A DNA stretch of 64,000 bases from an uncultured Desulfobacter sp. Lineage in GTDB: Bacteria > Desulfobacterota > Desulfobacteria > Desulfobacterales > Desulfobacteraceae. The stretch covers positions 1,088,001-1,152,000 of the forward strand of contig OY762069.1 in NCBI GenBank assembly GCA_963665095.1, written 5' to 3'. The position numbers were made by a program, and so were the translations under genes. Positions 1 to 64,000 of the stretch are shown here, piece by piece. The stretch's first letter is position 1. Every line of letters begins with the position of its first letter. The notes beneath the pieces are model-generated. The model ran no database searches. It worked only from the letters and a program-made list of their open reading frames with translations, and had not been told where the DNA came from.

Positions 1-1421
1 GTGGGCAGAGGAGAGCCACCCTGTTCCAGCAGATTGGCATCTTCAGGTAAAGTAATGGGCAGGTCGGATTCCGGTACCGGAACCACCCCGCATGAGGGGC
101 AGTGAATTACAGGGATAGGCGTGCCCCAGTATCTCTGACGTGAAATTCCCCAGTCACGAAGCCTAAAAGATACCGCCCGTTTACCGATCCTCTCTTTTTC
201 CAGCCAGTCAGACATTTTTTCAATGGCATCCCTGCTGTCCATACCGTCAAATGCCCCTGAATTCGTCATGATGCCGCGACCGGCATAGGCCTCGGTCATG
301 GTGGCACCATCAAGTACTTCACCTTCAGGTTGAACAACCACCCGGATTTCCAAGCCGTATTTCCTGGCAAAATCAAAATCGCGCTGGTCACCGGAGGGAA
401 CAGACATGATGGCCCCGGTACCATAGCCCATCAAAACAAAATTGGCTGTGTAGACAGGTATTTTTTCTTTGGTGGCCGGATTGATGCAGTAAGCACCGGT
501 GAACACCCCTTCTTTTTCATATTTTTCAATGCCCTCGGCTGAACGCTCCTGCCTGGAGACCTTATCTACAAATGCAGCAACGGCTGCCTCCTGGTCCGTA
601 CCTTTAGATAAGGTTTCCACCAGAGGGTGCTCCGGGGCCAGACACATAAAAGTGGCACCAAAAATGGTATCCGGCCGGGTAGTGAACACATTGATCACCT
701 CATCCTTGCCGTCAACTTTAAAATTGAGTTCTGCCCCTAAACTTTTGCCGATCCAGTTTTTCTGCATGGTGGTAACATTGTCCGGCCAGCCCGGCAGCTT
801 GTCACAGTAAACCAGAAGGTCTTCCGCATAATCGGTAATTTTAAAAAACCACTGCCACAATTTTTTCTGCTGGACCACCTGGGAGCAGCGCCAGCACCTG
901 TCCTGTTCCACCTGCTCATTTGCAAGCACGGTCTGACATTTCTCACACCAGTTGACATAGGACTCCTTGCGGTAGGCCATGCCCTTTTCAAGCATTTTCA
1001 GAAACAGCCACTGCTCCCAGCGGTAATACTCAGGCCGGCAGGTGGCAATCTCCCTGTCCCAGTCATAGGAAAACCCCATTTTTTTCAGCTGGGCCCGCAT
1101 GGTCCGGATATTTTCATAGGTCCAGGCCGCCGGATGGGTGTTGTTGTCAATGGCTGCATTTTCCGCAGGCATGCCAAAAGCATCCCAGCCCATGGGGTGG
1201 ATGACGTTAAAGCCTTTCATCCGTTTGTAACGGACCACCACATCACCAATGGTGTAATTGCGCACATGGCCGATATGAATTTTCCCTGACGGGTAGGGAA
1301 ACATCTCCAGAAGATAGTATTTTTCTTTGGACGGATCTTCCTCAACCTTGAACAGCTGATTTTTTTTCCAGTATTCCTGCCACTTGGGTTCAACCTGTGA
1401 AGGGATGTACCGTTCCTCCAT
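1..1421 (-). CDS. leuS: Leucine--tRNA ligase, 5' part (runs off the window)
   Basis: The minus-strand frame from ATG at 1421 reads [18 protein letters not shown]...[24 protein letters not shown] (HIGH motif), with [13 protein letters not shown] and [18 protein letters not shown] later. It is absent from the ORF track because it has no stop inside the window. Confidence 0.97.
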
Positions 1422-1778
1422 TATTTTTATCCTTTCGAAAAAGCATCTTTAATTTGTATTTGAACCTTTTTAGATGCCATAAGATGGGGTAAATAGTAAA
1501 GATATTTTTAAAAATTTAAGAAGGAACAATACTATTACATATTATCTGACGTCGTATCCAGGTGCTATCATACAGATCCCGTCCGTTACTTCGTTGTTTT
1601 GAAGGAAGATAAAAATCTTTAACGTCGATTACCGATTATGTCAGAAAAGAGAGTCGCTTTTTGTCAAGTGAAACCATATATTTACCTTGACCTTATTGGG
1701 TCTGAATGATATAGAAAGTGGTTTTTTAATTATCCGTTCTGATTTTCTGATTTCTGAACGGATAAAAATTTATATTTT

Positions 1779-1853
1779 ATCCTTGCTCCGGGCAACAGGC
1801 CGTCAGTGAATGACATAATATGGTTTGTCCGGGGCTTTACATCCACAAGGAGG
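1779..1853 (+). promoter_or_regulatory. rpsF leader, S6:S18-binding autoregulatory RNA candidate
   Basis: TCCTTG at about 1780 can pair with CAAGGA overlapping the SD (AGGAGG). It encloses a GCTCCGGGCAA/TTGTCCGGGGC stem, with CCA before the SD. Position and shape match the known rpsF leader. Confidence 0.6.
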
Positions 1854-1857
1854 CAAA

Positions 1858-2370
1858 ATGAGAAAGTATGAAACTGTGTTCATTTCTGATCCAGACCTGC
1901 AGGATCAGGCCCGTGAAGAATTTTTTGAAAGGGTCAGGAACATCATAGAAAGAGAAAATGGTATCATCCTGAACGTTGATGAATGGGGGTTAAAAAAACT
2001 ATCCTATGAAATCAAAAAGAAACTACGCGGGTATTATGTCTGTCTAACCTACGGCGGAACCGGCGAACTTGTAACAGAGCTTGAAAGAAATTTCCGGCTC
2101 AGCGACAATATCATGAAGTTCATGACCATCCTTATCGACGAACACGCCACTGAAGAATCCCTTAAAGAAGAAGCTGAGCAGACACGCATTGCCGCTGAGG
2201 AAGCCGCCAACGCTCCGGCCCCGGAAGACAAGGCTGTTGCCGAAGAACCGTCTGAAACAGAATCTGATGACGCCGCCCAAGACGATGATGCTCCTGAAGA
2301 GGACCAAGCCGGCCAGGATTCAGCCGAATCAGAAGAATCATCAGACCCTGCTGAAGAGTCCAAAGAATAA
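1858..2370 (+). CDS. rpsF: 30S ribosomal protein S6 with acidic C-terminal tail
   Basis: MRKYETVFI...DEWGLKKLSYEIKK...GYY; AGGAGG SD before ATG 1858. Confidence 0.97.
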   Translation: MRKYETVFISDPDLQDQAREEFFERVRNIIERENGIILNVDEWGLKKLSYEIKKKLRGYYVCLTYGGTGELVTELERNFRLSDNIMKFMTILIDEHATEESLKEEAEQTRIAAEEAANAPAPEDKAVAEEPSETESDDAAQDDDAPEEDQAGQDSAESEESSDPAEESKE

Positions 2371-2394
2371 TTAACGTACAAAAGGAGATCACAT

Positions 2395-2652
2395 ATGTAT
2401 AAAGGTCAAAGAGGCGGCGGAAAGAACAGATTCTATCAGCGCCGGAAAATCTGCAGATTCTGCGTGGACAGCACAATGGAAATTGATTATAAAAACCCCA
2501 AAGCACTCAAGCAGTTCATCACTGAAAGGGGTAAAATTATCCCCCGCCGGATTACCGGGACCTGCGCCAAACACCAGCGCAAGCTTTGTCTGGCCATCAA
2601 GAGATCACGGCAGATTGCACTTCTGCCTTTTGTCGGACGCCCGTTACAGTAA
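2395..2652 (+). CDS. rpsR: 30S ribosomal protein S18
   Basis: RRKICRFC...IDYKN...[22 protein letters not shown]. Confidence 0.98.
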
Positions 2653-2680
2653 AATCGTAAATTTTTAAGGGTTTGAACCA

Positions 2681-3613
2681 TTGCCGCTGTCCATCACACA
2701 CCCGGTATTTATCAAGGAGACCTTGACCGGCACTCTTTTGTGCCTGTTGATATACGGTGTTGTGTTTGCATTTCCACTGTTAGGTGTATTTGTTCTGCTG
2801 TTTCTGCCGCTGCCGGTGCTGTTTTACCGTCTTAAACTTGGCAGAAAAGGCGGGAGTCTCGTGGCCGCAGCCAGTTTCCTTATTTTGGTATTGATGGCTA
2901 AGGGCGTGGCATTTGATACACTTTACTTTGGCGTACTATTGATGACCGGCATATTTTTAGGAGAATGTCTTGAACGGCATTTAAACATTCAAAAAACCAT
3001 GAGCCTGACCGCACTAATGGCAGCAGGTTCTATTTTTGTCGTGTTTTCAGGCTATACCCTTTCCCAGGATCAGACATTTTCGGAAATAGGCAAGGCATAT
3101 ATGAACCAGTCTTTGCAGATTGCCGAACAGATTTCTCCTGAAATCGGCATGGACAAGGATATGGCCGGCAAACTGGTATCATCGATGATGATTGTTCTGC
3201 CCGGCATGTTCATTGTCTCCTTTATGACAACTATCTGGCTCAATATCCTGCTTATCAAAGGGTTACTCAAACGCAAAGGCGTTGCCCTGAAAAGCATTGA
3301 AGGATTGAACCTGTATAAAACTCCGGACAGACTGGTCTGGGGGGTCATTGCATCAGGGGCAGCCTTAATCGTCCCTTTAGACCCTGTAAAAATTATCGGC
3401 ATCAACTGCCTGATCGTTTTATTGCTAATTTATTTTTTCCAAGGAATTGCGGTCATTTCCTTTTTTTTTCAGGCAAGAAATACCCCTATGGCCTTGAAGG
3501 TATTCTGTTATTTTTTGATTGCCATACAGGCGTACGTTTTAATCATGGTCATTGGACTGGGTTTTTTTGACAACTGGATAAATTTCAGGAAATTTGCTGC
3601 AACAGGAAAATAA
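2681..3613 (+). CDS. DUF2232/YybS-family membrane protein
   Basis: Multi-TM protein with YFFQG and GLGFFDNWINFR motifs, at the conserved position between rpsR and rplI. Confidence 0.85.
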   Translation: MPLSITHPVFIKETLTGTLLCLLIYGVVFAFPLLGVFVLLFLPLPVLFYRLKLGRKGGSLVAAASFLILVLMAKGVAFDTLYFGVLLMTGIFLGECLERHLNIQKTMSLTALMAAGSIFVVFSGYTLSQDQTFSEIGKAYMNQSLQIAEQISPEIGMDKDMAGKLVSSMMIVLPGMFIVSFMTTIWLNILLIKGLLKRKGVALKSIEGLNLYKTPDRLVWGVIASGAALIVPLDPVKIIGINCLIVLLLIYFFQGIAVISFFFQARNTPMALKVFCYFLIAIQAYVLIMVIGLGFFDNWINFRKFAATGK

Positions 3614-3660
3614 AATATCAGCCGGTTTGTCTCACATGACAACCGGATTGGAGGTTTACA

Positions 3661-4116
3661 ATGAAAGTTATACTGAAAGAAACCATTGATACACTGGGTA
3701 TTGCCGGCTCTGAGTGCAAGGTTGCTGAAGGCTACGGCCGCAACTACCTGCTTCCCCAGGGAAAGGCTGTTCTGGCAACGCCTGCCAACCGAAAGGTTAT
3801 GGAACAGGCAAGAGCCAAACTTGAGCTGCAGATTGCCAAGGAAAGAAAAATTGCCGAAGAGATGGCTGCCAAAGTCAGAGAAGTGTCCATCACTATCAAG
3901 GCAAAGGTGCGAGAAGAAATCTACCTTTATGGGTCTGTCACTACCCATGATATCAAAGATGCCCTGGATACCCAGAAGGTTGAAGTTGAACGCCGCTGTA
4001 TTCTTCTGGCTGAACCCATTAAGGAAACCGGTGAATATAAAGTGCCTATCCGTCTTTACAAAGATGTTGAACCGGAAATCACCGTACTCGTTGAAGCTGA
4101 AGAAAAACAGGACTAA
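3661..4116 (+). CDS. rplI: 50S ribosomal protein L9
   Basis: MKVIL...LG..G...KVAEGYGRNYLLPQG; LYGSVT; PIKETGEY. Confidence 0.97.
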   Translation: MKVILKETIDTLGIAGSECKVAEGYGRNYLLPQGKAVLATPANRKVMEQARAKLELQIAKERKIAEEMAAKVREVSITIKAKVREEIYLYGSVTTHDIKDALDTQKVEVERRCILLAEPIKETGEYKVPIRLYKDVEPEITVLVEAEEKQD

Positions 4117-4203
4117 TAGCCTGATCTTACGCCTGCCGCTTTTGCCCAATCAAGGGCGGCAGGCAGTATCTTTCAAAAGTATATCGAAATTGAATACATA
4201 TAG

Positions 4204-5583
4204 ATGGCAAAAAAAGAATCTTTGAAAACGGACCATCTGCTGAACCGCACCCCTCCCCATGACAGTGATGCGGAAGCGTCGCTTCTGTCTGCCATATTTA
4301 TCAGCAATGATACGCTGCTTGATATTATTGAAATTCTTAAGCCTGATGATTTTTATAAAGGGGCGCACAAAAAAATTTTCAGGGTTATTATGGAGCTGTC
4401 TGCCAGAGAAGAACCGGCAGATCTCGTTACTGTGGCCAATGCACTGAATGCAAAGGATGAGCTGGAAGCCGTGGGCGGACCGGCTTTTCTTGTCGGGATA
4501 GCCGATGCAGCGCCTGTGGCGATCAATGCCGTGCATTATGCCAGAATCGTCCGGGAAAAATCCACCCTGCGTCAGTTGATCAATGCATCTTCCCAGACCA
4601 TTGAACGCTGCCTTGAGGATCGTGGTGACTTTAAGGAAATTCTTGATGAAGCCCAGGCCGCTGTCATCAAAATTGCAGATCGCCAGTCCGGAGGCGCCTT
4701 CAAAGCCCTATCCGATTTAATTGAATACAATATTGACCAGCTTGAAGAACTCCAGGGAAAGGAAGGAGGACTTGCCGGTCTTTCCACCGGATATTCACGG
4801 CTCGACCGGATCACCTCAGGCCTGCAGCGCTCGGATCTGATTATCCTGGCAGCACGGCCCAGTATGGGTAAAACTGCCTTTGCGCTGAACATTGCCAGGA
4901 ATGTTGCCTTTTCAAACCGGAAACCTGTGGCGGTATTTTCACTTGAGATGTCCAAAGAACAACTCTCCATGCGTCTTTTGACCTCTGAGGCACGGGTAGA
5001 TGCCAACAAGCTTCGAAGTGGTGTGTTTGCCCCTGAAGACTGGCAGAATTTCACAGATGCGGCAGGTATATTAAATGAGATGCCTATCTTTATAGATGAT
5101 ACACCCGCCATATCTGTTATGGATCTAAGGGCCAAGGTCAGAAAACTGTATCAGCTTAATGGCGCGCTCGGGCTTGTGGTCATAGACTACCTGCAGTTAA
5201 TGAAAGCCTCTTTCAGATCCGATCGCAGAGATTTAGAAATTGCCGATATTTCAAGATCTTTAAAATCTATTGCCAAGGAACTGGATGTGCCTGTGCTTGC
5301 ATTGTCCCAGTTGAACCGTGCTTTAGAGCAGCGTTCGGACAAGCGTCCCATGATGTCTGATTTAAGGGAGTCAGGCGCCATTGAACAAGATGCAGATATC
5401 ATCGCCTTCATCTATCGGGATGAGGTATACAATAAGGAGCCGGACAACCCAAGAAAGGGCACGGCTGAAATTATTGTCGCAAAAAACCGTAACGGCAGTA
5501 TTGGTACTGCACTTATGATGTTCAACGGCCAGTATACCCGTTTTGAGGAACTGGCACCTGAAGCCTTCCAGGGTTTTAAATGA
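4204..5583 (+). CDS. dnaB: Replicative DNA helicase
   Basis: AARPSMGKT Walker A, FSLEMS, VIDYLQL, LSQLNR, DLRESGAIEQDAD. Confidence 0.98.
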   Translation: MAKKESLKTDHLLNRTPPHDSDAEASLLSAIFISNDTLLDIIEILKPDDFYKGAHKKIFRVIMELSAREEPADLVTVANALNAKDELEAVGGPAFLVGIADAAPVAINAVHYARIVREKSTLRQLINASSQTIERCLEDRGDFKEILDEAQAAVIKIADRQSGGAFKALSDLIEYNIDQLEELQGKEGGLAGLSTGYSRLDRITSGLQRSDLIILAARPSMGKTAFALNIARNVAFSNRKPVAVFSLEMSKEQLSMRLLTSEARVDANKLRSGVFAPEDWQNFTDAAGILNEMPIFIDDTPAISVMDLRAKVRKLYQLNGALGLVVIDYLQLMKASFRSDRRDLEIADISRSLKSIAKELDVPVLALSQLNRALEQRSDKRPMMSDLRESGAIEQDADIIAFIYRDEVYNKEPDNPRKGTAEIIVAKNRNGSIGTALMMFNGQYTRFEELAPEAFQGFK

Positions 5584-7196
5584 AACGAATCATCTACGGC
5601 ACCACTGACGGCCTGAATAAATCCCAGCTCAACCGGATTGAAAACCTTTACAACTTTAAATCCTCGCCTGAATTTATTCTTTCGTCTCAGGCAGCACATG
5701 AACTTTGTGATATCAGCAGGGAGATCCGCCGTCAGATCGGTCTGCTTATAGACCGTAATGGAAAGGTTATCGGTGTCATTGCCGGAGAGCCTCAAAGGAT
5801 TGTCATCCCGGTAACTCCTGATTTCCGACCCGGGCCGGGGCGGCTTAAGGGCCTTCGCTGCATTCACACCCATTTATCTGACGAAGCCCTGACACAGGAC
5901 GATCTTACAGATCTTGCCCTGCTGCGTCTGGATTTTATTACGGCGATCTGCATCACCCAGGACACAGAGCCGGGACCGGTGTATTCAGCCCATATTCTTC
6001 CGAATCCCGATGCCGATCCCTATCGTGTTTTACCCAAAGGATCCATTGAAGATCTCGAAAATGACTGTCAGACGAGAATCTTTGAACTGGAGTCCGAACT
6101 TGCCAGGCATGACCGTCTGCACAGGCCCGATACCGATCAGGAAAATGCGTTTCTAATCAACGCCACAACCCAAAAGCCCAACGATTCTCACATATCCATG
6201 GATGAGCTAAAGGAGCTGTGCAAAACAAGCCATATCAAAGTGGTGGGCACGGCCATTCAGCAAAGAAAAAAAATTGATCCTAAATTTGTGGTGGGTAAAG
6301 GGAAATTAGCCTCCCTTATAATCAAGGCCATTCAGAACTATGCCACCCTGCTGGTATTTGACCGGGAGTTGAGCCCGTCCCAGATCCGCTCCATCACAGA
6401 TTTTGTAGAGATGAAGGTCATTGACCGCACCCAGCTGATTCTGGACATTTTTGCCAAACAGGCAAAATCCAGGGAGGGCAAATACCAGGTTGAGCTGGCG
6501 CAACTGGAGTATATGCTTCCCCGTCTGATTGCCAAAAATACAGCCATGTCAAGGCTGACAGGGGGCATTGGCGGCAGAGGCCCGGGTGAGACCAAGCTTG
6601 AAGTAAACAGACGCCGCGCCAGGGAGCGTATTACCCGCCTGAAAAAAGAGATTGAAAAAATAAGAAAGCAACGCCGGCAGCAGAAAGCCCGGCGCCAGCG
6701 AAAAGACCTGCCGGTTATCTCTATTGTAGGATACACCAATGCCGGTAAATCAACGCTGCTCAACACCCTGACCCAGAGCAGCATCATAGCGGCCAACCGC
6801 CTTTTTGCCACATTAGACCCCTCTTCCCGGCGTCTGCGGTTCCCCAGAGATAAAGAGGTGATTATCACAGACACAGTGGGATTTATTCAGAACCTGCCAA
6901 AGGAACTTTTAGAAGCATTTCATGCCACGCTTGAAGAATTGGAACAGGCCGATGTCATTTTACATGTCATTGATATCTCCAATCCCAGGTATATGCAGCA
7001 GAAAGAAACGGTTGATCAGCTTTTAAAATCAATGAACTTAAGCGGCATTCCCACCCTGTACGTATTCAATAAAATGGATCAGGCAGATCTTAATAATTTT
7101 GATTCACCCTGGCTGTTAAACCAGGGAATTCTTGTTTCCGCACTTCAAAAAGCAAGCCTGACTTCACTTGTTGAAAAACTTGAGTCTATGGTATAG
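5580..7196 (+). CDS. hflX: GTPase HflX, N-terminally extended form
   Basis: GGIGGRGPGETKLE, VGYTNAGKSTL, LFATLD, DTVGF, NKMD; overlaps the dnaB stop (ATGA). Confidence 0.95.
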   Translation: MKRIIYGTTDGLNKSQLNRIENLYNFKSSPEFILSSQAAHELCDISREIRRQIGLLIDRNGKVIGVIAGEPQRIVIPVTPDFRPGPGRLKGLRCIHTHLSDEALTQDDLTDLALLRLDFITAICITQDTEPGPVYSAHILPNPDADPYRVLPKGSIEDLENDCQTRIFELESELARHDRLHRPDTDQENAFLINATTQKPNDSHISMDELKELCKTSHIKVVGTAIQQRKKIDPKFVVGKGKLASLIIKAIQNYATLLVFDRELSPSQIRSITDFVEMKVIDRTQLILDIFAKQAKSREGKYQVELAQLEYMLPRLIAKNTAMSRLTGGIGGRGPGETKLEVNRRRARERITRLKKEIEKIRKQRRQQKARRQRKDLPVISIVGYTNAGKSTLLNTLTQSSIIAANRLFATLDPSSRRLRFPRDKEVIITDTVGFIQNLPKELLEAFHATLEELEQADVILHVIDISNPRYMQQKETVDQLLKSMNLSGIPTLYVFNKMDQADLNNFDSPWLLNQGILVSALQKASLTSLVEKLESMV

Positions 7197-7264
7197 GCGT
7201 ATAATCAAAACTTTGTTGAAAAACAAAGTCATTTATTTTAAAACAAAAATATTATTTACAGATT

Positions 7265-7495
7265 TTGGAATTATACATGGATTTACGACTGGACCGGCAG
7301 ATAGGCGAAAAAGATGTTACAGAAGATTCAATGGATATCCCTGACTGTTTTGGAGAATTTGATAAAAACAACCGGGTCTGTTTTGACTATTGTGCCATTT
7401 CAATTAAATGTGCTGTCATGCAGCTGCACCACCCTAAAATAGATATTCTGGAAAAACTTCTCAACTACGATGATTTTTTCGTAAAACCGAACTGA
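7265..7495 (+). CDS. Small Cys-containing hypothetical protein
   Basis: 76-aa ORF with a CFG...C...C...C pattern; start uncertain. Confidence 0.5.
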   Translation: MELYMDLRLDRQIGEKDVTEDSMDIPDCFGEFDKNNRVCFDYCAISIKCAVMQLHHPKIDILEKLLNYDDFFVKPN

Positions 7496-7589
7496 TCCAT
7501 AATTTCCCAAGCACAAAATTTTAAATTCAACCGGTAAGGCATTCTATAGCCTTCTTCCTATCATCCCAATATACCATTTACCGATCAAG

Positions 7590-8477
7590 CTAAAAGGTAA
7601 GGGCAATAGCCGCAATATCGTCATGGCATTTAAACCGGGGATATAGGAGACAGTCAGGATCTGTTTTTTCAATTTTCCGAATCTGTTCTTTCAGTCCGTC
7701 CAGCCCCATTGACAGAAAGGCCGAAACCAGGTCGGAGAAATCCTTTCGTTGTTCCGGAGCCCGGCAAGGCAGATTCAACCCGTCTGTGAACAGCAGAATA
7801 TGCCTGACGTGTTCCAGAGGCTCAACTCCCTGGTTCAATAAATTCAAAGACTGTTTCTCCCCGTTAAGAACCCCGTAAGAGATATTCATCTGCAGCCGTA
7901 CGTTTCTGATTTGCTCTGCCAGCTTTTTTCTGGCTGCCACAAGGTTGGAATGTTCATCACCCCTGGTACCTTGGGATAAATTGTTTTTAGATCTATCTGT
8001 TCGCTTACTCAGGGTTAGGTCACGCCACAGACACATGGTGTCATAGTCATGATTCTCCCGCTCCACCAATACTTTATGTGAACCGTCCTCACAGATGGCA
8101 ATTATCATTGCATCACCGGTTTGAATCCACTCAATATTTTTTTCCCTGATCCGAATAACTGCGGCACTGGTGCTCCACAGGTTTTCCTTTTGAGAAATAT
8201 CCACACCATTATCAAGCATTTGATTCATAATCTCAAAGTTGGCAAGATCCGCCAGTTCAGGAAGGGGGAAATGGTTTTTACGGAAAACAATTTTGGCTGC
8301 ATTTGCAGCAAGCTGTCCGCCGGTCCTGCCATTTTCAAATCTTTTTTTGTTTAGGCTTGTAGCGCCATCAAATACCCCGAAGATATTATCCTGGATAACC
8401 AGGCAGTCTTCGTTTACCCGCGAGCTTCCCTGTTCAAGGATAGACTGAACTATGATATTTTTTGTTTCAGCGTGCAT
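7590..8477 (-). CDS. PP2C-like protein phosphatase domain protein
   Basis: NED, FGVFDG, TGD, LFTDG and HDD motifs of the PP2C fold. Confidence 0.75.
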   Translation of the reverse strand: MHAETKNIIVQSILEQGSSRVNEDCLVIQDNIFGVFDGATSLNKKRFENGRTGGQLAANAAKIVFRKNHFPLPELADLANFEIMNQMLDNGVDISQKENLWSTSAAVIRIREKNIEWIQTGDAMIIAICEDGSHKVLVERENHDYDTMCLWRDLTLSKRTDRSKNNLSQGTRGDEHSNLVAARKKLAEQIRNVRLQMNISYGVLNGEKQSLNLLNQGVEPLEHVRHILLFTDGLNLPCRAPEQRKDFSDLVSAFLSMGLDGLKEQIRKIEKTDPDCLLYPRFKCHDDIAAIALTF

Positions 8478-8738
8478 AGCTTGAAAATATAAAACCAACG
8501 GTTTTGAAGTCAAAAATAAAAAAACAATAGATTCCAGGATTAAAATTGGAAATATCTATACAACTATCAATAATCATAAATTCATATTCTTAATACAGCT
8601 CATAGAATAAAATAAAGATAATCAATTTGCCAAATCTTATGATTTTTTATAGGTCTATGAATCATCTATAGTGGATTAATATTGCCGTAAATAAGGGATC
8701 CTGAGCATGTCCCCAATATAAAAGGAAAGACAGACAAA

Positions 8739-9050
8739 ATGATCAATGTTACCCCGCCTGCTCAAAAGCAGGTTAAAATGTATTTTGAAGGCAAAGAAAT
8801 TTCTCCAATAAGAATTTTCCTTAACAGTGCAGGATGTGGCGGCCCCAGTCTTGCCATGGCCCTGGATGAAAAAAAAGAGAGTGATGCTGTTTATACCCAT
8901 GACGGCATAGACTACATTATGGATAAAGATCTGCTGGAAAAAGCGTCTCCCATTCAGGTAAACTTTTCCGGCACCGGGTTTGTTCTTGAGTCCAGTCTTA
9001 AACCAGCCCCAGGGTGCACAGGTTGCGCCGGATCCTGTTGCGGGGATTAA
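8739..9050 (+). CDS. IscA/HesB-family Fe-S protein
   Basis: IRIFL..AGCGGPSLAMALDE; C-terminal CxxCxxxCC. Confidence 0.85.
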   Translation: MINVTPPAQKQVKMYFEGKEISPIRIFLNSAGCGGPSLAMALDEKKESDAVYTHDGIDYIMDKDLLEKASPIQVNFSGTGFVLESSLKPAPGCTGCAGSCCGD

Positions 9051-9065
9051 TACAAAGGACCCGTC

Positions 9066-9563
9066 ATGCCGGAACAGGTTCATATTCATCCCAAAGTGGA
9101 ACGTCAGTTGTGTACGATGGAAAGCAGTACAAATGCACCGTCCATCGCTGCAGACAGAGCCAGAAAAATAATCTTAGCCCTGATAGAAGGTCAACGGACC
9201 GAATCCAGCGGTCGGTTGCAGGCAAAAGCTGACACGCGGGTAAAAAACAGCTGCAAGTTTAATCTTGGGGCAGGATACCGGCTAATCTGCATCAGAACTA
9301 AAAAAATTTTTTATGTCATGCATGTGGGGGACCATGAAAGCTGCGATGTCTGGCTGAATAACCATTCTAAAAAAAGTCCCCACAAAACTGAAATACCAAT
9401 GAAAACATTTTCCGTCCAATGCTGTCGGAAAAAAACAAACTGCACCATGGACGGGCCCGTGCAAAGGTTCAGGGAAACTGCCTTTGATAATGATGATCCC
9501 TGCCTGCAGCCGATTCCCCAGGAATACTTAAGAAAGGTATTTAAGGGCCTTGTTGCCGGATAG
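9066..9563 (+). CDS. Hypothetical protein with a possible RelE/ParE-like core
   Basis: KFNLGAGYRLIC...FYVMHVGDHESCD resembles the RelE beta-core. Confidence 0.55.
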   Translation: MPEQVHIHPKVERQLCTMESSTNAPSIAADRARKIILALIEGQRTESSGRLQAKADTRVKNSCKFNLGAGYRLICIRTKKIFYVMHVGDHESCDVWLNNHSKKSPHKTEIPMKTFSVQCCRKKTNCTMDGPVQRFRETAFDNDDPCLQPIPQEYLRKVFKGLVAG

Positions 9564-9593
9564 TCGCTCTTTGTTCAGTGGTAATTTTTTATG

Positions 9594-9627
9594 AAAGAAT
9601 CCGGTAATTCATCGGATTCTTTTTTTT
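9594..9627 (+). terminator. Rho-independent terminator
   Basis: AAAGAATCCGGT/ATCGGATTCTTT stem followed by a T tract. Confidence 0.7.
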
Positions 9628-9676
9628 CAGGTTATAGCTGTTAACCAATTTCCAACAACAGACAAAGGAGATAAAA

Positions 9677-10957
9677 GTGAGCGAAAATTATGCCCCCATG
9701 TGGGAAAGTTTAGGAATGGACCTTGGGGCGCATGACGCCCTGTTGAGCGTTTTGGGACAAGGTTATCAGGACATTTATCTGTCACAGAAGAATCGTCCAG
9801 AGGGTATGGGGTATTTTGATTTTGTCATGAGCGAGGTGCATGGTCTGCGCATTAAAGAACTTTTAGATGAAAAAAAGGAAAACCGTAAAATCGTTGGCTC
9901 CTATTGTGTGTTTGTTCCTGAAGAGCTTGTCCTGGCCAGCGGTGCGACTCTGGTTGGACTATGCTCCGGAGCGGACTTTGCCGTTGAAGAAGTGGAAAAA
10001 TTTCTGCCGCGAAACACCTGTTCATTAATTAAATCATCCTTTGGTTTTAAACTTGGAAAAGTCTGTCCATACCTTGAAAGTGCGGATATGATTGTAGGTG
10101 AAAACACCTGTGACGGAAAGAAAAAAGCCTATGAAACTATGGACACCATGGTGGATAACCTCTATGTCATGGATCTTCCCCAGGTAAAATCCGAACAGGG
10201 GCGGCAACTGCTCAAGGCAGAATATGAGCGGTTCAAAACAGCTGTGGAAGCACTGACCGGCAATAAAATCACTGTACCAGCGCTTAAAGAGGGAATTGCC
10301 GTGGTCAATGCCAAGAGGGCTGCCCTTCATCGGCTCGCGACACTGAGAAAGGCGGATCCGTCCCCCATCTCTGGCTTAGACGCGCTTCTTGCCAACCAGG
10401 TATTCTTTTATGACAATCCTGCCAGATTTACGGCGTCTGTTAATAAAATATGTGATGAACTTGAGGTACGCATCAAGGAAAATCAGGGCGTTGCCGCCGC
10501 AAAAACACCCAGAGTTCTTATTTCCGGCTGCCCCATGGCCGTTCCTAACTGGAAACTGCCTTTTATTGTCGAGACATCCGGTGCCGTGATTGTGGGTGAG
10601 GAGTCCTGTGTGGGCGAACGTGGCACCAGGCATCTGGTAGACGACTCAGGACAAACCATTGAAGCTATGATAGACGCTATTACTGATCGATATTTCAAAG
10701 TGGACTGCGCTATTTTCACACCGAATCCGGACCGGTGCGCCCACATTGTTGAAATGGTAAAAGCCTACAAAGCGGACGGTGTCATTCATTATGGTTTACA
10801 GTTTTGCCAGCCCTATATTATGGAATCCATGCCTGTGGAAAAGCAACTTGAAAAATTAGGTATTCCCTGTTTGAGGATTGAAACTGATTATGGTATGGAA
10901 GATGCCGGACAGCTTAAAACAAGAGTTGACGCATTTGTGGAACAAATTAGCGATTAG
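9677..10957 (+). CDS. Double-cubane cluster protein (DCCP)-like reductase, 2-hydroxyacyl-CoA dehydratase superfamily
   Basis: HDALL...QKNRPEGMGYFDFVMSEVHGLRIKEL, YCVFVP, GLCSG, RNTC, ENTCDGKKK, EESCVGER, DCAIFTPN, QFCQPY, ETDY, GQLKTRVDAF. Confidence 0.85.
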   Translation: MSENYAPMWESLGMDLGAHDALLSVLGQGYQDIYLSQKNRPEGMGYFDFVMSEVHGLRIKELLDEKKENRKIVGSYCVFVPEELVLASGATLVGLCSGADFAVEEVEKFLPRNTCSLIKSSFGFKLGKVCPYLESADMIVGENTCDGKKKAYETMDTMVDNLYVMDLPQVKSEQGRQLLKAEYERFKTAVEALTGNKITVPALKEGIAVVNAKRAALHRLATLRKADPSPISGLDALLANQVFFYDNPARFTASVNKICDELEVRIKENQGVAAAKTPRVLISGCPMAVPNWKLPFIVETSGAVIVGEESCVGERGTRHLVDDSGQTIEAMIDAITDRYFKVDCAIFTPNPDRCAHIVEMVKAYKADGVIHYGLQFCQPYIMESMPVEKQLEKLGIPCLRIETDYGMEDAGQLKTRVDAFVEQISD

Positions 10958-10966
10958 GCGGCATCT

Positions 10967-11719
10967 ATGATTTGTGCAGGTATTGATATTGGATCCAGAT
11001 CTATTGAGCTGGTATTGGTTGAAAATAGAAAGGTAATTGATACCAGACAGACTGATACCGGCTTTGATCCGATTTCCCAGGCAAAAACCATTTTAAAGGA
11101 CGTGGGCTATGATAAAATAATGGCCACGGGATATGGGCGCAACCTTTTTGAGATAGCGTTTGACCATACAGCGACTGTTACTGAAATAAAAGCTCATGCT
11201 GCCGGGGTCAGACTTCAATTCCCAGAGGTTCAGGCCATTCTGGATATTGGTGGCCAGGACAGTAAGGCCATCCGCCTGAATGACAAAGGTCGGGTCACGA
11301 AATTTGAGATGAATGACCGATGCGCTGCCGGGACCGGCAAATTTCTTGAAATCATGGCCCAGAACTTAGGCTTTTCCCTGAAAGAATTTGGACCGGCCGC
11401 AATGGCAGCGGAAAAAGACCTGCAGATTAACAGTATGTGCACTGTGTTTGCAGAATCGGAAGTGACTTCTCTGATTGCCAAGGGCCAGGATCGGCAGGAA
11501 ATTGCCAGAGGACTTCATTTAAGTGTGGTCAAAAGGGCCGTGGGAATGCTCAACCGTGTAGGCGGAGAAGGACCCATTGCCTTTTCAGGCGGGGTGGCTC
11601 AGAATCCGTGCATGGTCCAGATGGTGGCAAATGCTTTGGGCAGGGAGGTGCTGGTCCCTCTCAATCCACAAATGATGGGCGCCTTAGGAGCGGCCATGAT
11701 TATGTCTGAAAATCTGTGA
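10967..11719 (+). CDS. ATP-dependent activase (HgdC/DCCP-R type, ASKHA)
   Basis: GIDIGS, ATGYGR, LDIGGQDSK, MNDRCAAGTG, SMCTVFAESEV, SGGVA. Confidence 0.92.
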   Translation: MICAGIDIGSRSIELVLVENRKVIDTRQTDTGFDPISQAKTILKDVGYDKIMATGYGRNLFEIAFDHTATVTEIKAHAAGVRLQFPEVQAILDIGGQDSKAIRLNDKGRVTKFEMNDRCAAGTGKFLEIMAQNLGFSLKEFGPAAMAAEKDLQINSMCTVFAESEVTSLIAKGQDRQEIARGLHLSVVKRAVGMLNRVGGEGPIAFSGGVAQNPCMVQMVANALGREVLVPLNPQMMGALGAAMIMSENL

Positions 11720-11820
11720 ACCACACATAATTTCCCTTCTATGAAAATAGGGCAAAGTTTAGGCCAGGCATCCAAAAACGTCTAAACTTTGCTCCCACTT
11801 CTCACTGCGTGTAAAAAAAG

Positions 11821-12591
11821 TCAGACTTGGCACCAGGTCCCCACCCGGGTGGAAAAAAACATTGCCTCATCGCAAAAAGAGAAGTAGCCCCAGATAAAGG
11901 GCTGATCCTTGGCATTGAAAAACAGATGCTCCAGTCGAAAGGTGGGAGTGCCTTCCAGGGTTTGAAAACAGGCGGCTTCTTCCTTTCCCATGGCCGCTAC
12001 TTTCAGTTTTAAAAGGCCCTTTTTGATGTTGCCTTTGCTATGTTCAAGTCCGCCTTTGCCGATACAGTCCAGAAAACCGCTGAAAGAGGCAATTGTCAGA
12101 TCCTCTCTTTCAATATGCTGTGTCGCGTCATACCGCAGAAACTGATGATGATAAATCAAAGGGGTTTTGCCCTGGGTCACCATCCGCTGTAGATGGATCA
12201 CCTTGTCCCCCTTACTGATGTGCAACTTTTTAATGACATATTCAGGGGCCGGCATAATCTCAAGATAGAGCAGTTTGACCTTGGCATCATCGGGATCTTT
12301 GAAAATGTCATGGATCTTGGCCAGATCAAAGCTGACCGTATCAAAATTAAAGGGTTTGACAATTGTTCCCTTGCCCTTGGTGGTCTCAACGACACCTTGT
12401 TCCACCAGAATACGGATGGCCCGCCGGATGGTAACGGAAGAGACATCATAGCGCTCTTTGAGCTTTGCCTCAGAGGGCAGCCAGCTCCCGGGTGGATATT
12501 TTCCGTCATCAATCTGGTGCCTTAAAATGTCTACCAGTTGAGAGTAAACCGGTTGATATGCTTTTTTATCAATTTCCCACATAGGCAACAA
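11821..12591 (-). CDS. GntR-family (HutC/UTRA) transcriptional regulator
   Basis: PVYSQL...LPSEAKL..YDVSSVTIRRAI..L...G......GKGT, plus a UTRA-like C-terminus. Confidence 0.9.
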   Translation of the reverse strand: MLPMWEIDKKAYQPVYSQLVDILRHQIDDGKYPPGSWLPSEAKLKERYDVSSVTIRRAIRILVEQGVVETTKGKGTIVKPFNFDTVSFDLAKIHDIFKDPDDAKVKLLYLEIMPAPEYVIKKLHISKGDKVIHLQRMVTQGKTPLIYHHQFLRYDATQHIEREDLTIASFSGFLDCIGKGGLEHSKGNIKKGLLKLKVAAMGKEEAACFQTLEGTPTFRLEHLFFNAKDQPFIWGYFSFCDEAMFFSTRVGTWCQV

Positions 12592-12754
12592 TTTTGGCAG
12601 TTATTTTTCCATTCACATTACTGTTTCAAATTCAAAGAGCCCTTCAAAACGAGCAAACTATAGTCAGGGCCGATGACGAAGTCAATGTTTTATTACCCTT
12701 AAACATCATGCTCAAACCACTTTAAAAAAGTTTCGCGAATACTAAAAAATACAA

Positions 12755-12784
12755 TTGACAATATAAACTTATTATAATAGGTTT
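12755..12784 (+). promoter_or_regulatory. Sigma70-like promoter overlapped by an imperfect 20-bp palindrome
   Basis: TTGACA (12755) - 17 bp - TAGGTT (12778); AAACTTATTATAATAGGTTT (12765-12784) is 18/20 self-complementary. Confidence 0.55.
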
Positions 12785-12895
12785 TCAACTCTGTTTTTGT
12801 TCCCTGATTTGAACAAAAAAACGGTTTGAACTTAAAACCGGCACCAGTATCCGTGCCCCCTGAGCCATCCTGAATTTTTTCTAGGAGTGAATTGA

Positions 12896-13534
12896 ATGCC
12901 GTTGTATGATTTTTTAACCGGCCCTGTGATGTGGGTTACAGTTGCACTTTTTGTTTCAGGCATGGTTTATAAAGCCATTCGCTTAAGACAGCTTGCATCT
13001 TTAGTACGGCCGGCAAATGATTTTTTTAACCCCAATGCCAGCTTTAAAAGGTCCTTTAAGACCTCTCTTCCCGGGCGGTATCCTGTCACCACCATTGTCT
13101 CCATTGTATTTCATCTCATCCTTTTTGTGGTTCCCCTTTTCCTGAAAGGACATAACATCCTTCTGGATGCTTCTCTTGGCATCAGCCTTCCCATGATGCC
13201 GGATCACACCGCAGACAACCTGACCATGATATGCATTTGCTGCTGCCTGTTTTTTCTTTTAAGGCGCCTGCTGGTACGGCGGGTACGGGCTATCTCGTTT
13301 TTCAGCGACTACCTGATCCTTGCCATTGTTATCCTGCCTTTTTTAACTGGATTTATCGCCTATCACCGTCTTCTGCCCTATGATACCGTGTTGAATCTGC
13401 ACATCATCACAGGCCAGCTGATGCTGGTGGCAATGCCCTATACACGACTGGCTCATATGATTGTCTTTTTTATCATGCGGATGCCCCGCCCGACAGCACG
13501 GCTCAAATTGAAAGAAAGCAGAGGGACGGTTTAA
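12896..13534 (+). CDS. TmcC/NarI-like membrane cytochrome b subunit
   Basis: About 5 TM helices; YDFLTGP, VFH, GHN, DY..L, LTG, LH and PYTRLAH pattern of the NarI/TmcC/HmcE family. Confidence 0.8.
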   Translation: MPLYDFLTGPVMWVTVALFVSGMVYKAIRLRQLASLVRPANDFFNPNASFKRSFKTSLPGRYPVTTIVSIVFHLILFVVPLFLKGHNILLDASLGISLPMMPDHTADNLTMICICCCLFFLLRRLLVRRVRAISFFSDYLILAIVILPFLTGFIAYHRLLPYDTVLNLHIITGQLMLVAMPYTRLAHMIVFFIMRMPRPTARLKLKESRGTV

Positions 13535-13536
13535 TT

Positions 13537-14016
13537 ATGTGGTTTATCAACAACAAAATATCCGGGAATATCGCAGCGTATACACCGGAATCGATGACAG
13601 TGCCGAAAACGTCACCGAACCCTTCCGAAATCAAGGAGATGCTTAAACAAAACGCACCGCAGATCAAACTGTTTTTTTCTGCCTGTGCCCACTGTACCTA
13701 TTGTGCAGACACCTGTTTTCTGCAGAAAAACCACGAAGATGATCCAAGCTATATGCCCTCTTTTAAGGTGATTCACTCTGTGGGCAAGCTGTATAAGAAG
13801 AGAGGAAAGGTAACCAGAGAAGAGCTTGAAGAGATCCGGGATATTTTATGGGACAAATGTGCCTTGTGCACCCGGTGCGTGTGCCCGATCCAGCTCAATA
13901 TACCGGGATTGATAGCCCTTGGCAGGAATATCTGCCGGTCCCAGGGCGCAGCGCCAAAATTTGACGGTCCGGTTCCGTCAGTTGCATTGCCTTCCAGGAA
14001 AAGTGAGGTGGCCTGA
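13537..14016 (+). CDS. 4Fe-4S dicluster protein, TmcB/HmcF N-terminal-like, with no CCG domain
   Basis: CAHCTYCADTC and CALCTRCVCP; YMPSFK; only 159 aa. Confidence 0.8.
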   Translation: MWFINNKISGNIAAYTPESMTVPKTSPNPSEIKEMLKQNAPQIKLFFSACAHCTYCADTCFLQKNHEDDPSYMPSFKVIHSVGKLYKKRGKVTREELEEIRDILWDKCALCTRCVCPIQLNIPGLIALGRNICRSQGAAPKFDGPVPSVALPSRKSEVA

Positions 14017-14432
14017 TGGATAAAAAAAGCAAAATTTCTGTTTTCAGACCGGGCTGGTCTATGACAAAGCGCATCATCCTTGCAGGCCTGACCGCAGGAA
14101 TTCTCCTGATCGCCGTTTGCGGTTACGGTAAGGATTTTTTCCCCAATCTTCTGGTGTCTAAAAATTCCAGTCTGCCATCAGCCCATTTCCCCCATGAAGA
14201 GCACATGGGTTTTCTGGATTGTCTGGACTGCCATCATGATTATAAAAACGGCAGCAACGAACTGGATGAAGAGGATCTTTATGAAGGCAATCCGGATATT
14301 CAATGCGGCTCCTGCCATAACGGGAAAAAATCGTTTTCTTTACTTCGTGCTTTTCACCGGCAGTGTATTCAGTGCCATGCAGCTGAAAAGCAGGGTCCTG
14401 TCGTATGTGGCGAATGCCATACCAAATCCTGA
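14016..14432 (+). CDS. Tetraheme cytochrome c3 (acidic, TmcA/type II-like)
   Basis: Signal/TM segment, FPHEEH, four CxxCH motifs (CLDCH, CGSCH, CIQCH, CGECH), acidic ELDEEDLYE stretch. Confidence 0.9.
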   Translation: MDKKSKISVFRPGWSMTKRIILAGLTAGILLIAVCGYGKDFFPNLLVSKNSSLPSAHFPHEEHMGFLDCLDCHHDYKNGSNELDEEDLYEGNPDIQCGSCHNGKKSFSLLRAFHRQCIQCHAAEKQGPVVCGECHTKS

Positions 14433-14492
14433 CACCGCTTTGAGCCGACCCATTAAATAAATACTATCTGTTAAAAGGAAATAGACGTTTCA

Positions 14493-15161
14493 ATGATTAA
14501 AGCAAAACTAAAACCCATTGAAGAGATCCTGGCCCGAATCGCAGGATATAAACGGGTGCTGGTCGTCGGTTGCGGCGGCTGCGTATCCGTGTGTCTGGCA
14601 GGTGGCCAGCAGGAAGTTGAACAGTTGACCAATGCCCTGGATGAACAGTCCAGAAAAGAGTTATTGGGTCATGAAATCAGCGGCTGCACAGTGGAACGTC
14701 AGTGCAATGCCCAGTTTTTAAACGAACTGGATCTCATATATAAGGATTACCACTGTCTGCTTTCCATGGCCTGCGGGGCCGGCAACCAGCTGCTGGCGGA
14801 AAGATACCCTTTTATGCCGGTATTTCCGGCAGTCAACACCATGTTCATCGGCATTGACCGCGGGCCTGGATGGTATGAAGAAAAATGTCGGGCCTGCGGG
14901 TCCTGTGTTTTAGGGTACAGCGGCGGCATCTGCCCTGTGACCCGGTGTGCCAAAGGGCTTTATAACGGGCCCTGCGGCGGCACAGACAACGGCAAATGCG
15001 AAGTGGATAAAAATGTCCCCTGTGCCTGGTATGAGATTTATCACCGCTTAAAACAGCAGGACCGGCTGGCTGATATGCTTGACATCAAGCCCCCGCCACA
15101 ATGGAAGAACACGGTACAACAGACATTGGTTCAGCCCGGATGTGCTGGACCATCTTATTAA
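14493..15161 (+). CDS. metV: Methylene-THF reductase small Fe-S subunit
   Basis: GCGGCVSVCLAGG, VERQC, MACGAG, CRACGSC, GGICPVTRCAKGLYNGPCGG, CEV...CAW. Confidence 0.9.
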   Translation: MIKAKLKPIEEILARIAGYKRVLVVGCGGCVSVCLAGGQQEVEQLTNALDEQSRKELLGHEISGCTVERQCNAQFLNELDLIYKDYHCLLSMACGAGNQLLAERYPFMPVFPAVNTMFIGIDRGPGWYEEKCRACGSCVLGYSGGICPVTRCAKGLYNGPCGGTDNGKCEVDKNVPCAWYEIYHRLKQQDRLADMLDIKPPPQWKNTVQQTLVQPGCAGPSY

Positions 15162-15280
15162 CCCGGCAGTCTGCAGGACAGGGTTTCTTTCAAAAGCCAT
15201 GCGGTTGAATACCATCTTACCCTGAGAACCGAATATACTGTAATGTCCATATTTTTTATTTTGAAAGTTAAAGAAGCATC

Positions 15281-16186
15281 ATGTCTAACACCTTAAAAGA
15301 GAAACTTGACTCCGGCCAGTTTGCAGTTACCGCGGAATTAGGTCCGCCCCAGGGCACGGATGTTGAACATATCAGAGAACGGGCATCCCATCTGAAAGGC
15401 ATTGTGGACGGGGTCAACATCACGGATAATCCGTCGGGTACCGTCAGGATGTCCAGCCTGTCCACCGCATTGATTGCTGCCCAGGAAGGCCTTGAACCCA
15501 TCTGGCAGATGACCTGCCGGGACCGCAACCGCATTGCCATGCAAAGTGAAATTTTGGGTGCCAGTGCCCTTGGCATTAAAAACCTGCTCTGTCTGTCCGG
15601 GGATCACACCACCTCGGGGAACCAGCCGGGTGCCAAAGCGGTTTACGATATTGACTCCATCCAGATGGTGGGTATGGCCGTTCGCATGCGGGATCAGCAC
15701 CTTTTTTTAACCAATGAAAAGCCTTTTACCGGCAATGTGGACCTCTTTGTGGGAGCTGCTGCCAACCCCTTTGCAGAACCTTTGGAGTTCAGGCCCTGGC
15801 GGTTGAAAAAAAAGGTGGATGCTGGAGCAGACTTTATCCAGACCCAGTGCATTTATGATATGGATCTGTTTAAAAAATGGCTGAAACAGGTCCGGGATTT
15901 AGGCGCGGATCAGTCCTGCCATATCCTTGCCGGTATTATCCCCTTAAAATCCTTAGGCATGGCAAAATTTATGGCCGGCAAGGTGGCAGGGGTTGTCATT
16001 CCCGATGCAGTCGTCAAACGAATGGCAGGGGTTCCCAAAAAGGACGGGGCCAAAGAGGGCATTAAAATCTGCTGTGAACAGATCCAGGAGTTAAAGGAGA
16101 TGAAAGGGATTCACGGGCTGCATCTCATGGCCATTGGATGGGAACACCGGGTTGAAGAAATTCTTGTCCAGGCCGGTCTTCGCTGA
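15281..16186 (+). CDS. metF: Methylenetetrahydrofolate reductase
   Basis: VTAELGPPQG, NITDN, QMTCRDRNR, LSGD, KKVDAGADFIQTQ, HLMA. Confidence 0.95.
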   Translation: MSNTLKEKLDSGQFAVTAELGPPQGTDVEHIRERASHLKGIVDGVNITDNPSGTVRMSSLSTALIAAQEGLEPIWQMTCRDRNRIAMQSEILGASALGIKNLLCLSGDHTTSGNQPGAKAVYDIDSIQMVGMAVRMRDQHLFLTNEKPFTGNVDLFVGAAANPFAEPLEFRPWRLKKKVDAGADFIQTQCIYDMDLFKKWLKQVRDLGADQSCHILAGIIPLKSLGMAKFMAGKVAGVVIPDAVVKRMAGVPKKDGAKEGIKICCEQIQELKEMKGIHGLHLMAIGWEHRVEEILVQAGLR

Positions 16187-16206
16187 TAAAACTTAATAAA
16201 GCCTAC

Positions 16207-16250
16207 AAAAAAGCCTTCCGGAGTTAAATATAACTTTGGAAGGCTTTTTT
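16207..16250. terminator. Bidirectional terminator between metF and the MFS gene
   Basis: AAAAAAGCCTTCC...GGAAGGCTTTTTT inverted repeat. Confidence 0.8.
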
Positions 16251-16280
16251 GTATTAACAGTGCTGATATGTCTGTCTGAA

Positions 16281-17444
16281 TCAGGACTGCTGCACCGGTT
16301 CTGGAGACGGTTTGATTCTTAAGACGGCAATAACCACTGCCGTTGCAAGGCCGATGACCAGTCCCGCCATCAGCGGGAACCGGACATCAGGGTTCCCGGA
16401 CATCTTTGCCAGAAACGCCATATAATAAGGAGACGCAAACAGCCCGATATTGGATGTTGCCATGAAAATACCCGTGGCCATGGCTACACCTGCCGGCGAT
16501 ACTTTCATACCCAGTTCCATTATACAAGCAGGAAAAAGGGTAAACAGTCCAATGCCGCACACCCCGATGCCGCAACCCAGCATAACCAGACTGCCGGCAA
16601 AATTTGCAATGCCAAGCCCAAGGCCGATGCCAGCCATTCCAAGCGCAATGGTAAACCGCCCTGCTGTTTTAAAAACTATACCGAAAACAGCACCACCTAC
16701 CATTCCTCCAACTGTAAACATGGCAAGTACGGCACCGGTACTGGCTGCGGTCCCCAGTTTGGCATTAATAATGATGGTGGACATATTTAAAAGAACCGGC
16801 CCGTTTACCATCTGTGCAAAAGCAGATAATATTGCCAGAATAAAAACGATCATGGGCATTTTTGCCTTTTCACCGGATTCTGCAACCGGAGCTTTTTCAG
16901 GTTCCGGCAGAAAGAATATCAAAAAAACCAAAGCGATAATCCCCACAAGATGCGCCAGAAAGGAATACTGCCAGGCAATGGCACACAAAAAAGCGCCCAG
17001 CATCTGCAGAGAGATACCGCCGATATTCGCTGCGACATTGGCAACCCCCATCATATTAGCGCGTTTCTGTCCTTCATAAAATTTCAGCACCAGGGCGTTT
17101 CCCATGGGAAAAAGGATACCGAAACCAACGCCTACGAACATCCTTGTCACAAGAATCATGGTGAAGTTATCCATGAAATAGGGCATGGCCCCCCCGATGG
17201 TGAAAAACAACATACCAATAATAAGAACTGGCCGGTATCCGAATTTTTCAGCAATGGGGCCTACCACAAAGGAACTCGGGATCATGGCCAGAGAGGGCAT
17301 CGTGGAAATCATCATGATCGTGGTAAAAGGGACATCGGGAAACGCCTGGGCAAGGTTCTGAATCGCCGGCGTCATAATGCCCATACCCATCTGAATAAAA
17401 AATATCGATAGTACGGAAATAGTTGCAAAAATATTTAAACCCAT
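16281..17444 (-). CDS. MFS transporter
   Basis: About 12 TM helices; GPIAEKFGYR motif A; TRMFVGVG. Confidence 0.9.
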   Translation of the reverse strand: MGLNIFATISVLSIFFIQMGMGIMTPAIQNLAQAFPDVPFTTIMMISTMPSLAMIPSSFVVGPIAEKFGYRPVLIIGMLFFTIGGAMPYFMDNFTMILVTRMFVGVGFGILFPMGNALVLKFYEGQKRANMMGVANVAANIGGISLQMLGAFLCAIAWQYSFLAHLVGIIALVFLIFFLPEPEKAPVAESGEKAKMPMIVFILAILSAFAQMVNGPVLLNMSTIIINAKLGTAASTGAVLAMFTVGGMVGGAVFGIVFKTAGRFTIALGMAGIGLGLGIANFAGSLVMLGCGIGVCGIGLFTLFPACIMELGMKVSPAGVAMATGIFMATSNIGLFASPYYMAFLAKMSGNPDVRFPLMAGLVIGLATAVVIAVLRIKPSPEPVQQS

Positions 17445-17486
17445 TGTCTCTCTCCTTTTGTGTTACGTGATTTGATTAACAGATAT

Positions 17487-17502
17487 ATTCCTATAGAGGA
17501 CT
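17487..17502. promoter_or_regulatory. Putative operator, copy 1
   Basis: ATTCCTATAGAGGACT, a 14/16 match to the palindrome at 19172, just upstream of the MFS gene. Confidence 0.6.
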
Positions 17503-17621
17503 AACTGTAAGGGTCTTTACCCCGAGGATAGTGGAAAGTCAAGCATATTTACTCAACACGATTAAGATGGCAGGATTTTAAAGCGATTCTGCCATCTACA
17601 ATGAATGGGTTTTAAGATGTT

Positions 17622-19019
17622 TTAGTAGGTTCCGAATTTCCGGGCACTATTAAGAAAGGTATGGATATTTTCCGGATTTGCCTGGTCTATAACGGCACCG
17701 GGGAAAAGAAAAAATCCGCCGCCAGGCGCGCAGGTTTCAATCAGATCTTTACAGTACGATTCCAGCATCTCCTGGCTGCCCTGTTTGAATAAGGAGGCTG
17801 GAACATTCCCGGCAATACAGGCCCAGGGACCGATGAGAGCTTTGGCCACGGCCATGTCAATCTGGCTGAATATCCAAATTGAGCGCCCTTTTGGCAAAGG
17901 ATCAGCCGCGATTATCTCCAGGCGCTTGTCATGGGCGCCTTCCAGAAACAGCATGGGGATACATCCCTGGTCAATCAATCCCTGAAGCGTGGCTCTGAGA
18001 GAGGGCCAGTAAAAAGTTTTAAACTGGTCCCGGGATAAAAAAATATCCGCGCCCTTATGCAGGGGCATATAAATAAAAGGATTCCCTGTTGTCTCAGCCG
18101 CCTGGACACCGATCTGTACCGCCATGGGAACAAGGGACTCCATGGCAGCCAGCACCTTTTCCGGACACCGGTAGAGGTCTTTCATAATTCCCATGGTACA
18201 GCGCATGGTATCCCCTATAAAATCAAACGGGGCAAAAGAGTATCCTTTAAAAATTGAGGGCACACCAAACGTCTCAACAAGCCTGGAAGAGGCTGAGTCG
18301 ACCAACGATGCAGTCTCATGGGCCTTGTCGGCAGCATCTAAAAGGGTATCAATGGCTTTTCTGGCCAGGGTACCCTTTCCAAGAGCGGCAAGGGTCCCTG
18401 TATACCCCACAAGCTCTTTAAAATTAAAAATATTCGGCAGCGTTTTTAACCCTGCAATCTCCGGAAAAATCCGGGGCAGATATTTACGAAGCAAAAACCC
18501 CTCCGGCTGCCAGATCAGCTCATCATATTCATCCTGCCTCATGTATTCATCTTCTATATACTGATAGGAGATACTGTCGGGAAGTGCCTGCCCGGACCTG
18601 CGGGAGCCGGGCCAGCGAACAAGTCTCGACCCTAAAATATCCAGCATGGGGCCTGAATACAGCCCCGGCAGTACAAAGTAATCAAGCTCAAACTCCTGGT
18701 GAAGCCGGGTGGTGGCAACAAGCACCTTGTCAGGATCATAAAATGCATCCCTGGGCTGAACGCCGCCATAGCCAAGGATATAGCCAATGGTCATCAGATG
18801 CACCGGCACCTGATCCGGCTCTTTCAAGGCCAACACATCAAGGACACGCCCGGCTCTTTTTCTGTATCTGCCAACGACTTTCTGATCAGCGCAATGATCA
18901 ATCAGGCCAAGCCATCGCTTGCTGTAAAAATCAAATCTCTCCTCTCCTGTCATACCCTTCCAGTTGTCAGGAAGAGGATGCGTGCCGGATAAAGATCCAT
19001 TTTTATTTTCATCTCTCAT
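17622..19019 (-). CDS. UroD-fold methyltransferase (O-demethylase MT I-like, long form)
   Basis: EPDQVPV, APFD, MPLHKG, QFKTFYWP, FLEG, CIAGNVP, APGGGF, PEN. Confidence 0.8.
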   Translation of the reverse strand: MRDENKNGSLSGTHPLPDNWKGMTGEERFDFYSKRWLGLIDHCADQKVVGRYRKRAGRVLDVLALKEPDQVPVHLMTIGYILGYGGVQPRDAFYDPDKVLVATTRLHQEFELDYFVLPGLYSGPMLDILGSRLVRWPGSRRSGQALPDSISYQYIEDEYMRQDEYDELIWQPEGFLLRKYLPRIFPEIAGLKTLPNIFNFKELVGYTGTLAALGKGTLARKAIDTLLDAADKAHETASLVDSASSRLVETFGVPSIFKGYSFAPFDFIGDTMRCTMGIMKDLYRCPEKVLAAMESLVPMAVQIGVQAAETTGNPFIYMPLHKGADIFLSRDQFKTFYWPSLRATLQGLIDQGCIPMLFLEGAHDKRLEIIAADPLPKGRSIWIFSQIDMAVAKALIGPWACIAGNVPASLFKQGSQEMLESYCKDLIETCAPGGGFFLFPGAVIDQANPENIHTFLNSARKFGTY

Positions 19020-19171
19020 TGGGGTTGTCCTAGCGGATAAAGAGTCAACTGCTTTTTTGCTACTGGCTTCAGGTACTGGATCAATATCATATTATAAATT
19101 CGGGTCAATATCTTTCAAATAAAAACAAAAAATTTATTGACTTTTGATTCGAAATGGTAATATTTTATTCA

Positions 19172-19187
19172 AGTCCTATATAGGACT
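19172..19187. promoter_or_regulatory. Putative operator, copy 2 (perfect 16-bp palindrome)
   Basis: AGTCCTATATAGGACT in a divergent promoter region, downstream of TTGACT (19137). Confidence 0.65.
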
Positions 19188-19268
19188 ATAATTATTAACC
19201 TGGCTTTAAGGCAGCTGAAAAAACGTCCTTAAAGGAACTTGATTAGTATAACAACTAAAGAGGTGGTC

Positions 19269-20072
19269 ATGATTATTATTGGTGAAAAAATTAACGGTGC
19301 CATCCCCTCTGTGGCCGAAGCCATTGCCAAAAAAGATGCTGATTTTATCAAAAACCTTGCCGTCACCCAGACAGAAGCGGGAGCTGCTTTCATTGATGTA
19401 TGTGCCTCCACAGATGTCTCCATTGAACTTGAAACAATGAAATGGCTGATTGATATTGTCCAGGATGCCACAGACACCCCCATTGCCGTGGACAGTCCCG
19501 ATGCCGGCATCTGCGCTGCGGCCATCGCATTCTGCAACAAACCGGGCCTGATCAACTCTGTTTCCCTGGAAGGGGACAAAATTGATGTAGTATTTCCCGT
19601 GATTGCAGACACCAAATGGGAGTGTGCCGCGCTTTTGTGCGACGACACAGGCATCCCCAAAACCGCTGAAAAGCGCCTTGAGGTGTTTACCGGCATCATG
19701 GCCCGGGCCAAAGAATTTAAAATTGATCCCTCCCGACTGCACATCGACCCCCTGGTTGAAATGCTGTGTACAGCAGAGGACGGCATCAACGCCATCGTTG
19801 AGGTGATGCGGGAAATCAAACGGCAGTACCCCACCATCCACGTCACTGGCGGCGCATCCAATATTTCATTTAACCTTCCGGCCAGAAAATTTGTCAACCA
19901 GGCATTTCTGATTCTGGCCATGGGCGCAGGCATGGACAGTGCCATTATCAACCCCCTTCACAAACATATGATGGGGCTGATTTACGCCACCGAGGCGCTT
20001 TTAGGCAACGATGAATACTGTATGGAATATATCGAAGGATACAGAGAAGGACTTTTCGGCCCTGTAAAGTAA
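19269..20072 (+). CDS. Methyl-THF:corrinoid methyltransferase (pterin-binding, MT II/AcsE-like)
   Basis: MIIIGEKING, QTEAGA..IDV, PIAVDS, INSV, IDPLV, GASNISFNLP, GMDSAI. Confidence 0.92.
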   Translation: MIIIGEKINGAIPSVAEAIAKKDADFIKNLAVTQTEAGAAFIDVCASTDVSIELETMKWLIDIVQDATDTPIAVDSPDAGICAAAIAFCNKPGLINSVSLEGDKIDVVFPVIADTKWECAALLCDDTGIPKTAEKRLEVFTGIMARAKEFKIDPSRLHIDPLVEMLCTAEDGINAIVEVMREIKRQYPTIHVTGGASNISFNLPARKFVNQAFLILAMGAGMDSAIINPLHKHMMGLIYATEALLGNDEYCMEYIEGYREGLFGPVK

Positions 20073-20113
20073 CATCGGGGGCAAAAACTTACTTTTTAAA
20101 AAGGAGTGTAAAC

Positions 20114-20749
20114 ATGGCAAAAATTGAAGAAGTAAAAGCAAACGTCGAAAAAGGCAAACGTAAACTTGTTCCCGGTCTGGTCCAGGAAGCCCTTGATGAG
20201 GGCAGTTCTGCCCAACAGATTCTTGATGTCATGGTTGATGCCATGGGTGTTGTGGGAGAAAAATTTTCCTCTGGACAGATCTTTGTACCTGAAATGCTGA
20301 TGGCAGCCAAGGCCATGGGCGCAGGAGTCGACATTATCAAACCGCTGATGGCTGGCGACGCAGGCTCCTCTCTGGGTACCTGTGTGATCGGTACAGTCCA
20401 GGGCGACCTTCATGACATTGGTAAAAACCTGGTCTGCATGATGATTGAAAGTGTGGGCTTCAATATGATTGACCTGGGCGTTGACGTTGCCCCTGAGCAG
20501 TTCATCCAGGCGGTAAAAGACAATGAAAACGTCAAACTGGTTGCCTGCTCCGGTCTTCTTTCCACCACCATGCCTGCCTTAAAACAGACAGTTGAAACAT
20601 TAAAATCCTGCGGCCTGAACGGTTTTAAAGTCATTGTTGGCGGAGCCCCTGTCACCAAGGAATTTGCTGAAGAGATCGGTGCGGACGGATACGCATCAGA
20701 TGCCGGCGGCGCGGCCACTAAAGCCAAAGAGCTGGTTACCGCAGCTTAA
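20114..20749 (+). CDS. Corrinoid (B12-binding) protein
   Basis: FVPEMLMAA, GTVQGDLHDIGKNLV (DxHxxG), DLGVDV, SGLLSTT, VGGAPVT. Confidence 0.95.
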   Translation: MAKIEEVKANVEKGKRKLVPGLVQEALDEGSSAQQILDVMVDAMGVVGEKFSSGQIFVPEMLMAAKAMGAGVDIIKPLMAGDAGSSLGTCVIGTVQGDLHDIGKNLVCMMIESVGFNMIDLGVDVAPEQFIQAVKDNENVKLVACSGLLSTTMPALKQTVETLKSCGLNGFKVIVGGAPVTKEFAEEIGADGYASDAGGAATKAKELVTAA

Positions 20750-20788
20750 AATCAGATAACATTTACTCGGCACAGGAGGAGGATACTT

Positions 20789-21766
20789 ATGCTGACGATA
20801 AAACAAAACCTGCTTGAAACCATGAAAGGGGGAAACCCTGACCGGTTTGTCAAGCAGTACGAATTTTTTGAAATCATCCTTGAGGCACCGGGCGCAAAGT
20901 TTGCCACACCGGGCCAGACCATTGTAAACGAATGGGGCGTCACCTTTTCATGGCCTGAAGACCAGATCGGCGCATTCCCGGTCCATGATGACGAGCATAT
21001 TCTGCTGAAAGATATCACCCAATGGAAAGATATCGTAAAAGCCCCTTCCCTTGAGTTTTCCGATGAAGACTGGGCCCCGGCTGTCGCACATGCCAACTCT
21101 GTTGATCGCAATGAAAAATATGTGGCACCTTTCTTTGCTCCGGGTCTGTTTGAAATGACCCACCACATGATGGGTATGGAAAATGCCATGATGAATCTGT
21201 ATGAAGAACCGGAACTCATGCATGAACTCATCGACTACATCGCCGATTATGAGATCAGAAAAGCCAAAGTCTTCATCGACCGCCTGAAACCCGATGCCCT
21301 GTTCCACCATGATGACTGGGGCGGACAGATCTCCACCTTCATGTCTCCGGATATGTTCAAGGAATTTTATCTTGAACCATATAAGAGGATCTATAAATTC
21401 TGGAAAGATAACGGGGTTGAAGTTGTTGTCCATCACAGTGACTCCTATGCTGCCACACTGGTTCCGTTTATGATTGAAATGGGCATCGATATCTGGCAGG
21501 GCGTGATGACCACCAACGACACACCGGAACTGATTAAAAAATACGGCGATAAAATCACCTTTATGGGCGATGTGGACAGCGGCCCTCTGGATCACCAGAA
21601 CTGGGATGCAAAAGTGATTGCCGAGCATGTGGAAAAAGCGTGCAAAAGATGTGGCAAGCACTACTTCATCCCCTGCCTTACCCAGGGGCTGGGATTCAGT
21701 TCCTTTCCCGGTGTTTACGATGCGGCCAGTGAGGCCATTGAAAAAATGAGCAAAGAGATGTTTTAA
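20789..21766 (+). CDS. UroD-fold methyltransferase (vanillate/veratrol O-demethylase MT I-like)
   Basis: MLTIKQNLLETMKGGNPDRFVKQYE N-terminus, HHDDWG, MSPDMF, HHSDS, GIDIWQG; directly follows MT II and the corrinoid protein. Confidence 0.8.
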   Translation: MLTIKQNLLETMKGGNPDRFVKQYEFFEIILEAPGAKFATPGQTIVNEWGVTFSWPEDQIGAFPVHDDEHILLKDITQWKDIVKAPSLEFSDEDWAPAVAHANSVDRNEKYVAPFFAPGLFEMTHHMMGMENAMMNLYEEPELMHELIDYIADYEIRKAKVFIDRLKPDALFHHDDWGGQISTFMSPDMFKEFYLEPYKRIYKFWKDNGVEVVVHHSDSYAATLVPFMIEMGIDIWQGVMTTNDTPELIKKYGDKITFMGDVDSGPLDHQNWDAKVIAEHVEKACKRCGKHYFIPCLTQGLGFSSFPGVYDAASEAIEKMSKEMF

Positions 21767-21873
21767 AAATCATTGCGACTTTTCTCCCTCTTAAAAGGGT
21801 AACATGGCCAGGGTTGTTTATGCAGTACCGTTGAACACCGTTTCAACCTGGCTATTGCCCTTTCCCTCACAAC

Positions 21874-21909
21874 TCGGGGACACGATGCGTGATTATCGTG
21901 TCCCCCGAA
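21874..21909. terminator. Stem-loop between convergent operons
   Basis: TCGGGGACACGAT...ATCGTGTCCCCCGA. Confidence 0.6.
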
Positions 21910-21943
21910 TTATTTAGCTTGATTTTGATTTCGAGCCTCAATC

Positions 21944-22633
21944 CTAGGTCAAGGAGGAAAGATCTCGCTTGGAAGTCATGGCCATCTTAAAATAATCAAC
22001 GGCTTTGGCCGCGTCAGAAAACCAGATATCGGCTTTTACCTGTTTATTGACCAGTTCATCCATACAATACCCGCCAACAATGATAAGATGCTTGTTGGTT
22101 GTTTCAGTCTTGCGTATCTCGCTCACCGCCTCCGTAAGATTATCCAGGCAGTTTGTCAGAAGGCAGCTGATGGCAATAAAATCGGGCTCAAGTGTTTTGG
22201 TTCTTTCCACAAAGGTATATGCAGGGACATCCACACCAAGGTCAGTCACCTTAAAGCCGTTACAGATCAGCATATCCTTGATAATATTTTTTCCAAGATC
22301 ATGGATATCGCCTTTGATTGTGCCTAAAAGGACATGCCCCAGCGTGCCTTGGCTATCAGTTTCAACCATCTCGAAGGCTGTCAGAAAATCGGCAGCCTGG
22401 CGCATGATCTCTCCTGCCATAATGAGTGCGGAGATATAAAATTCGCCCTTTTCAAACCCCAGACCGACGTTTTTGACCCCTTCCATGCAAAAAGAGAGCA
22501 GCTCCGCCGTGCTGCACCCTTTTCCGTACATTTTTTTAAGCTGAATCAGGCTCTCTTTTTCCTTAAGCGAAGAAATCAGGTCAATCAGTTTTTCTTTTTC
22601 AGCCATAAGCTCATTATCACTGAACTCACTCAT
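21944..22633 (-). CDS. Second corrinoid-binding protein, coupled to GntR
   Basis: GEFYISALIMAG, GTIKGDIHDLGKN (DxHxxG), DLGVDVP, SCLLT; overlaps the GntR stop. Confidence 0.9.
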   Translation of the reverse strand: MSEFSDNELMAEKEKLIDLISSLKEKESLIQLKKMYGKGCSTAELLSFCMEGVKNVGLGFEKGEFYISALIMAGEIMRQAADFLTAFEMVETDSQGTLGHVLLGTIKGDIHDLGKNIIKDMLICNGFKVTDLGVDVPAYTFVERTKTLEPDFIAISCLLTNCLDNLTEAVSEIRKTETTNKHLIIVGGYCMDELVNKQVKADIWFSDAAKAVDYFKMAMTSKRDLSSLT

Positions 22634-23378
22634 TCCACACTCCCACCCGGCTTATCATGGGCATCTGCTGTGTTGGAACTATAAACCAACCATAAGCACA
22701 GGGTTTATCCTTAAAATCGTAATAACAATACTCCAGCCTGAAAACCAGTTCCCCCTCCTGGATTTCAAGCAGTTCAGCCTCCTGCTTATTCACTGCAGCC
22801 GGCAAAAGTTTCAATGTCCCCTTTTTATAGCCGCAGTTCTCATTACTGAAAAACAGGTCTGACAACCCTGTTGTTTCCAGCATACTCTCCACCACCGGTG
22901 ATCTGGGATCAAAGGGCAGGTAGGCGATCTGAAAACAAAACGGGGTTTCATCATTTAAAATAAGCCGCTCAACCAGAATCACAGGGCTGTTCTCACTGAG
23001 CTCAAGCAGCTTACCCTCACTGCCCTGAACCCGGACAATACTCGACTTAAACACCTTAGCCTTCAAGGTTTCAGTATTAGACAGTACTTTATCAAGTGCC
23101 TCAAGGTCAAAGGTGGTGGCACCCACTTCGATTTTTTTAACAAAGGTGCCGCTGCCGTGAATCCGTTCAACAAGCCCCTCTTCCACAAGAACCCCTACGG
23201 CCTGGCGTACGGTCATGGGACTTACATTATATTCCTGGGCAAGATTTGCCTCAGACGGGATTCGGAGCCCCGGACGAAGACGGCCGGAGGCAATATCTTC
23301 CTTGATAATAAATGCAAGCTGGGTATAAACGGGCAGAGAACCTCTTTTCTTTTCCACAACCTTACCCAATTTATTCAA
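22626..23378 (-). CDS. GntR-family (HutC/UTRA) transcriptional regulator
   Basis: PVYTQL...IPSEANLA..YNVSPMTVRQAV...HGSGTFV; paralog of the 11821 GntR (shared FRLE, SRVGxW). Confidence 0.92.
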   Translation of the reverse strand: MNKLGKVVEKKRGSLPVYTQLAFIIKEDIASGRLRPGLRIPSEANLAQEYNVSPMTVRQAVGVLVEEGLVERIHGSGTFVKKIEVGATTFDLEALDKVLSNTETLKAKVFKSSIVRVQGSEGKLLELSENSPVILVERLILNDETPFCFQIAYLPFDPRSPVVESMLETTGLSDLFFSNENCGYKKGTLKLLPAAVNKQEAELLEIQEGELVFRLEYCYYDFKDKPCAYGWFIVPTQQMPMISRVGVWNE

Positions 23379-23525
23379 TTCTCCTTGTATTATTGGCAGA
23401 CTGCCTCATGACTGAATAGTACATAACACAGGAAAAGGGTCAAGTAAAATTGATATTCATATGCTTATATACAGGAATATGATACAGTCATGCCGCATGA
23501 ATGGTGTTTAACGCTTTGAGGTACA

Positions 23526-24194
23526 ATGGGAAAAGTAAGAAAGAAAAGAAAACTGATCTGCTGCCGCGCACTTTCTCATCTGATTGAACCCATGGTTGAC
23601 AGGATTGATCCGCACATGGAGCGGGTCATTCTGCCGATACGGCTTCATTTGAATCAACACAACCTGAACCAAAGCCTTCAGGAGGAGATTACCAGAATTG
23701 AAGAAACCGGGGGTGATATCCTCCTTGGATACGGTTTGTGCGGCAGGGGTGTTGAAGGGGTTAGCTCCGGTAAAAGCCGGCTGATTATCCCCAAAGTGGA
23801 TGACTGCGTCGGTGCCATTTTAGGTTCCAAGGCGCGGCATAAGCGCATTCTTGATCAGAATGCCGGCACTTTTTTTCTGGAACCTTCATGGATTGATACG
23901 GACGTGGATGTCTTTGCCCAGTGTCTCAAAGGGCTTGACAAAATTCCTGAGGAGTACCAGCAGGACATTGTGGACCTGGCATTAAAACACTATTCACGGC
24001 TTGTGCTGATTCATCACAAAGAAGACAAAACAGCCATGGCAGCTGACAGATGCCGCAGCCTTGCAAAACAGTACGGCCTTGAATTTGAACAACTTCAGTC
24101 TGATTTAACGCTGCTTGAAGACTTTTCAAAAGGCAACATTGATTCAGACAGATTTATTATCGTTGAACCGGGAGATAAGGTCCCCTATTTTTAA
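23526..24194 (+). CDS. DUF1638-family protein
   Basis: LH..P-like segment, ILLGYGLCG, PKVDDCVGAILG, GTFFL..SW. Confidence 0.8.
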   Translation: MGKVRKKRKLICCRALSHLIEPMVDRIDPHMERVILPIRLHLNQHNLNQSLQEEITRIEETGGDILLGYGLCGRGVEGVSSGKSRLIIPKVDDCVGAILGSKARHKRILDQNAGTFFLEPSWIDTDVDVFAQCLKGLDKIPEEYQQDIVDLALKHYSRLVLIHHKEDKTAMAADRCRSLAKQYGLEFEQLQSDLTLLEDFSKGNIDSDRFIIVEPGDKVPYF

Positions 24195-24215
24195 TGAAGA
24201 CACCAATTTGAGTTT

Positions 24216-24767
24216 ATGAAAACAGAACAGATAACAGCCATTACAGAGAAATTTTTTGATCACACAAAGGACATCACCTCCTCATCAGTGCCATTTGATG
24301 AACAGGTCCGCGTCATGTGCGAACAGAATATGTGCGGCCAGCTTGGAAAATGCTGGACATGTCCGCCTGCGGTCGGTTCCCTTGAAACCCTGCACGCAGG
24401 ATTATCCCTTTTCACCCGCTTCATGATCTTTGACAAGGTCTACCAGCTTGAAGACAGTTATGACTGGGAGGGCATGGTGGAAAGCCAGAAAGATTTTACA
24501 GCCAGAGTGGTTGCTGCCAAAAAAGAGATCCGCCCACTGCTTGAAGAATCTGACCCTGATTTTCTTATTTTAGGAGCCGGGTCCTGTTCCCTGTGCAAGA
24601 CCTGCAGCTATCTTTCCCAGGAGCCCTGCCGAAATCCGGATGATGCGGTGACTTCTGTGGAGGCCTTTGGCATAGATGCCATGACCATGATGGGGCAAAA
24701 CAATTTGAAATATAACAATGGCGCGAATACCGTGACTTACATCGGCGGCATTTTTTACAAAGGGTAA
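24216..24767 (+). CDS. DUF2284 Cys-rich metal-binding protein
   Basis: CEQNMC...WTCPP, AGSCSLCKTC, PCRNP, SVEAFGID. Confidence 0.85.
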   Translation: MKTEQITAITEKFFDHTKDITSSSVPFDEQVRVMCEQNMCGQLGKCWTCPPAVGSLETLHAGLSLFTRFMIFDKVYQLEDSYDWEGMVESQKDFTARVVAAKKEIRPLLEESDPDFLILGAGSCSLCKTCSYLSQEPCRNPDDAVTSVEAFGIDAMTMMGQNNLKYNNGANTVTYIGGIFYKG

Positions 24768-24812
24768 GCCCCAATATGGAGCAGGTCCCCAAAAACGGAC
24801 AAAAAAAACCGA

Positions 24813-25697
24813 CTATTTTTCGGCAAGTTCGTATATCTGTTCCAGCCTGCCTATAAAATCGGCGCTGTAAAGACCGCAGCTGGTCCCAAACACCAGACTG
24901 GTCATTTCAGTATTCCGGATCAGGGCGGTGAAACGGTCCATGCTGTCAGTAGCCAGGGTATCCGCCTGGAGGTCCTCCACCTCGATTCCGCCTAAGAGAA
25001 CTATGTCGGTATCAAACCTGGGGCCCAGGGAGGAGAAATCATTGATCCGACTCTGGATAGCAGCCAGCCCGTCCAGCTGCCAGGCGGCGAGCATGGGGAC
25101 CAGGGCATCAAGCCGGCCACAGGAGTGGAGAAGAACTGCTTTTTGTTTTTCCCTGAATCCAGCCACAATCTTTGAATAAAAAGGCGTGCACAGGGCATCA
25201 AGATCTTTGGGATTGACCAGGGGACCGCCCTCCCCTGCCAGATCATCGGTGAAGACCACTCCGTCAACAGGCAGGTCCGCCACCTTTTGGGCAAGGTCCC
25301 GGGCCACGGTCAGAAAGGTGTGGTACTGCTCCTTGACCGCCTCGAAGCCTTGGGTCCACAGACTTAAGGTCTCAAACATGCCAAGGGTATTGACCATCTC
25401 CTGGAACGGGCCGTCAATGACGGCAAGAACGGGTCCGTCCCAGGTGAGGGCGGCGGTTTCAAGGTCTGACAGGCTGAAATACCGGTAACCAAGATCGGGC
25501 TTGACCGACCCCTGCGCCAGAACCGGCAGGCAGACCAGACTGTGGCCCAACTGATCGGCCAGGTGCAGGTGGCCCGCGACAGTATCATGGTCCAGGTCCT
25601 TGAACAGACCTGTGCCCATCCATACCTCGCCTTTGGCAATATTTTTTCCGGTGCGGGCCTGAATCCGGGCTTTAAGATGTTCCATTGGCGTGGTCAT
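24813..25697 (-). CDS. Divergent UroD/MtaA-like methyltransferase
   Basis: DGPFQ, TDDLA, LHSCG, GGI, GTSCG (HxC...C Zn-type ligands). Confidence 0.7.
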   Translation of the reverse strand: MTTPMEHLKARIQARTGKNIAKGEVWMGTGLFKDLDHDTVAGHLHLADQLGHSLVCLPVLAQGSVKPDLGYRYFSLSDLETAALTWDGPVLAVIDGPFQEMVNTLGMFETLSLWTQGFEAVKEQYHTFLTVARDLAQKVADLPVDGVVFTDDLAGEGGPLVNPKDLDALCTPFYSKIVAGFREKQKAVLLHSCGRLDALVPMLAAWQLDGLAAIQSRINDFSSLGPRFDTDIVLLGGIEVEDLQADTLATDSMDRFTALIRNTEMTSLVFGTSCGLYSADFIGRLEQIYELAEK

Positions 25698-25894
25698 GGT
25701 CGGGACCTCCTTAAATATTTAAACTTTAACCTGGCAGGTCGGATACGTTCAACGCCTGTCAACCGCAACAGGATACGAAAGGTAACCCCTCAGCAGTATG
25801 ATTACAAGACAGACAGCTTAAGGTCCCTGACCGGCCTTGTCAAATATTTGAACTGATTTTTTATTTTAGAGACAGCAGCAGAAAGGAAACACCC

Positions 25895-27457
25895 ATGCAG
25901 AACAACCAGGCAACCATCACCATATTACCCCATAAAAGAACCATCCTTGCCACCAGAGGCACCACCCTTTTAGAGGCCCTGATACATAAAAGCATATTTT
26001 TGCGAACCGACTGCGGGGGCAAGGGAGTATGCGGCAAATGCCTGGTGGAGGTCATCGGTCCGGACAACAGTGTGGAACCTGTTTTATCCTGCAGCCACCG
26101 CATTGAATCCGACCTTTGCATCCGAATCCCTGAAACCTCCATGCTCTCCTCCCACATCATGAGCAAGGCCCAGATCTTTTTCCCTGAAAGCTTTAATGAA
26201 AAATTTAAACACTCTCAGGGTCCAGACACCTTTGGTATTGCCGTTGATCTTGGCACCACCACCATTGCGGTCTACCTTTGCAACATGGCCAAAGGAGAGG
26301 TGATCTCCTCTCTGGCCGTAAAAAACCCCCAGGCCATATACGGAGACGATGTCATGAGCCGCATCGGGGTGATTGACCAGGATCCTGACAATCTTAAAAA
26401 GCTTCAGGGCTTAGTGGTGAAAAGTATTGAATGGGGAGCAGGCCAGCTGATCTCAAAAGAAAAGGACCCGTCCATCACCATCTGCGGAATGGCAGTGGTA
26501 GGCAATCCTACCATGATCCATATCCTGGCCGGCGTCAACCCCACATCCATTGGAATTGCCCCTTACCAGCCGGCCTTCCATGAATCCAGACAGTTTGACT
26601 CAGCATCTTTGGGATTTGAATCCCTGAACTGCGAATTGCAGGTTCTTCCCCAGGTCTCCGGCTTTCTTGGCGGTGATATACTGGCCGCCGCCATTGCCGT
26701 GGATCTTGACAACCTTGCCCCGGGAACTTTGCTGGTGGACCTTGGCACCAACGGAGAGCTGATCCTTAAGGGTCATGACCGGCTATTCGCCACCTCCTGC
26801 GCCACAGGTCCAGCCTTTGAAGGGGCCAGTCTTGCCTGCGGCATGCAGGCCATTCCCGGCTCCATAAACTCCGTTTCCATTGGCCCGGATCAAAAAGTAA
26901 AAGAACTGACCACTATCCAGGCGGAAAAAGGCCCTGGGGTGCCGGCATCAGGTATTTGCGGCGCCGGTGTCCTCCAGGCTGCAGCCCAGCTGTGCGAACA
27001 CGGCATTATTAAACCTGCCGGACAGTTTATCAACGAAGAAAAAGAGTATGTACTTGTACCCGAAGACCATTCTGCAGGCCAATCCCGGATCTATATCAGC
27101 CAGAAAGATATCCGTTCCATCCAGCTTGGTAAATCAGCGCTTATTTCAGGCATTGAATTCTTATGTGACCGGGCAGGGTTTGACATTCCGAAATCCATTC
27201 TAATTGCAGGGGCATTCGGATCCCATCTGAGCAAGGAGGTACTTTTGCGACTGGGTATCCTGCCCGATATGGAGATATCAAAACTGATCACCATGGGCAA
27301 TGCAGCAGGTTCCGGAGCCGTGATGGTACTCTGTGATCCGGCGTATGTCGGGTTGGCCCAGAAAATGGCAGATAAAATTGAGGTAGTCAGTCTGGAAACC
27401 AACATGGCATTCCAGGAGCGGTTCATCGAAAACTTAAGCTTTCCAGACCCTGAATAA
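25895..27457 (+). CDS. ASKHA-type corrinoid reactivating enzyme (RACE/DUF4445) with an N-terminal 2Fe-2S domain
   Basis: CGGKGVCGKC, VDLGTTT, NPQAIYGDDVMSRI, GFLGGD, DLGTNGE, CATGPAFEG, QKDIR, AGAFG, GNAAG. Confidence 0.92.
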   Translation: MQNNQATITILPHKRTILATRGTTLLEALIHKSIFLRTDCGGKGVCGKCLVEVIGPDNSVEPVLSCSHRIESDLCIRIPETSMLSSHIMSKAQIFFPESFNEKFKHSQGPDTFGIAVDLGTTTIAVYLCNMAKGEVISSLAVKNPQAIYGDDVMSRIGVIDQDPDNLKKLQGLVVKSIEWGAGQLISKEKDPSITICGMAVVGNPTMIHILAGVNPTSIGIAPYQPAFHESRQFDSASLGFESLNCELQVLPQVSGFLGGDILAAAIAVDLDNLAPGTLLVDLGTNGELILKGHDRLFATSCATGPAFEGASLACGMQAIPGSINSVSIGPDQKVKELTTIQAEKGPGVPASGICGAGVLQAAAQLCEHGIIKPAGQFINEEKEYVLVPEDHSAGQSRIYISQKDIRSIQLGKSALISGIEFLCDRAGFDIPKSILIAGAFGSHLSKEVLLRLGILPDMEISKLITMGNAAGSGAVMVLCDPAYVGLAQKMADKIEVVSLETNMAFQERFIENLSFPDPE

Positions 27458-27500
27458 CATCCCCGTAAGCAGATACTTCAATTCTTGCTCTGTCTTATGA

Positions 27501-27544
27501 CGCTACGCATCTGGCCTGTGATCTTTCCAGGCAGATGCGTGGCG
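27501..27544. other. Long stem-loop
   Basis: CGCTACGCATCTG(G)CCTG ... CAGG CAGATGCGTGGCG. Confidence 0.6.
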
Positions 27545-27564
27545 GTGTGATTTATCAGACATTG

Positions 27565-27620
27565 TAACCTCTCAGGCCGATGACTCCGGCCAACACCCTT
27601 TAAGAGGTGGCTCAACCTTT
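27565..27620 (-). ncRNA. DUF1646 / Na+-I riboswitch-like element
   Basis: Minus strand reads GGTTGAGCCACCTCTTAAAGGGTGTTGGCCGGAGTCATCGGCCTGAGAGGTTA. It has an outer stem ACCTCT/AGAGGT, an inner stem GGCCG/CGGCC, and GGUUGAG and AAGGGUG elements. The family assignment rests on a recalled consensus, not a search. Confidence 0.5.
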
Positions 27621-27792
27621 CCCGGGAAGGCCTCCTGGCATTCGCCGATTTATAATCATTCACAAATCAACCTCTAAACAAATCATTACATAGGCCTGCC
27701 ATACCTCACATTAGAGTTTTAAATGTAATTTTACTCTATCAATGCCATGTCAGGCGTACTCTTAGGATTTTTTAAAAAAAAGGGGAAGATCC

Positions 27793-29928
27793 ATGTTTAC
27801 ACAAGCCGCAACAAGGAACTGGTTCGGGGAATGGACAGATTATTTGGTTGATACCACCCAGCGCAGTATCCTTTTCTGGGATGTTATGCACAAAAGGGGG
27901 AATAACTATCTGTCCCATGTCAGGGAAGGGCAGCCGCCGGTGCTGGCCTTTGATTATGAGATTGTTATGGACGGCAGAACCATGGAGAAGCCGGTGAACT
28001 ATGCACTGGCAGAAATTAAGCCCCCGGAAGGCGTGACCATTGATCCCACCAAACGGCCGGTGGTGGTGATTGATCCCCGGGCAGGGCACGGCCCCGGCAT
28101 TGGCGGTTCCAAACGGGACTCTGAAATCGGCAAGGCCTTTGACAGCGGACACCCGGTCTATTTTATTCTTTTTTATCCCAACCCTGAAGCCGGCCAGACC
28201 CTGTCTGATGTTGAAAAAACAGAAGCCAGGTTTATTGAAATCGTCAGAGAGCGCCATCCCAATGTCCAGGAACCTGCTGTAATCGGCAACTGCCAGGCTG
28301 GCTGGGCCGTGGCCATGCTTGGCGCGGACCGGCCAGACCTTACCGGTCCCATGGTGATCAACGGTTCACCTTTGTCCTACTGGTCCGGTGTTGAGGGCGC
28401 CAATGCCATGCGATACAAAGGCGGGCTTACCGGTGGTGCCTGGGTTGCTCTTTTTATGAGTGATATTGGCGGCGGAATTTTTGACGGCGCGCACCTGGTT
28501 TCCAATTTCGAGGACCTGAACCCTGCCAACACCATCTGGACCAAGCAGTACAGCCTCTACAACAAAATCGACACAGAAGAGAAACGTTACCTTGATTTTG
28601 AAAAGTGGTGGGGTGGTTTTTTCACCATGACCGATGAGGAGATGTCCTTTATCGTAGAAAATCTCTTTGTGGGCAACCGGCTTCAAAATGATGAGGTGAA
28701 CCTTGAGAAGGACAAGACCATTTCCCTTAAAAACCTGGAAGATCCCATGGTGGTATTTGCCTCCAAAGGAGATAACATTACCCCACCCCAGCAGGCCCTG
28801 AACTGGATTGCAGGGGTATACGGGTCTGTGGATGAAATCCGCCGGCTTAAACAGGTCATTGTCTACAGAGTACATGAGAAAATTGGTCACCTGGGCATTT
28901 TTGTATCCGCCTCCGTAGCCAATAAAGAACACCAGGAAATCATCGGTGGCCTTGACATGCTTGAATTCCTGCAGCCTGGCCTTTATGAGATGATCATTGA
29001 GGAGAAAGAAGGTGAGGCCGGCATCACTGACTATAATGTCCGGTACGAAGAGCGGGAGATGGAGGACATCCTGAACATGGACGACGGCCAGGAGGATGAA
29101 AAAGGGTTTGAAACCCTGGCACAGGTATCTGAAATAAATGTAAAAAACTATAAAACCTATGTTCGTCCGTTTGTTAAAATGATGGTCAACCCGTTTACCG
29201 CCGAGATGTCCCGTCAGCTTCACCCTTTACGGCTTCAGCGCACGCTGTTTTCCGATCTTAATCCCATGATGTGGGGGTTAACTCCTGTGGCAGACCTGGT
29301 AAAGGCCAACAGAAAACCACTCACCGGTGACAACTGGTTTAAAGACCAGGAGACAAAGGTCAGCAAAAAAATTGTGGGGGGCCTTGAAAACTTTCGTGAA
29401 AAACGGGATCTGGGCCAGGAAAAGATCTTCTACATGATCTATGACAATCCCTATATCCGTTCCATGTTCGGAAAAACCAAAGAGACAACCCAGAAAAATT
29501 CTGAAGCGCAGGCCGCAGCCCAAGCTAAGACCCAGGCAGAGATCAAGGCAGACACAGCCCAGTGGATGAATAAAATCGAGGACGGCGGTTTCCAGGAAGC
29601 AGCCATCCGGGTGATGCTGGCCATGGCAGGTGCAGACCAGTCCTTTGACAAGCGCGAATACCAGGCGGCTGAGAAACTGACCAAGCAGAATATGCGCTTA
29701 CGCTTCCTCAAGGTGGAGGAGTTCAGGGAAAAGGTAAAAGAGCAGTCCAGAATCCTGCAAACCGATTCTAATAAAGCCATTGACGCCCTGGCAACCATGC
29801 TGCCTGATGAAAAAGACAGGCAGGAGGTACTGGAAATTGCCCGGGCCATTGCCAATGCTGATGATATTATCCATGACAAGGAACAAACACTTCTCAGCGA
29901 AATTGAATCCGTACTTGCTGACTCATAA
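27793..29928 (+). CDS. DUF3141-family alpha/beta hydrolase (PHA synthase-like) with a TerB-like C-terminus
   Basis: PVNYAL, IDPRAGHGPGIGG, GNCQAGW, FEKWWGG, GDNITPPQQAL, GHLGIFVS. Confidence 0.88.
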   Translation: MFTQAATRNWFGEWTDYLVDTTQRSILFWDVMHKRGNNYLSHVREGQPPVLAFDYEIVMDGRTMEKPVNYALAEIKPPEGVTIDPTKRPVVVIDPRAGHGPGIGGSKRDSEIGKAFDSGHPVYFILFYPNPEAGQTLSDVEKTEARFIEIVRERHPNVQEPAVIGNCQAGWAVAMLGADRPDLTGPMVINGSPLSYWSGVEGANAMRYKGGLTGGAWVALFMSDIGGGIFDGAHLVSNFEDLNPANTIWTKQYSLYNKIDTEEKRYLDFEKWWGGFFTMTDEEMSFIVENLFVGNRLQNDEVNLEKDKTISLKNLEDPMVVFASKGDNITPPQQALNWIAGVYGSVDEIRRLKQVIVYRVHEKIGHLGIFVSASVANKEHQEIIGGLDMLEFLQPGLYEMIIEEKEGEAGITDYNVRYEEREMEDILNMDDGQEDEKGFETLAQVSEINVKNYKTYVRPFVKMMVNPFTAEMSRQLHPLRLQRTLFSDLNPMMWGLTPVADLVKANRKPLTGDNWFKDQETKVSKKIVGGLENFREKRDLGQEKIFYMIYDNPYIRSMFGKTKETTQKNSEAQAAAQAKTQAEIKADTAQWMNKIEDGGFQEAAIRVMLAMAGADQSFDKREYQAAEKLTKQNMRLRFLKVEEFREKVKEQSRILQTDSNKAIDALATMLPDEKDRQEVLEIARAIANADDIIHDKEQTLLSEIESVLADS

Positions 29929-30020
29929 GCCGCAGAAAAGATACCCCATGGCACCTTTTTGCCTGTTGCCATGGGGGGTATTCGCCCTTTAAGCGTAAAG
30001 GATATTTGAAAGGAACATAT

Positions 30021-32336
30021 ATGAATGCCCAGCAGGTTGCCTCGTACCTGAAAAACGAGGTGACACTTTTTCAGATGTTTAGGGAAGACGAAATCCAGGC
30101 CTTAGTGAATGGATCGCGTCTTGCCGCCTATGAACCCAATGAATTTATATTTGAATTCGGTGAAGACCAGTCCCATTTAGGCATTATGCTCGAAGGGGAT
30201 GCAGAATTTTCCATCACCCGGAACAATGGAGACAGGCAGGTGATCGGCGGGGTCAAGGCAGGTGAATTTTTTGGAGAGGCTGCCATGATGACGGGCGATC
30301 CCTGTGTGGCCGACTGTATCTGCACATCTGCCAGCCGGGCCCTGCTCATCCCAAGGGAACTGTGCGCAGTAAGGATTATGACCAACCCAGCAGCCCTGGT
30401 CCATCTGTCCAGAAACCTTGTCTCAAGCCTGAAACAGGGTACCAGCCAGGAAAACACAGGACTGGCCTCCATCCCGAGCCCCAGTGATGACCCGTATGGT
30501 CTGACATTGCGCACTGAACAGCCCATGAAGTTGTTAATCATCAACTGCGGCTCATCCTCTCTAAAGTTCACCCTCTTTGACACCATGGACACCCAGAGTT
30601 TTGCCAGGGGACAGGTTGAACGCATCGGCCTTCCCGATGCCCTTTTAACCCTTGACTCATCCAACGGCAATACGGAGATGCCTCTGCCGGATAACAGCCA
30701 TTCAAGCGCGTTTTCCGCCATGCTTACGTCACTGAAAGGTGCGGGAATAATCACAAACCTTGCGGAGATCACCGCCGTGGCCCATAGGAACTCCCTGGGA
30801 GGCGAAAAACACAGAGGCGCCGTGCTGGTCACCGAAGAGATAATTAAAGAGATGGAGGGGTATACCCCCATCTTTCCTTTGCACAACCCCCATATTATCA
30901 ACGGTATTCGGGTAGCTCAGACGCTTTTGCCAGACGCCATCCATGTCACGGTGTTTGACAGCTCCTTTCACAATACGATCCCTTCATTTGCCTATCTCTA
31001 TGCCCTGCCCTACGAATACTATAAGGAGAAAGGCCTGCGGCGATTCGGTTACCACGGCAGTTCCCACAAGTATGCCTCTTTAAAAGCGGCCCAGTTTCTA
31101 AAAAAGCCGTTTAACAAGCTTGAAACCATTGTCTGCCATTTGGGCAGCGGTTCCTCCATCTGCGGTATTGACCATGGCAGGTCCGTGGATACCACCATGG
31201 GTTTTTCCCCCCTGGAAGGGCTGATCATGGGTACACGGTGCGGAGATCTTGATCCGGGGCTTCTTCTCTACCTGATGAAATACGAGGGCATGGGGTATGA
31301 CGATTTAGACGACCTGCTCAACCGTAAAAGCGGACTTTTAGGGCTTTCCGGAGTATCCAGCGACATGCGCGAGATTCAGGCGGCAGCGGATGAGGGTAAC
31401 AACCGGGCTATGCTGGCGATAAAGACGTATGCGTATCGGGTACGAAAATACATTGGGGCCTATGTGGCAGCCATGGAAGGCTTAGACGTGCTGGTATTCA
31501 CCGGTGGCATCGGCCAGGGCAGCGTACTGATCCGAAGTCTTGCCTGCCAGGGTCTGGCCAGAATGGGCATCTGTCTTGATGAAGAGAAAAATCGTAAAGC
31601 CGATGGGTTTAATACCATTACAGACATTGCAGCCAAAGACGCCCTTGTCCGGATTCTGGTGATTCCGGCGGATGAGGAACGCATGATCGCCAGAGACACT
31701 CTGGCCACCCTGGAGCGGCAAAAGGTGATTGGCCTGCAGAACACCCTTGCCCCCATGCCTGTGACCATTGAAGTATCCGCCCACCATATCCATTTAAGCC
31801 AGGAACATGTAGAAGCCTTGTTTGGCACCGGTCACAAACTTACCCGCATGCGTGATCTCAACATCCCATCCGCCTTTGCCTGTGAAGAAAAAGTCAACCT
31901 CATCGGCCCCAAGGGCCAGGTAAAAAATGTCCGGATTCTCGGGCCTGAACGCCCTGAAACCCAGGTGGAGATCTCCATGACCGAGCAGTACAAACTGGGT
32001 ATTCATCCTCCTATCCGGGAATCCGGCGACCTTGACGGCACTCCGGGTCTTACCATCGAAGGCCCCAACGGCAGGGTCACCATTGAACAGGGGGTTATCT
32101 GCGCCATGCGGCACATCCATGCCACGCCGGCAGATGCCAAAAAAATGGGGATCAAGGACAAGGATGTGGTTCGCGTCAAGGTGGCCGGTGACCGAGAACT
32201 GATCTTTGGTGACGTGCTGGTTCGGGTTCACCCCAGTTTCAAGCTCTACATGCACATTGACACGGATGAAGCCAACGCGGCCAACATTCAAAGCGGCACC
32301 ATGGGATACGTGGAAGCCATTCAGCTTCGCCATTGA
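30021..32336 (+). CDS. Fusion: cNMP-binding domain + acetate/propionate kinase + PduL phosphotransacylase
   Basis: GEFFGEAAM (cNMP); INCGSSSLKF, PLHNP, RRFGYHGSSH, HLGSGSS, DTTMGFSPLEG, FTGGIG, DEE (AckA); SAHHIHLS, RILGP.R, RESGD, RHIH, MHIDTDEANA (PduL). Confidence 0.9.
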   Translation: MNAQQVASYLKNEVTLFQMFREDEIQALVNGSRLAAYEPNEFIFEFGEDQSHLGIMLEGDAEFSITRNNGDRQVIGGVKAGEFFGEAAMMTGDPCVADCICTSASRALLIPRELCAVRIMTNPAALVHLSRNLVSSLKQGTSQENTGLASIPSPSDDPYGLTLRTEQPMKLLIINCGSSSLKFTLFDTMDTQSFARGQVERIGLPDALLTLDSSNGNTEMPLPDNSHSSAFSAMLTSLKGAGIITNLAEITAVAHRNSLGGEKHRGAVLVTEEIIKEMEGYTPIFPLHNPHIINGIRVAQTLLPDAIHVTVFDSSFHNTIPSFAYLYALPYEYYKEKGLRRFGYHGSSHKYASLKAAQFLKKPFNKLETIVCHLGSGSSICGIDHGRSVDTTMGFSPLEGLIMGTRCGDLDPGLLLYLMKYEGMGYDDLDDLLNRKSGLLGLSGVSSDMREIQAAADEGNNRAMLAIKTYAYRVRKYIGAYVAAMEGLDVLVFTGGIGQGSVLIRSLACQGLARMGICLDEEKNRKADGFNTITDIAAKDALVRILVIPADEERMIARDTLATLERQKVIGLQNTLAPMPVTIEVSAHHIHLSQEHVEALFGTGHKLTRMRDLNIPSAFACEEKVNLIGPKGQVKNVRILGPERPETQVEISMTEQYKLGIHPPIRESGDLDGTPGLTIEGPNGRVTIEQGVICAMRHIHATPADAKKMGIKDKDVVRVKVAGDRELIFGDVLVRVHPSFKLYMHIDTDEANAANIQSGTMGYVEAIQLRH

Positions 32337-34423
32337 TAAAAACCGTTGTGGTGACTGACACCAACAGCACATACGATCAGGAAAAGGCGAGGTTTCTGGT
32401 CTGCGGTCTTGGAAATCTGGGCCAGCACTGTGTATTTGAACTGCACAGCCTTGGCATGCAGGTATCTGCCATAGAACTCAAAACCATGGACCACTGGCAG
32501 ATAGACGGCCTTGAATCATTTCTGGAGACACTATACCAGGGGGACTGCCGCCAGAACGCCCTGCTCTCCCGGATTGACCTGTCACGGTTCAGGGCTGCTT
32601 TGATTGTGACCTCCAATGACCGGGTCAATATTGAAGCAGCCATGGCCATCCGCCTGCTCTCAAGGGACATTCGGATTGTCATGCGCTCGGGCAAGGAGGG
32701 GTTGAACGATCTTTTAGCCCGGCAGCTGGGCAACCTGGTGGCCTTTGAGACATCCAGGCTCTCGGCCCCGGCCTTTGCCTTGGGGGCTATGGGGGATGCT
32801 CTGATGGCCTGCTTCCCTCTGGAAGACCGTATGGTCAGAGTTATCCGGCGCACCCCGACTCAGTTTCCGGAGCTTGCCGGCAGACCATTGTCTTCTCTGG
32901 AGAGCCGGGAGACCAGCATCCTCGCCATGGAGAGCCCGCACACCCCATTTGAGAGGTTTTACCAGTGGAGAGACAGTGACATGGTGGAAAAGGACCACGG
33001 GGTGATCACCCTTGAGGTCTCTGAGATTACAGATTCTGAAATCTCCCGTTCCCTGTCCGATTCATCAGAAGATATCTCTGACCGGCATCCTTACCAGGCT
33101 CTTGGGCCGGATACCAATGGCACGGAACCAGCTGAAACGATCAAAAACATTAAACAATACCGTCTCAAACGCAGGATCCGGCGCGCGACAAAACATTTTC
33201 TATCCGACCAGATACGAAGAGTGGCGCTGATGGCCTCGGCGGTCATATTTATACTTCTGGGCGCGGGTGCCTTCCTGTTTTACCTTTTTACCCCCGGGGT
33301 GACACCCCAGGATGCTTTCTATGATGCAGTTGTCCTGCTTTTGGGCGGCTATCCGGATCTATTGGGGGCGGATTTAAGTTTCTCCTTGAACATTCCATGC
33401 TGGCTCAGATTTTTAGGGCTGATGCTCACCCTGAGTGGTACGGTGTTCATGGGATTGATCTACGCGGTCATCACCCAGTACCTCCTGAGCTCCAGGTTCA
33501 GGTTCGGCCGCCATGACCCCATGCCGGACAAGGGGCATGTTATAATTTTTGACATGGGCCGCATTGGTGGTGCCATTGCAAGTCAGCTTCGCTCCTTTGG
33601 CATTCCTGTGATCGGAATTACTTCTGAAGGAGCAGAAACCGGCGAGTTTCCAAAAGTTACCCATGATTCTGAAAATATTGAAAAGACACTGGCCCGTGCC
33701 AACCTGATGACGGCGGTAAGCCTTGTAACACTGTCCAAGGATGAACTGGTCAATCTTGAGATCGGGCTTAAAGCCCGGCAAATCTGTCCTGATATACGGC
33801 TTGTGGTTCGGACCTATGATGCAAGATTCAGTAACCACCTTGCCCGTCTGTGGCCCCAGGCCCAGGTGTTGCCGGCTTCGGCCCTGGCAGCCCAGGCATT
33901 TGCGGCAGCCGCCTTTGGCGAACAGATCCCCACCCTCTTCCGCCTGGCCGGCCAGACAGTTCTGGTCACAGAATACAGGGTGGAACCCGGGGATACCCTG
34001 GAAAACCAGTTTCTGGTCAAAGTGGCCTGCGGCTATGGCGTGGTGCCATTGATGTTCAAGCGGTCAGGTGCCTTGGAATGCAGCTGGCTGCCCTTTGATG
34101 ATACTGTACTAAAAGCTGGGGACACGTTAGTGGTTCTGGCAACGGTAGACAGCATTTTCAGGGTTGAAAAAGGAACACTTCAAGCGCCTGAATATTTTAT
34201 CAAAGTGGAGGCCCCGAGATATCAGGGCGCCTGTTTCTACGGCGGCACCATTCTCTCCCGCATGACCGGCACCAATATTGCCATCTGCATGGAGTTTATG
34301 GAACATTTGCCAGCTGTGTTTCCTGAAAAGCTTTACCTGCACCAGGGCATCCATCTGATTGAACGGCTGAAACGCAATATGATATACGCCAGCCTGGTAA
34401 AAGAGGGGGGAGAAACCCACTGA
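32333..34423 (+). CDS. TrkA/RCK-domain protein with a central 2-TM channel-like segment
   Basis: VCGLGNLG and IFDMGRIG NAD-binding RCK_N domains, TM-pore(GGYPD)-TM, RCK_C-like segments. Confidence 0.8.
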   Translation: MIKTVVVTDTNSTYDQEKARFLVCGLGNLGQHCVFELHSLGMQVSAIELKTMDHWQIDGLESFLETLYQGDCRQNALLSRIDLSRFRAALIVTSNDRVNIEAAMAIRLLSRDIRIVMRSGKEGLNDLLARQLGNLVAFETSRLSAPAFALGAMGDALMACFPLEDRMVRVIRRTPTQFPELAGRPLSSLESRETSILAMESPHTPFERFYQWRDSDMVEKDHGVITLEVSEITDSEISRSLSDSSEDISDRHPYQALGPDTNGTEPAETIKNIKQYRLKRRIRRATKHFLSDQIRRVALMASAVIFILLGAGAFLFYLFTPGVTPQDAFYDAVVLLLGGYPDLLGADLSFSLNIPCWLRFLGLMLTLSGTVFMGLIYAVITQYLLSSRFRFGRHDPMPDKGHVIIFDMGRIGGAIASQLRSFGIPVIGITSEGAETGEFPKVTHDSENIEKTLARANLMTAVSLVTLSKDELVNLEIGLKARQICPDIRLVVRTYDARFSNHLARLWPQAQVLPASALAAQAFAAAAFGEQIPTLFRLAGQTVLVTEYRVEPGDTLENQFLVKVACGYGVVPLMFKRSGALECSWLPFDDTVLKAGDTLVVLATVDSIFRVEKGTLQAPEYFIKVEAPRYQGACFYGGTILSRMTGTNIAICMEFMEHLPAVFPEKLYLHQGIHLIERLKRNMIYASLVKEGGETH

Positions 34424-34565
34424 TTTCAAGGTCGGTTCCAAGATATAAAAACTGTATATAATCAATTCCTTGTAAACTTGAAACCAAGTTCCAATACTTC
34501 ACTGGTATACTTCTAATCCAGAATAGACAAACCTAACCTTTTCAACAAGTAAACATGGGGAAAAT

Positions 34566-35213
34566 ATGACTTCAAGTGATCCGTTTGGAATGGGAAAAAT
34601 GATGGAAACCTGGACTCGTTCCGTAACGGAAATGATGAAAGCGGCAAACAGCATGGCGCCTGCTGAAGATGTGGCCAATCCGTTCAATATGTGGCGCACC
34701 ATTTATGAAACCCAGTTCCAGAAATATTTTCAGGTTCCCCAGCTGGGCCTGACCCGGGAATACCAGGAGCGGGTCATCCGGATGCTGGACCAGTTTAACC
34801 TGTTCCAGACCAGTTTTACCGAATTTATAGGGCAGCTGAACCAGCCGTTCCAGGCCTCCCTTGAAAGTATGCAGGAAAAGCTGGCTGAAATGGCGGAAGC
34901 AGGAGAGATGCCTGATGACCCGGATGCCTATTACCGCATATGGATCAAGCTGTTGGAGGAACAGTTTACATTTCTGTTCCAGACACCCGAATATGCAAAA
35001 ACCCTGTCTGGCACCATGGCTGCCCTGAGCAGTTTTTCAAAGGCCAAGGATGCGGTGCTTGAGGACCTGATCAAAGATCTGCCTGTGGCCCCCAGATCAG
35101 AACTGGATGAGCTGGCCAAAGAGGTTTACAAACTGAAAAAAAGAATCCGCCGGCTTGAGGCTGCGCAGGAAGATGACACAGAAGAATACGTAACCATTCC
35201 ACAGGAGGAATAA
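34566..35213 (+). CDS. phaE: Class III PHA synthase subunit PhaE
   Basis: PQLGLTREYQER, YYRIWI...E..F...F.TPEY, LPVAPRSELDEL.KEVY.LKKRIR; directly upstream of phaC. Confidence 0.85.
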   Translation: MTSSDPFGMGKMMETWTRSVTEMMKAANSMAPAEDVANPFNMWRTIYETQFQKYFQVPQLGLTREYQERVIRMLDQFNLFQTSFTEFIGQLNQPFQASLESMQEKLAEMAEAGEMPDDPDAYYRIWIKLLEEQFTFLFQTPEYAKTLSGTMAALSSFSKAKDAVLEDLIKDLPVAPRSELDELAKEVYKLKKRIRRLEAAQEDDTEEYVTIPQEE

Positions 35214-35215
35214 TC

Positions 35216-36313
35216 ATGTACGCGTTTAACCTGCCCATGGACCGGATCATGTCCAAAATGGCAGAGGAGATGAAACTGGCAGAAACAAGACGGCGGCAAG
35301 CCTCAAAGATTCTTCTGGGTAACCTGGAAACCGCCGTGGCCCAGACCCCCTATAACATTGTATATCAGGAGGACCGGGTCCGGCTTAAACATTACCGGTG
35401 CCAGGGAGAAACCAAGTACAAGACCCCGCTTCTCATTGTCTATGCCCTGATCAACCGGGAAACCATGCTGGACCTTGAACCGGGGCGAAGCGTGGTACAA
35501 AAACTTTTGGACCAGGGCATAGACCTTTATATCATGGAGTGGGGGTACCCTAAGAAAAAGGACCGGTTCCAGGGGATCGACGACCATGTCAACGGCTATA
35601 TCAACAACGTGGTTAATTTTGTCCGCAAAAAGACCCAAAAACAAAAAATCAATCTGATGGGTATCTGCATGGGCGGCACCTTCAGCGTGATCTATACAGC
35701 CCTTTACCCCCACAAAATCAAAAATCTGATAACCACGGTAACGCCCACCAACTTTGATACTACCCAGGGCCTTTTGCACATCTGGATGAAATACATGGAT
35801 GCAGACGAGCTGGTGGATGCCCTGGGCAATATCTCTTCAGATCTAATGAACTTCGGGTTTCTGCTGCTCAATCCGGCCCGCCTGATGATTGATAAATATG
35901 TGGGATTCATGTCCCACATGGACCAGAAAAATTTTGTGGAAAATTTTGTCAGAATGGAAAAATGGATTTTTGACAGCCCGGATCTGCCTGGCGAAGTGTT
36001 CAGGGAGTTTATCAAGGATTTTTACAAGGAAAACAAACTGATTCAGAACAGACTGGTCATAGGCGGCAAAAGAGTGGATTTAACCAGGATCACCATGCCG
36101 CTGCTCAATATTTATGCCAAGTATGACCACCTAGTGCCGCCCATGGCGTGTTCGCTTCTGACGGAAACCGTGGGAAGCAGCGATACCCGGGATATTTGCC
36201 TGGATACCGGGCACATCGGCATTTATGTCAGCTCCAAAACCCAGGATACTTTTGCCCCCGCCATTGCTGCCTGGCTAAAGGAGAGGGATATCTTGGAAAA
36301 AGCTGCGGCTTGA
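35216..36313 (+). CDS. phaC: Class III PHA synthase subunit PhaC
   Basis: PLLIVYALINR..LDL, GICMGG, RMEKWIFDSPD (class III box), DHLVPP, GHIGIYVS. Confidence 0.95.
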   Translation: MYAFNLPMDRIMSKMAEEMKLAETRRRQASKILLGNLETAVAQTPYNIVYQEDRVRLKHYRCQGETKYKTPLLIVYALINRETMLDLEPGRSVVQKLLDQGIDLYIMEWGYPKKKDRFQGIDDHVNGYINNVVNFVRKKTQKQKINLMGICMGGTFSVIYTALYPHKIKNLITTVTPTNFDTTQGLLHIWMKYMDADELVDALGNISSDLMNFGFLLLNPARLMIDKYVGFMSHMDQKNFVENFVRMEKWIFDSPDLPGEVFREFIKDFYKENKLIQNRLVIGGKRVDLTRITMPLLNIYAKYDHLVPPMACSLLTETVGSSDTRDICLDTGHIGIYVSSKTQDTFAPAIAAWLKERDILEKAAA

Positions 36314-36413
36314 AAGCGGTTTTACTGACAGGGGGCGGTCACCGCAGTGGCGAAACGAACCATCAGAAATGTTGTCCGGCAGAAATGTTGTCCGAAATCG
36401 AAAGGGAATTGTC

Positions 36414-37922
36414 ATGGAAAATCTCTGGAAGACAATGGCGTTGGATCAGGGTCGCGTTATGGAGCAACTCACAGCAGGCCAGGAACTTGCCACAAGCTTA
36501 TATCGATACCAGACCGATTTTTCCGTCCCCCTGGGGTTAGCCCTTGCCTATTTACTGCGTGAGGAGTGGTCTCAGATGACGTGTTCTTCTGCAGGCGAAC
36601 AGGTGTCAGATTGTTTTGACCTGATGACCCTTTGCCTGAACCTTTGGGGGCGATCGTTTTCCGGAACGGTGCAGGCCTGGGATCAATACTGGGATAAAGA
36701 GGCGGAAAATCTGTCCCTGGCACTCACAGATACCTGGCTGACAGGGAACCCAGAACGCCTCAAGGAATTCCTTTCCCGCCAGGCACACATCGTTCATCAG
36801 GTGGCGCACGGCCTGCCCGAAGCGATACAGGCCATTGAACAGGCGTTTGGATTTCATTTCAAGGCCAGTGATGTGGCAGGGGAAACAGAACGGTTCTTCC
36901 TTTACAGGGTTGAACCGACGCATCCCCAGATCGCTGTCCAGCAGACTGCAAAACCCATATTGATCATTCCGCCCTTTGTTCTGGGAAGCAATATTCTGGC
37001 CTTTTTACCAAAGGAGAACAAAAGCTATGCCCACGCTTTTGCCAACCAGGGCATTCCAACCTATATCCGTGTGATGAAGGATATTCAGAAGACGCCGGCC
37101 TGCCAGACAATGACCATGGAAGAGGATATTCTGGACATCCGGCATTTCTGCGAACAGATCATGACGATCCACGGGAAGAAGGTCACCTTGAACGGCTACT
37201 GCCAGGGTGGATTTACCTCGGTATGCGCCATCCTCTCCAACGAGCTGGACCTTTCGGTTGACGCCCTGATCACCTGCGTGGCACCTATGGACGGTACCCG
37301 GAGTCAGGGATTGAGCGGATTTCTTAATTCACTGCCGCCCAGATTCAACCGGTTGTGTTACGGCACCAAGGTGCTTCCCAGCGGAAACAGTGTGGCAGAC
37401 GGGCAGCTCATGGGATGGGTATACAAGTTGAAAAGCATCGAAACCGAAGCACCCCTGCCCGCTTTGCTAAAGGATGCCATCCTGGTAAAAAACGGTAACA
37501 TCTCCAAGACTGCCGCAGCCCTGAACTTCTGGCTTAAAAACGAACGGTCAGATATCCCTTTAAATATCGCCCGGATGAGTTTTAACTCCTTTACCATTCC
37601 CGTAACAAAAGAGGGGGTGCTGCCGGTACGCCCCTTTGGCAGAACCCTTAACTTTAAGGGCATCAGGGAGAAAAACATGCCTTGGCTGCTCTGTTACGGA
37701 GAGAACGACGATCTGGTGGAAAAAGAGGCCGCCCTGGCGCCCCTTGATTTTCTCAAGGTTGAAACATCCCCCTTTCCCAAAGGGCATGTTGCCATTGCCA
37801 CCTCATGGTCCAATCCGTCATCCGATTATGCCCTGGATAAAAAATTCGGGAACGCATCCCAGTACCGGGGGCCTGTCCGGTTTCAGCTGGACCTGAATCA
37901 GGATAGTGGTGCCCCAACCTGA
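36414..37922 (+). CDS. PhaC-like alpha/beta hydrolase
   Basis: KPILIIPPFVLG, GYCQGG, DDLVE, GHVAIATSWS give a Cys-Asp-His triad order. Confidence 0.7.
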   Translation: MENLWKTMALDQGRVMEQLTAGQELATSLYRYQTDFSVPLGLALAYLLREEWSQMTCSSAGEQVSDCFDLMTLCLNLWGRSFSGTVQAWDQYWDKEAENLSLALTDTWLTGNPERLKEFLSRQAHIVHQVAHGLPEAIQAIEQAFGFHFKASDVAGETERFFLYRVEPTHPQIAVQQTAKPILIIPPFVLGSNILAFLPKENKSYAHAFANQGIPTYIRVMKDIQKTPACQTMTMEEDILDIRHFCEQIMTIHGKKVTLNGYCQGGFTSVCAILSNELDLSVDALITCVAPMDGTRSQGLSGFLNSLPPRFNRLCYGTKVLPSGNSVADGQLMGWVYKLKSIETEAPLPALLKDAILVKNGNISKTAAALNFWLKNERSDIPLNIARMSFNSFTIPVTKEGVLPVRPFGRTLNFKGIREKNMPWLLCYGENDDLVEKEAALAPLDFLKVETSPFPKGHVAIATSWSNPSSDYALDKKFGNASQYRGPVRFQLDLNQDSGAPT

Positions 37923-38008
37923 TATGTTACCCCTGGTATTCCAATACAAGGGATACCCATCATCTCTGAAAAAGCATCTACCACCGGGACAGACAGGTAA
38001 TACAGCTT

Positions 38009-38443
38009 TTAGGATGCCTCGGGCATTGGTTTTGGCGCATGAACTTCAGCACAGCCACTGAGTATCAGGACATCATCCTGATTCACGCAGGTGGTATTAA
38101 GGGATACCCGGTTTTTCTGAAAATCCATGGCAGTCACTTCCACCCTGGCCGTCACTGTATCGCCGATATACACTGGTGCACGGAACTGCAGCTGTTGTTC
38201 CCGGTAGATGGTGCCAGGGCCTGGCAATTTCATGCCGATTACTGTGGAGATCAGTCCACCCACCAGAAAACCATGGGCAATCCGCTTTTTAAACAGGGTA
38301 GCCTTTGCAAACTCCGGATCAAGATGAACCGGGTTAAAGTCCCCGCTGGCTTCTGCAAAAAGACGAATATCTGCCTCTGAAATGGTTTTGGAAAAGGTTT
38401 CAAAATCACCGATTTTGAGTTCGTCAATGGTTTTTCCGATCAT
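38009..38443 (-). CDS. MaoC-family (R)-specific enoyl-CoA hydratase (PhaJ-like)
   Basis: FAEASGDFNPVHLD..FA.....KRIAHG, LPGPGTIY, F.APVYIGDTV. Confidence 0.9.
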   Translation of the reverse strand: MIGKTIDELKIGDFETFSKTISEADIRLFAEASGDFNPVHLDPEFAKATLFKKRIAHGFLVGGLISTVIGMKLPGPGTIYREQQLQFRAPVYIGDTVTARVEVTAMDFQKNRVSLNTTCVNQDDVLILSGCAEVHAPKPMPEAS

Positions 38444-38873
38444 GTTATCCTCCATGGAAAGTTTTATTTTCAATATACTTAAGCCTTAATAGTTCATTTG
38501 AAAATTCTTATTTCGTGAGAATATAGTTTAGGGAAATTTTTTCAAATGATAATTGTACGGCCTGTCATGGTCAGCCTTCTTGCCTCGCCATTATGAATAT
38601 AATCTTCCACGAAAAATTTATGCTACACTGCACCATTCATAGCGTCAAGGCAAGTAAAATATAAGCAGCATTTCATTGAAATTTCATTGCTACTTTGTAA
38701 GTATTATATGAATTCTAACCACCTGCAAACACTAATAAATACCTAATATTGCACGGCACCATTTCCCCTTGACAAAACAATGCCTGTATACCATATTGCC
38801 ATCACAGAGCCGGGCCTTTCGCCTGCATCGTCTTAAAAACCCACGATACGCCATACAAAAAAAGGAGAATCCA

Positions 38874-39128
38874 ATGGCTGCAACACAAATGGCAAAACAG
38901 ATGATTGATTTTCAGAAAAGCATCCTGAATAACAGCTACAACGCCCTTACCGTTATTCAGAACCAGACAGAGACCATGATTAACAGCTATGCTGAACAGC
39001 TTCCATGGATGACCGATGAGGTTAAAACACAGTTAACCCAGAACTTTGAGCAGGCCAGAAAAGCCGGAGAAGAATTTAAAAAAGCCATTGATGACGGCTA
39101 TGCACGGTTTGAGGCCATGCTTGATTAA
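38874..39128 (+). CDS. Phasin-like small helical protein
   Basis: KQMIDFQKS...NSYNAL...QNQTE, amphipathic, 84 aa, strong AAGGAG SD, PHA gene context. Confidence 0.65.
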   Translation: MAATQMAKQMIDFQKSILNNSYNALTVIQNQTETMINSYAEQLPWMTDEVKTQLTQNFEQARKAGEEFKKAIDDGYARFEAMLD

Positions 39129-39231
39129 GGCCCACGATCAAAATTATAATGAGCAGAATTTTGTGAGTATAAAGGCTTGTTAAAATTTGGCTAACCAGTC
39201 TGACTCAGTTAGAAAATAGTATACTGTAAAC

Positions 39232-39272
39232 AATAAGGCGTTGAAAAGGTTCACCCTTTTCAACGCCTTATT
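39232..39272. terminator. Terminator hairpin
   Basis: AATAAGGCGTTGAAAAGG/CCTTTTCAACGCCTTATT, an 18-bp perfect stem. Confidence 0.75.
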
Positions 39273-39369
39273 CCTTTTTAGATCTGACAATGTCCACAGG
39301 CGCCATACCGCTCACTGCAGTATAGAATTTACAGTTCACTTTTAAAAGCAACCCATTGCCTTTGAATAA

Positions 39370-40131
39370 TCAGGCACTCTCCCGGTGGGCAGTAACATGG
39401 GGGATAATTATATCCCGCGTCATCTGAGCCACCTGTTCAACAGGCATATCTTTGAAACGGGAAAACGGAATGACATCCAGAATTTTAACCTCCATCTGTG
39501 TGTGTCCCTGGAATGTCAGCGAATATTTGGGCAGAGCTTTTATGGTGTTGTTGATGGCAATGGGCTGGATATCGGTACCGGTGCGCAGGGCAAGCGCGAA
39601 TGCACCGGTTTTAAACGGGCCCAATCGTCCGGTTTTTGACCGTGTCCCTTCAGGGAAAAAAAATATGGAGATATTTCTTTTCAGCAGAAATTCACATCTT
39701 GCCATCATTGACTTAACACTGTCTTTATTACCGCGCTTAAGCTTAATGTCCCCATTATTGAGCGCCATGTTCCACCCGATAAAAGGCAGCTTGAATACAG
39801 AATCCTTGGAGACCCACCGGTAAGGAAACAAAAGCCGGTAAAGCACCAGAATATCCATCTGGCTCTGGTGATTGGATACAAACAGATAATTTTTACGCAC
39901 GTCCAGTTTTTCCCGCCCAATAATTTTGACAGACCAGGGGGGCATCACCCAGGTATAAACACTTGCCCAAAAGGCACTGAAGACATTTGACACAACTCTT
40001 CTGCGATCAAAGGGGGCTGTGCAAATGCGCAGTATACAGGCAATACAGAAAAAAACGGCCGATGTAATGCCGATAAAACTGATAAATACACCGGAAAAGG
40101 CTTTGTTCAGTATATTTGTGCTATAACTCAT
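39370..40131 (-). CDS. plsC: 1-acyl-sn-glycerol-3-phosphate acyltransferase
   Basis: SNHQSQMD, FFPEGTRS, FKTGAF. Confidence 0.85.
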   Translation of the reverse strand: MSYSTNILNKAFSGVFISFIGITSAVFFCIACILRICTAPFDRRRVVSNVFSAFWASVYTWVMPPWSVKIIGREKLDVRKNYLFVSNHQSQMDILVLYRLLFPYRWVSKDSVFKLPFIGWNMALNNGDIKLKRGNKDSVKSMMARCEFLLKRNISIFFFPEGTRSKTGRLGPFKTGAFALALRTGTDIQPIAINNTIKALPKYSLTFQGHTQMEVKILDVIPFSRFKDMPVEQVAQMTRDIIIPHVTAHRESA

Positions 40132-41002
40132 AGGGGGTCAGACTCTCATACCCGTCTTCTGTTACAAGAATGGTCTGTTCAAACTGGGCGGAGAGGGACC
40201 CGTCATTGGTTACGGCCGTCCACCGGTCCTCAAGCACATGCAGCTCTTTTTTACCTAAGTTGACCATGGGCTCAATGGTAAACACCATACCGGGCACCAG
40301 GGCAACACCGGTACCTGGTTTGCCGAAATGAAGCACCTGGGGTTGCTCATGGAAATCAATCCCCACGCCATGCCCCACAAACTCCCGGACCACAGAACAG
40401 CCCTGACCTTCGGCATAATGCTGGATGGCATGACCGATATCTCCCAACGTGGCACCGGGCTTGACTGTCTCAATGCCAAGGCGCAGGCTTTCGGCCGCCA
40501 CAGCAACAATCTTCTGGGCGTCCCGTCCTGGGGTACCCACAAAAAAGGTTTTATTTGCATCTGCATAAAACCCCTTGAGAATGGGAGTAATATCAACATT
40601 GACAATATCTCCGTCCTCAAGTATCCGCTCTCCGGGTATGCCGTGGCAGATGACCTCGTTGATAGAGACGCACACGCTTTTGGGAAACCCCCGGTAGTTA
40701 AGGGGGGCAGGCACGGCACCGGCTTCAATGGTCCGCTCATGGACATAGGTATTGATATCATCAGTTTTCAGTCCGGGCCGGATCATGGCCTCCACCCCGT
40801 CCATAATGGAGAGCAGAAGTTCTCCGCATTTTCTGATCCCCTCAACCTGTTCAGGCGTTTTCAGGATGATATCATACTGATTCTTGTATTTTTCCTTCAG
40901 GGAAATATGTGTCTTTTTATTCCGGCAGCAGTGTTTGAATTTTTTTCCGCTGCCGCAGGGGCAAAGGGCGTTGGGCCGGATGCTGGTCGATTTGAGTTTC
41001 AT
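40121..41002 (-). CDS. map: Methionine aminopeptidase type I with an N-terminal SEC-C motif
   Basis: CPCGSGKKFKHCC; SINEVICHGIP, GHGVG..FHE, FTIEPM, SAQFEQT. Confidence 0.95.
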   Translation of the reverse strand: MKLKSTSIRPNALCPCGSGKKFKHCCRNKKTHISLKEKYKNQYDIILKTPEQVEGIRKCGELLLSIMDGVEAMIRPGLKTDDINTYVHERTIEAGAVPAPLNYRGFPKSVCVSINEVICHGIPGERILEDGDIVNVDITPILKGFYADANKTFFVGTPGRDAQKIVAVAAESLRLGIETVKPGATLGDIGHAIQHYAEGQGCSVVREFVGHGVGIDFHEQPQVLHFGKPGTGVALVPGMVFTIEPMVNLGKKELHVLEDRWTAVTNDGSLSAQFEQTILVTEDGYESLTPYEL

Positions 41003-41009
41003 TTGGTTG

Positions 41010-42374
41010 TCAGTCGCTTTCGCAGACCTCTCCCCAGAGGGAATGGGGGTATGCATTTTTAATGTTAATTGATATCAGGTCTGCGATCCTGGCCTGATCT
41101 GACGCAAAATGGATAATTTTATTGGATGCGCTTCTGCCAAACATCTGTCTGGTATTTTCAGTAACCTTTACAAACCCGTCCCGGGGTTTTGGACTTTCGC
41201 CCTCCACCAGTACCTGGACAGTTTTCCCCACAAGGGCCAGGTTTTTCTTTTCCGTGATCTGCTCCTGGAACTGCAGCAGTTCATTGAGGCGGTCCTTTTT
41301 AGTCTTTTCATCAAGCTGGCCGTCAAATTTGGCAGCCGGCGTAAAGGCGCGCGCAGAATAGGCAAAGGCAAACACCGCGTCAAACTCCACGGTTTTCAGC
41401 AGATCCATAGTATCCTGAAAATCCTCCTGGGTCTCGCCGGGAAATCCCACGATCATGTCCGTGGACAAAGAGATGTCCGGGCAGGCCTGTCTGAGGGCTG
41501 TGATCCGGGCCAGGTAGGTGTCCCGGTCATACTTGCGGTTCATTCTCTTTAAGATGGCATTTGAACCGGACTGAACCGGCAGATGAAGGTGGTTGCACAC
41601 CTTGTCAATCTCTTTCATGGCCCGGATCAGGTCTGATGAGAGGTCCTTGGGGTTGGAGGTGGCAAAGCGGATGCGCTCAATGCCGTCCACCTTTCCTGCC
41701 ATATACAGCAGTTCAGGGAATGAGACCCTGCCGTTCATCCCGGCATAGGAGTTAACGTTTTGTCCAAGCAGGGTAATTTCCTTGACACCCGATGCTGCCA
41801 GCACCTGCATTTCATTTATAATGGACTTCGGGTCCCGGCTCTTTTCCTTGCCCCGGACATAGGGCACCACGCAGTAGGTGCAGAAATTTTCACACCCCTG
41901 CATGATGGTAACAAACCTGGATACCTGGAAGGGTCCTGCCAGGCTGTCCTGGGGCAGGCCTTCAAAAATCTGCTGGCAGGTATCTGTATCCACAATACGT
42001 TTTTTGCCAGCCGCAATGGCCTCAAGATGGATGCCCAGGCGCTCAAAGGCCTGGGTCCCTAAAACCAGATCTAAAAGGGGCAGCCGTTCAAAGGCTGTTT
42101 CACCAACCTTCTGGGCCACACATCCGGCCATGATGGTGACAGGTCCTTTTTCTTTTACCCGGGTACCGGCAAACCGTCCCAGAAAACTGAAGGCTTTTTC
42201 CTCAGCCTTGTGCCGGACAGCACAGGTATTGCATAACACCAGATCGGCAGCATCCAGGTCCCGGGTCTGCTCAAATCCGGCCTTTGACAGTATTCCGGCC
42301 AGGATCTGGGAGTCGTACACGTTCATCTGACACCCAATGGTGTTTATATAAGCTTTGAGATTATTTTGACTCAA
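41010..42374 (-). CDS. miaB: tRNA methylthiotransferase MiaB
   Basis: GCQMNVYDS, NTCAVR, GCENFCTYCVVPYVRG, LLGQNVNSY, HLPVQSGS, TRAM domain. Confidence 0.95.
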   Translation of the reverse strand: MSQNNLKAYINTIGCQMNVYDSQILAGILSKAGFEQTRDLDAADLVLCNTCAVRHKAEEKAFSFLGRFAGTRVKEKGPVTIMAGCVAQKVGETAFERLPLLDLVLGTQAFERLGIHLEAIAAGKKRIVDTDTCQQIFEGLPQDSLAGPFQVSRFVTIMQGCENFCTYCVVPYVRGKEKSRDPKSIINEMQVLAASGVKEITLLGQNVNSYAGMNGRVSFPELLYMAGKVDGIERIRFATSNPKDLSSDLIRAMKEIDKVCNHLHLPVQSGSNAILKRMNRKYDRDTYLARITALRQACPDISLSTDMIVGFPGETQEDFQDTMDLLKTVEFDAVFAFAYSARAFTPAAKFDGQLDEKTKKDRLNELLQFQEQITEKKNLALVGKTVQVLVEGESPKPRDGFVKVTENTRQMFGRSASNKIIHFASDQARIADLISINIKNAYPHSLWGEVCESD

Positions 42375-42570
42375 AATAGAAATCCTTTTTCAACGCATCT
42401 GTCACCTGATCCACCTCATCTTCCCGGTCAGGGGGCATGGAAATCTGAATATGGCCGGTTTTAGAGTCCAGGGTCGTAACAACAGCAAGCCCTTCATAAG
42501 CCTCGAAAATAAACCGGATGAATCCGATCCGGGTTTTATCTACCATATACTGTTTTACCAAAGATTGCAT
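42361..42570 (-). CDS. DUF4911-like small protein
   Basis: IGFIRFIFEAYEGLAVVTTLD; overlaps the miaB start. Confidence 0.75.
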   Translation of the reverse strand: MQSLVKQYMVDKTRIGFIRFIFEAYEGLAVVTTLDSKTGHIQISMPPDREDEVDQVTDALKKDFYFESK

Positions 42571-42794
42571 AACATTCCATTAATATTTCTTTATGAACCG
42601 GATACTATACCACCACCCCCAACCGTTTCCAAGAGTTTTGCAGAAACAATAAAACGGCATCATATAAACCTGCGGCCTGACAGATAAAAATCATTTTGAA
42701 TTTTTATCAACATCCGTTTTCCCGGGCAAAAGATTTGTGATATTAATGAAACCGGTTCAGTATATTTGACTCAGCAAACGCAGGAGTTCAGGGA

Positions 42795-44042
42795 ATGAGA
42801 AAACATAACGGCTCTCAGATTTACGGCATTCAGCGACTTGTAACCGATCTTAAAATGGGGATGAACAAAGAACTCTCATCGCTGAGCCTGAAACAAAAGC
42901 TTGCCTTGAGATATGTTTCCAAAGAGAGCAAACTGACCAAAATAGGAAACAAGATATATTCAAATACCTTTACACCCTATTTCCCGTCCCTTGCCTATGA
43001 CCGCTTTCTTAAAGGGGTTGTGGTAACAACATCGGGAAAACCCTCTCCTGTGGTGACCAATTTTGCCGTAACGCCCCAATGCCCCTGCAACTGCTGGCAC
43101 TGCTCTTTTTCAGACCGGTCCCAAAAGGATATTCTTTCCCTGGATCAGATCAAAAACGCGATATCACAGGTCCAGGCCTTAGGCGTAAGCGTTATTGGGT
43201 TTACCGGCGGGGAGCCGCTCTTGCGCAACGACCTTGAAGAAATTATAGCCAGTGTTGATGAACGGTCCATGCCGGTGATGTTTACAACCGGCTACAAACT
43301 GACCAGAGAACGGGTTAAGCGATTAAAGCAGGCAGGGCTTGAAATTCCCGTAATCAGCCTGGACCATTACAGTGCCAAGGTTCATGACAGCGGCAGACGC
43401 ACCAGAGGAATTTATGATTATGCGCTGAATGCCATCCGGCTTTTCCAGGACGAAGGATTTTATGTTGCGGTATCATTTGTACCGGATAAAACTCTGGTCA
43501 GCAACCGGGAGGAGATTTTCAAGGTCATTGAATTTTTCAAGGAACTTGGCATCAATGACATGAGGCTTACCTCCCCGATTTTGAGCGGAAAGCTTACAGC
43601 AAAACCGGAAGAGCAGCTCACTTCTGAAAATATAAAAACCATATTTGAAATACAGAAGAAATGTTCCAGCACCAAAGGATATCCAGGTGTTTTTGCCTAT
43701 GACTTTTTTGAAAGCGGGCAATACTATGGCTGTGGGGCGGGGTATAACTATATATTCATTGATTCTCAGGGCAACATCTGCCCCTGCGACTTTACCATGC
43801 TCTCCTTTGGAAATATCCACGAGCAGCCGGTGAAAAAAATATGGGAGGAGACAAGTAAACACTTCTGCAAGCCGGGATATTCCTGTTACGCCAACCTGAG
43901 CAATGATTTTATCTATGCAAAAAAGTCAAAAGAGTGGCCCCTGAGAAAGCAGGCCACCATCGACATTCTGAACGAGTGCCCGTCTTACGATGTTGATAAA
44001 ACGCCCGAATTTTACAGACGTATGGGATGCACATTTAGATAA
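42795..44042 (+). CDS. Radical SAM protein with a SPASM/twitch domain
   Basis: CPCNCWHC, FTGGEPLLR, ISLD, GCGAG...IDSQGNICPCD, FGNI. Confidence 0.9.
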   Translation: MRKHNGSQIYGIQRLVTDLKMGMNKELSSLSLKQKLALRYVSKESKLTKIGNKIYSNTFTPYFPSLAYDRFLKGVVVTTSGKPSPVVTNFAVTPQCPCNCWHCSFSDRSQKDILSLDQIKNAISQVQALGVSVIGFTGGEPLLRNDLEEIIASVDERSMPVMFTTGYKLTRERVKRLKQAGLEIPVISLDHYSAKVHDSGRRTRGIYDYALNAIRLFQDEGFYVAVSFVPDKTLVSNREEIFKVIEFFKELGINDMRLTSPILSGKLTAKPEEQLTSENIKTIFEIQKKCSSTKGYPGVFAYDFFESGQYYGCGAGYNYIFIDSQGNICPCDFTMLSFGNIHEQPVKKIWEETSKHFCKPGYSCYANLSNDFIYAKKSKEWPLRKQATIDILNECPSYDVDKTPEFYRRMGCTFR

Positions 44043-44073
44043 TCCCGTGATAAACCCCGGGAAACCAGCGGTA

Positions 44074-44277
44074 TTATACCTTCCCCTCGCCCACCAGGCG
44101 GGCAAAATGTTCATAACTTCTGTCATAAGTCCGCTCGGCATCGTCGGGAAAGACACAGGCCGGAAGCTGGCGCATCCGGACATGATACCGGATACATTCG
44201 CAGCATATGCCTTTTCTTGAGCAGGGGTCATAGGAACAGTTGCATTGTTCCAGATTTTTATTTTGTTTGCATTCCAT
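44074..44277 (-). CDS. Small Cys-rich protein (DUF6485-like)
   Basis: [21 protein letters not shown]...LPACVFP...TYDRS. Confidence 0.75.
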
Positions 44278-44348
44278 ATCAGGCGTCTCCTTCCAATCCG
44301 GCATACTTTTTTAAGGATCTCCGGAAACATTCAAGTATCAATCCAGCA

Positions 44349-45656
44349 CTATCCAATGACGGAAAAGCTGGAGTCTTTGTTGATCTCCCGGTTTCTGGAG
44401 AAGAATCCCACATCCAGAGACCGGTCCAGATATTTAAGCTGGAACTGGAACGGCGTTTTGTCATGATCCAGGCCCCCTTCACAAGCCTTGACCAGACTGG
44501 CCATCATGGCCCCGGCCACGGGTGCGTTTTTATATTGGTTGCCCGAGGTGCCCACAGCCATGTAGAATCCGGGCAGATCACTCTTGTCATAAACAGGAAT
44601 CCAGTCATCGGCCACATCGTACAGCTCAACCACCCCCTGGAACTGGTTGGGGATGGGCAGTCCCTTTACCCGCATTGCCTCCCTGATTACCATGCAGCGA
44701 TACTGGTCTGTAAAATTGGTGTTGTAATTGTCCGGATCATCCACCCAGAGCCTGGGATCACATTCAGGATCTTCCGAGCCTATAAGAAAATGGTTTCCCA
44801 CCTCCGGCCTGGAATAGCACCCGATGTCACCGTCCGACAGCATATAACCATCCCGTTCCCAATTCATTCCCTCGGGTGCGGGGACATGGGCGACCTCCTG
44901 CTTCATGGGTCTTGTATGGATGTTCATCTTGTCAGCCACCCCGGCCATCTCATTAATCTGAAAGGAGTGGGGACCGGAAATATTAACCACCACAGGGGCT
45001 TCGATCTCAGTACCGTCCTCAAGTTTCACGCCCGCCGTCCTGTTATTCAGTGTCAGGATCTCCGTTACCCGTGCATTGTAAAGGAATCGTCCGCCTTTGG
45101 CCTGTGCCGCCACCATGGCATTATGGGCGGAAAGTTTGGGATCGGAGATGTATCCCGATTCCGGCACCCAGATGGCACCGGGAATCTTGCCGCCCGTGGG
45201 TTTTCCAAATTCCGGATCATCAATCCATTTCTGGGGATAGTAGCTTTGGGTATCCACATTGGGAAGATAGGGAGTCAGTTCATCAGGGCCCAGGTCCAGA
45301 AAGCCCACATTCAGTTCTCGTAAGGCCTTTTTCACGTTTTCAAGGTTCTTGTTGATTTTCGTCTTTATGACCAGCGCCCCGGTATTCCGGTAATAGGCCA
45401 TGCCGTCCGGATCCATGATCTCAAGATACTTGGGCCAGTTCAACCAGTAGTAATATCCCTCTCTTGCCAGGGTAACCCCCTGGGGTGTTGAGTAATGGAG
45501 ACGGATAATGGCGCAGGAACCGGAAGTGGAACCCATGCCCGCATCCCCGAGTTTATCGATATTCAGCGTTCTGTATCCAAGTTTGCTCATTTCAAAGGCT
45601 GTACAGCAGCCAATGATACCTGCTCCTATGATGATCACATCATATTTTTCGTTCAT
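44349..45656 (-). CDS. FAD-dependent oxidoreductase (DAO/sarcosine oxidase beta-like)
   Basis: IIGAGIIG, GSTSGS, GYISDP, YDVADDWIP, GTSGNQYK.AP. Confidence 0.9.
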   Translation of the reverse strand: MNEKYDVIIIGAGIIGCCTAFEMSKLGYRTLNIDKLGDAGMGSTSGSCAIIRLHYSTPQGVTLAREGYYYWLNWPKYLEIMDPDGMAYYRNTGALVIKTKINKNLENVKKALRELNVGFLDLGPDELTPYLPNVDTQSYYPQKWIDDPEFGKPTGGKIPGAIWVPESGYISDPKLSAHNAMVAAQAKGGRFLYNARVTEILTLNNRTAGVKLEDGTEIEAPVVVNISGPHSFQINEMAGVADKMNIHTRPMKQEVAHVPAPEGMNWERDGYMLSDGDIGCYSRPEVGNHFLIGSEDPECDPRLWVDDPDNYNTNFTDQYRCMVIREAMRVKGLPIPNQFQGVVELYDVADDWIPVYDKSDLPGFYMAVGTSGNQYKNAPVAGAMMASLVKACEGGLDHDKTPFQFQLKYLDRSLDVGFFSRNREINKDSSFSVIG

Positions 45657-45842
45657 TTTTCCCTCGGTGGTTTCGGGTTATAGTTGACACACCGGGCCAT
45701 AAAAATACTTTCCCGGCAAATCATGCATAAAACGCCTGGAAGAAAAAAGCAAAAAAATTCCCCCAGCCCATAAAGAAGCCGAGTGCTCTTGGCAGCGATG
45801 ACCTTGATATAGCAGAGCAATAAATCATCACTGTAAGGAAAA

Positions 45843-46622
45843 TTATTTTTCCCCGGTTCCCCGGTTTTTTACTTTTCCCACAGGGGCAAGGTATATTGCA
45901 AATTCCTGTTCACCATCAAGGCCGAGCAGCACATCTAATTTTTCCTGATCATACGCCGCAATCGCACAGGTCCCGGCATTAACAGCTTCACAGGCAAGGT
46001 ACAGATTCTGACAGACATGACCGGCATCCAGGGCGATGACTTTATGGGCTGCCAGCCCGTACCGCCATTCCATCCTGTATGGTATGGCAGACCAGATAAA
46101 CGTAACCGCTGATTTGCCCGGATAGGGTTGACCAAGACAGGCGTTGATCATTTTTTCTGACAGCATGTCATCGCTGAATTCAAACACGAGTTGATGGGAC
46201 AACGGTAAATATCGATAAACACCAGGCTCAATATCATCCACATTAAATACGGCAAGATAGGTTTCAAACGCATGACGACAGCCGGCAGACGGCACATTCC
46301 TGTAGGCATGACCGTGGAACTTTCTCCCCCTGACGCCCTGGGTGCACCACAACAGGTATGCCAGTTCCCCCCGTGTCAGGCTTTTATTCTGATAGACCCG
46401 GTGACTTTTTCTATTGCCTATGGCCTGTGTGATATCCATTCGCGGGATCATATCCCATTCATCAGGTCCTGGCAGGTCTATCAGGGCTGCACCTTCCGGA
46501 TAAGGCTTTTCAATCGGCGGCACTGGAACTCCCTGGTTTTGATCTGTAAATTGAAAAGCAATTGTTTTACGAATGCTATCCTTGAGAAAGTATCGATACC
46601 TTTCAAGCTGATCTTCTTTCAT
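45843..46622 (-). CDS. SagB/ThcOx-family nitroreductase-like dehydrogenase
   Basis: NRKSHR, RNVPSAGCRH, GVYRY, WRYG, LDAGHVCQNLYL. Confidence 0.88.
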   Translation of the reverse strand: MKEDQLERYRYFLKDSIRKTIAFQFTDQNQGVPVPPIEKPYPEGAALIDLPGPDEWDMIPRMDITQAIGNRKSHRVYQNKSLTRGELAYLLWCTQGVRGRKFHGHAYRNVPSAGCRHAFETYLAVFNVDDIEPGVYRYLPLSHQLVFEFSDDMLSEKMINACLGQPYPGKSAVTFIWSAIPYRMEWRYGLAAHKVIALDAGHVCQNLYLACEAVNAGTCAIAAYDQEKLDVLLGLDGEQEFAIYLAPVGKVKNRGTGEK

Positions 46623-47127
46623 TCTTTCCCCCGAAAAATTGGCTGTTGTCCTATGTTATACTGGAAAAGTATTTTTACAACGCATCCAGTTCAATAATTT
46701 CAGCCATGGCTATATGTCCTTTGTTTGATATTCAGTGCCCACTATTTTATTCACACTAGTGAAGGGTGTTGAAACCATTTAAATCATAAGGGAGTTATAA
46801 TTGCCTCACAGGTTTGAATTTTTTCTTTTTCAAAATCCAGTAGTTCATTTTTACCGTCGTATAATCTGAATTTGATTTTTACCGCGTGTTTTCATCTTAT
46901 GAAACGGCCTTGGTGAGGTTTCAGATATACCGGTATTGTCCGAGCTATCGGTTTTATGAAAAATTCAATGTCGAATTTTTTGATTTATCCTGTGGCTGCA
47001 AACAACTCCTTTTGTCTATCACTGCTTTTCACGCAGGGCGTAGGTATAAAGATCTTCCGCATTTTTCAAAACGCATTAATTGGAAAATTATTATAATATC
47101 AATCACATAATAGTATATAGGAAATGT

Positions 47128-48855
47128 ATGACTGATGAAAAATTTTTCCTTCTTCCCGTTAGTGAATGGCAACGCCGATATGAGGCATTGAGAGCCTCAT
47201 TTGTCGATCGCCTGCCGGCAAAAGTTGTCGCTGATCGTTTCGGGTATTCACCATCTTATGTAAACCTGCTCCGACATCAATTTTCTCATGGCAAGATTGA
47301 TTTTTCTGAACCCGTGCCTGAGGGGAAAATCAATAGACGGGCTGTGAGTATGGCTACTCGACAAAAGATCTGTTCCTGGCGCAAACACAGTCTATCTGCT
47401 GGAGAAATCACCCAGATGCTATCCGAAGAAGGGATAGAACTCTCCATTCGTACTGTCGAGCGGGTGCTGGCTGAAGAAGGATACCCTAAGTTGCCGCGGC
47501 GAACCCGTTTAAAAATGGGCCTTACTGTTCAAGGGACGCATGTTCCAGAAGTTTCCCAACTCATTGCCGCAGGCGTTGAACGAAACGTTGATTGTAACTC
47601 CGCCGGTGTGTTTTTGTTTGCCCCATTCATCGAACGACTCAATTTGGCCAAGGTCGTTGAGGAGGCAGGCCTTCCGGGCAGCAAAATGATTCCGGCTTTA
47701 CAGTACTTCCTCTCCTTTCTGGCCCTGAAATTGATTGGGACCGAACGCTTTGCACACATGAGTGATCACAACTTCGATGCCGGCTTAGGGGCATTTACTA
47801 ACCTGAACGTGTTACCAAAATGCACCGCGATGTCAACATACTCATACTCATTGGATGCTATCCAGTTGAATAGACGCCAACATGCCTTTGTAAAACAGGC
47901 TGGCCGCATTGGTCTTTACGACAGAAAGATCGTTAACCTTGACTTTCACACAATTCCACATTTCGGTGACGAGTCCGTACTGCAAAAGCATTGGGCCGGA
48001 GCCAGGAACAAGAGGATGAAAGGAGCACTGACACTTGTGGGACAGGATGCGGAATCTAAGCTTATTCTGTATACGGCAGCCGACATACAGCGAAGTGAGG
48101 CTGATGACCAGGTTCTGGAGTTTCTATCTTTCTGGAAAAAAACTCAGCGTGGGGTAGATCCCATGCTGATCTTCGATTCCAAGTTCACCAGCTATGCAAA
48201 CCTCTCTCAGCTTAATGGCCTCGGCATCAAGTTTATCACTCTGCGCCGCAGAGGTAAAAAGCTCATTGATTCCCTGGAAACTGCCGGCCCTTGGAAGCGT
48301 ATCCACATACCGCATGAAAAACGAAAGTATCAAAATCCGCAGGTATACGAATCCATGGTAGAGCTGAACGGCTATTCTGGCAGTATACGTCAGGTGGTCA
48401 TGCGCGGGAACGGTCATCAAAAACCAGCATTTTTGATATCAAACGATATGGATTCCCCAGTGGAAAGAATCGTCAGTGATTATGCCCGCCGGTGGCGGGT
48501 GGAAAATGTTATCTCTGAAGCTGTCAAGTTTTTCAACCTCAATGCGCTATCTTCGCCTATCTTGACAAAGGTGCATTTTGATATGATCATGACCATGATC
48601 GCCGATACACTTTACAGCATGTTGGCAGCAAAACTCAGGGGTTTTGAACACTGCGACTCGGCGAAAATCTACAGGCATTTTGTTAAGGGTAAAGGCACTA
48701 TAGACATGAGCGCTGACCAGATTATCGTCACCTTCCCCAAGAGAGCTCACAATCCGATTCTGAGGAATGCCCCCTGGCATCGGTTACCCAAAAAAATATC
48801 GTGGTTGGGCAACGCTGGCCTTGAATTGAAATTCAAATCAGTAGTGTCCGGTTAG
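47128..48855 (+). mobile_element. Large DDE transposase with an N-terminal HTH; its last codons are supplied by the IS4 end
   Basis: QRRYEALRA, LSIRTVERVL, LDFH, IFDSK, FITLR, YARRWRVENVI; the terminal SVVSG* is read from the IS4 inverted repeat. Confidence 0.85.
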
Positions 48856-50155
48856 GTTGTTGCATATAAAAAACATCTAAAATTATTCAAAAAAACGTCA
48901 TTTTTATGTTGACAAATGTGCGTATAAATTTTTGCGCGCCTTGAAAAATTTTATCAAGGAGCCCAAATGACGCGCATTTCAATTACCAAAGCCACAATAC
49001 AGTCCCTGAATTTTGACAAGTTTCGTGACCCTCTGATAAGGTCGTTTCCACAAGCACCAGAATTGAAATCTCGAGGAGACCGACCGTTAAAAATGACATT
49101 CGAAGACCAGATAAATGCCCTGATTTATTTCCATCTGCAGGAACACAAATCAGCCCGGCATTTAGTCCAAGATCTCAAGGAAAATATTTTTGCCAAAGAA
49201 CATATTGCTCCGGAAGGCGGTATCAGCCGCAGTAGCTTTTGCGAAGCAGTCAACCACCGAGGGCTTGAACAACTGCAATTTTTGTTCGAAGACCTTTATA
49301 AACAGGCTGTTGGGTGTCTACCAAAGGAGCATGCTGAGTTGGGCGATCTGGTATCCATTGACGGCAGTCTTATAAATGCTGTTCTTTCAATGCATTGGGC
49401 CAACTACAGGAAAGGAAGCAAGAAAGCCAAAGCACATTGCGGATTTGATATTAATCACGGCATTCCAAACAAAATATTTCTGACAGAGGGCAATGGAGCT
49501 GAGCGTCCTTTTGTTCCAAAGATACTTTCCAAAGGGCAAACTGGTGTCATGGATCGTGGTTATCAATCACATCACGATTTTGATCTGCTTCAGGCGCAGG
49601 GCAAGCATTTTGTTTGCCGTATAAAAGCCAAAACAACCAGAACGGTAATTGATACTCACGAAGTCAACGCTGACAGTTACATCTTTTATGACGCTCTGGT
49701 TCTTCTTGGCACTCCGAATCAAAACCAGACGAAAATGCCGGTTCGGGTTGTTGGCTATAAAATTGCCGGTGTGAAATACTATGTGGCAACGGACAGGCAT
49801 GATTTAACAGCAGAACAAATAGCGACCGTTTATAAACTCCGGTGGACCATTGAAGATTTTTTCAAATGGTGGAAAGAGCACCTGAAAGTTTACCACCTCA
49901 TTGCCCGTAGTGAATATGGCCTCATGGTGCAAATCCTTAGTGGCCTCATCACGTACCTGTTGCTGGCAATCTATTGCCGAGACGAATTTAACGAGAAGGT
50001 TTCTGTTAAAAGGGTTCGACAGCTAAGAACAGCCATCTTGAATGATCTGATCGAGCAGAACTAGGGTGCGACTGAGGGTTTAAACAGAGACAATATTGTC
50101 AAAGATCAAAAAATCACAAGTACAGCGCAAGCAAAAACCTAACCGGACACTACTG
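48839..50155 (+). mobile_element. IS4-family element, copy 1 (1317 bp)
   Basis: Terminal IRs CAGTAGTGTCCGGTTAGGTT / AACCTAACCGGACACTACTG. Confidence 0.95.
48967..50064 (+). CDS. IS4 transposase, shortened by 26 aa through a CAG>TAG change
   Basis: SIDGS, MDRGY, YKLRWTIEDFFK (YREK); TAG at 50062 where copy 2 has CAG. Confidence 0.9.
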   Translation: MTRISITKATIQSLNFDKFRDPLIRSFPQAPELKSRGDRPLKMTFEDQINALIYFHLQEHKSARHLVQDLKENIFAKEHIAPEGGISRSSFCEAVNHRGLEQLQFLFEDLYKQAVGCLPKEHAELGDLVSIDGSLINAVLSMHWANYRKGSKKAKAHCGFDINHGIPNKIFLTEGNGAERPFVPKILSKGQTGVMDRGYQSHHDFDLLQAQGKHFVCRIKAKTTRTVIDTHEVNADSYIFYDALVLLGTPNQNQTKMPVRVVGYKIAGVKYYVATDRHDLTAEQIATVYKLRWTIEDFFKWWKEHLKVYHLIARSEYGLMVQILSGLITYLLLAIYCRDEFNEKVSVKRVRQLRTAILNDLIEQN

Positions 50156-50966
50156 CATTAAAAACCTTTTGGGCAATAAAACACCTGATGAGATAGTTCC
50201 TCTTGATATCGATCGTCTCCTTAGATCAAAGGGACTTAAAGACAAGGCCCCGGCAACCAAGCGCAACACCTTGGAGCTATTAAGACGGATCATAAATTTT
50301 GGTATCAACCGAAATAGATGTGAGCCCCTTAAATTTAAATTAGAGCTTCCCACTGTGGATAACGAAAAGACAGAAGAACTGACAACAGAGCAGTTGACCC
50401 GGCTTTTAGAGGTCCTTGACACAACGGCGGACCAGCAGGCTGCAAATATTATGAAAATAGCGCTGTTCACAGGCATGCAACGGGGGGAAATTTTCAAGCT
50501 TGAACACCGGGACCTGAATTTTGAAACCGGATTTATTACCTTACGTGCCCCCAAAGGCGGCAAGGATCAAAAAATCCCCATGAACGCCACTGCCCGGCAG
50601 ATACTTGAAAGTCAAGAAAAGGTTGAGGGTAGCCCTTATGTTTTCCCTGGAAGGTCCGGCAAAAAGCGTGTTTGTGTAAAAAAGGCTGTGAATAACATTA
50701 AAGAGGAAGCAGGCATCCCCGAAGGTTTTAGAGCTCTGCATGGTTTAAGGCACGTTTACGCCTCTATGCTGGCCAGTTCCGGACAGGTTGATATGTACGT
50801 CCTTCAAAAGCTCATGACGCATAAAAGCCCCAAAATGACACAATGGTATGCCCATTTAAGAGACGATGCTTTAAAGAATGCCGCAGGACAGCTTGATGAT
50901 ATCATCAGAAAACAAGGGGAAACAGCCCTGGAAAAAAAGGTTGTGAATATCCAGAAAAACAGATAG
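50156..50966 (+). pseudogene. Tyrosine integrase, 5'-truncated by IS4
   Basis: FTGMQRGEI, HGLRH.YAS, LMTHKSPKMTQWYAH; the N-terminus is missing and there is no proper start. Confidence 0.88.
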
Positions 50967-50977
50967 ATCCCCTGGCC

Positions 50978-51006
50978 TTGATTTGAATACTAAAAAATAG
51001 TATATT
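50978..51006 (+). promoter_or_regulatory. Promoter and operator of the toxin-antitoxin operon
   Basis: TTGATT - 17 bp - TATATT, overlapped by the ATACTA-N5-TAGTAT palindrome (50987-51003). Confidence 0.65.
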
Positions 51007-51012
51007 ATTCAC

Positions 51013-51291
51013 ATGAGTTGGACAGTAACATTAACAAAGAAGGTGGCGAAGGCAATAACCAAGTTACCAGTATCGGTTAGGCAGTCTCTGTTTGTCTTGC
51101 TTGGAGAGATTGAGTTCAATGGGCCTGTCCGTGGTAATTGGAAAAATTACAGTAAGCTTGGAACTACCCGACACCATTGCCATTTAAAAAAAGGGCAACC
51201 AACCTATGTTGCTGTCTGGGAAGTCACAGATCAAGAAATAAAACTGATAGAGGTGATATATGTTGGATCACACGAAAAAGCCCCATACTAA
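51013..51291 (+). CDS. RelE/ParE-superfamily toxin
   Basis: WTV.LTKKV.K...KLP, GP..GNW.NYSKL, HCHL, IEVIYVGSHEKAPY. Confidence 0.8.
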   Translation: MSWTVTLTKKVAKAITKLPVSVRQSLFVLLGEIEFNGPVRGNWKNYSKLGTTRHHCHLKKGQPTYVAVWEVTDQEIKLIEVIYVGSHEKAPY

Positions 51292-51616
51292 AGTGACGCT
51301 TTTATTTGAAGGCCCTGCTGAAAAACAAAAAGAGGCCATTGAGGCTTTAAAAAAATTGGGGTTCAGCAGTACCGGAAATAATTCCCCTTCCATCCCTTGG
51401 CGTGAGGCCTTTAAAGAATTCGAGAGCAATAAACCTGGAACCAGTCTCGCCGGGGCCAGAGGGAAGGAAGGACTTACCCAGGTTCAACTTTCCAAATTGA
51501 CCGGTATCCCCCAGAGGCATATTTCCGAAATGGAGAGGGGAAAGCGCCCCATCGGGAAAAAGAATTCAAGGCTGTTTTCAAAAGCCTTGAATATTGATTA
51601 CAGGGTGTTTCTTTGA
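51260..51616 (+). CDS. XRE-family HTH antitoxin (HigA-like)
   Basis: LAGARGKEGLTQVQLS..TGIPQRHISEMERGKRPIG; overlaps the toxin gene. Confidence 0.85.
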   Translation: MLDHTKKPHTKVTLLFEGPAEKQKEAIEALKKLGFSSTGNNSPSIPWREAFKEFESNKPGTSLAGARGKEGLTQVQLSKLTGIPQRHISEMERGKRPIGKKNSRLFSKALNIDYRVFL

Positions 51617-51634
51617 TTATGGAAGGGCTGTAAA

Positions 51635-51961
51635 ATGGCCGAAAAAATAAACACGGAATCCATGCAGGACATGGACGATTTTATCATTGATCAACTCAGG
51701 GAATCCCCGGAGCTGATCCCGGATCTGTTAAAAAGCACTATCCAGGACCTGACTGCCGAAGAAGACAACTTCAAAAGCGTGATGAAGACTCTTTATTATA
51801 TCACTCGGGCCAGAGAAGGCGGAGTGTCTGAATTATCAAGAAAAACCGGATTGACCCGGCAGGTACTTTACCGGCTTTTTAAAAATGGAAATTCGACATT
51901 GAAAACCCTTGCCAGTGTCATAAACGGCTTGGGTGTCAGACTGGATGTTTATGCACAATAA
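51635..51961 (+). CDS. Addiction-module antidote-like HTH protein
   Basis: RAREGGVSELSRKTGLTRQVLYRLF..GNSTLKTL..V...LGVRL. Confidence 0.75.
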   Translation: MAEKINTESMQDMDDFIIDQLRESPELIPDLLKSTIQDLTAEEDNFKSVMKTLYYITRAREGGVSELSRKTGLTRQVLYRLFKNGNSTLKTLASVINGLGVRLDVYAQ

Positions 51962-51973
51962 GGGCAAGGTATT

Positions 51974-52333
51974 ATGGCAAGTAAGACAATGAAAATAGGC
52001 ATCATGTCAAAAGACGATTACAAACAACGGACCATTGCCATTGCCAAGGGAGAATACAAACCTCGCAAAAACGAACCCAAAGTATGGTTTGAATCCATGG
52101 AATTCCTGGGCCAGGTATTAAGCGGCCAAAATCAAAACTTATTGAAATTAATTCGAGACCAGCACCCGGCTTCCCTGGTTGAACTGGAAGCATTATCAGG
52201 CCGGAAGAAATCAAATCTTTCTCGGACCCTGAAAACCCTTTCAAATTATGGCATTGTTGATCTGATCAAAGAAAAGGGTATGGTTCGCCCCATTGTCAAC
52301 GCCACAGACTTCCAGGTTGAATTAAGACTGTAA
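51974..52333 (+). CDS. Winged-HTH regulator / antitoxin-like protein
   Basis: RTIAIAKG...EPKVWFES...VLS..N..LL..I....PASL.EL..LSGRKKSNLSRTLKTL..YGIV. Confidence 0.75.
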   Translation: MASKTMKIGIMSKDDYKQRTIAIAKGEYKPRKNEPKVWFESMEFLGQVLSGQNQNLLKLIRDQHPASLVELEALSGRKKSNLSRTLKTLSNYGIVDLIKEKGMVRPIVNATDFQVELRL

Positions 52334-52441
52334 TTTCTTTTCCTCAGGATAGGTCTGTGGTCGCTCCCTATGACCGAACAGGCGGTTTCCTGGCCGCCTT
52401 TCCTGGGAATTTATCAATCAGGTCTCATAGAAGGAGATGAT

Positions 52442-52737
52442 ATGCAGGATCAAAACTTTTTTGCTGATTTAGATCTCATTGAATTAAAAACTCAAGCAAT
52501 AAAATGGTTCAATCAATTTCAATGCATTCAAGGTATCTATTTATACAAAGCAAGCGATCATCTCTCTAACCTTCGAGTATATATAATTGCAATCGTAACT
52601 CCACCGCAGCCAACACTATCTGAAAATGAGGAATCAATCTGGACTGACACTTATTGGAAGACGGCAAGGGATGGCGGAATTGAAGCCCATGAAAAGGCGT
52701 TAAAAAACATAAAAGATCCAGAACTTCGATTAAAAAT
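52442..52737 (+). pseudogene. Hypothetical protein truncated by IS4 copy 2
   Basis: GGAG SD then ATG 52442; the frame runs into the IS4 IR at 52738. Confidence 0.55.
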
Positions 52738-54054
52738 CAGTAGTGTCCGGTTAGGTTGTTGCATATAAAAAACATCTAAAATTATTCAAAAAAACGTCAT
52801 TTTTATGTTGACAAATGTGCGTAAAAATTTTTGCGCGCCTTGAAAAATTTTATCAAGGAGCCCAAATGACGCGCATTTCAATTACCAAAGCCACAATACA
52901 GTCCCTGAATTTTGACAAGTTTCGTGACCCTCTGATAAGGTCGTTTCCAAAAGCACCAGAATTGAAATCTCGAGGAGACCGACCGTTAAAAATGACATTC
53001 GAAGACCAGATAAATGCCCTGATTTATTTCCATCTGCAGGAACACAAATCAGCCCGGCATTTAGTCCAAGATCTCAAGGAAAATATTTTTGCCAAAGAAC
53101 ATATTGCTCCGGAAGGCGGTATCAGCCGCAGTAGCTTTTGCGAAGCAGTCAACCACCGAGGGCTTGAACAACTGCAATTTTTGTTCGAAGACCTTTATAA
53201 ACAGGCTGTTGGGTGTCTACCAAAGGAGCATGCTGAGTTGGGCGATCTGGTATCCATTGACGGCAGTCTTATAAATGCTGTTCTTTCAATGCATTGGGCC
53301 AACTACAGGAAAGGAAGCAAGAAAGCCAAAGCACATTGCGGATTTGATATTAATCACGGCATTCCAAACAAAATATTTCTGACAGAGGGCAGTGGAGCTG
53401 AGCGTCCTTTTGTTCCAAAGATACTTTCCAAAGGGCAAACCGGTGTCATGGATCGTGGTTATCAATCACATCACGATTTTGATCTGCTTCAGGCGCAGGG
53501 CAAGCATTTTGTTTGCCGTATAAAAGCCAAAACAACCAGAACGGTAATTGATACTCACGAAGTCAACGCTGACAGTTACATCTTTTATGACGCGCTGGTT
53601 CTTCTTGGCACTCCGAATCAAAACCAGACGAAAATGCCGGTTCGGGTTGTTGGCTATAAAATTGCCGGTGTGAAATACTATGTGGCAACGGACAGGCATG
53701 ATTTAACAGCAGAACAAATAGCGACCGTTTATAAACTCCGGTGGACCATTGAAGATTTTTTCAAATGGTGGAAAGAGCACCTAAAAGTTTACCACCTCAT
53801 TGCCCGTAGTGAATATGGCCTCATGGTGCAAATCCTTAGTGGCCTCATCACGTACCTGTTGCTGGCAATCTATTGCCGAAACGAATTTAACGAGAAGGTT
53901 TCTGTTAAAAGGGTTCGACAGCTAAGAACAGCCATCTTGAATGATCTGATCGAGCAGAACCAGGGTGCGACTGAGGGTTTAAACAGAGACAATATTGTCA
54001 AAGATCAAAAAATCACAAGTACAGCGTTAGCAAAAACCTAACCGGACACTACTG
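52738..54054 (+). mobile_element. IS4-family element, copy 2 (1317 bp)
   Basis: Same terminal IRs as copy 1; about 10 substitutions relative to copy 1, counted by eye. Confidence 0.95.
52866..54041 (+). CDS. IS4 transposase, full length (391 aa)
   Basis: DDE and YREK motifs; AAGGAG SD; stop lies inside the right IR. Confidence 0.93.
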   Translation: MTRISITKATIQSLNFDKFRDPLIRSFPKAPELKSRGDRPLKMTFEDQINALIYFHLQEHKSARHLVQDLKENIFAKEHIAPEGGISRSSFCEAVNHRGLEQLQFLFEDLYKQAVGCLPKEHAELGDLVSIDGSLINAVLSMHWANYRKGSKKAKAHCGFDINHGIPNKIFLTEGSGAERPFVPKILSKGQTGVMDRGYQSHHDFDLLQAQGKHFVCRIKAKTTRTVIDTHEVNADSYIFYDALVLLGTPNQNQTKMPVRVVGYKIAGVKYYVATDRHDLTAEQIATVYKLRWTIEDFFKWWKEHLKVYHLIARSEYGLMVQILSGLITYLLLAIYCRNEFNEKVSVKRVRQLRTAILNDLIEQNQGATEGLNRDNIVKDQKITSTALAKT

Positions 54055-54129
54055 AAAGCAAATATGAAAACTCCCCAATTTAAGCTAATTTTAGGCGCAC
54101 CTCACCAGAAACCCCGCGTACAGAGAAAA

Positions 54130-54528
54130 TCAATTCCAATACTCAACTGCCGGGATCTGGGAGACTGAAAAGTCATAAACCAACTCAGAAATGGGCTCAG
54201 AAATAACCGCCTGCGGTGGATCATGGTTGTGAATATCCCATAAGCCCAGGTGCCGCAAAATCTTTTCGATAATATCAAGATCTTCGATAAAAGAAATAAT
54301 TTTCATTTGGCCCTGACATTTTGGGCAAACCAAAGGATCAACTTCATAAATTTTTTGGATTAACCTGGCCCAATTTTGCCTTGCTTCTTTTGAAGACATC
54401 TTATTTTGCATAATTGTCGGGATTGTGTTATCAGTTTTCGCCTTCTTTCTCATCCCCCTGGACTTGTTAGAAAAGTGACCATAGTAACGAACGGTATGCT
54501 CGTATCTTCCTGGAATATGTGTCACCAA
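54130..54528 (-). pseudogene. IS91-like (Y2/HUH) transposase C-terminal remnant
   Basis: HIP....TVRYYGHFSNKSRG and WARLIQKIYEVDPLVCPKCQGQMKII. Confidence 0.8.
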
Positions 54529-54669
54529 CCTGGCACCCCATCTCTTGCAAAGAAAGGCCCCCGAAACAAGGTTGCAAAGAGAGCGTCATTTGTATATGTC
54601 AGTATAAGTCTCAAAAGAGATAATTGGTTCAACTCATAACCGTTCATTTTTCAATATGGATTGTCAACA

Positions 54670-55128
54670 ATGAGATCAACCGCAACACTTTTTGTTTCGA
54701 TTTGTCTGGTACTTCTCGGGGGCACATCCGGATATGCATCCCAGGACAAGGCCCGCGCCGTTAAAATAATTTCTGACCTGAATCATGGTGGCGGCTGTGT
54801 CGGGACCTACCATGCCCTGCTTGTGGGAATTAATGACTACAAAGACCCGGGCATTCCGGATCTTGATACCCCGGTGAACGATGTCAATGAGATGACAACC
54901 CTGCTGAAGGATAAGTATGGCTTTAAGGTGAGTCGGCTGATCAACAGTAAAGCGTCAAGATCAGGAATTTATAATGCTTTGAGGCAACTTGTGGCCACAG
55001 CAAAACCGGAGGATTCCGTGCTGATTTATTATTCTGGGCACGGGGGGGCAGGATAAAATTGTCGGAGGGGGATACTGGGTGCCCTGGGATGCAAAACACG
55101 GGAATTCCGATTCTTATTTTGATAATGT
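54670..55128 (+). pseudogene. Secreted caspase-like (peptidase C14) protein, frameshifted and truncated
   Basis: Signal peptide, ALLVGINDY..L.TPVND, LIYYSGHG; continues after the G7 run as GYWVPWDA...SYFDN. Confidence 0.8.
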
Positions 55129-55240
55129 ACCCCGGCAGGTTTGCCGATGGGCAGTTACGCACCCTGCAACGGAGAATAAAGCATTGGCGTGCTACAGAAG
55201 GCCCGCCCAAAGAAATTTTTTTTGCTCAAATTCATAAGCT
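55128..55240 (+). pseudogene. IS21-family IstA transposase fragment
   Basis: YPGRFADGQLRTLQRRIKHWRATEGPPKEIFFAQIH. Confidence 0.7.
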
Positions 55241-55254
55241 TGGCGAATTCAAGA

Positions 55255-55303
55255 TGTGGGGAAAATGAAAAACACTCTTGGGTGTGGGGAATAGTGTGGG
55301 GAA
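55255..55303. repeat. Three TGTGGGGAA direct repeats (candidate integrase arm sites)
   Basis: Copies at 55255, 55283 and 55295, about 50-100 bp beyond the tRNA 3' end. Confidence 0.65.
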
Positions 55304-55311
55304 CAAATTAC

Positions 55312-55343
55312 AAAGGCTCCCAGCAAAACCGCTGAGAGCCTTT
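55312..55343 (-). terminator. Hairpin downstream of the tRNA
   Basis: AAAGGCTCCCAGC...GCTGAGAGCCTTT. Confidence 0.65.
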
Positions 55344-55350
55344 ATTTATT

Positions 55351-55427
<77 letters not shown>

Positions 55428-55485
55428 ACAACGTCCGTCAATATAGATCAAAGGTCTTTTAGAGTCAAGAATTTTTTCACAATAA

Positions 55486-56454
55486 TCAAATATTTAATGT
55501 AACAGCTTGTTTTAGCTCTTCTATTGAAGCTGTAGCTGTTCCGATTTTTGCGACAACAATGCCTGCGGCAAGATTAGCAAGCCCGGCAGCTGCCTCAAAT
55601 GAAGCGCCGGATGCCAGACCCAGTCCCAGAATCGAAATAACCGTATCCCCTGCTCCGGACACGTCAAACACCTGCCGGGCTCTGGACGCAATGGTCACCG
55701 ACGGCATACCTGCTTCAAACAGGGCCATACCGTCTTTGCCGCAGGTTATGAGCAGTTTTTCAACACCGGCACGCGCCATAATCCGGCTGGCAGCAGTTTC
55801 AATATCTTCCAGGGTGTGGATATCAAGGCCGGCAGCCAGCCCTGCCTCCTTTTTATTCGGGGTTAATACGGTCACGCCGGTATATTTGGAAAAATCCATG
55901 GATTTAGGATCTGCCAGGGTTAGAACACCTGCTTCGCTTGCCAGTGCAACAATCCTGGCAACAAGCTCACGGGTGACAAGACCTTTAGCGTAATCTGAAA
56001 TAATTACCAGATCCATCCGGGAAACAACATTGGCTAAAATATCTTCCAGCTTGTTAAAGATATCTTTACTGATATCGCTGGTAATTTCCCTGTCAATGCG
56101 CAGCACCTGCTGACTGGAGGCAATGATCCTTGTCTTTCGTGTTGTGGGACGTTCGGGCTCGCTGACAACGCCAGTGGTATCAACCTTAAGCTCCCTGAGT
56201 TTATCCAGAACATCCAGGCCTGCCCGGCCGGTTCCCACGGTTCCCACTGCAGCGACGTTTGCTCCCATGGCCACCAGATTGTTGATGACATTGCCGGCCC
56301 CGCCCAAAGTGCGGCTTTCCTTTTCCACCGCCACCACAGGCACCGGGGCTTCTGGTGAAATCCTGTCCACCCGGCCCCACAGATACTCGTCAAGCATGAG
56401 GTCACCGATAACCAGCACATTGAGCTGGCTGAATGTATCAATATTTATCATCAC
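55486..56454 (-). CDS. rfaE1: D-glycero-beta-D-manno-heptose-7-phosphate kinase
   Basis: GDLMLDEY..G.V.RISPEAPVPV, LGGAGNV, SDYAKG, TPNKKE, DVSGAGDT. Confidence 0.93.
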   Translation of the reverse strand: MMINIDTFSQLNVLVIGDLMLDEYLWGRVDRISPEAPVPVVAVEKESRTLGGAGNVINNLVAMGANVAAVGTVGTGRAGLDVLDKLRELKVDTTGVVSEPERPTTRKTRIIASSQQVLRIDREITSDISKDIFNKLEDILANVVSRMDLVIISDYAKGLVTRELVARIVALASEAGVLTLADPKSMDFSKYTGVTVLTPNKKEAGLAAGLDIHTLEDIETAASRIMARAGVEKLLITCGKDGMALFEAGMPSVTIASRARQVFDVSGAGDTVISILGLGLASGASFEAAAGLANLAAGIVVAKIGTATASIEELKQAVTLNI

Positions 56455-57056
56455 GCTTCAAGCTTTTCGATGAGTATCGCTTTCAGTTCGTCATAGGAAC
56501 GGGTAATGGGGATATCAGGAAAATCCTGGGTAATGGACTCTGGTGGTTTAAAGAAAAACCCCTGGTCAGCAGCCTGGATCATGCCTGTGTCGTTATAGGA
56601 ATCCCCAAATGCAATAACATGGTAGTTCAGTCCCTGAAGTGCTTTGACGGCACGGGCTTTCTGATTGTCGATTCTCAGGTTATAACCGGTGATCCTCCCC
56701 TGGCCATTCACTGTCAGATTGTGGCACAACAGGGCAGGATAGCCAAGCTTTGCCATTAAAGGCCCTGCAAATTCTTCAAAGGTGTCGGAAAGGATGATGA
56801 TCTGGGTCCGTTCCCTGATCCAGTCCAGCATCTGTCTCGCCCCCGCAAGGGGTTCAAGCCCTGCAATGACATCCTGAATATCTTTGAGTTTTAAATTGTG
56901 CTCGTCCAGAATGGAGAGGCGCTTGGTCATAAGGACATTATAGTCACTGATATCCCGGGTGGTTAGTTTAAGCTCTTCAATCCCGGTCTTCAATGCCACA
57001 TTGATCCATATTTCCGGCAGGAATACCCCTTCCAGGTCAGCAACAAGTATCTTCAT
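56451..57056 (-). CDS. thrH: Phosphoserine phosphatase / homoserine phosphotransferase
   Basis: DLEGVFLPEIW, TTRDI.DY..LM, ILSDTF, GDSYNDT.M. Confidence 0.93.
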   Translation of the reverse strand: MKILVADLEGVFLPEIWINVALKTGIEELKLTTRDISDYNVLMTKRLSILDEHNLKLKDIQDVIAGLEPLAGARQMLDWIRERTQIIILSDTFEEFAGPLMAKLGYPALLCHNLTVNGQGRITGYNLRIDNQKARAVKALQGLNYHVIAFGDSYNDTGMIQAADQGFFFKPPESITQDFPDIPITRSYDELKAILIEKLEA

Positions 57057-57122
57057 TCCTTTTACCTTTTATACTATATGTAATTTGTAATATTTTTTCC
57101 CGGCCAGCCGGGAAAAAATCAG

Positions 57123-58436
57123 TTACTCACAATCATCATCTTCGATGCGGATGACCACTGGATTGCCGATTACACAGTCCGTGGTGGCAATTTTCGACAG
57201 GGCTGCTTGAACCCGGCACTCTTCGGCCAGGTGAGTCAGCATGACAATGGGTACCTGCCCGTCAATATTACGTCCTTTCTGGTGCACTGATTTAATACTG
57301 ATATTGTTTTCACCAAGAATTCCTGAAATTGTGGACAGAACCCCTGGATGGTCCTGGGCGTTAAACCGAAGATAATAGCGAGTGGAAAGTTTTGCCATGG
57401 GCAGGATAGGAATTTTTTTAATATTTTCTTCAGGACACCCCAGGGTTGGAATTCTGCACCGGGTGCCCACAAGAAGATTTCTTGCAATATCGGCAATATC
57501 GCTGAGCACAGCTGACGCTGTTGGCATCATACCTGCCCCGTGGCCGTAAAGCATTGTCCGGCCCGTGGCATCCCCGTCAATGGCAATGGCATTCATGGAG
57601 TGGTCTACATAGGACAGTGGGTTGGAACCGGGAATCATGGTGGGGTGGACCCGGGCTTCCACATGATGTTCATGTTTTTTGCCAATGGCCAGAAGTTTAA
57701 TAGTATAGCCGAATTCCTTTGCAAACCCGATATCTGACGGCCCGATATTTCTGATCCCTTCCACATGAATATCATTCAGGTTGATCTCCATGCCATAGGC
57801 TAAGGCAGAAAGAATCGCAAGCTTATGGGCCGTGTCATGGCCATCAATATCCAAGGATGGCTCTGCTTCAGCAAACCCGAGTTCCTGGGCTTTCTTTAAA
57901 ACCGTTTCGAATTCGGAACCATCCTGGGTAATTTTACTTAAGATATAGTTGCACGTGCCGTTTAGTATCCCGCTCATGGCCTGGATATCATTGGCCACCA
58001 GAGACTCCCTTAACGATTTGATAATGGGCATGCACCCGCCGCAGGAAGCTTCAAATGCCAGATCCACCTGGTTTTCTTTTGCCTTTGCCACAAGATCATT
58101 GCCAAAGGATGCCAAAAGCGCCTTGTTGGCCGTCACCACATGTTTTCCGCTTTGAAGGGACCTGAGAATAAAATCCTTAGCCACGGTGCTGCCGCCGATG
58201 AGTTCTACAATAATATCAATATCGGGATCATTGATTACCATGGCCGCATCATTGACAAGCAGGGTATCTGTCAAATCAATGCCACGGTCTGTTGTTGTAT
58301 CAATATCAGCAATGGCTTTAAGGTTCAACCGGGCACCGGTTCTTGCCTCAAGCAGCTGTTTTTTTTCTTTGAGCAGCTTTGCCACCCCTGCACCCACCAC
58401 ACCAAATCCAAGTATGCCGATTTGAATTGTTTTCAT
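57123..58436 (-). CDS. hom: Homoserine dehydrogenase with an ACT domain
   Basis: GFGVVG, VVTANKAL, EASCGG.MP, GILNGTCNYIL, GFAEAEP..DIDG.D, GAG..PTASAV. Confidence 0.95.
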   Translation of the reverse strand: MKTIQIGILGFGVVGAGVAKLLKEKKQLLEARTGARLNLKAIADIDTTTDRGIDLTDTLLVNDAAMVINDPDIDIIVELIGGSTVAKDFILRSLQSGKHVVTANKALLASFGNDLVAKAKENQVDLAFEASCGGCMPIIKSLRESLVANDIQAMSGILNGTCNYILSKITQDGSEFETVLKKAQELGFAEAEPSLDIDGHDTAHKLAILSALAYGMEINLNDIHVEGIRNIGPSDIGFAKEFGYTIKLLAIGKKHEHHVEARVHPTMIPGSNPLSYVDHSMNAIAIDGDATGRTMLYGHGAGMMPTASAVLSDIADIARNLLVGTRCRIPTLGCPEENIKKIPILPMAKLSTRYYLRFNAQDHPGVLSTISGILGENNISIKSVHQKGRNIDGQVPIVMLTHLAEECRVQAALSKIATTDCVIGNPVVIRIEDDDCE

Positions 58437-58602
58437 TATTAAAGATTATCTCCGAAACAGGTGATGTTAAAGTTCTCCACTTAATACTTCATCAGGGCCT
58501 GCCTTGTCAAAAAGCTTTTGACTTTTTAAAGGCTTTTGGCATATCATTGGTGGATTTTAAAGGGGTTAACACCTATTCAGAATGGTATAAGGTGAAAATG
58601 AT

Positions 58603-59646
58603 ATGAATGATTCATTGACATATGCAGATTCCGGCGTTGACATTGACAAAGCCACCCAGTTGGTAGACCGGATAAAAAATATTGCAAAATCTACTCCCAG
58701 ATCCGGTGTTATGGGTGAAATAGGCGGATTTGGCGGACTCTTCTCTCTGAATCTGGCCAACATCGCAAACCCGGTACTGGTGAGTTCCACAGACGGTGTG
58801 GGCACCAAGCTGAAAATAGCATTTCAGATGGACAAACACGACACAATAGGTATTGACCTTGTGGCCATGTGCGTCAACGACATTATTGTCCAGGGGGCAA
58901 AGCCTTTATTTTTCCTGGATTATCTTGCCATGGGCAAATTGAACAACAATGTGGCTGAAAAAATTATCAAAGGAATCGCGGATGGCTGCACCCAGGCCGG
59001 TTGTGCTCTGATCGGGGGGGAAACCGCTGAAATGCCCGGGATGTATCAGAACGGGGAGTATGATCTCTCCGGCTTTTCCGTAGGCATTGTGGACAATGAT
59101 AAAATCATTGACGGATCTTATATCCGTCCGGGTCATAAGCTGATCGGCATTGCATCCTCCGGCATCCACTCCAATGGATTTTCCCTGGTCCGCAAGGTAT
59201 TTTTTGACAAGTGTGGTTATGATGTCAACACCCGACTGGCAGATCTTGACACCGCACTTGGCGAAGAACTCCTTAAACCAACTATTATTTATGTCCCCAC
59301 CATTTTAAGCCTGATGAGGGATCTGCCCATCCATGGTCTGGTTCATATCACAGGCGGTGGCATTGATGAAAATATCATCCGGGTGATTCCAAAGGCATGC
59401 AAAGCCGTCATCCACAAAGGATCATGGCAGATTCCCCCCATTTTTAATATTATTCAGCGCGAAGGCAATGTGCCTGAACATGACATGCACCGGACCTTTA
59501 ACAACGGAATCGGCATGGTGGTGGTGGTGCCTGAGAAATCTTCCCAGGAAGTGATGGACCGGCTGGGAGCCATGGAAGAAGAGGCGTATTTCATTGGTGA
59601 AATACTGGACAGAAAAGACAACGAAGTTCAGACCCAGTATGTCTGA
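58603..59646 (+). CDS. purM: AIR synthase
   Basis: YADSGVDID, GGFGG, TDGVGTK, DLVAMCVND, GGETAEMP, HSNGFSLVRK, HITGGG. Confidence 0.97.
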   Translation: MNDSLTYADSGVDIDKATQLVDRIKNIAKSTPRSGVMGEIGGFGGLFSLNLANIANPVLVSSTDGVGTKLKIAFQMDKHDTIGIDLVAMCVNDIIVQGAKPLFFLDYLAMGKLNNNVAEKIIKGIADGCTQAGCALIGGETAEMPGMYQNGEYDLSGFSVGIVDNDKIIDGSYIRPGHKLIGIASSGIHSNGFSLVRKVFFDKCGYDVNTRLADLDTALGEELLKPTIIYVPTILSLMRDLPIHGLVHITGGGIDENIIRVIPKACKAVIHKGSWQIPPIFNIIQREGNVPEHDMHRTFNNGIGMVVVVPEKSSQEVMDRLGAMEEEAYFIGEILDRKDNEVQTQYV

Positions 59647-59700
59647 TAAATATATCTGATCAGCACCTCTGATCAATCATCCTTCACCAAGAGTAAACCC

Positions 59701-60699
59701 ATGTTCATTCTCGGGATTGAATCCTCCTGCGATGAAACAGCAGCCGCAGTTGTTAAAGACGGGGCACAGATACTTTCTTCTGTTGTTTCCTCCCAGGTAG
59801 ATACCCATGCAATATACGGTGGTGTTGTACCAGAGCTTGCATCTCGCATGCATATTGAATCCATTGAACCGGTCGTTGCCCAGGCGTTATCTGATGCCAG
59901 GCTCACCCTTGATAATATTGACGGAATTGCCGCAACCCAGGGCCCCGGACTGATCGGGGCCCTTTTAGTGGGATTTTCCTTTGCCAAGGCCCTTGCCTGG
60001 GCGCGGGGACTGCCCCTGGCAGGCGTCAATCACCTGGAAGCCCATATCTGCTCTCTGCAGCTTTTAGATACCCCGCCCGGCTTTCCCTTTATCGCACTTG
60101 TGGTTTCAGGCGGCCATACTAACATCTACCATGTTCAGGGGCCCTCTTCCTTTACCCTGATGGGCCAGACTCTGGACGATGCAGCCGGTGAGGCCTTTGA
60201 TAAAGTGGCAAAAATGATGGGCTTAAGCTATCCGGGTGGTCCTGCCATAGAAAAGATGGCTCAAAAAGGGGATCCCCAGTTAATTAAGTTTCCCAGGGGA
60301 CTGCTTAAAAAAGAAGGCTTTGACTTCAGCTTCAGCGGGCTTAAGTCTGCTGTGGCCCGATATCTGCACGACCATCCGGCCGTGAGCAAAGAGGAACTTG
60401 CCCATGTGGCAGCCGGATTTCAAATGGCTGTGATAGATGTCCTGTCCAGAAAGCTGATTGCAGCAGCCAGAGCCAAAGAGTGCAGCAGAATTGCCGTTTC
60501 CGGTGGGGTTTCCGCCAACCACACATTTGTAGACATTCTTTCCCGAAGAGCAAAAGGCCACAAAATTAAGGTCTTTTCACCGCCGGTCTCCCTATGCGGA
60601 GACAATGCAGCCATGATTGCAGCCCGAGGATTTGAAATGATCAAAAGCAATCAGTTGTGCAGTCTGGAAGATGATGTATACTCCAGGATAAAATCCTGA
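59701..60699 (+). CDS. tsaD: tRNA N6-threonylcarbamoyladenosine transferase
   Basis: LGIESSCDETA, GGVVPELASR.H, NHLEAH, VSGGHT, DDAAGEAFDK, FSFSGLK, DNAAMI. Confidence 0.97.
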   Translation: MFILGIESSCDETAAAVVKDGAQILSSVVSSQVDTHAIYGGVVPELASRMHIESIEPVVAQALSDARLTLDNIDGIAATQGPGLIGALLVGFSFAKALAWARGLPLAGVNHLEAHICSLQLLDTPPGFPFIALVVSGGHTNIYHVQGPSSFTLMGQTLDDAAGEAFDKVAKMMGLSYPGGPAIEKMAQKGDPQLIKFPRGLLKKEGFDFSFSGLKSAVARYLHDHPAVSKEELAHVAAGFQMAVIDVLSRKLIAAARAKECSRIAVSGGVSANHTFVDILSRRAKGHKIKVFSPPVSLCGDNAAMIAARGFEMIKSNQLCSLEDDVYSRIKS

Positions 60700-60727
60700 T
60701 TTTCTAAGCCATCCCGCAAAGGTTAGA

Positions 60728-61726
60728 TTACCCCAGATAATTCTGTTTCATTGAAAGAATCCTTTTTACACTTTCAATGCCGGATAAAAACAGAGTCTGA
60801 TCCTTTTCCAGATATCGGATCACAGCATTGCGGGCATTGGTAATATTGGGTCCTGCATGACATACAAGCACCATGTCAATGTCGGCAATCAAAACCTGAC
60901 GGATACAGGTATCCATGTCATGAGAGATGGCTTTCATATCCAGATCATCCGTCATGACGATACCTGAAAACCCCATATCCTTTCTGAGCAGCTCATATGC
61001 AATAATTCTTGACAGACTTGCCTGCCATTCAGGATCAATTCCGGGGTACAGGATATGGGAAAGCATGATGCCAGTCACATCCGCATCCTGTGCCGCCTTA
61101 AAAGGCAGAAGATCGCTTTGCCTGAGATCTTCCAGCAAGACATCCAGAACAGGCAAAGAATAATGAGAGTCCTTCACTGTCCGGCCAATACCGGGAAAAT
61201 GTTTGGCCACAGCCATGACACCGCCCTTTTGAAGCCCCTCAATGACCGTGGTGCCATAGCGGGCTACCCGATCGGCAGAACCCTTAAACACGCGGGCCTT
61301 CATAATGGAATCCACATCCGGTGGTGCCACATCCATGACCGGCGCCATGTTCATGTTGATTCCCATGCCTTTAAGTTCTGAAGCGGTAACCCGGGCAAAG
61401 AGTGCCGCATCCTCAAGGGTTTTCATATGAGGATTTCCAGAAAACTCAGTAAAAGGGTGACGCAATCGAGCAACCTGCCCGCCTTCCTGGTCTACGGCAA
61501 TGAACAGATCCGGCAGGCCGCAGTCCCGGGCATAGTTGCGTGCATCATGACAAAGCGTTCTCAGCTGATCAGGGGATTGAATATTGGGCCGGAAAAGAAT
61601 AATTCCTCCGGCCCGGTAATCTTTAATAAGATGCTTTAATTCAGAATTCAGCGTCACTCCGTCAAATCCGAGCATCAGACGCTGGCCTGTTAGATCCGGC
61701 AGGGAGGTAAAATCAAACGGTAGCAT
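60728..61726 (-). CDS. nagZ: Beta-N-acetylhexosaminidase (GH3)
   Basis: GGIILF.PN, DQEGG.V.R, APVMD, KHFPGIG....DSH, TDDLDM. Confidence 0.9.
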   Translation of the reverse strand: MLPFDFTSLPDLTGQRLMLGFDGVTLNSELKHLIKDYRAGGIILFRPNIQSPDQLRTLCHDARNYARDCGLPDLFIAVDQEGGQVARLRHPFTEFSGNPHMKTLEDAALFARVTASELKGMGINMNMAPVMDVAPPDVDSIMKARVFKGSADRVARYGTTVIEGLQKGGVMAVAKHFPGIGRTVKDSHYSLPVLDVLLEDLRQSDLLPFKAAQDADVTGIMLSHILYPGIDPEWQASLSRIIAYELLRKDMGFSGIVMTDDLDMKAISHDMDTCIRQVLIADIDMVLVCHAGPNITNARNAVIRYLEKDQTLFLSGIESVKRILSMKQNYLG

Positions 61727-61733
61727 GAAAGGC

Positions 61734-62144
61734 CTATCCCTTCAAAGCGTTCAGGGCCTCTTTAAGCTTTTCCGTAACCTGCTGTGACAAAGCGCCTGCC
61801 TCTTCAAGGGCGGAGGCAGCACTGTCGAGCCCGGCCTCTTTTGCCCTGCCGGCCCAGGTGTTGAAATTATCCTTGTGAGAATCATTGTGGGCGATCCAGT
61901 GAGCAAATAGGGTCAGCAGTTTATCCTCCATGGTCATCTCTGGCCCCTGAGCCTGTGATTGGACATGCTCGTGGTCGTGAGTATGAGCATGTTCATGGGT
62001 GTGTTCATGACTATGCTCATGTGTATGGCTGTGGTCATGGTTATGAGAGTGCGTATGTCCGTGAGAATGGTCGTGATCATGGGAATGAGAATGATCGTGA
62101 GCGTGGTCATGGCTGTGGTTGTGGTGATGATCTTCGTGGGTCAT
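61734..62144 (-). CDS. His-rich (HX)n metal-binding protein
   Basis: 30 His in the first 60 aa, then a helical domain with HWIAHNDSH. Confidence 0.8.
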   Translation of the reverse strand: MTHEDHHHNHSHDHAHDHSHSHDHDHSHGHTHSHNHDHSHTHEHSHEHTHEHAHTHDHEHVQSQAQGPEMTMEDKLLTLFAHWIAHNDSHKDNFNTWAGRAKEAGLDSAASALEEAGALSQQVTEKLKEALNALKG

Positions 62145-63583
62145 ATCTGTACTCCGTGCAGGTGCTGTTCTAAGGTTAAAATTTCGGGCATGTACTGATA
62201 TATCGGTTTCCAGCGCGACATGCCGTTCAGCTCTATGCCGTTATATATGATTGAAACAGGTCTGTCAGCAGAAACTACCACCACGATCACTTTTGGTGTG
62301 GTGGCAGAAAACCGCAGGGCGGAATTATATCGCGCGCCCCGTGCCATGTTTTCCCAGGTAATGGCCTGCCCGTCCAAAAGGCAGCCAAATCCGCGGATGG
62401 TTGCATCCGTCGTCACATGGACAGCTCCGTCAATGCGCATGAAAGCCGCAGCAAGCTCATAGTTTTCCGGCTCAAGCAGGCTTAACGGCGGGTCCAGCAC
62501 GTGGCCCGGCAATACCAGAGGTTCAGGATTTACATCAATGATCATGGTACTGCCGTAGTGGGAATACCCGGCTTTATGCACCAGCCCTGACACGACATTA
62601 AACAGGGTGCCTGCAGTTTCAGTATCAAGCTGGGAATCAAGAAGCACCTCTTCAAGCTCCACAAGCTTGTCCTCCCGGGTAGTAGAATAAAAACAGCCGT
62701 CCGCAAAGGAGGCAACGAGCTGGTACCCCATATATAAAAATCCATGATCTCCTCGAAAATCCGCGGCAATGGCATATTCAGGAACAGGCCCGGTGGTAAT
62801 TCCGACAATGGAGTTACCGTCAGAAACCAGTTTGCGCCGGGACCGTTCCACGCTGACCAGAAGTTTTCGAATATGTTTTATGTTGGAAATCACGGGCCGT
62901 TCATTGCGCTGGAACATGGTTAAAAAATCAATGGATTCCACAGTAACAGGATCTGTGAAAAAAAGGATTCCCCTGGCCCAGGCGCCCTCTTCCCTGGTTT
63001 TTGAAATGGAAAGAATATGGTTAAGAATGGGGGGGATCTGAATTTTTGTGTCAAAACCCAGGTGGCTGTTGCGCTCATCCACCATATAATCGGCAATGGC
63101 CTGAAGTGCGTAGTTCTTAACCACATAATCCGAAGAGTTGATGGGCGGGTTACCGGCATAATAATCATGAGCAAGCAGAGTGGCTGCCTGTTCAAGCCAT
63201 TTTTCAGTGGGACGGATGGAGCACATGTCCGGGTGATGTTCAGTGAACCAGATTTGATAAAAAAAATGGCTGCAGGCCCCGGCAAAGGAGATCAGGCCTG
63301 ACAGACCTAAATTTTCCTGGGGAATCAGAAAGCCTTCAGGCTGCCGGGAGATCTGTTCTTTGATATTATTGCGCCACTGGTCTTCATTGATAACAAATAC
63401 TTCCTCAAGAAGGGTTTCATGACCAAACAAAAGATCCTGGGGATCAAACACTTGGACAAGTTCATCCGGCCCTGAGCAGAACAATAACGCAACCCGGCTG
63501 GGGTGGGAAAACTTGTACAAGCCGTCAGACACCCCGTTAAGAAGATTGGCAATACATAGTTTTTTATAAGAATTCTGGTCCAT
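62141..63583 (-). CDS. DisA_N/DAC-like domain protein with an N-terminal sensor-like region
   Basis: HYGSTM.I, RIDGAV, GCLLDG, RGARYNSALRF, VVVSAD. Confidence 0.8.
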   Translation of the reverse strand: MDQNSYKKLCIANLLNGVSDGLYKFSHPSRVALLFCSGPDELVQVFDPQDLLFGHETLLEEVFVINEDQWRNNIKEQISRQPEGFLIPQENLGLSGLISFAGACSHFFYQIWFTEHHPDMCSIRPTEKWLEQAATLLAHDYYAGNPPINSSDYVVKNYALQAIADYMVDERNSHLGFDTKIQIPPILNHILSISKTREEGAWARGILFFTDPVTVESIDFLTMFQRNERPVISNIKHIRKLLVSVERSRRKLVSDGNSIVGITTGPVPEYAIAADFRGDHGFLYMGYQLVASFADGCFYSTTREDKLVELEEVLLDSQLDTETAGTLFNVVSGLVHKAGYSHYGSTMIIDVNPEPLVLPGHVLDPPLSLLEPENYELAAAFMRIDGAVHVTTDATIRGFGCLLDGQAITWENMARGARYNSALRFSATTPKVIVVVVSADRPVSIIYNGIELNGMSRWKPIYQYMPEILTLEQHLHGVQI

Positions 63584-63776
63584 TTTTCTGCAGTGTCACA
63601 AACCCTCAGATATTATAAATAATTATTGAATCTTACATCATTTTTCCACAAGATCAGAATGTAATGATTGATCCCATGTTCCACGCGGTTTGGCAAGTAT
63701 TTTTTATATCCCGGGTGTTGTAAAATAAGGGAGGGACTGATATTGAACTAAAAACCGGAAAGGAGACCAACGAAAA

Positions 63777-64000
63777 ATGATTAAACGATTTGCCGGGACG
63801 CTTGCACCTGTCTTGATTGCAGTACTTTTAGCAACCGGGTTCCCCTTTTTTTGCCAGGCACAGACTGCTTATGTTTCCGATATGCTTGTTCTGACATTCA
63901 GACAGGGCCCCGGACCTCAGTTCCCTGTCATTACAACTTTGAAAAGTGACACCCCCTTAAACATACTTGAAGAAGAAAACGGATTCCTGAAAGTGGAACT
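63777..64000 (+). CDS. Secreted SH3-domain protein (TIGR04211-like), partial
   Basis: AAGGAG SD, signal peptide, AYVSDMLVLTFRQGPG.QF.VI..LKSDTPL.ILEE; runs off the window. Confidence 0.8.
   Translation, partial: MIKRFAGTLAPVLIAVLLATGFPFFCQAQTAYVSDMLVLTFRQGPGPQFPVITTLKSDTPLNILEEENGFLKVE

Follow-up and report, generated by a model that had tools for sequence, protein, structure and literature searches.

How the methylene-tetrahydrofolate (THF) reductase step of the Wood-Ljungdahl pathway (E0' −200 mV) is tied to the membrane and to energy conservation has not been settled. MetVF depends on a partner, since it is devoid of an NADH site (PMC8760232), and four reductase types together with an unknown third carrier were still listed in 2026 (PMC13391211). 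The Hdr-type MetVF of Sporomusa ovata is partly membrane-bound and is reduced by H2 in washed membranes, and its membrane-integral partner could not be identified (PMC9430772). The 64,000-nucleotide stretch of an uncultured Desulfobacter sp. analyzed here (the window; contig OY762069.1, positions 1,088,001 to 1,152,000) raises the question of whether a single operon could supply such a partner. It carries a complete candidate chain that recurs in roughly one in five Desulfobacterales genomes. The carriers include cultured species such as Desulfobacula toluolica, with protein CCK82375.1, and Desulfobacter curvatus DSM 3379, so that the question of membrane wiring becomes directly testable.

The reading towards which we lean is that MetF, a module-specific MetV, a TmcB-type iron-sulfur protein devoid of a CCG domain, a di-haem cytochrome b and a cytochrome c3 would form one membrane-spanning oxidoreductase linking periplasmic cytochromes with methylene-/methyl-THF. 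From the genes, their motifs and linkage, a MetV clade and one gene fusion, we infer the complex, its cofactors, location, direction and energy coupling.

Architecture of the Locus

The features of the locus are as follows.

11821..12591, − strand: divergent GntR-UTRA regulator (PF00392 and PF07702)
12755..12783, + strand: possible sigma-70 promoter (TTGACA at 12755-12760, 17 nt, TAGGTT at 12778-12783), read by eye and below the scan threshold
12896..13534, + strand: di-haem cytochrome b of the TmcC/HmcE/NarI family, 212 aa, five predicted membrane helices (NCBIfam, fold)
13537..14016, + strand: short iron-sulfur protein, 159 aa (Pfam Fer4_17/Fer4_8), with CxxCxxCxxxC (50-60) and CxxCxxCxCP (108-117)
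14016..14432, + strand: TmcA-like tetrahaem cytochrome c3, 138 aa, with CxxCH at 69, 97, 117 and 131 and an N-terminal hydrophobic stretch
14493..15161, + strand: MetV, 222 aa (PF12225, E 6.8e-36), in its own clade, module-only among sampled sequences
15281..16186, + strand: MetF, 301 aa, flavin-dependent methylene-THF reductase subunit, a diverged copy (PF02219, E 2.1e-46)
16204..16253, no strand assigned: terminator-like hairpin with a 23 bp stem (−32.3 kcal/mol, z −9.6, 0/200 shuffles as stable)
16281..27457, no strand assigned: corrinoid methyltransferase island adjoining the module in the source genome (Pfam, NCBIfam)

The five module genes (12896..16186) are intact open reading frames on the + strand, separated by 2, −1, 60 and 119 nt and each preceded by a purine-rich stretch. 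A first-pass annotation had described five co-directional, closely spaced genes for a NarI/TmcC-like cytochrome b, an iron-sulfur protein, a tetrahaem c3, MetV and MetF; their coordinates and strand were confirmed, and the identities are upheld by Pfam, NCBIfam and motif content. The single terminator that it placed at the end of the operon is likewise supported, the hairpin at 16204-16253 being far more stable than its shuffles. Runs of A and T flank this strong hairpin, which is therefore likely a bidirectional terminator shared by the module operon and the convergent MFS gene. A second hairpin at the end of metV is weak and not significant (21/200 shuffles as good).

As to the single promoter of the first-pass annotation, a promoter scan of 12500-16400 returned no sigma-70 site on the + strand, and the interval 14433-14492, where a separate metVF promoter would have detached these genes from the rest, contained no promoter-like site in that scan. 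The layout suggests co-transcription of all five genes. The GntR-UTRA gene is absent beside the six related loci mapped; it is local to the source genome and lies outside the conserved module. A repeat search of three promoter regions gave no common operator.

A Short Iron-Sulfur Family and Its Cytochromes

The iron-sulfur protein aligns with TmcB/HmcF solely over the di-cluster region at their N terminus (residues 32-142 on profile positions 24-137 of 430) and has no CCG family match in Pfam. Its closest outside relatives are full-length TmcB/HmcF-like proteins (146-148 bits). All eight cysteines are invariant in the 76 aligned members, and none of 80 metagenome members bears a C-terminal tail of more than 60 aa. 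Neither a CCG tail nor a CCG neighbor gene accompanies the short gene in the mapped genome and metagenome loci, so the earlier observation that the CCG portion is missing, with MetVF following, extends beyond the window. As for a CCG subunit encoded elsewhere as the true partner, a search of the source genome revealed no orphan CCG protein resembling TmcB, and its DsrK-size protein is encoded outside the window operon. In a fold search the predicted model (pLDDT 96) resembled iron-sulfur subunits of heterodisulfide reductase and of complex II only weakly (best E 0.21), and a sequence search with the iron-sulfur profile and MetV matched no solved structure.

A decaying duplicate of a tmc operon, lying by chance before metVF, could in principle produce such a truncated gene. 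The source genome does encode a full tmcDCBA, downstream of hdrA-mvhD-metV-metF, and the related loci L073, L092 and L116 are broken. Against this origin, short length and ligands are conserved in 76/76 members, identity to the genome's own TmcB is only 28%, and 1374 protein clusters of 63-226 aa match at E ≤ 1e-30. Decay is thus extremely improbable and is refuted by conservation across many families: the short protein is a conserved short family in its own right, not a broken tmcB.

The cytochrome b has five hydrophobic segments, and its top NCBIfam matches are TmcC (NF045723, E 3.6e-50; 170 bits against a cut-off of 240) and HmcE. Among 76 aligned sequences His73, His86 and His169 are invariant and His187 is present in at least 90%; these four residues are likely the haem ligands, His169/187 aligning with NarI His187/205. 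NarI is also the top fold match of the predicted model (pLDDT 88). A C-terminal G..R..W tail, kept in 57 of 83 members, has been lost in the window's own subfamily.

The c3 is predicted to be periplasmic. It has a mature pI of 5.8, its best profile is TmcA (NF045722, E 8.4e-23; 80.6 bits against a cut-off of 114), and solved cytochrome c3 structures are among its relatives. At four loci (L153, L159, L165, L167) it is replaced by a multihaem cytochrome of 554-600 aa, with 16-17 CxxCH motifs in the three proteins counted; a periplasmic cytochrome partner is therefore retained despite the swap.

Conservation of the Module

Our comparative genomic survey found the short iron-sulfur family in 89 of 401 Desulfobacterales genomes. 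The first-pass annotation had made conserved synteny a touchstone, and metV indeed shares a gene run with the iron-sulfur gene at 84/86 genome loci and is contiguous at 26/26 long metagenome loci. Within the first 66 loci the run includes metV at 66, cytochrome b at 65, c3 at 63 and metF at 35, in ten different gene orders; one further candidate, L117, was left out of the count (no iron-sulfur match, contig end). Loci from other taxonomic orders are contiguous in 18 of 20 cases, the remaining two having one intervening gene, and 18/20 include metF. The stable core is cytochrome b, iron-sulfur protein and MetV. Cytochrome b and iron-sulfur genes sit between metV and metF in 30/66 loci, which argues against a separate metVF unit, and they are joined in one chain in L119 and P0021 (counted as one fused locus). 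Apparent c3-MetV fusions in L073, L083, L088 and L109 proved to be ORF-caller artefacts, c3 being separate there, and the joined c3-FeS reading frame of L113, possibly produced by a frameshift in the assembly, was disregarded.

MetV has 13 cysteines invariant in 76/76 sequences. All 28 sampled module sequences fall in one clade (UFBoot 100) with residues of its own (G29, S32, Q39, N72, D122), which suggests a dedicated contact, and physical contact between the iron-sulfur protein and MetV is inferred; MetVs of the window's subfamily are long-branched. A predicted complex of the two proteins (76-row alignments, four 4Fe-4S clusters) scored 0.02 with unfolded controls and was counted neither for nor against a contact. 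Correlated pairwise identities of iron-sulfur protein, MetV and cytochrome b (r 0.71-0.77) were set aside as contact evidence, since they reflect shared descent. An HdrC-like copy of the short protein beside the sister MetVs was also rejected: the neighbor there is an HdrD-like FeS+CCG protein, reaching only ~20 bits against the short family.

The genes might instead be co-regulated without forming one complex: a mini-Tmc would reduce ferredoxin or flavodoxin as a soluble carrier, which would then supply a type II MetVF that is itself soluble. Purified MetVF is mostly soluble and used reduced ferredoxin in vitro (PMC8760232, PMC8515935), and that of S. ovata was obtained without co-purification of its gene neighbors (PMC9430772). 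What makes this arrangement improbable is that metV remains in the module across all ten gene orders, whereas metF may be missing, together with the module-only MetV clade and its conserved residues. Flanking genes vary freely between loci, and a scan of 56 flanking proteins showed no recurrent ferredoxin.

MetF is 54% identical to the Hdr-linked MetF of the source genome, with mean identities of 57% to 47 other module MetFs and 51% to 30 Hdr-linked ones; its alignments to solved MetF structures are too distant to inform on an NADH site. Forty-six module MetFs form one clade (support 0.96) in a tree midpoint-rooted on long branches, in which the window's MetF is not reliably placed. The absence of metF from 31/66 runs could mean that MetV is an adaptor feeding another enzyme, or that the module is mainly biosynthetic, supplying methyl-THF for methionine synthase without an energetic role. 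The latter would suit genomes G003, G021, G022 and G024, where the sole pterin-binding match lies inside an 820-aa frame of methionine-synthase-type size. Both variants are distinctly unlikely given the metF genes that do stand in the run, the MetF clade and the modules directly behind acsE. Under the membrane-spanning reading, MetF would be supplied from another locus where the run lacks it.

At L153, L159, L165 and L167 the module lies behind acsE, either within a set of acs genes or next to one. Acetyl-CoA synthase occurs in 341/401 Desulfobacterales genomes, against 89 with the module, and its presence (acsB) in 72/80 carriers is hardly above this background; co-occurrence within the order is therefore uninformative. 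The module MetV is the only one matched in 14/80 carrier genomes, and at least one further MetV is found in the other 66. Each of the 30 genes that best match the Hdr-linked copy lies behind hdrA-mvhD. The module is thus accessory, most carriers also keeping Hdr-type metVF, and is not needed for the step there.

Proposed Electron Path and Direction

In the membrane-spanning reading, MetVF would occupy the position that the catalytic CCG domain has in Tmc. Electrons would travel between c3 in the periplasm and methylene-THF by way of the two membrane-crossing b haems, the two clusters of the iron-sulfur protein, two MetV clusters and the MetF flavin. Tmc has been reported to move electrons inward from periplasmic cytochrome c3 during H2 use (10.1101/005694). 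Oxidation of periplasmic H2 or formate could likewise drive methylene-THF reduction, with charge separation as a redox loop. In the opposite direction, on methyl donors or during acetyl-CoA oxidation, electrons from methyl-THF would be driven outward to c3 with the aid of the membrane potential. The system would be reversible, the inward, reductive direction being the more general role and oxidation being plausible in the source genome.

Oxidation of methyl-THF produced by adjacent demethylases was the role originally assigned to the module. The island at 16281..27457 encodes an MFS transporter, three UroD-like methyltransferases, a methyl-THF:corrinoid methyltransferase, two corrinoid proteins, a second GntR, DUF1638, DUF2284 and RACo. 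Type 1 mlp clusters, as defined in PMC10418091, exclude clusters with a folate methyltransferase, so the island is not one of them. It is absent beside four same-genus loci, whose neighbors are unrelated, and neither acetyl-CoA synthase nor a stand-alone methyl-THF:corrinoid methyltransferase was found in four same-genus carriers (all 100% complete), where an energy role is consequently not obvious. The original assignment thus survives at most for the source genome and finds no support as a general role.

The same membrane complex could also work with menaquinone, electrons running from methyl-THF through MetVF, iron-sulfur protein and cytochrome b to the quinone (E0' −74 mV) with c3 as an accessory, which comes near the earlier oxidative reading. 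NarI-family anchors react with quinones. Menadiol reduces the b haems of DsrM (PMC10861901), and the downhill transfer from methyl-THF to menaquinone has been proposed for Moorella and Thermacetogenium (PMC13391211, PMC6895022). The c3 gene is missing from 3/66 runs, and in the source genome the module adjoins the methyltransferase island and five close methyl-THF methyltransferase copies are present. Nevertheless, we regard this route as rather unlikely: a periplasmic cytochrome is kept in 63/66 loci, with a larger substitute in others, the anchor is nearest TmcC/HmcE rather than NarI (NCBIfam), and the same-genus carriers have no evident methyl-THF source to oxidize.

With less assurance than the complex itself, we propose that the module may represent a further, hitherto undescribed kind of methylene-THF reductase: a cytochrome c3:methylene-THF oxidoreductase that is integral to the membrane and independent of quinone. 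It would conserve energy as a redox loop in CO2 fixation from H2 or formate and be driven backwards by membrane potential in acetate or methyl oxidation. Such an enzyme would be widely distributed among sulfate-reducing and related anaerobic organisms and could accept electrons from multihaem wires in the periplasm.

Comparison with Known Systems

No description of a cytochrome b-FeS-c3-MetVF module was found in the literature, although each part has known counterparts. DsrMK and HdrED share the NarI-type di-haem anchor and the helical di-cluster iron-sulfur domain, but catalysis there resides in a CCG non-cubane cluster that reduces (tri)sulfides (PMC10861901), and the module lacks this part. 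Type II MetVF (Clostridium ljungdahlii), type III MetVF-RnfC2 (Acetobacterium woodii) and the proposed NuoEFG-linked X type share MetV and MetF and are without a cytochrome partner, none being listed in the relevant parts of PMC8760232 and PMC8515935; the word "cytochrome" has 0 occurrences in PMC8515935. No rnfC2 was detected among the module's neighbors (Pfam, NCBIfam).

The type IV, Hdr-type enzyme (HdrCBA-MvhD-MetVF; Moorella thermoacetica, S. ovata) shares the MetVF core and the use of accessory electron-transfer subunits. The module differs in lacking HdrA, HdrB and MvhD, hence any NADH site or bifurcating flavin, and, compared with S. ovata, in encoding an integral membrane subunit within the operon. 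Pfam and NCBIfam found no hdrA(BC) or mvhD at the module locus; hdrA-mvhD-metVF forms the second metVF locus of the source genome (L002).

The closest likeness is to Tmc (TmcABCD, Desulfovibrio) and HmcABCDEF, with which the module shares a TmcC-like di-haem cytochrome b, a TmcA-like tetrahaem c3 and the TmcB/HmcF di-cluster domain. Unlike them, it has no CCG domain and no TmcD (the TmcD of the source genome matched nothing in the window operon or in the 65 mapped related loci), its second cluster motif (CxxCxxCxCP) is two residues shorter, and the operon includes a dedicated MetV, often with MetF. The presumed destination of electrons from Tmc is sulfite reduction, by way of DsrC. If the membrane-spanning reading is correct, a Tmc-type wire would have been re-used for carbon rather than sulfur metabolism.

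The apparent five-gene operon

Five ORFs lie on the forward strand where the first-pass annotation had placed them, separated in order by 2, −1, 60 and 119 nt. Family scans assign their products as listed here, together with the hairpin that follows them:

12896-13534, +, TmcC/HmcE-type cytochrome b, 212 aa
13537-14016, +, short FeS protein, N-terminal part of TmcB/HmcF, 159 aa
14016-14432, +, TmcA-like c3, 138 aa
14493-15161, +, MetV, 222 aa
15281-16186, +, MetF, 301 aa
16204-16253, strong 3' hairpin, z −9.6

The hairpin agrees with the terminator proposed earlier. The single promoter proposed with it found no support, a consensus scan returning no + strand promoter either upstream of the operon or between c3 and metV. 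All three Tmc-like genes score below the curated TmcA/B/C cut-offs in the family scans.

Two GntR-UTRA regulators, at 11821-12591 and 22626-23378, are each other's sole genomic match (E ≤ 1e-25, 33% identity), and the second abuts a corrinoid-protein gene. Just upstream of the first, 9677-11719 encodes a double-cubane-cluster reductase (NF040772 above cut-off) and an ATPase activator. The window also holds a very His-rich ORF (61734-62144) and two near-identical ORFs (48967-50064 and 52815-54041) that resemble repeated transposases.

The short FeS protein as a family

Searched with a profile built on the short FeS protein, 89 of 401 Desulfobacterales genomes yielded 90 matches at E ≤ 3.1e-49, and a gap in scores sets these apart from the full-length TmcB-like proteins. 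In a draw across the phylum, 28 of 401 genomes carry it, and 24 of these do not belong to Desulfobacterales. At E ≤ 1e-30, 1374 protein clusters of 63-226 aa match it, one of them from Desulfobacula toluolica; its named close relatives are Desulfobacter. A tail longer than 60 aa was found in none of 80 metagenome members. A 122-aa relative (P0028 / P0299) is labelled Spirochaetota.

All eight cysteines are kept in 76 of 76 members; compared with TmcB, the second cluster motif is shortened by two residues. The predicted structure (pLDDT 96) weakly resembles the iron-sulfur subunits of heterodisulfide reductase and complex II, in which a helical domain connects the membrane anchor with the catalytic subunit. 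Decay of a tmc duplicate is an extremely improbable origin for the module. The short FeS gene as a wreck of tmcB is ruled out by the conserved family with its invariant cysteines, by the intact tmcDCBA that the genome possesses, and by the 28% identity over 110 residues to its own 453-aa TmcB. A search of the window's genome turned up no orphan CCG protein with close similarity to TmcB.

Linkage to metV and gene order

Sixty-six loci were mapped, comprising 61 of the 90 strong matches, one weaker match and four same-genus genomes; L117, at a contig end and without a match, was left out. With gaps of up to 600 nt counted as one run, the FeS gene shares its run with metV in 66/66 loci, cytochrome b in 65/66, c3 in 63/66 and metF in 35/66. 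The synteny also holds outside Desulfobacterales, where 20 of 24 loci were mapped: metV and metF are each contiguous in 18, and in the remaining two metV stands one gene away. In metagenomes, metV was seen in 59 of 80 loci, and in all 26 that were long enough on both sides.

Ten gene orders occur among the 66 loci, 30 of which have metV and metF on opposite sides of the cytochrome b and FeS genes. The window's own order recurs in 5/25 same-genus genomes and in L149, and flanking genes are unrelated between loci (56 of 87 scanned). The module is real and conserved. Co-regulation of these genes without a complex is a distinctly unlikely reading of their linkage. In three loci (L152, L155, L156) the module is followed by MetF-MetV fusion proteins of 512-523 aa.

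Predicted membrane and periplasmic subunits

Five hydrophobic segments run through the cytochrome b, whose confident, all-helical predicted structure finds its best match in NarI. Across 76 sequences His73, His86 and His169 are invariant and His187 is kept in at least 90%; two of these four align with NarI His187 and His205. A quinone-linked version of the module built on this NarI-type subunit is conceivable but unlikely. Cytochrome b and FeS protein are fused in locus L119 and protein P0021. The G..R..W C-terminal tail, kept by 57/83 module members and by TmcC, is lost in the five-genome subfamily of the window and L023-L026. Four CxxCH motifs occur in 78 of 81 module cytochrome c ORFs and 16-17 in the other three; 79 of the 81 begin with an N-terminal hydrophobic stretch. 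In L153, L159, L165, L167 and L168 a multihaem cytochrome of 554-607 aa 3' of metF replaces c3, and this variant stands directly behind acsE in four of the five.

MetV and MetF phylogeny

The 76 module MetVs form a single group in a FastTree analysis (support 0.66), and their clade reaches a support of 100 in a thinned, midpoint-rooted maximum-likelihood tree of 28/76 module and 32/52 other sequences. Non-module MetVs came from carrier genomes alone, so the tree contains no acetogen MetVs. The sister group comprises the MetVs of L205, L213, L218, L219, L220, L222, L223 and L224. The residues G29, S32, Q39, N72 and D122 are kept by 89% or more of module MetVs, by 0/8 sister sequences and by no more than 5% of the 44 others; these five positions might form a docking surface. 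Forty-six module MetFs form one clade (support 0.96), while the MetF of the window and those of its four congeners have diverged and cannot be placed reliably. The MetV of the same subfamily sits on a long branch. L220, L222, L223 and L224 have the order hdrA-mvhD-(HdrD-like FeS+CCG protein)-metV-metF, in which the two frames of the HdrD-like protein perhaps reflect a selenocysteine break.

Genomic context and physiology

Carriers are not enriched in acsB (72/80, vs 341/401 Desulfobacterales genomes), and the module is present in just a quarter or so of Wood-Ljungdahl genomes. Further MetV copies occur in 66/80 carriers, the module MetV being the sole MetV matched in 14/80. Four loci place the module directly 3' of acsE. 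It is very unlikely that the module feeds another acceptor or serves biosynthesis alone.

The adjacent demethylases proposed as a source of methyl-THF apply to one genome. In the window the module adjoins a corrinoid methyltransferase island (16281-27457), and the genome also encodes an acs cluster, formyl-THF synthetase, NiFe hydrogenases and five close methyl-THF methyltransferase copies; given the island, the acs cluster and these copies, methyl oxidation by the module is plausible here. The island's methyl-THF:corrinoid methyltransferase has four further genomic copies (82-89% identity), and its RACo, DUF1638 and DUF2284 genes lack any close duplicate elsewhere in the genome. The link is nevertheless local, because in the four same-genus carriers (G003, G021, G022, G024; complete genomes) the neighbours are unrelated and neither acetyl-CoA synthase nor a stand-alone methyl-THF methyltransferase was found. 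These carriers have hydrogenases and formyl-THF synthetase, and hdrA-mvhD-metVF is kept in the three checked.

A second metVF locus of the window's genome (L002:9267-18896; G000:C1, about 2.059-2.069 Mb) reads hdrA (1005 aa)-mvhD-metV-metF, then a NifU-like gene and a full tmcD-C-B-A on the same strand. Genome G013 repeats this arrangement, except that its tmc frames are broken. Such a placement of a full Tmc, immediately after an Hdr-type metVF, may connect the two systems in a second way.

Proposed electron path and relation to known systems

The NarI-type anchor, the fused or adjacent di-cluster domain, the retained periplasmic cytochrome and the co-travelling MetV lead us to favour, with some reserve, a single predicted wire in which electrons would pass between c3, haems b, FeS protein, MetV, MetF and methylene-THF. 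The haems of c3 are of low potential. The methylene-THF couple lies at −200 mV (accessible text of PMC8760232). The wire would therefore be near equilibrium, with its direction set by the donor and the membrane potential. Charge would be separated when electrons from H2 or formate oxidised in the periplasm flow inward, and outward flow would be aided by the membrane potential.

In the accessible text of PMC8760232, PMC8515935 and PMC13391211, methylene-THF reductases fall into four types, a further NuoEFG-linked one being proposed; a cytochrome subunit is part of none of these. Hdr-type enzymes of S. ovata (PMC9430772) and T. phaeum (PMC6895022) are membrane-associated, and the accessible text identifies no integral partner. 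The gene set is apparently undescribed in the full-text literature searched, as far as its accessible parts extend (including PMC2702500, PMC10553843, PMC5109826, PMC11887813 with one supplement, which gave no matches, PMC5736913, PMC6295475, PMC10861901, PMC6085437 and PMC10418091); subscription papers on Tmc biochemistry and on the proteome and membrane complexome of D. toluolica fall outside that scope, as do the large proteomic files belonging to PMC11887813.

The window shows a diverged module subfamily, with a methyltransferase context in one genome and persistence in relatives where acetyl-CoA synthase was not found. Tmc is reported to act as an inward c3 wire (accessible text of 10.1101/005694). 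The module would work like a Tmc wire; however, it has neither CCG domain nor TmcD and is therefore not a Tmc member. It is built from known parts and belongs with the MetVF reductases.
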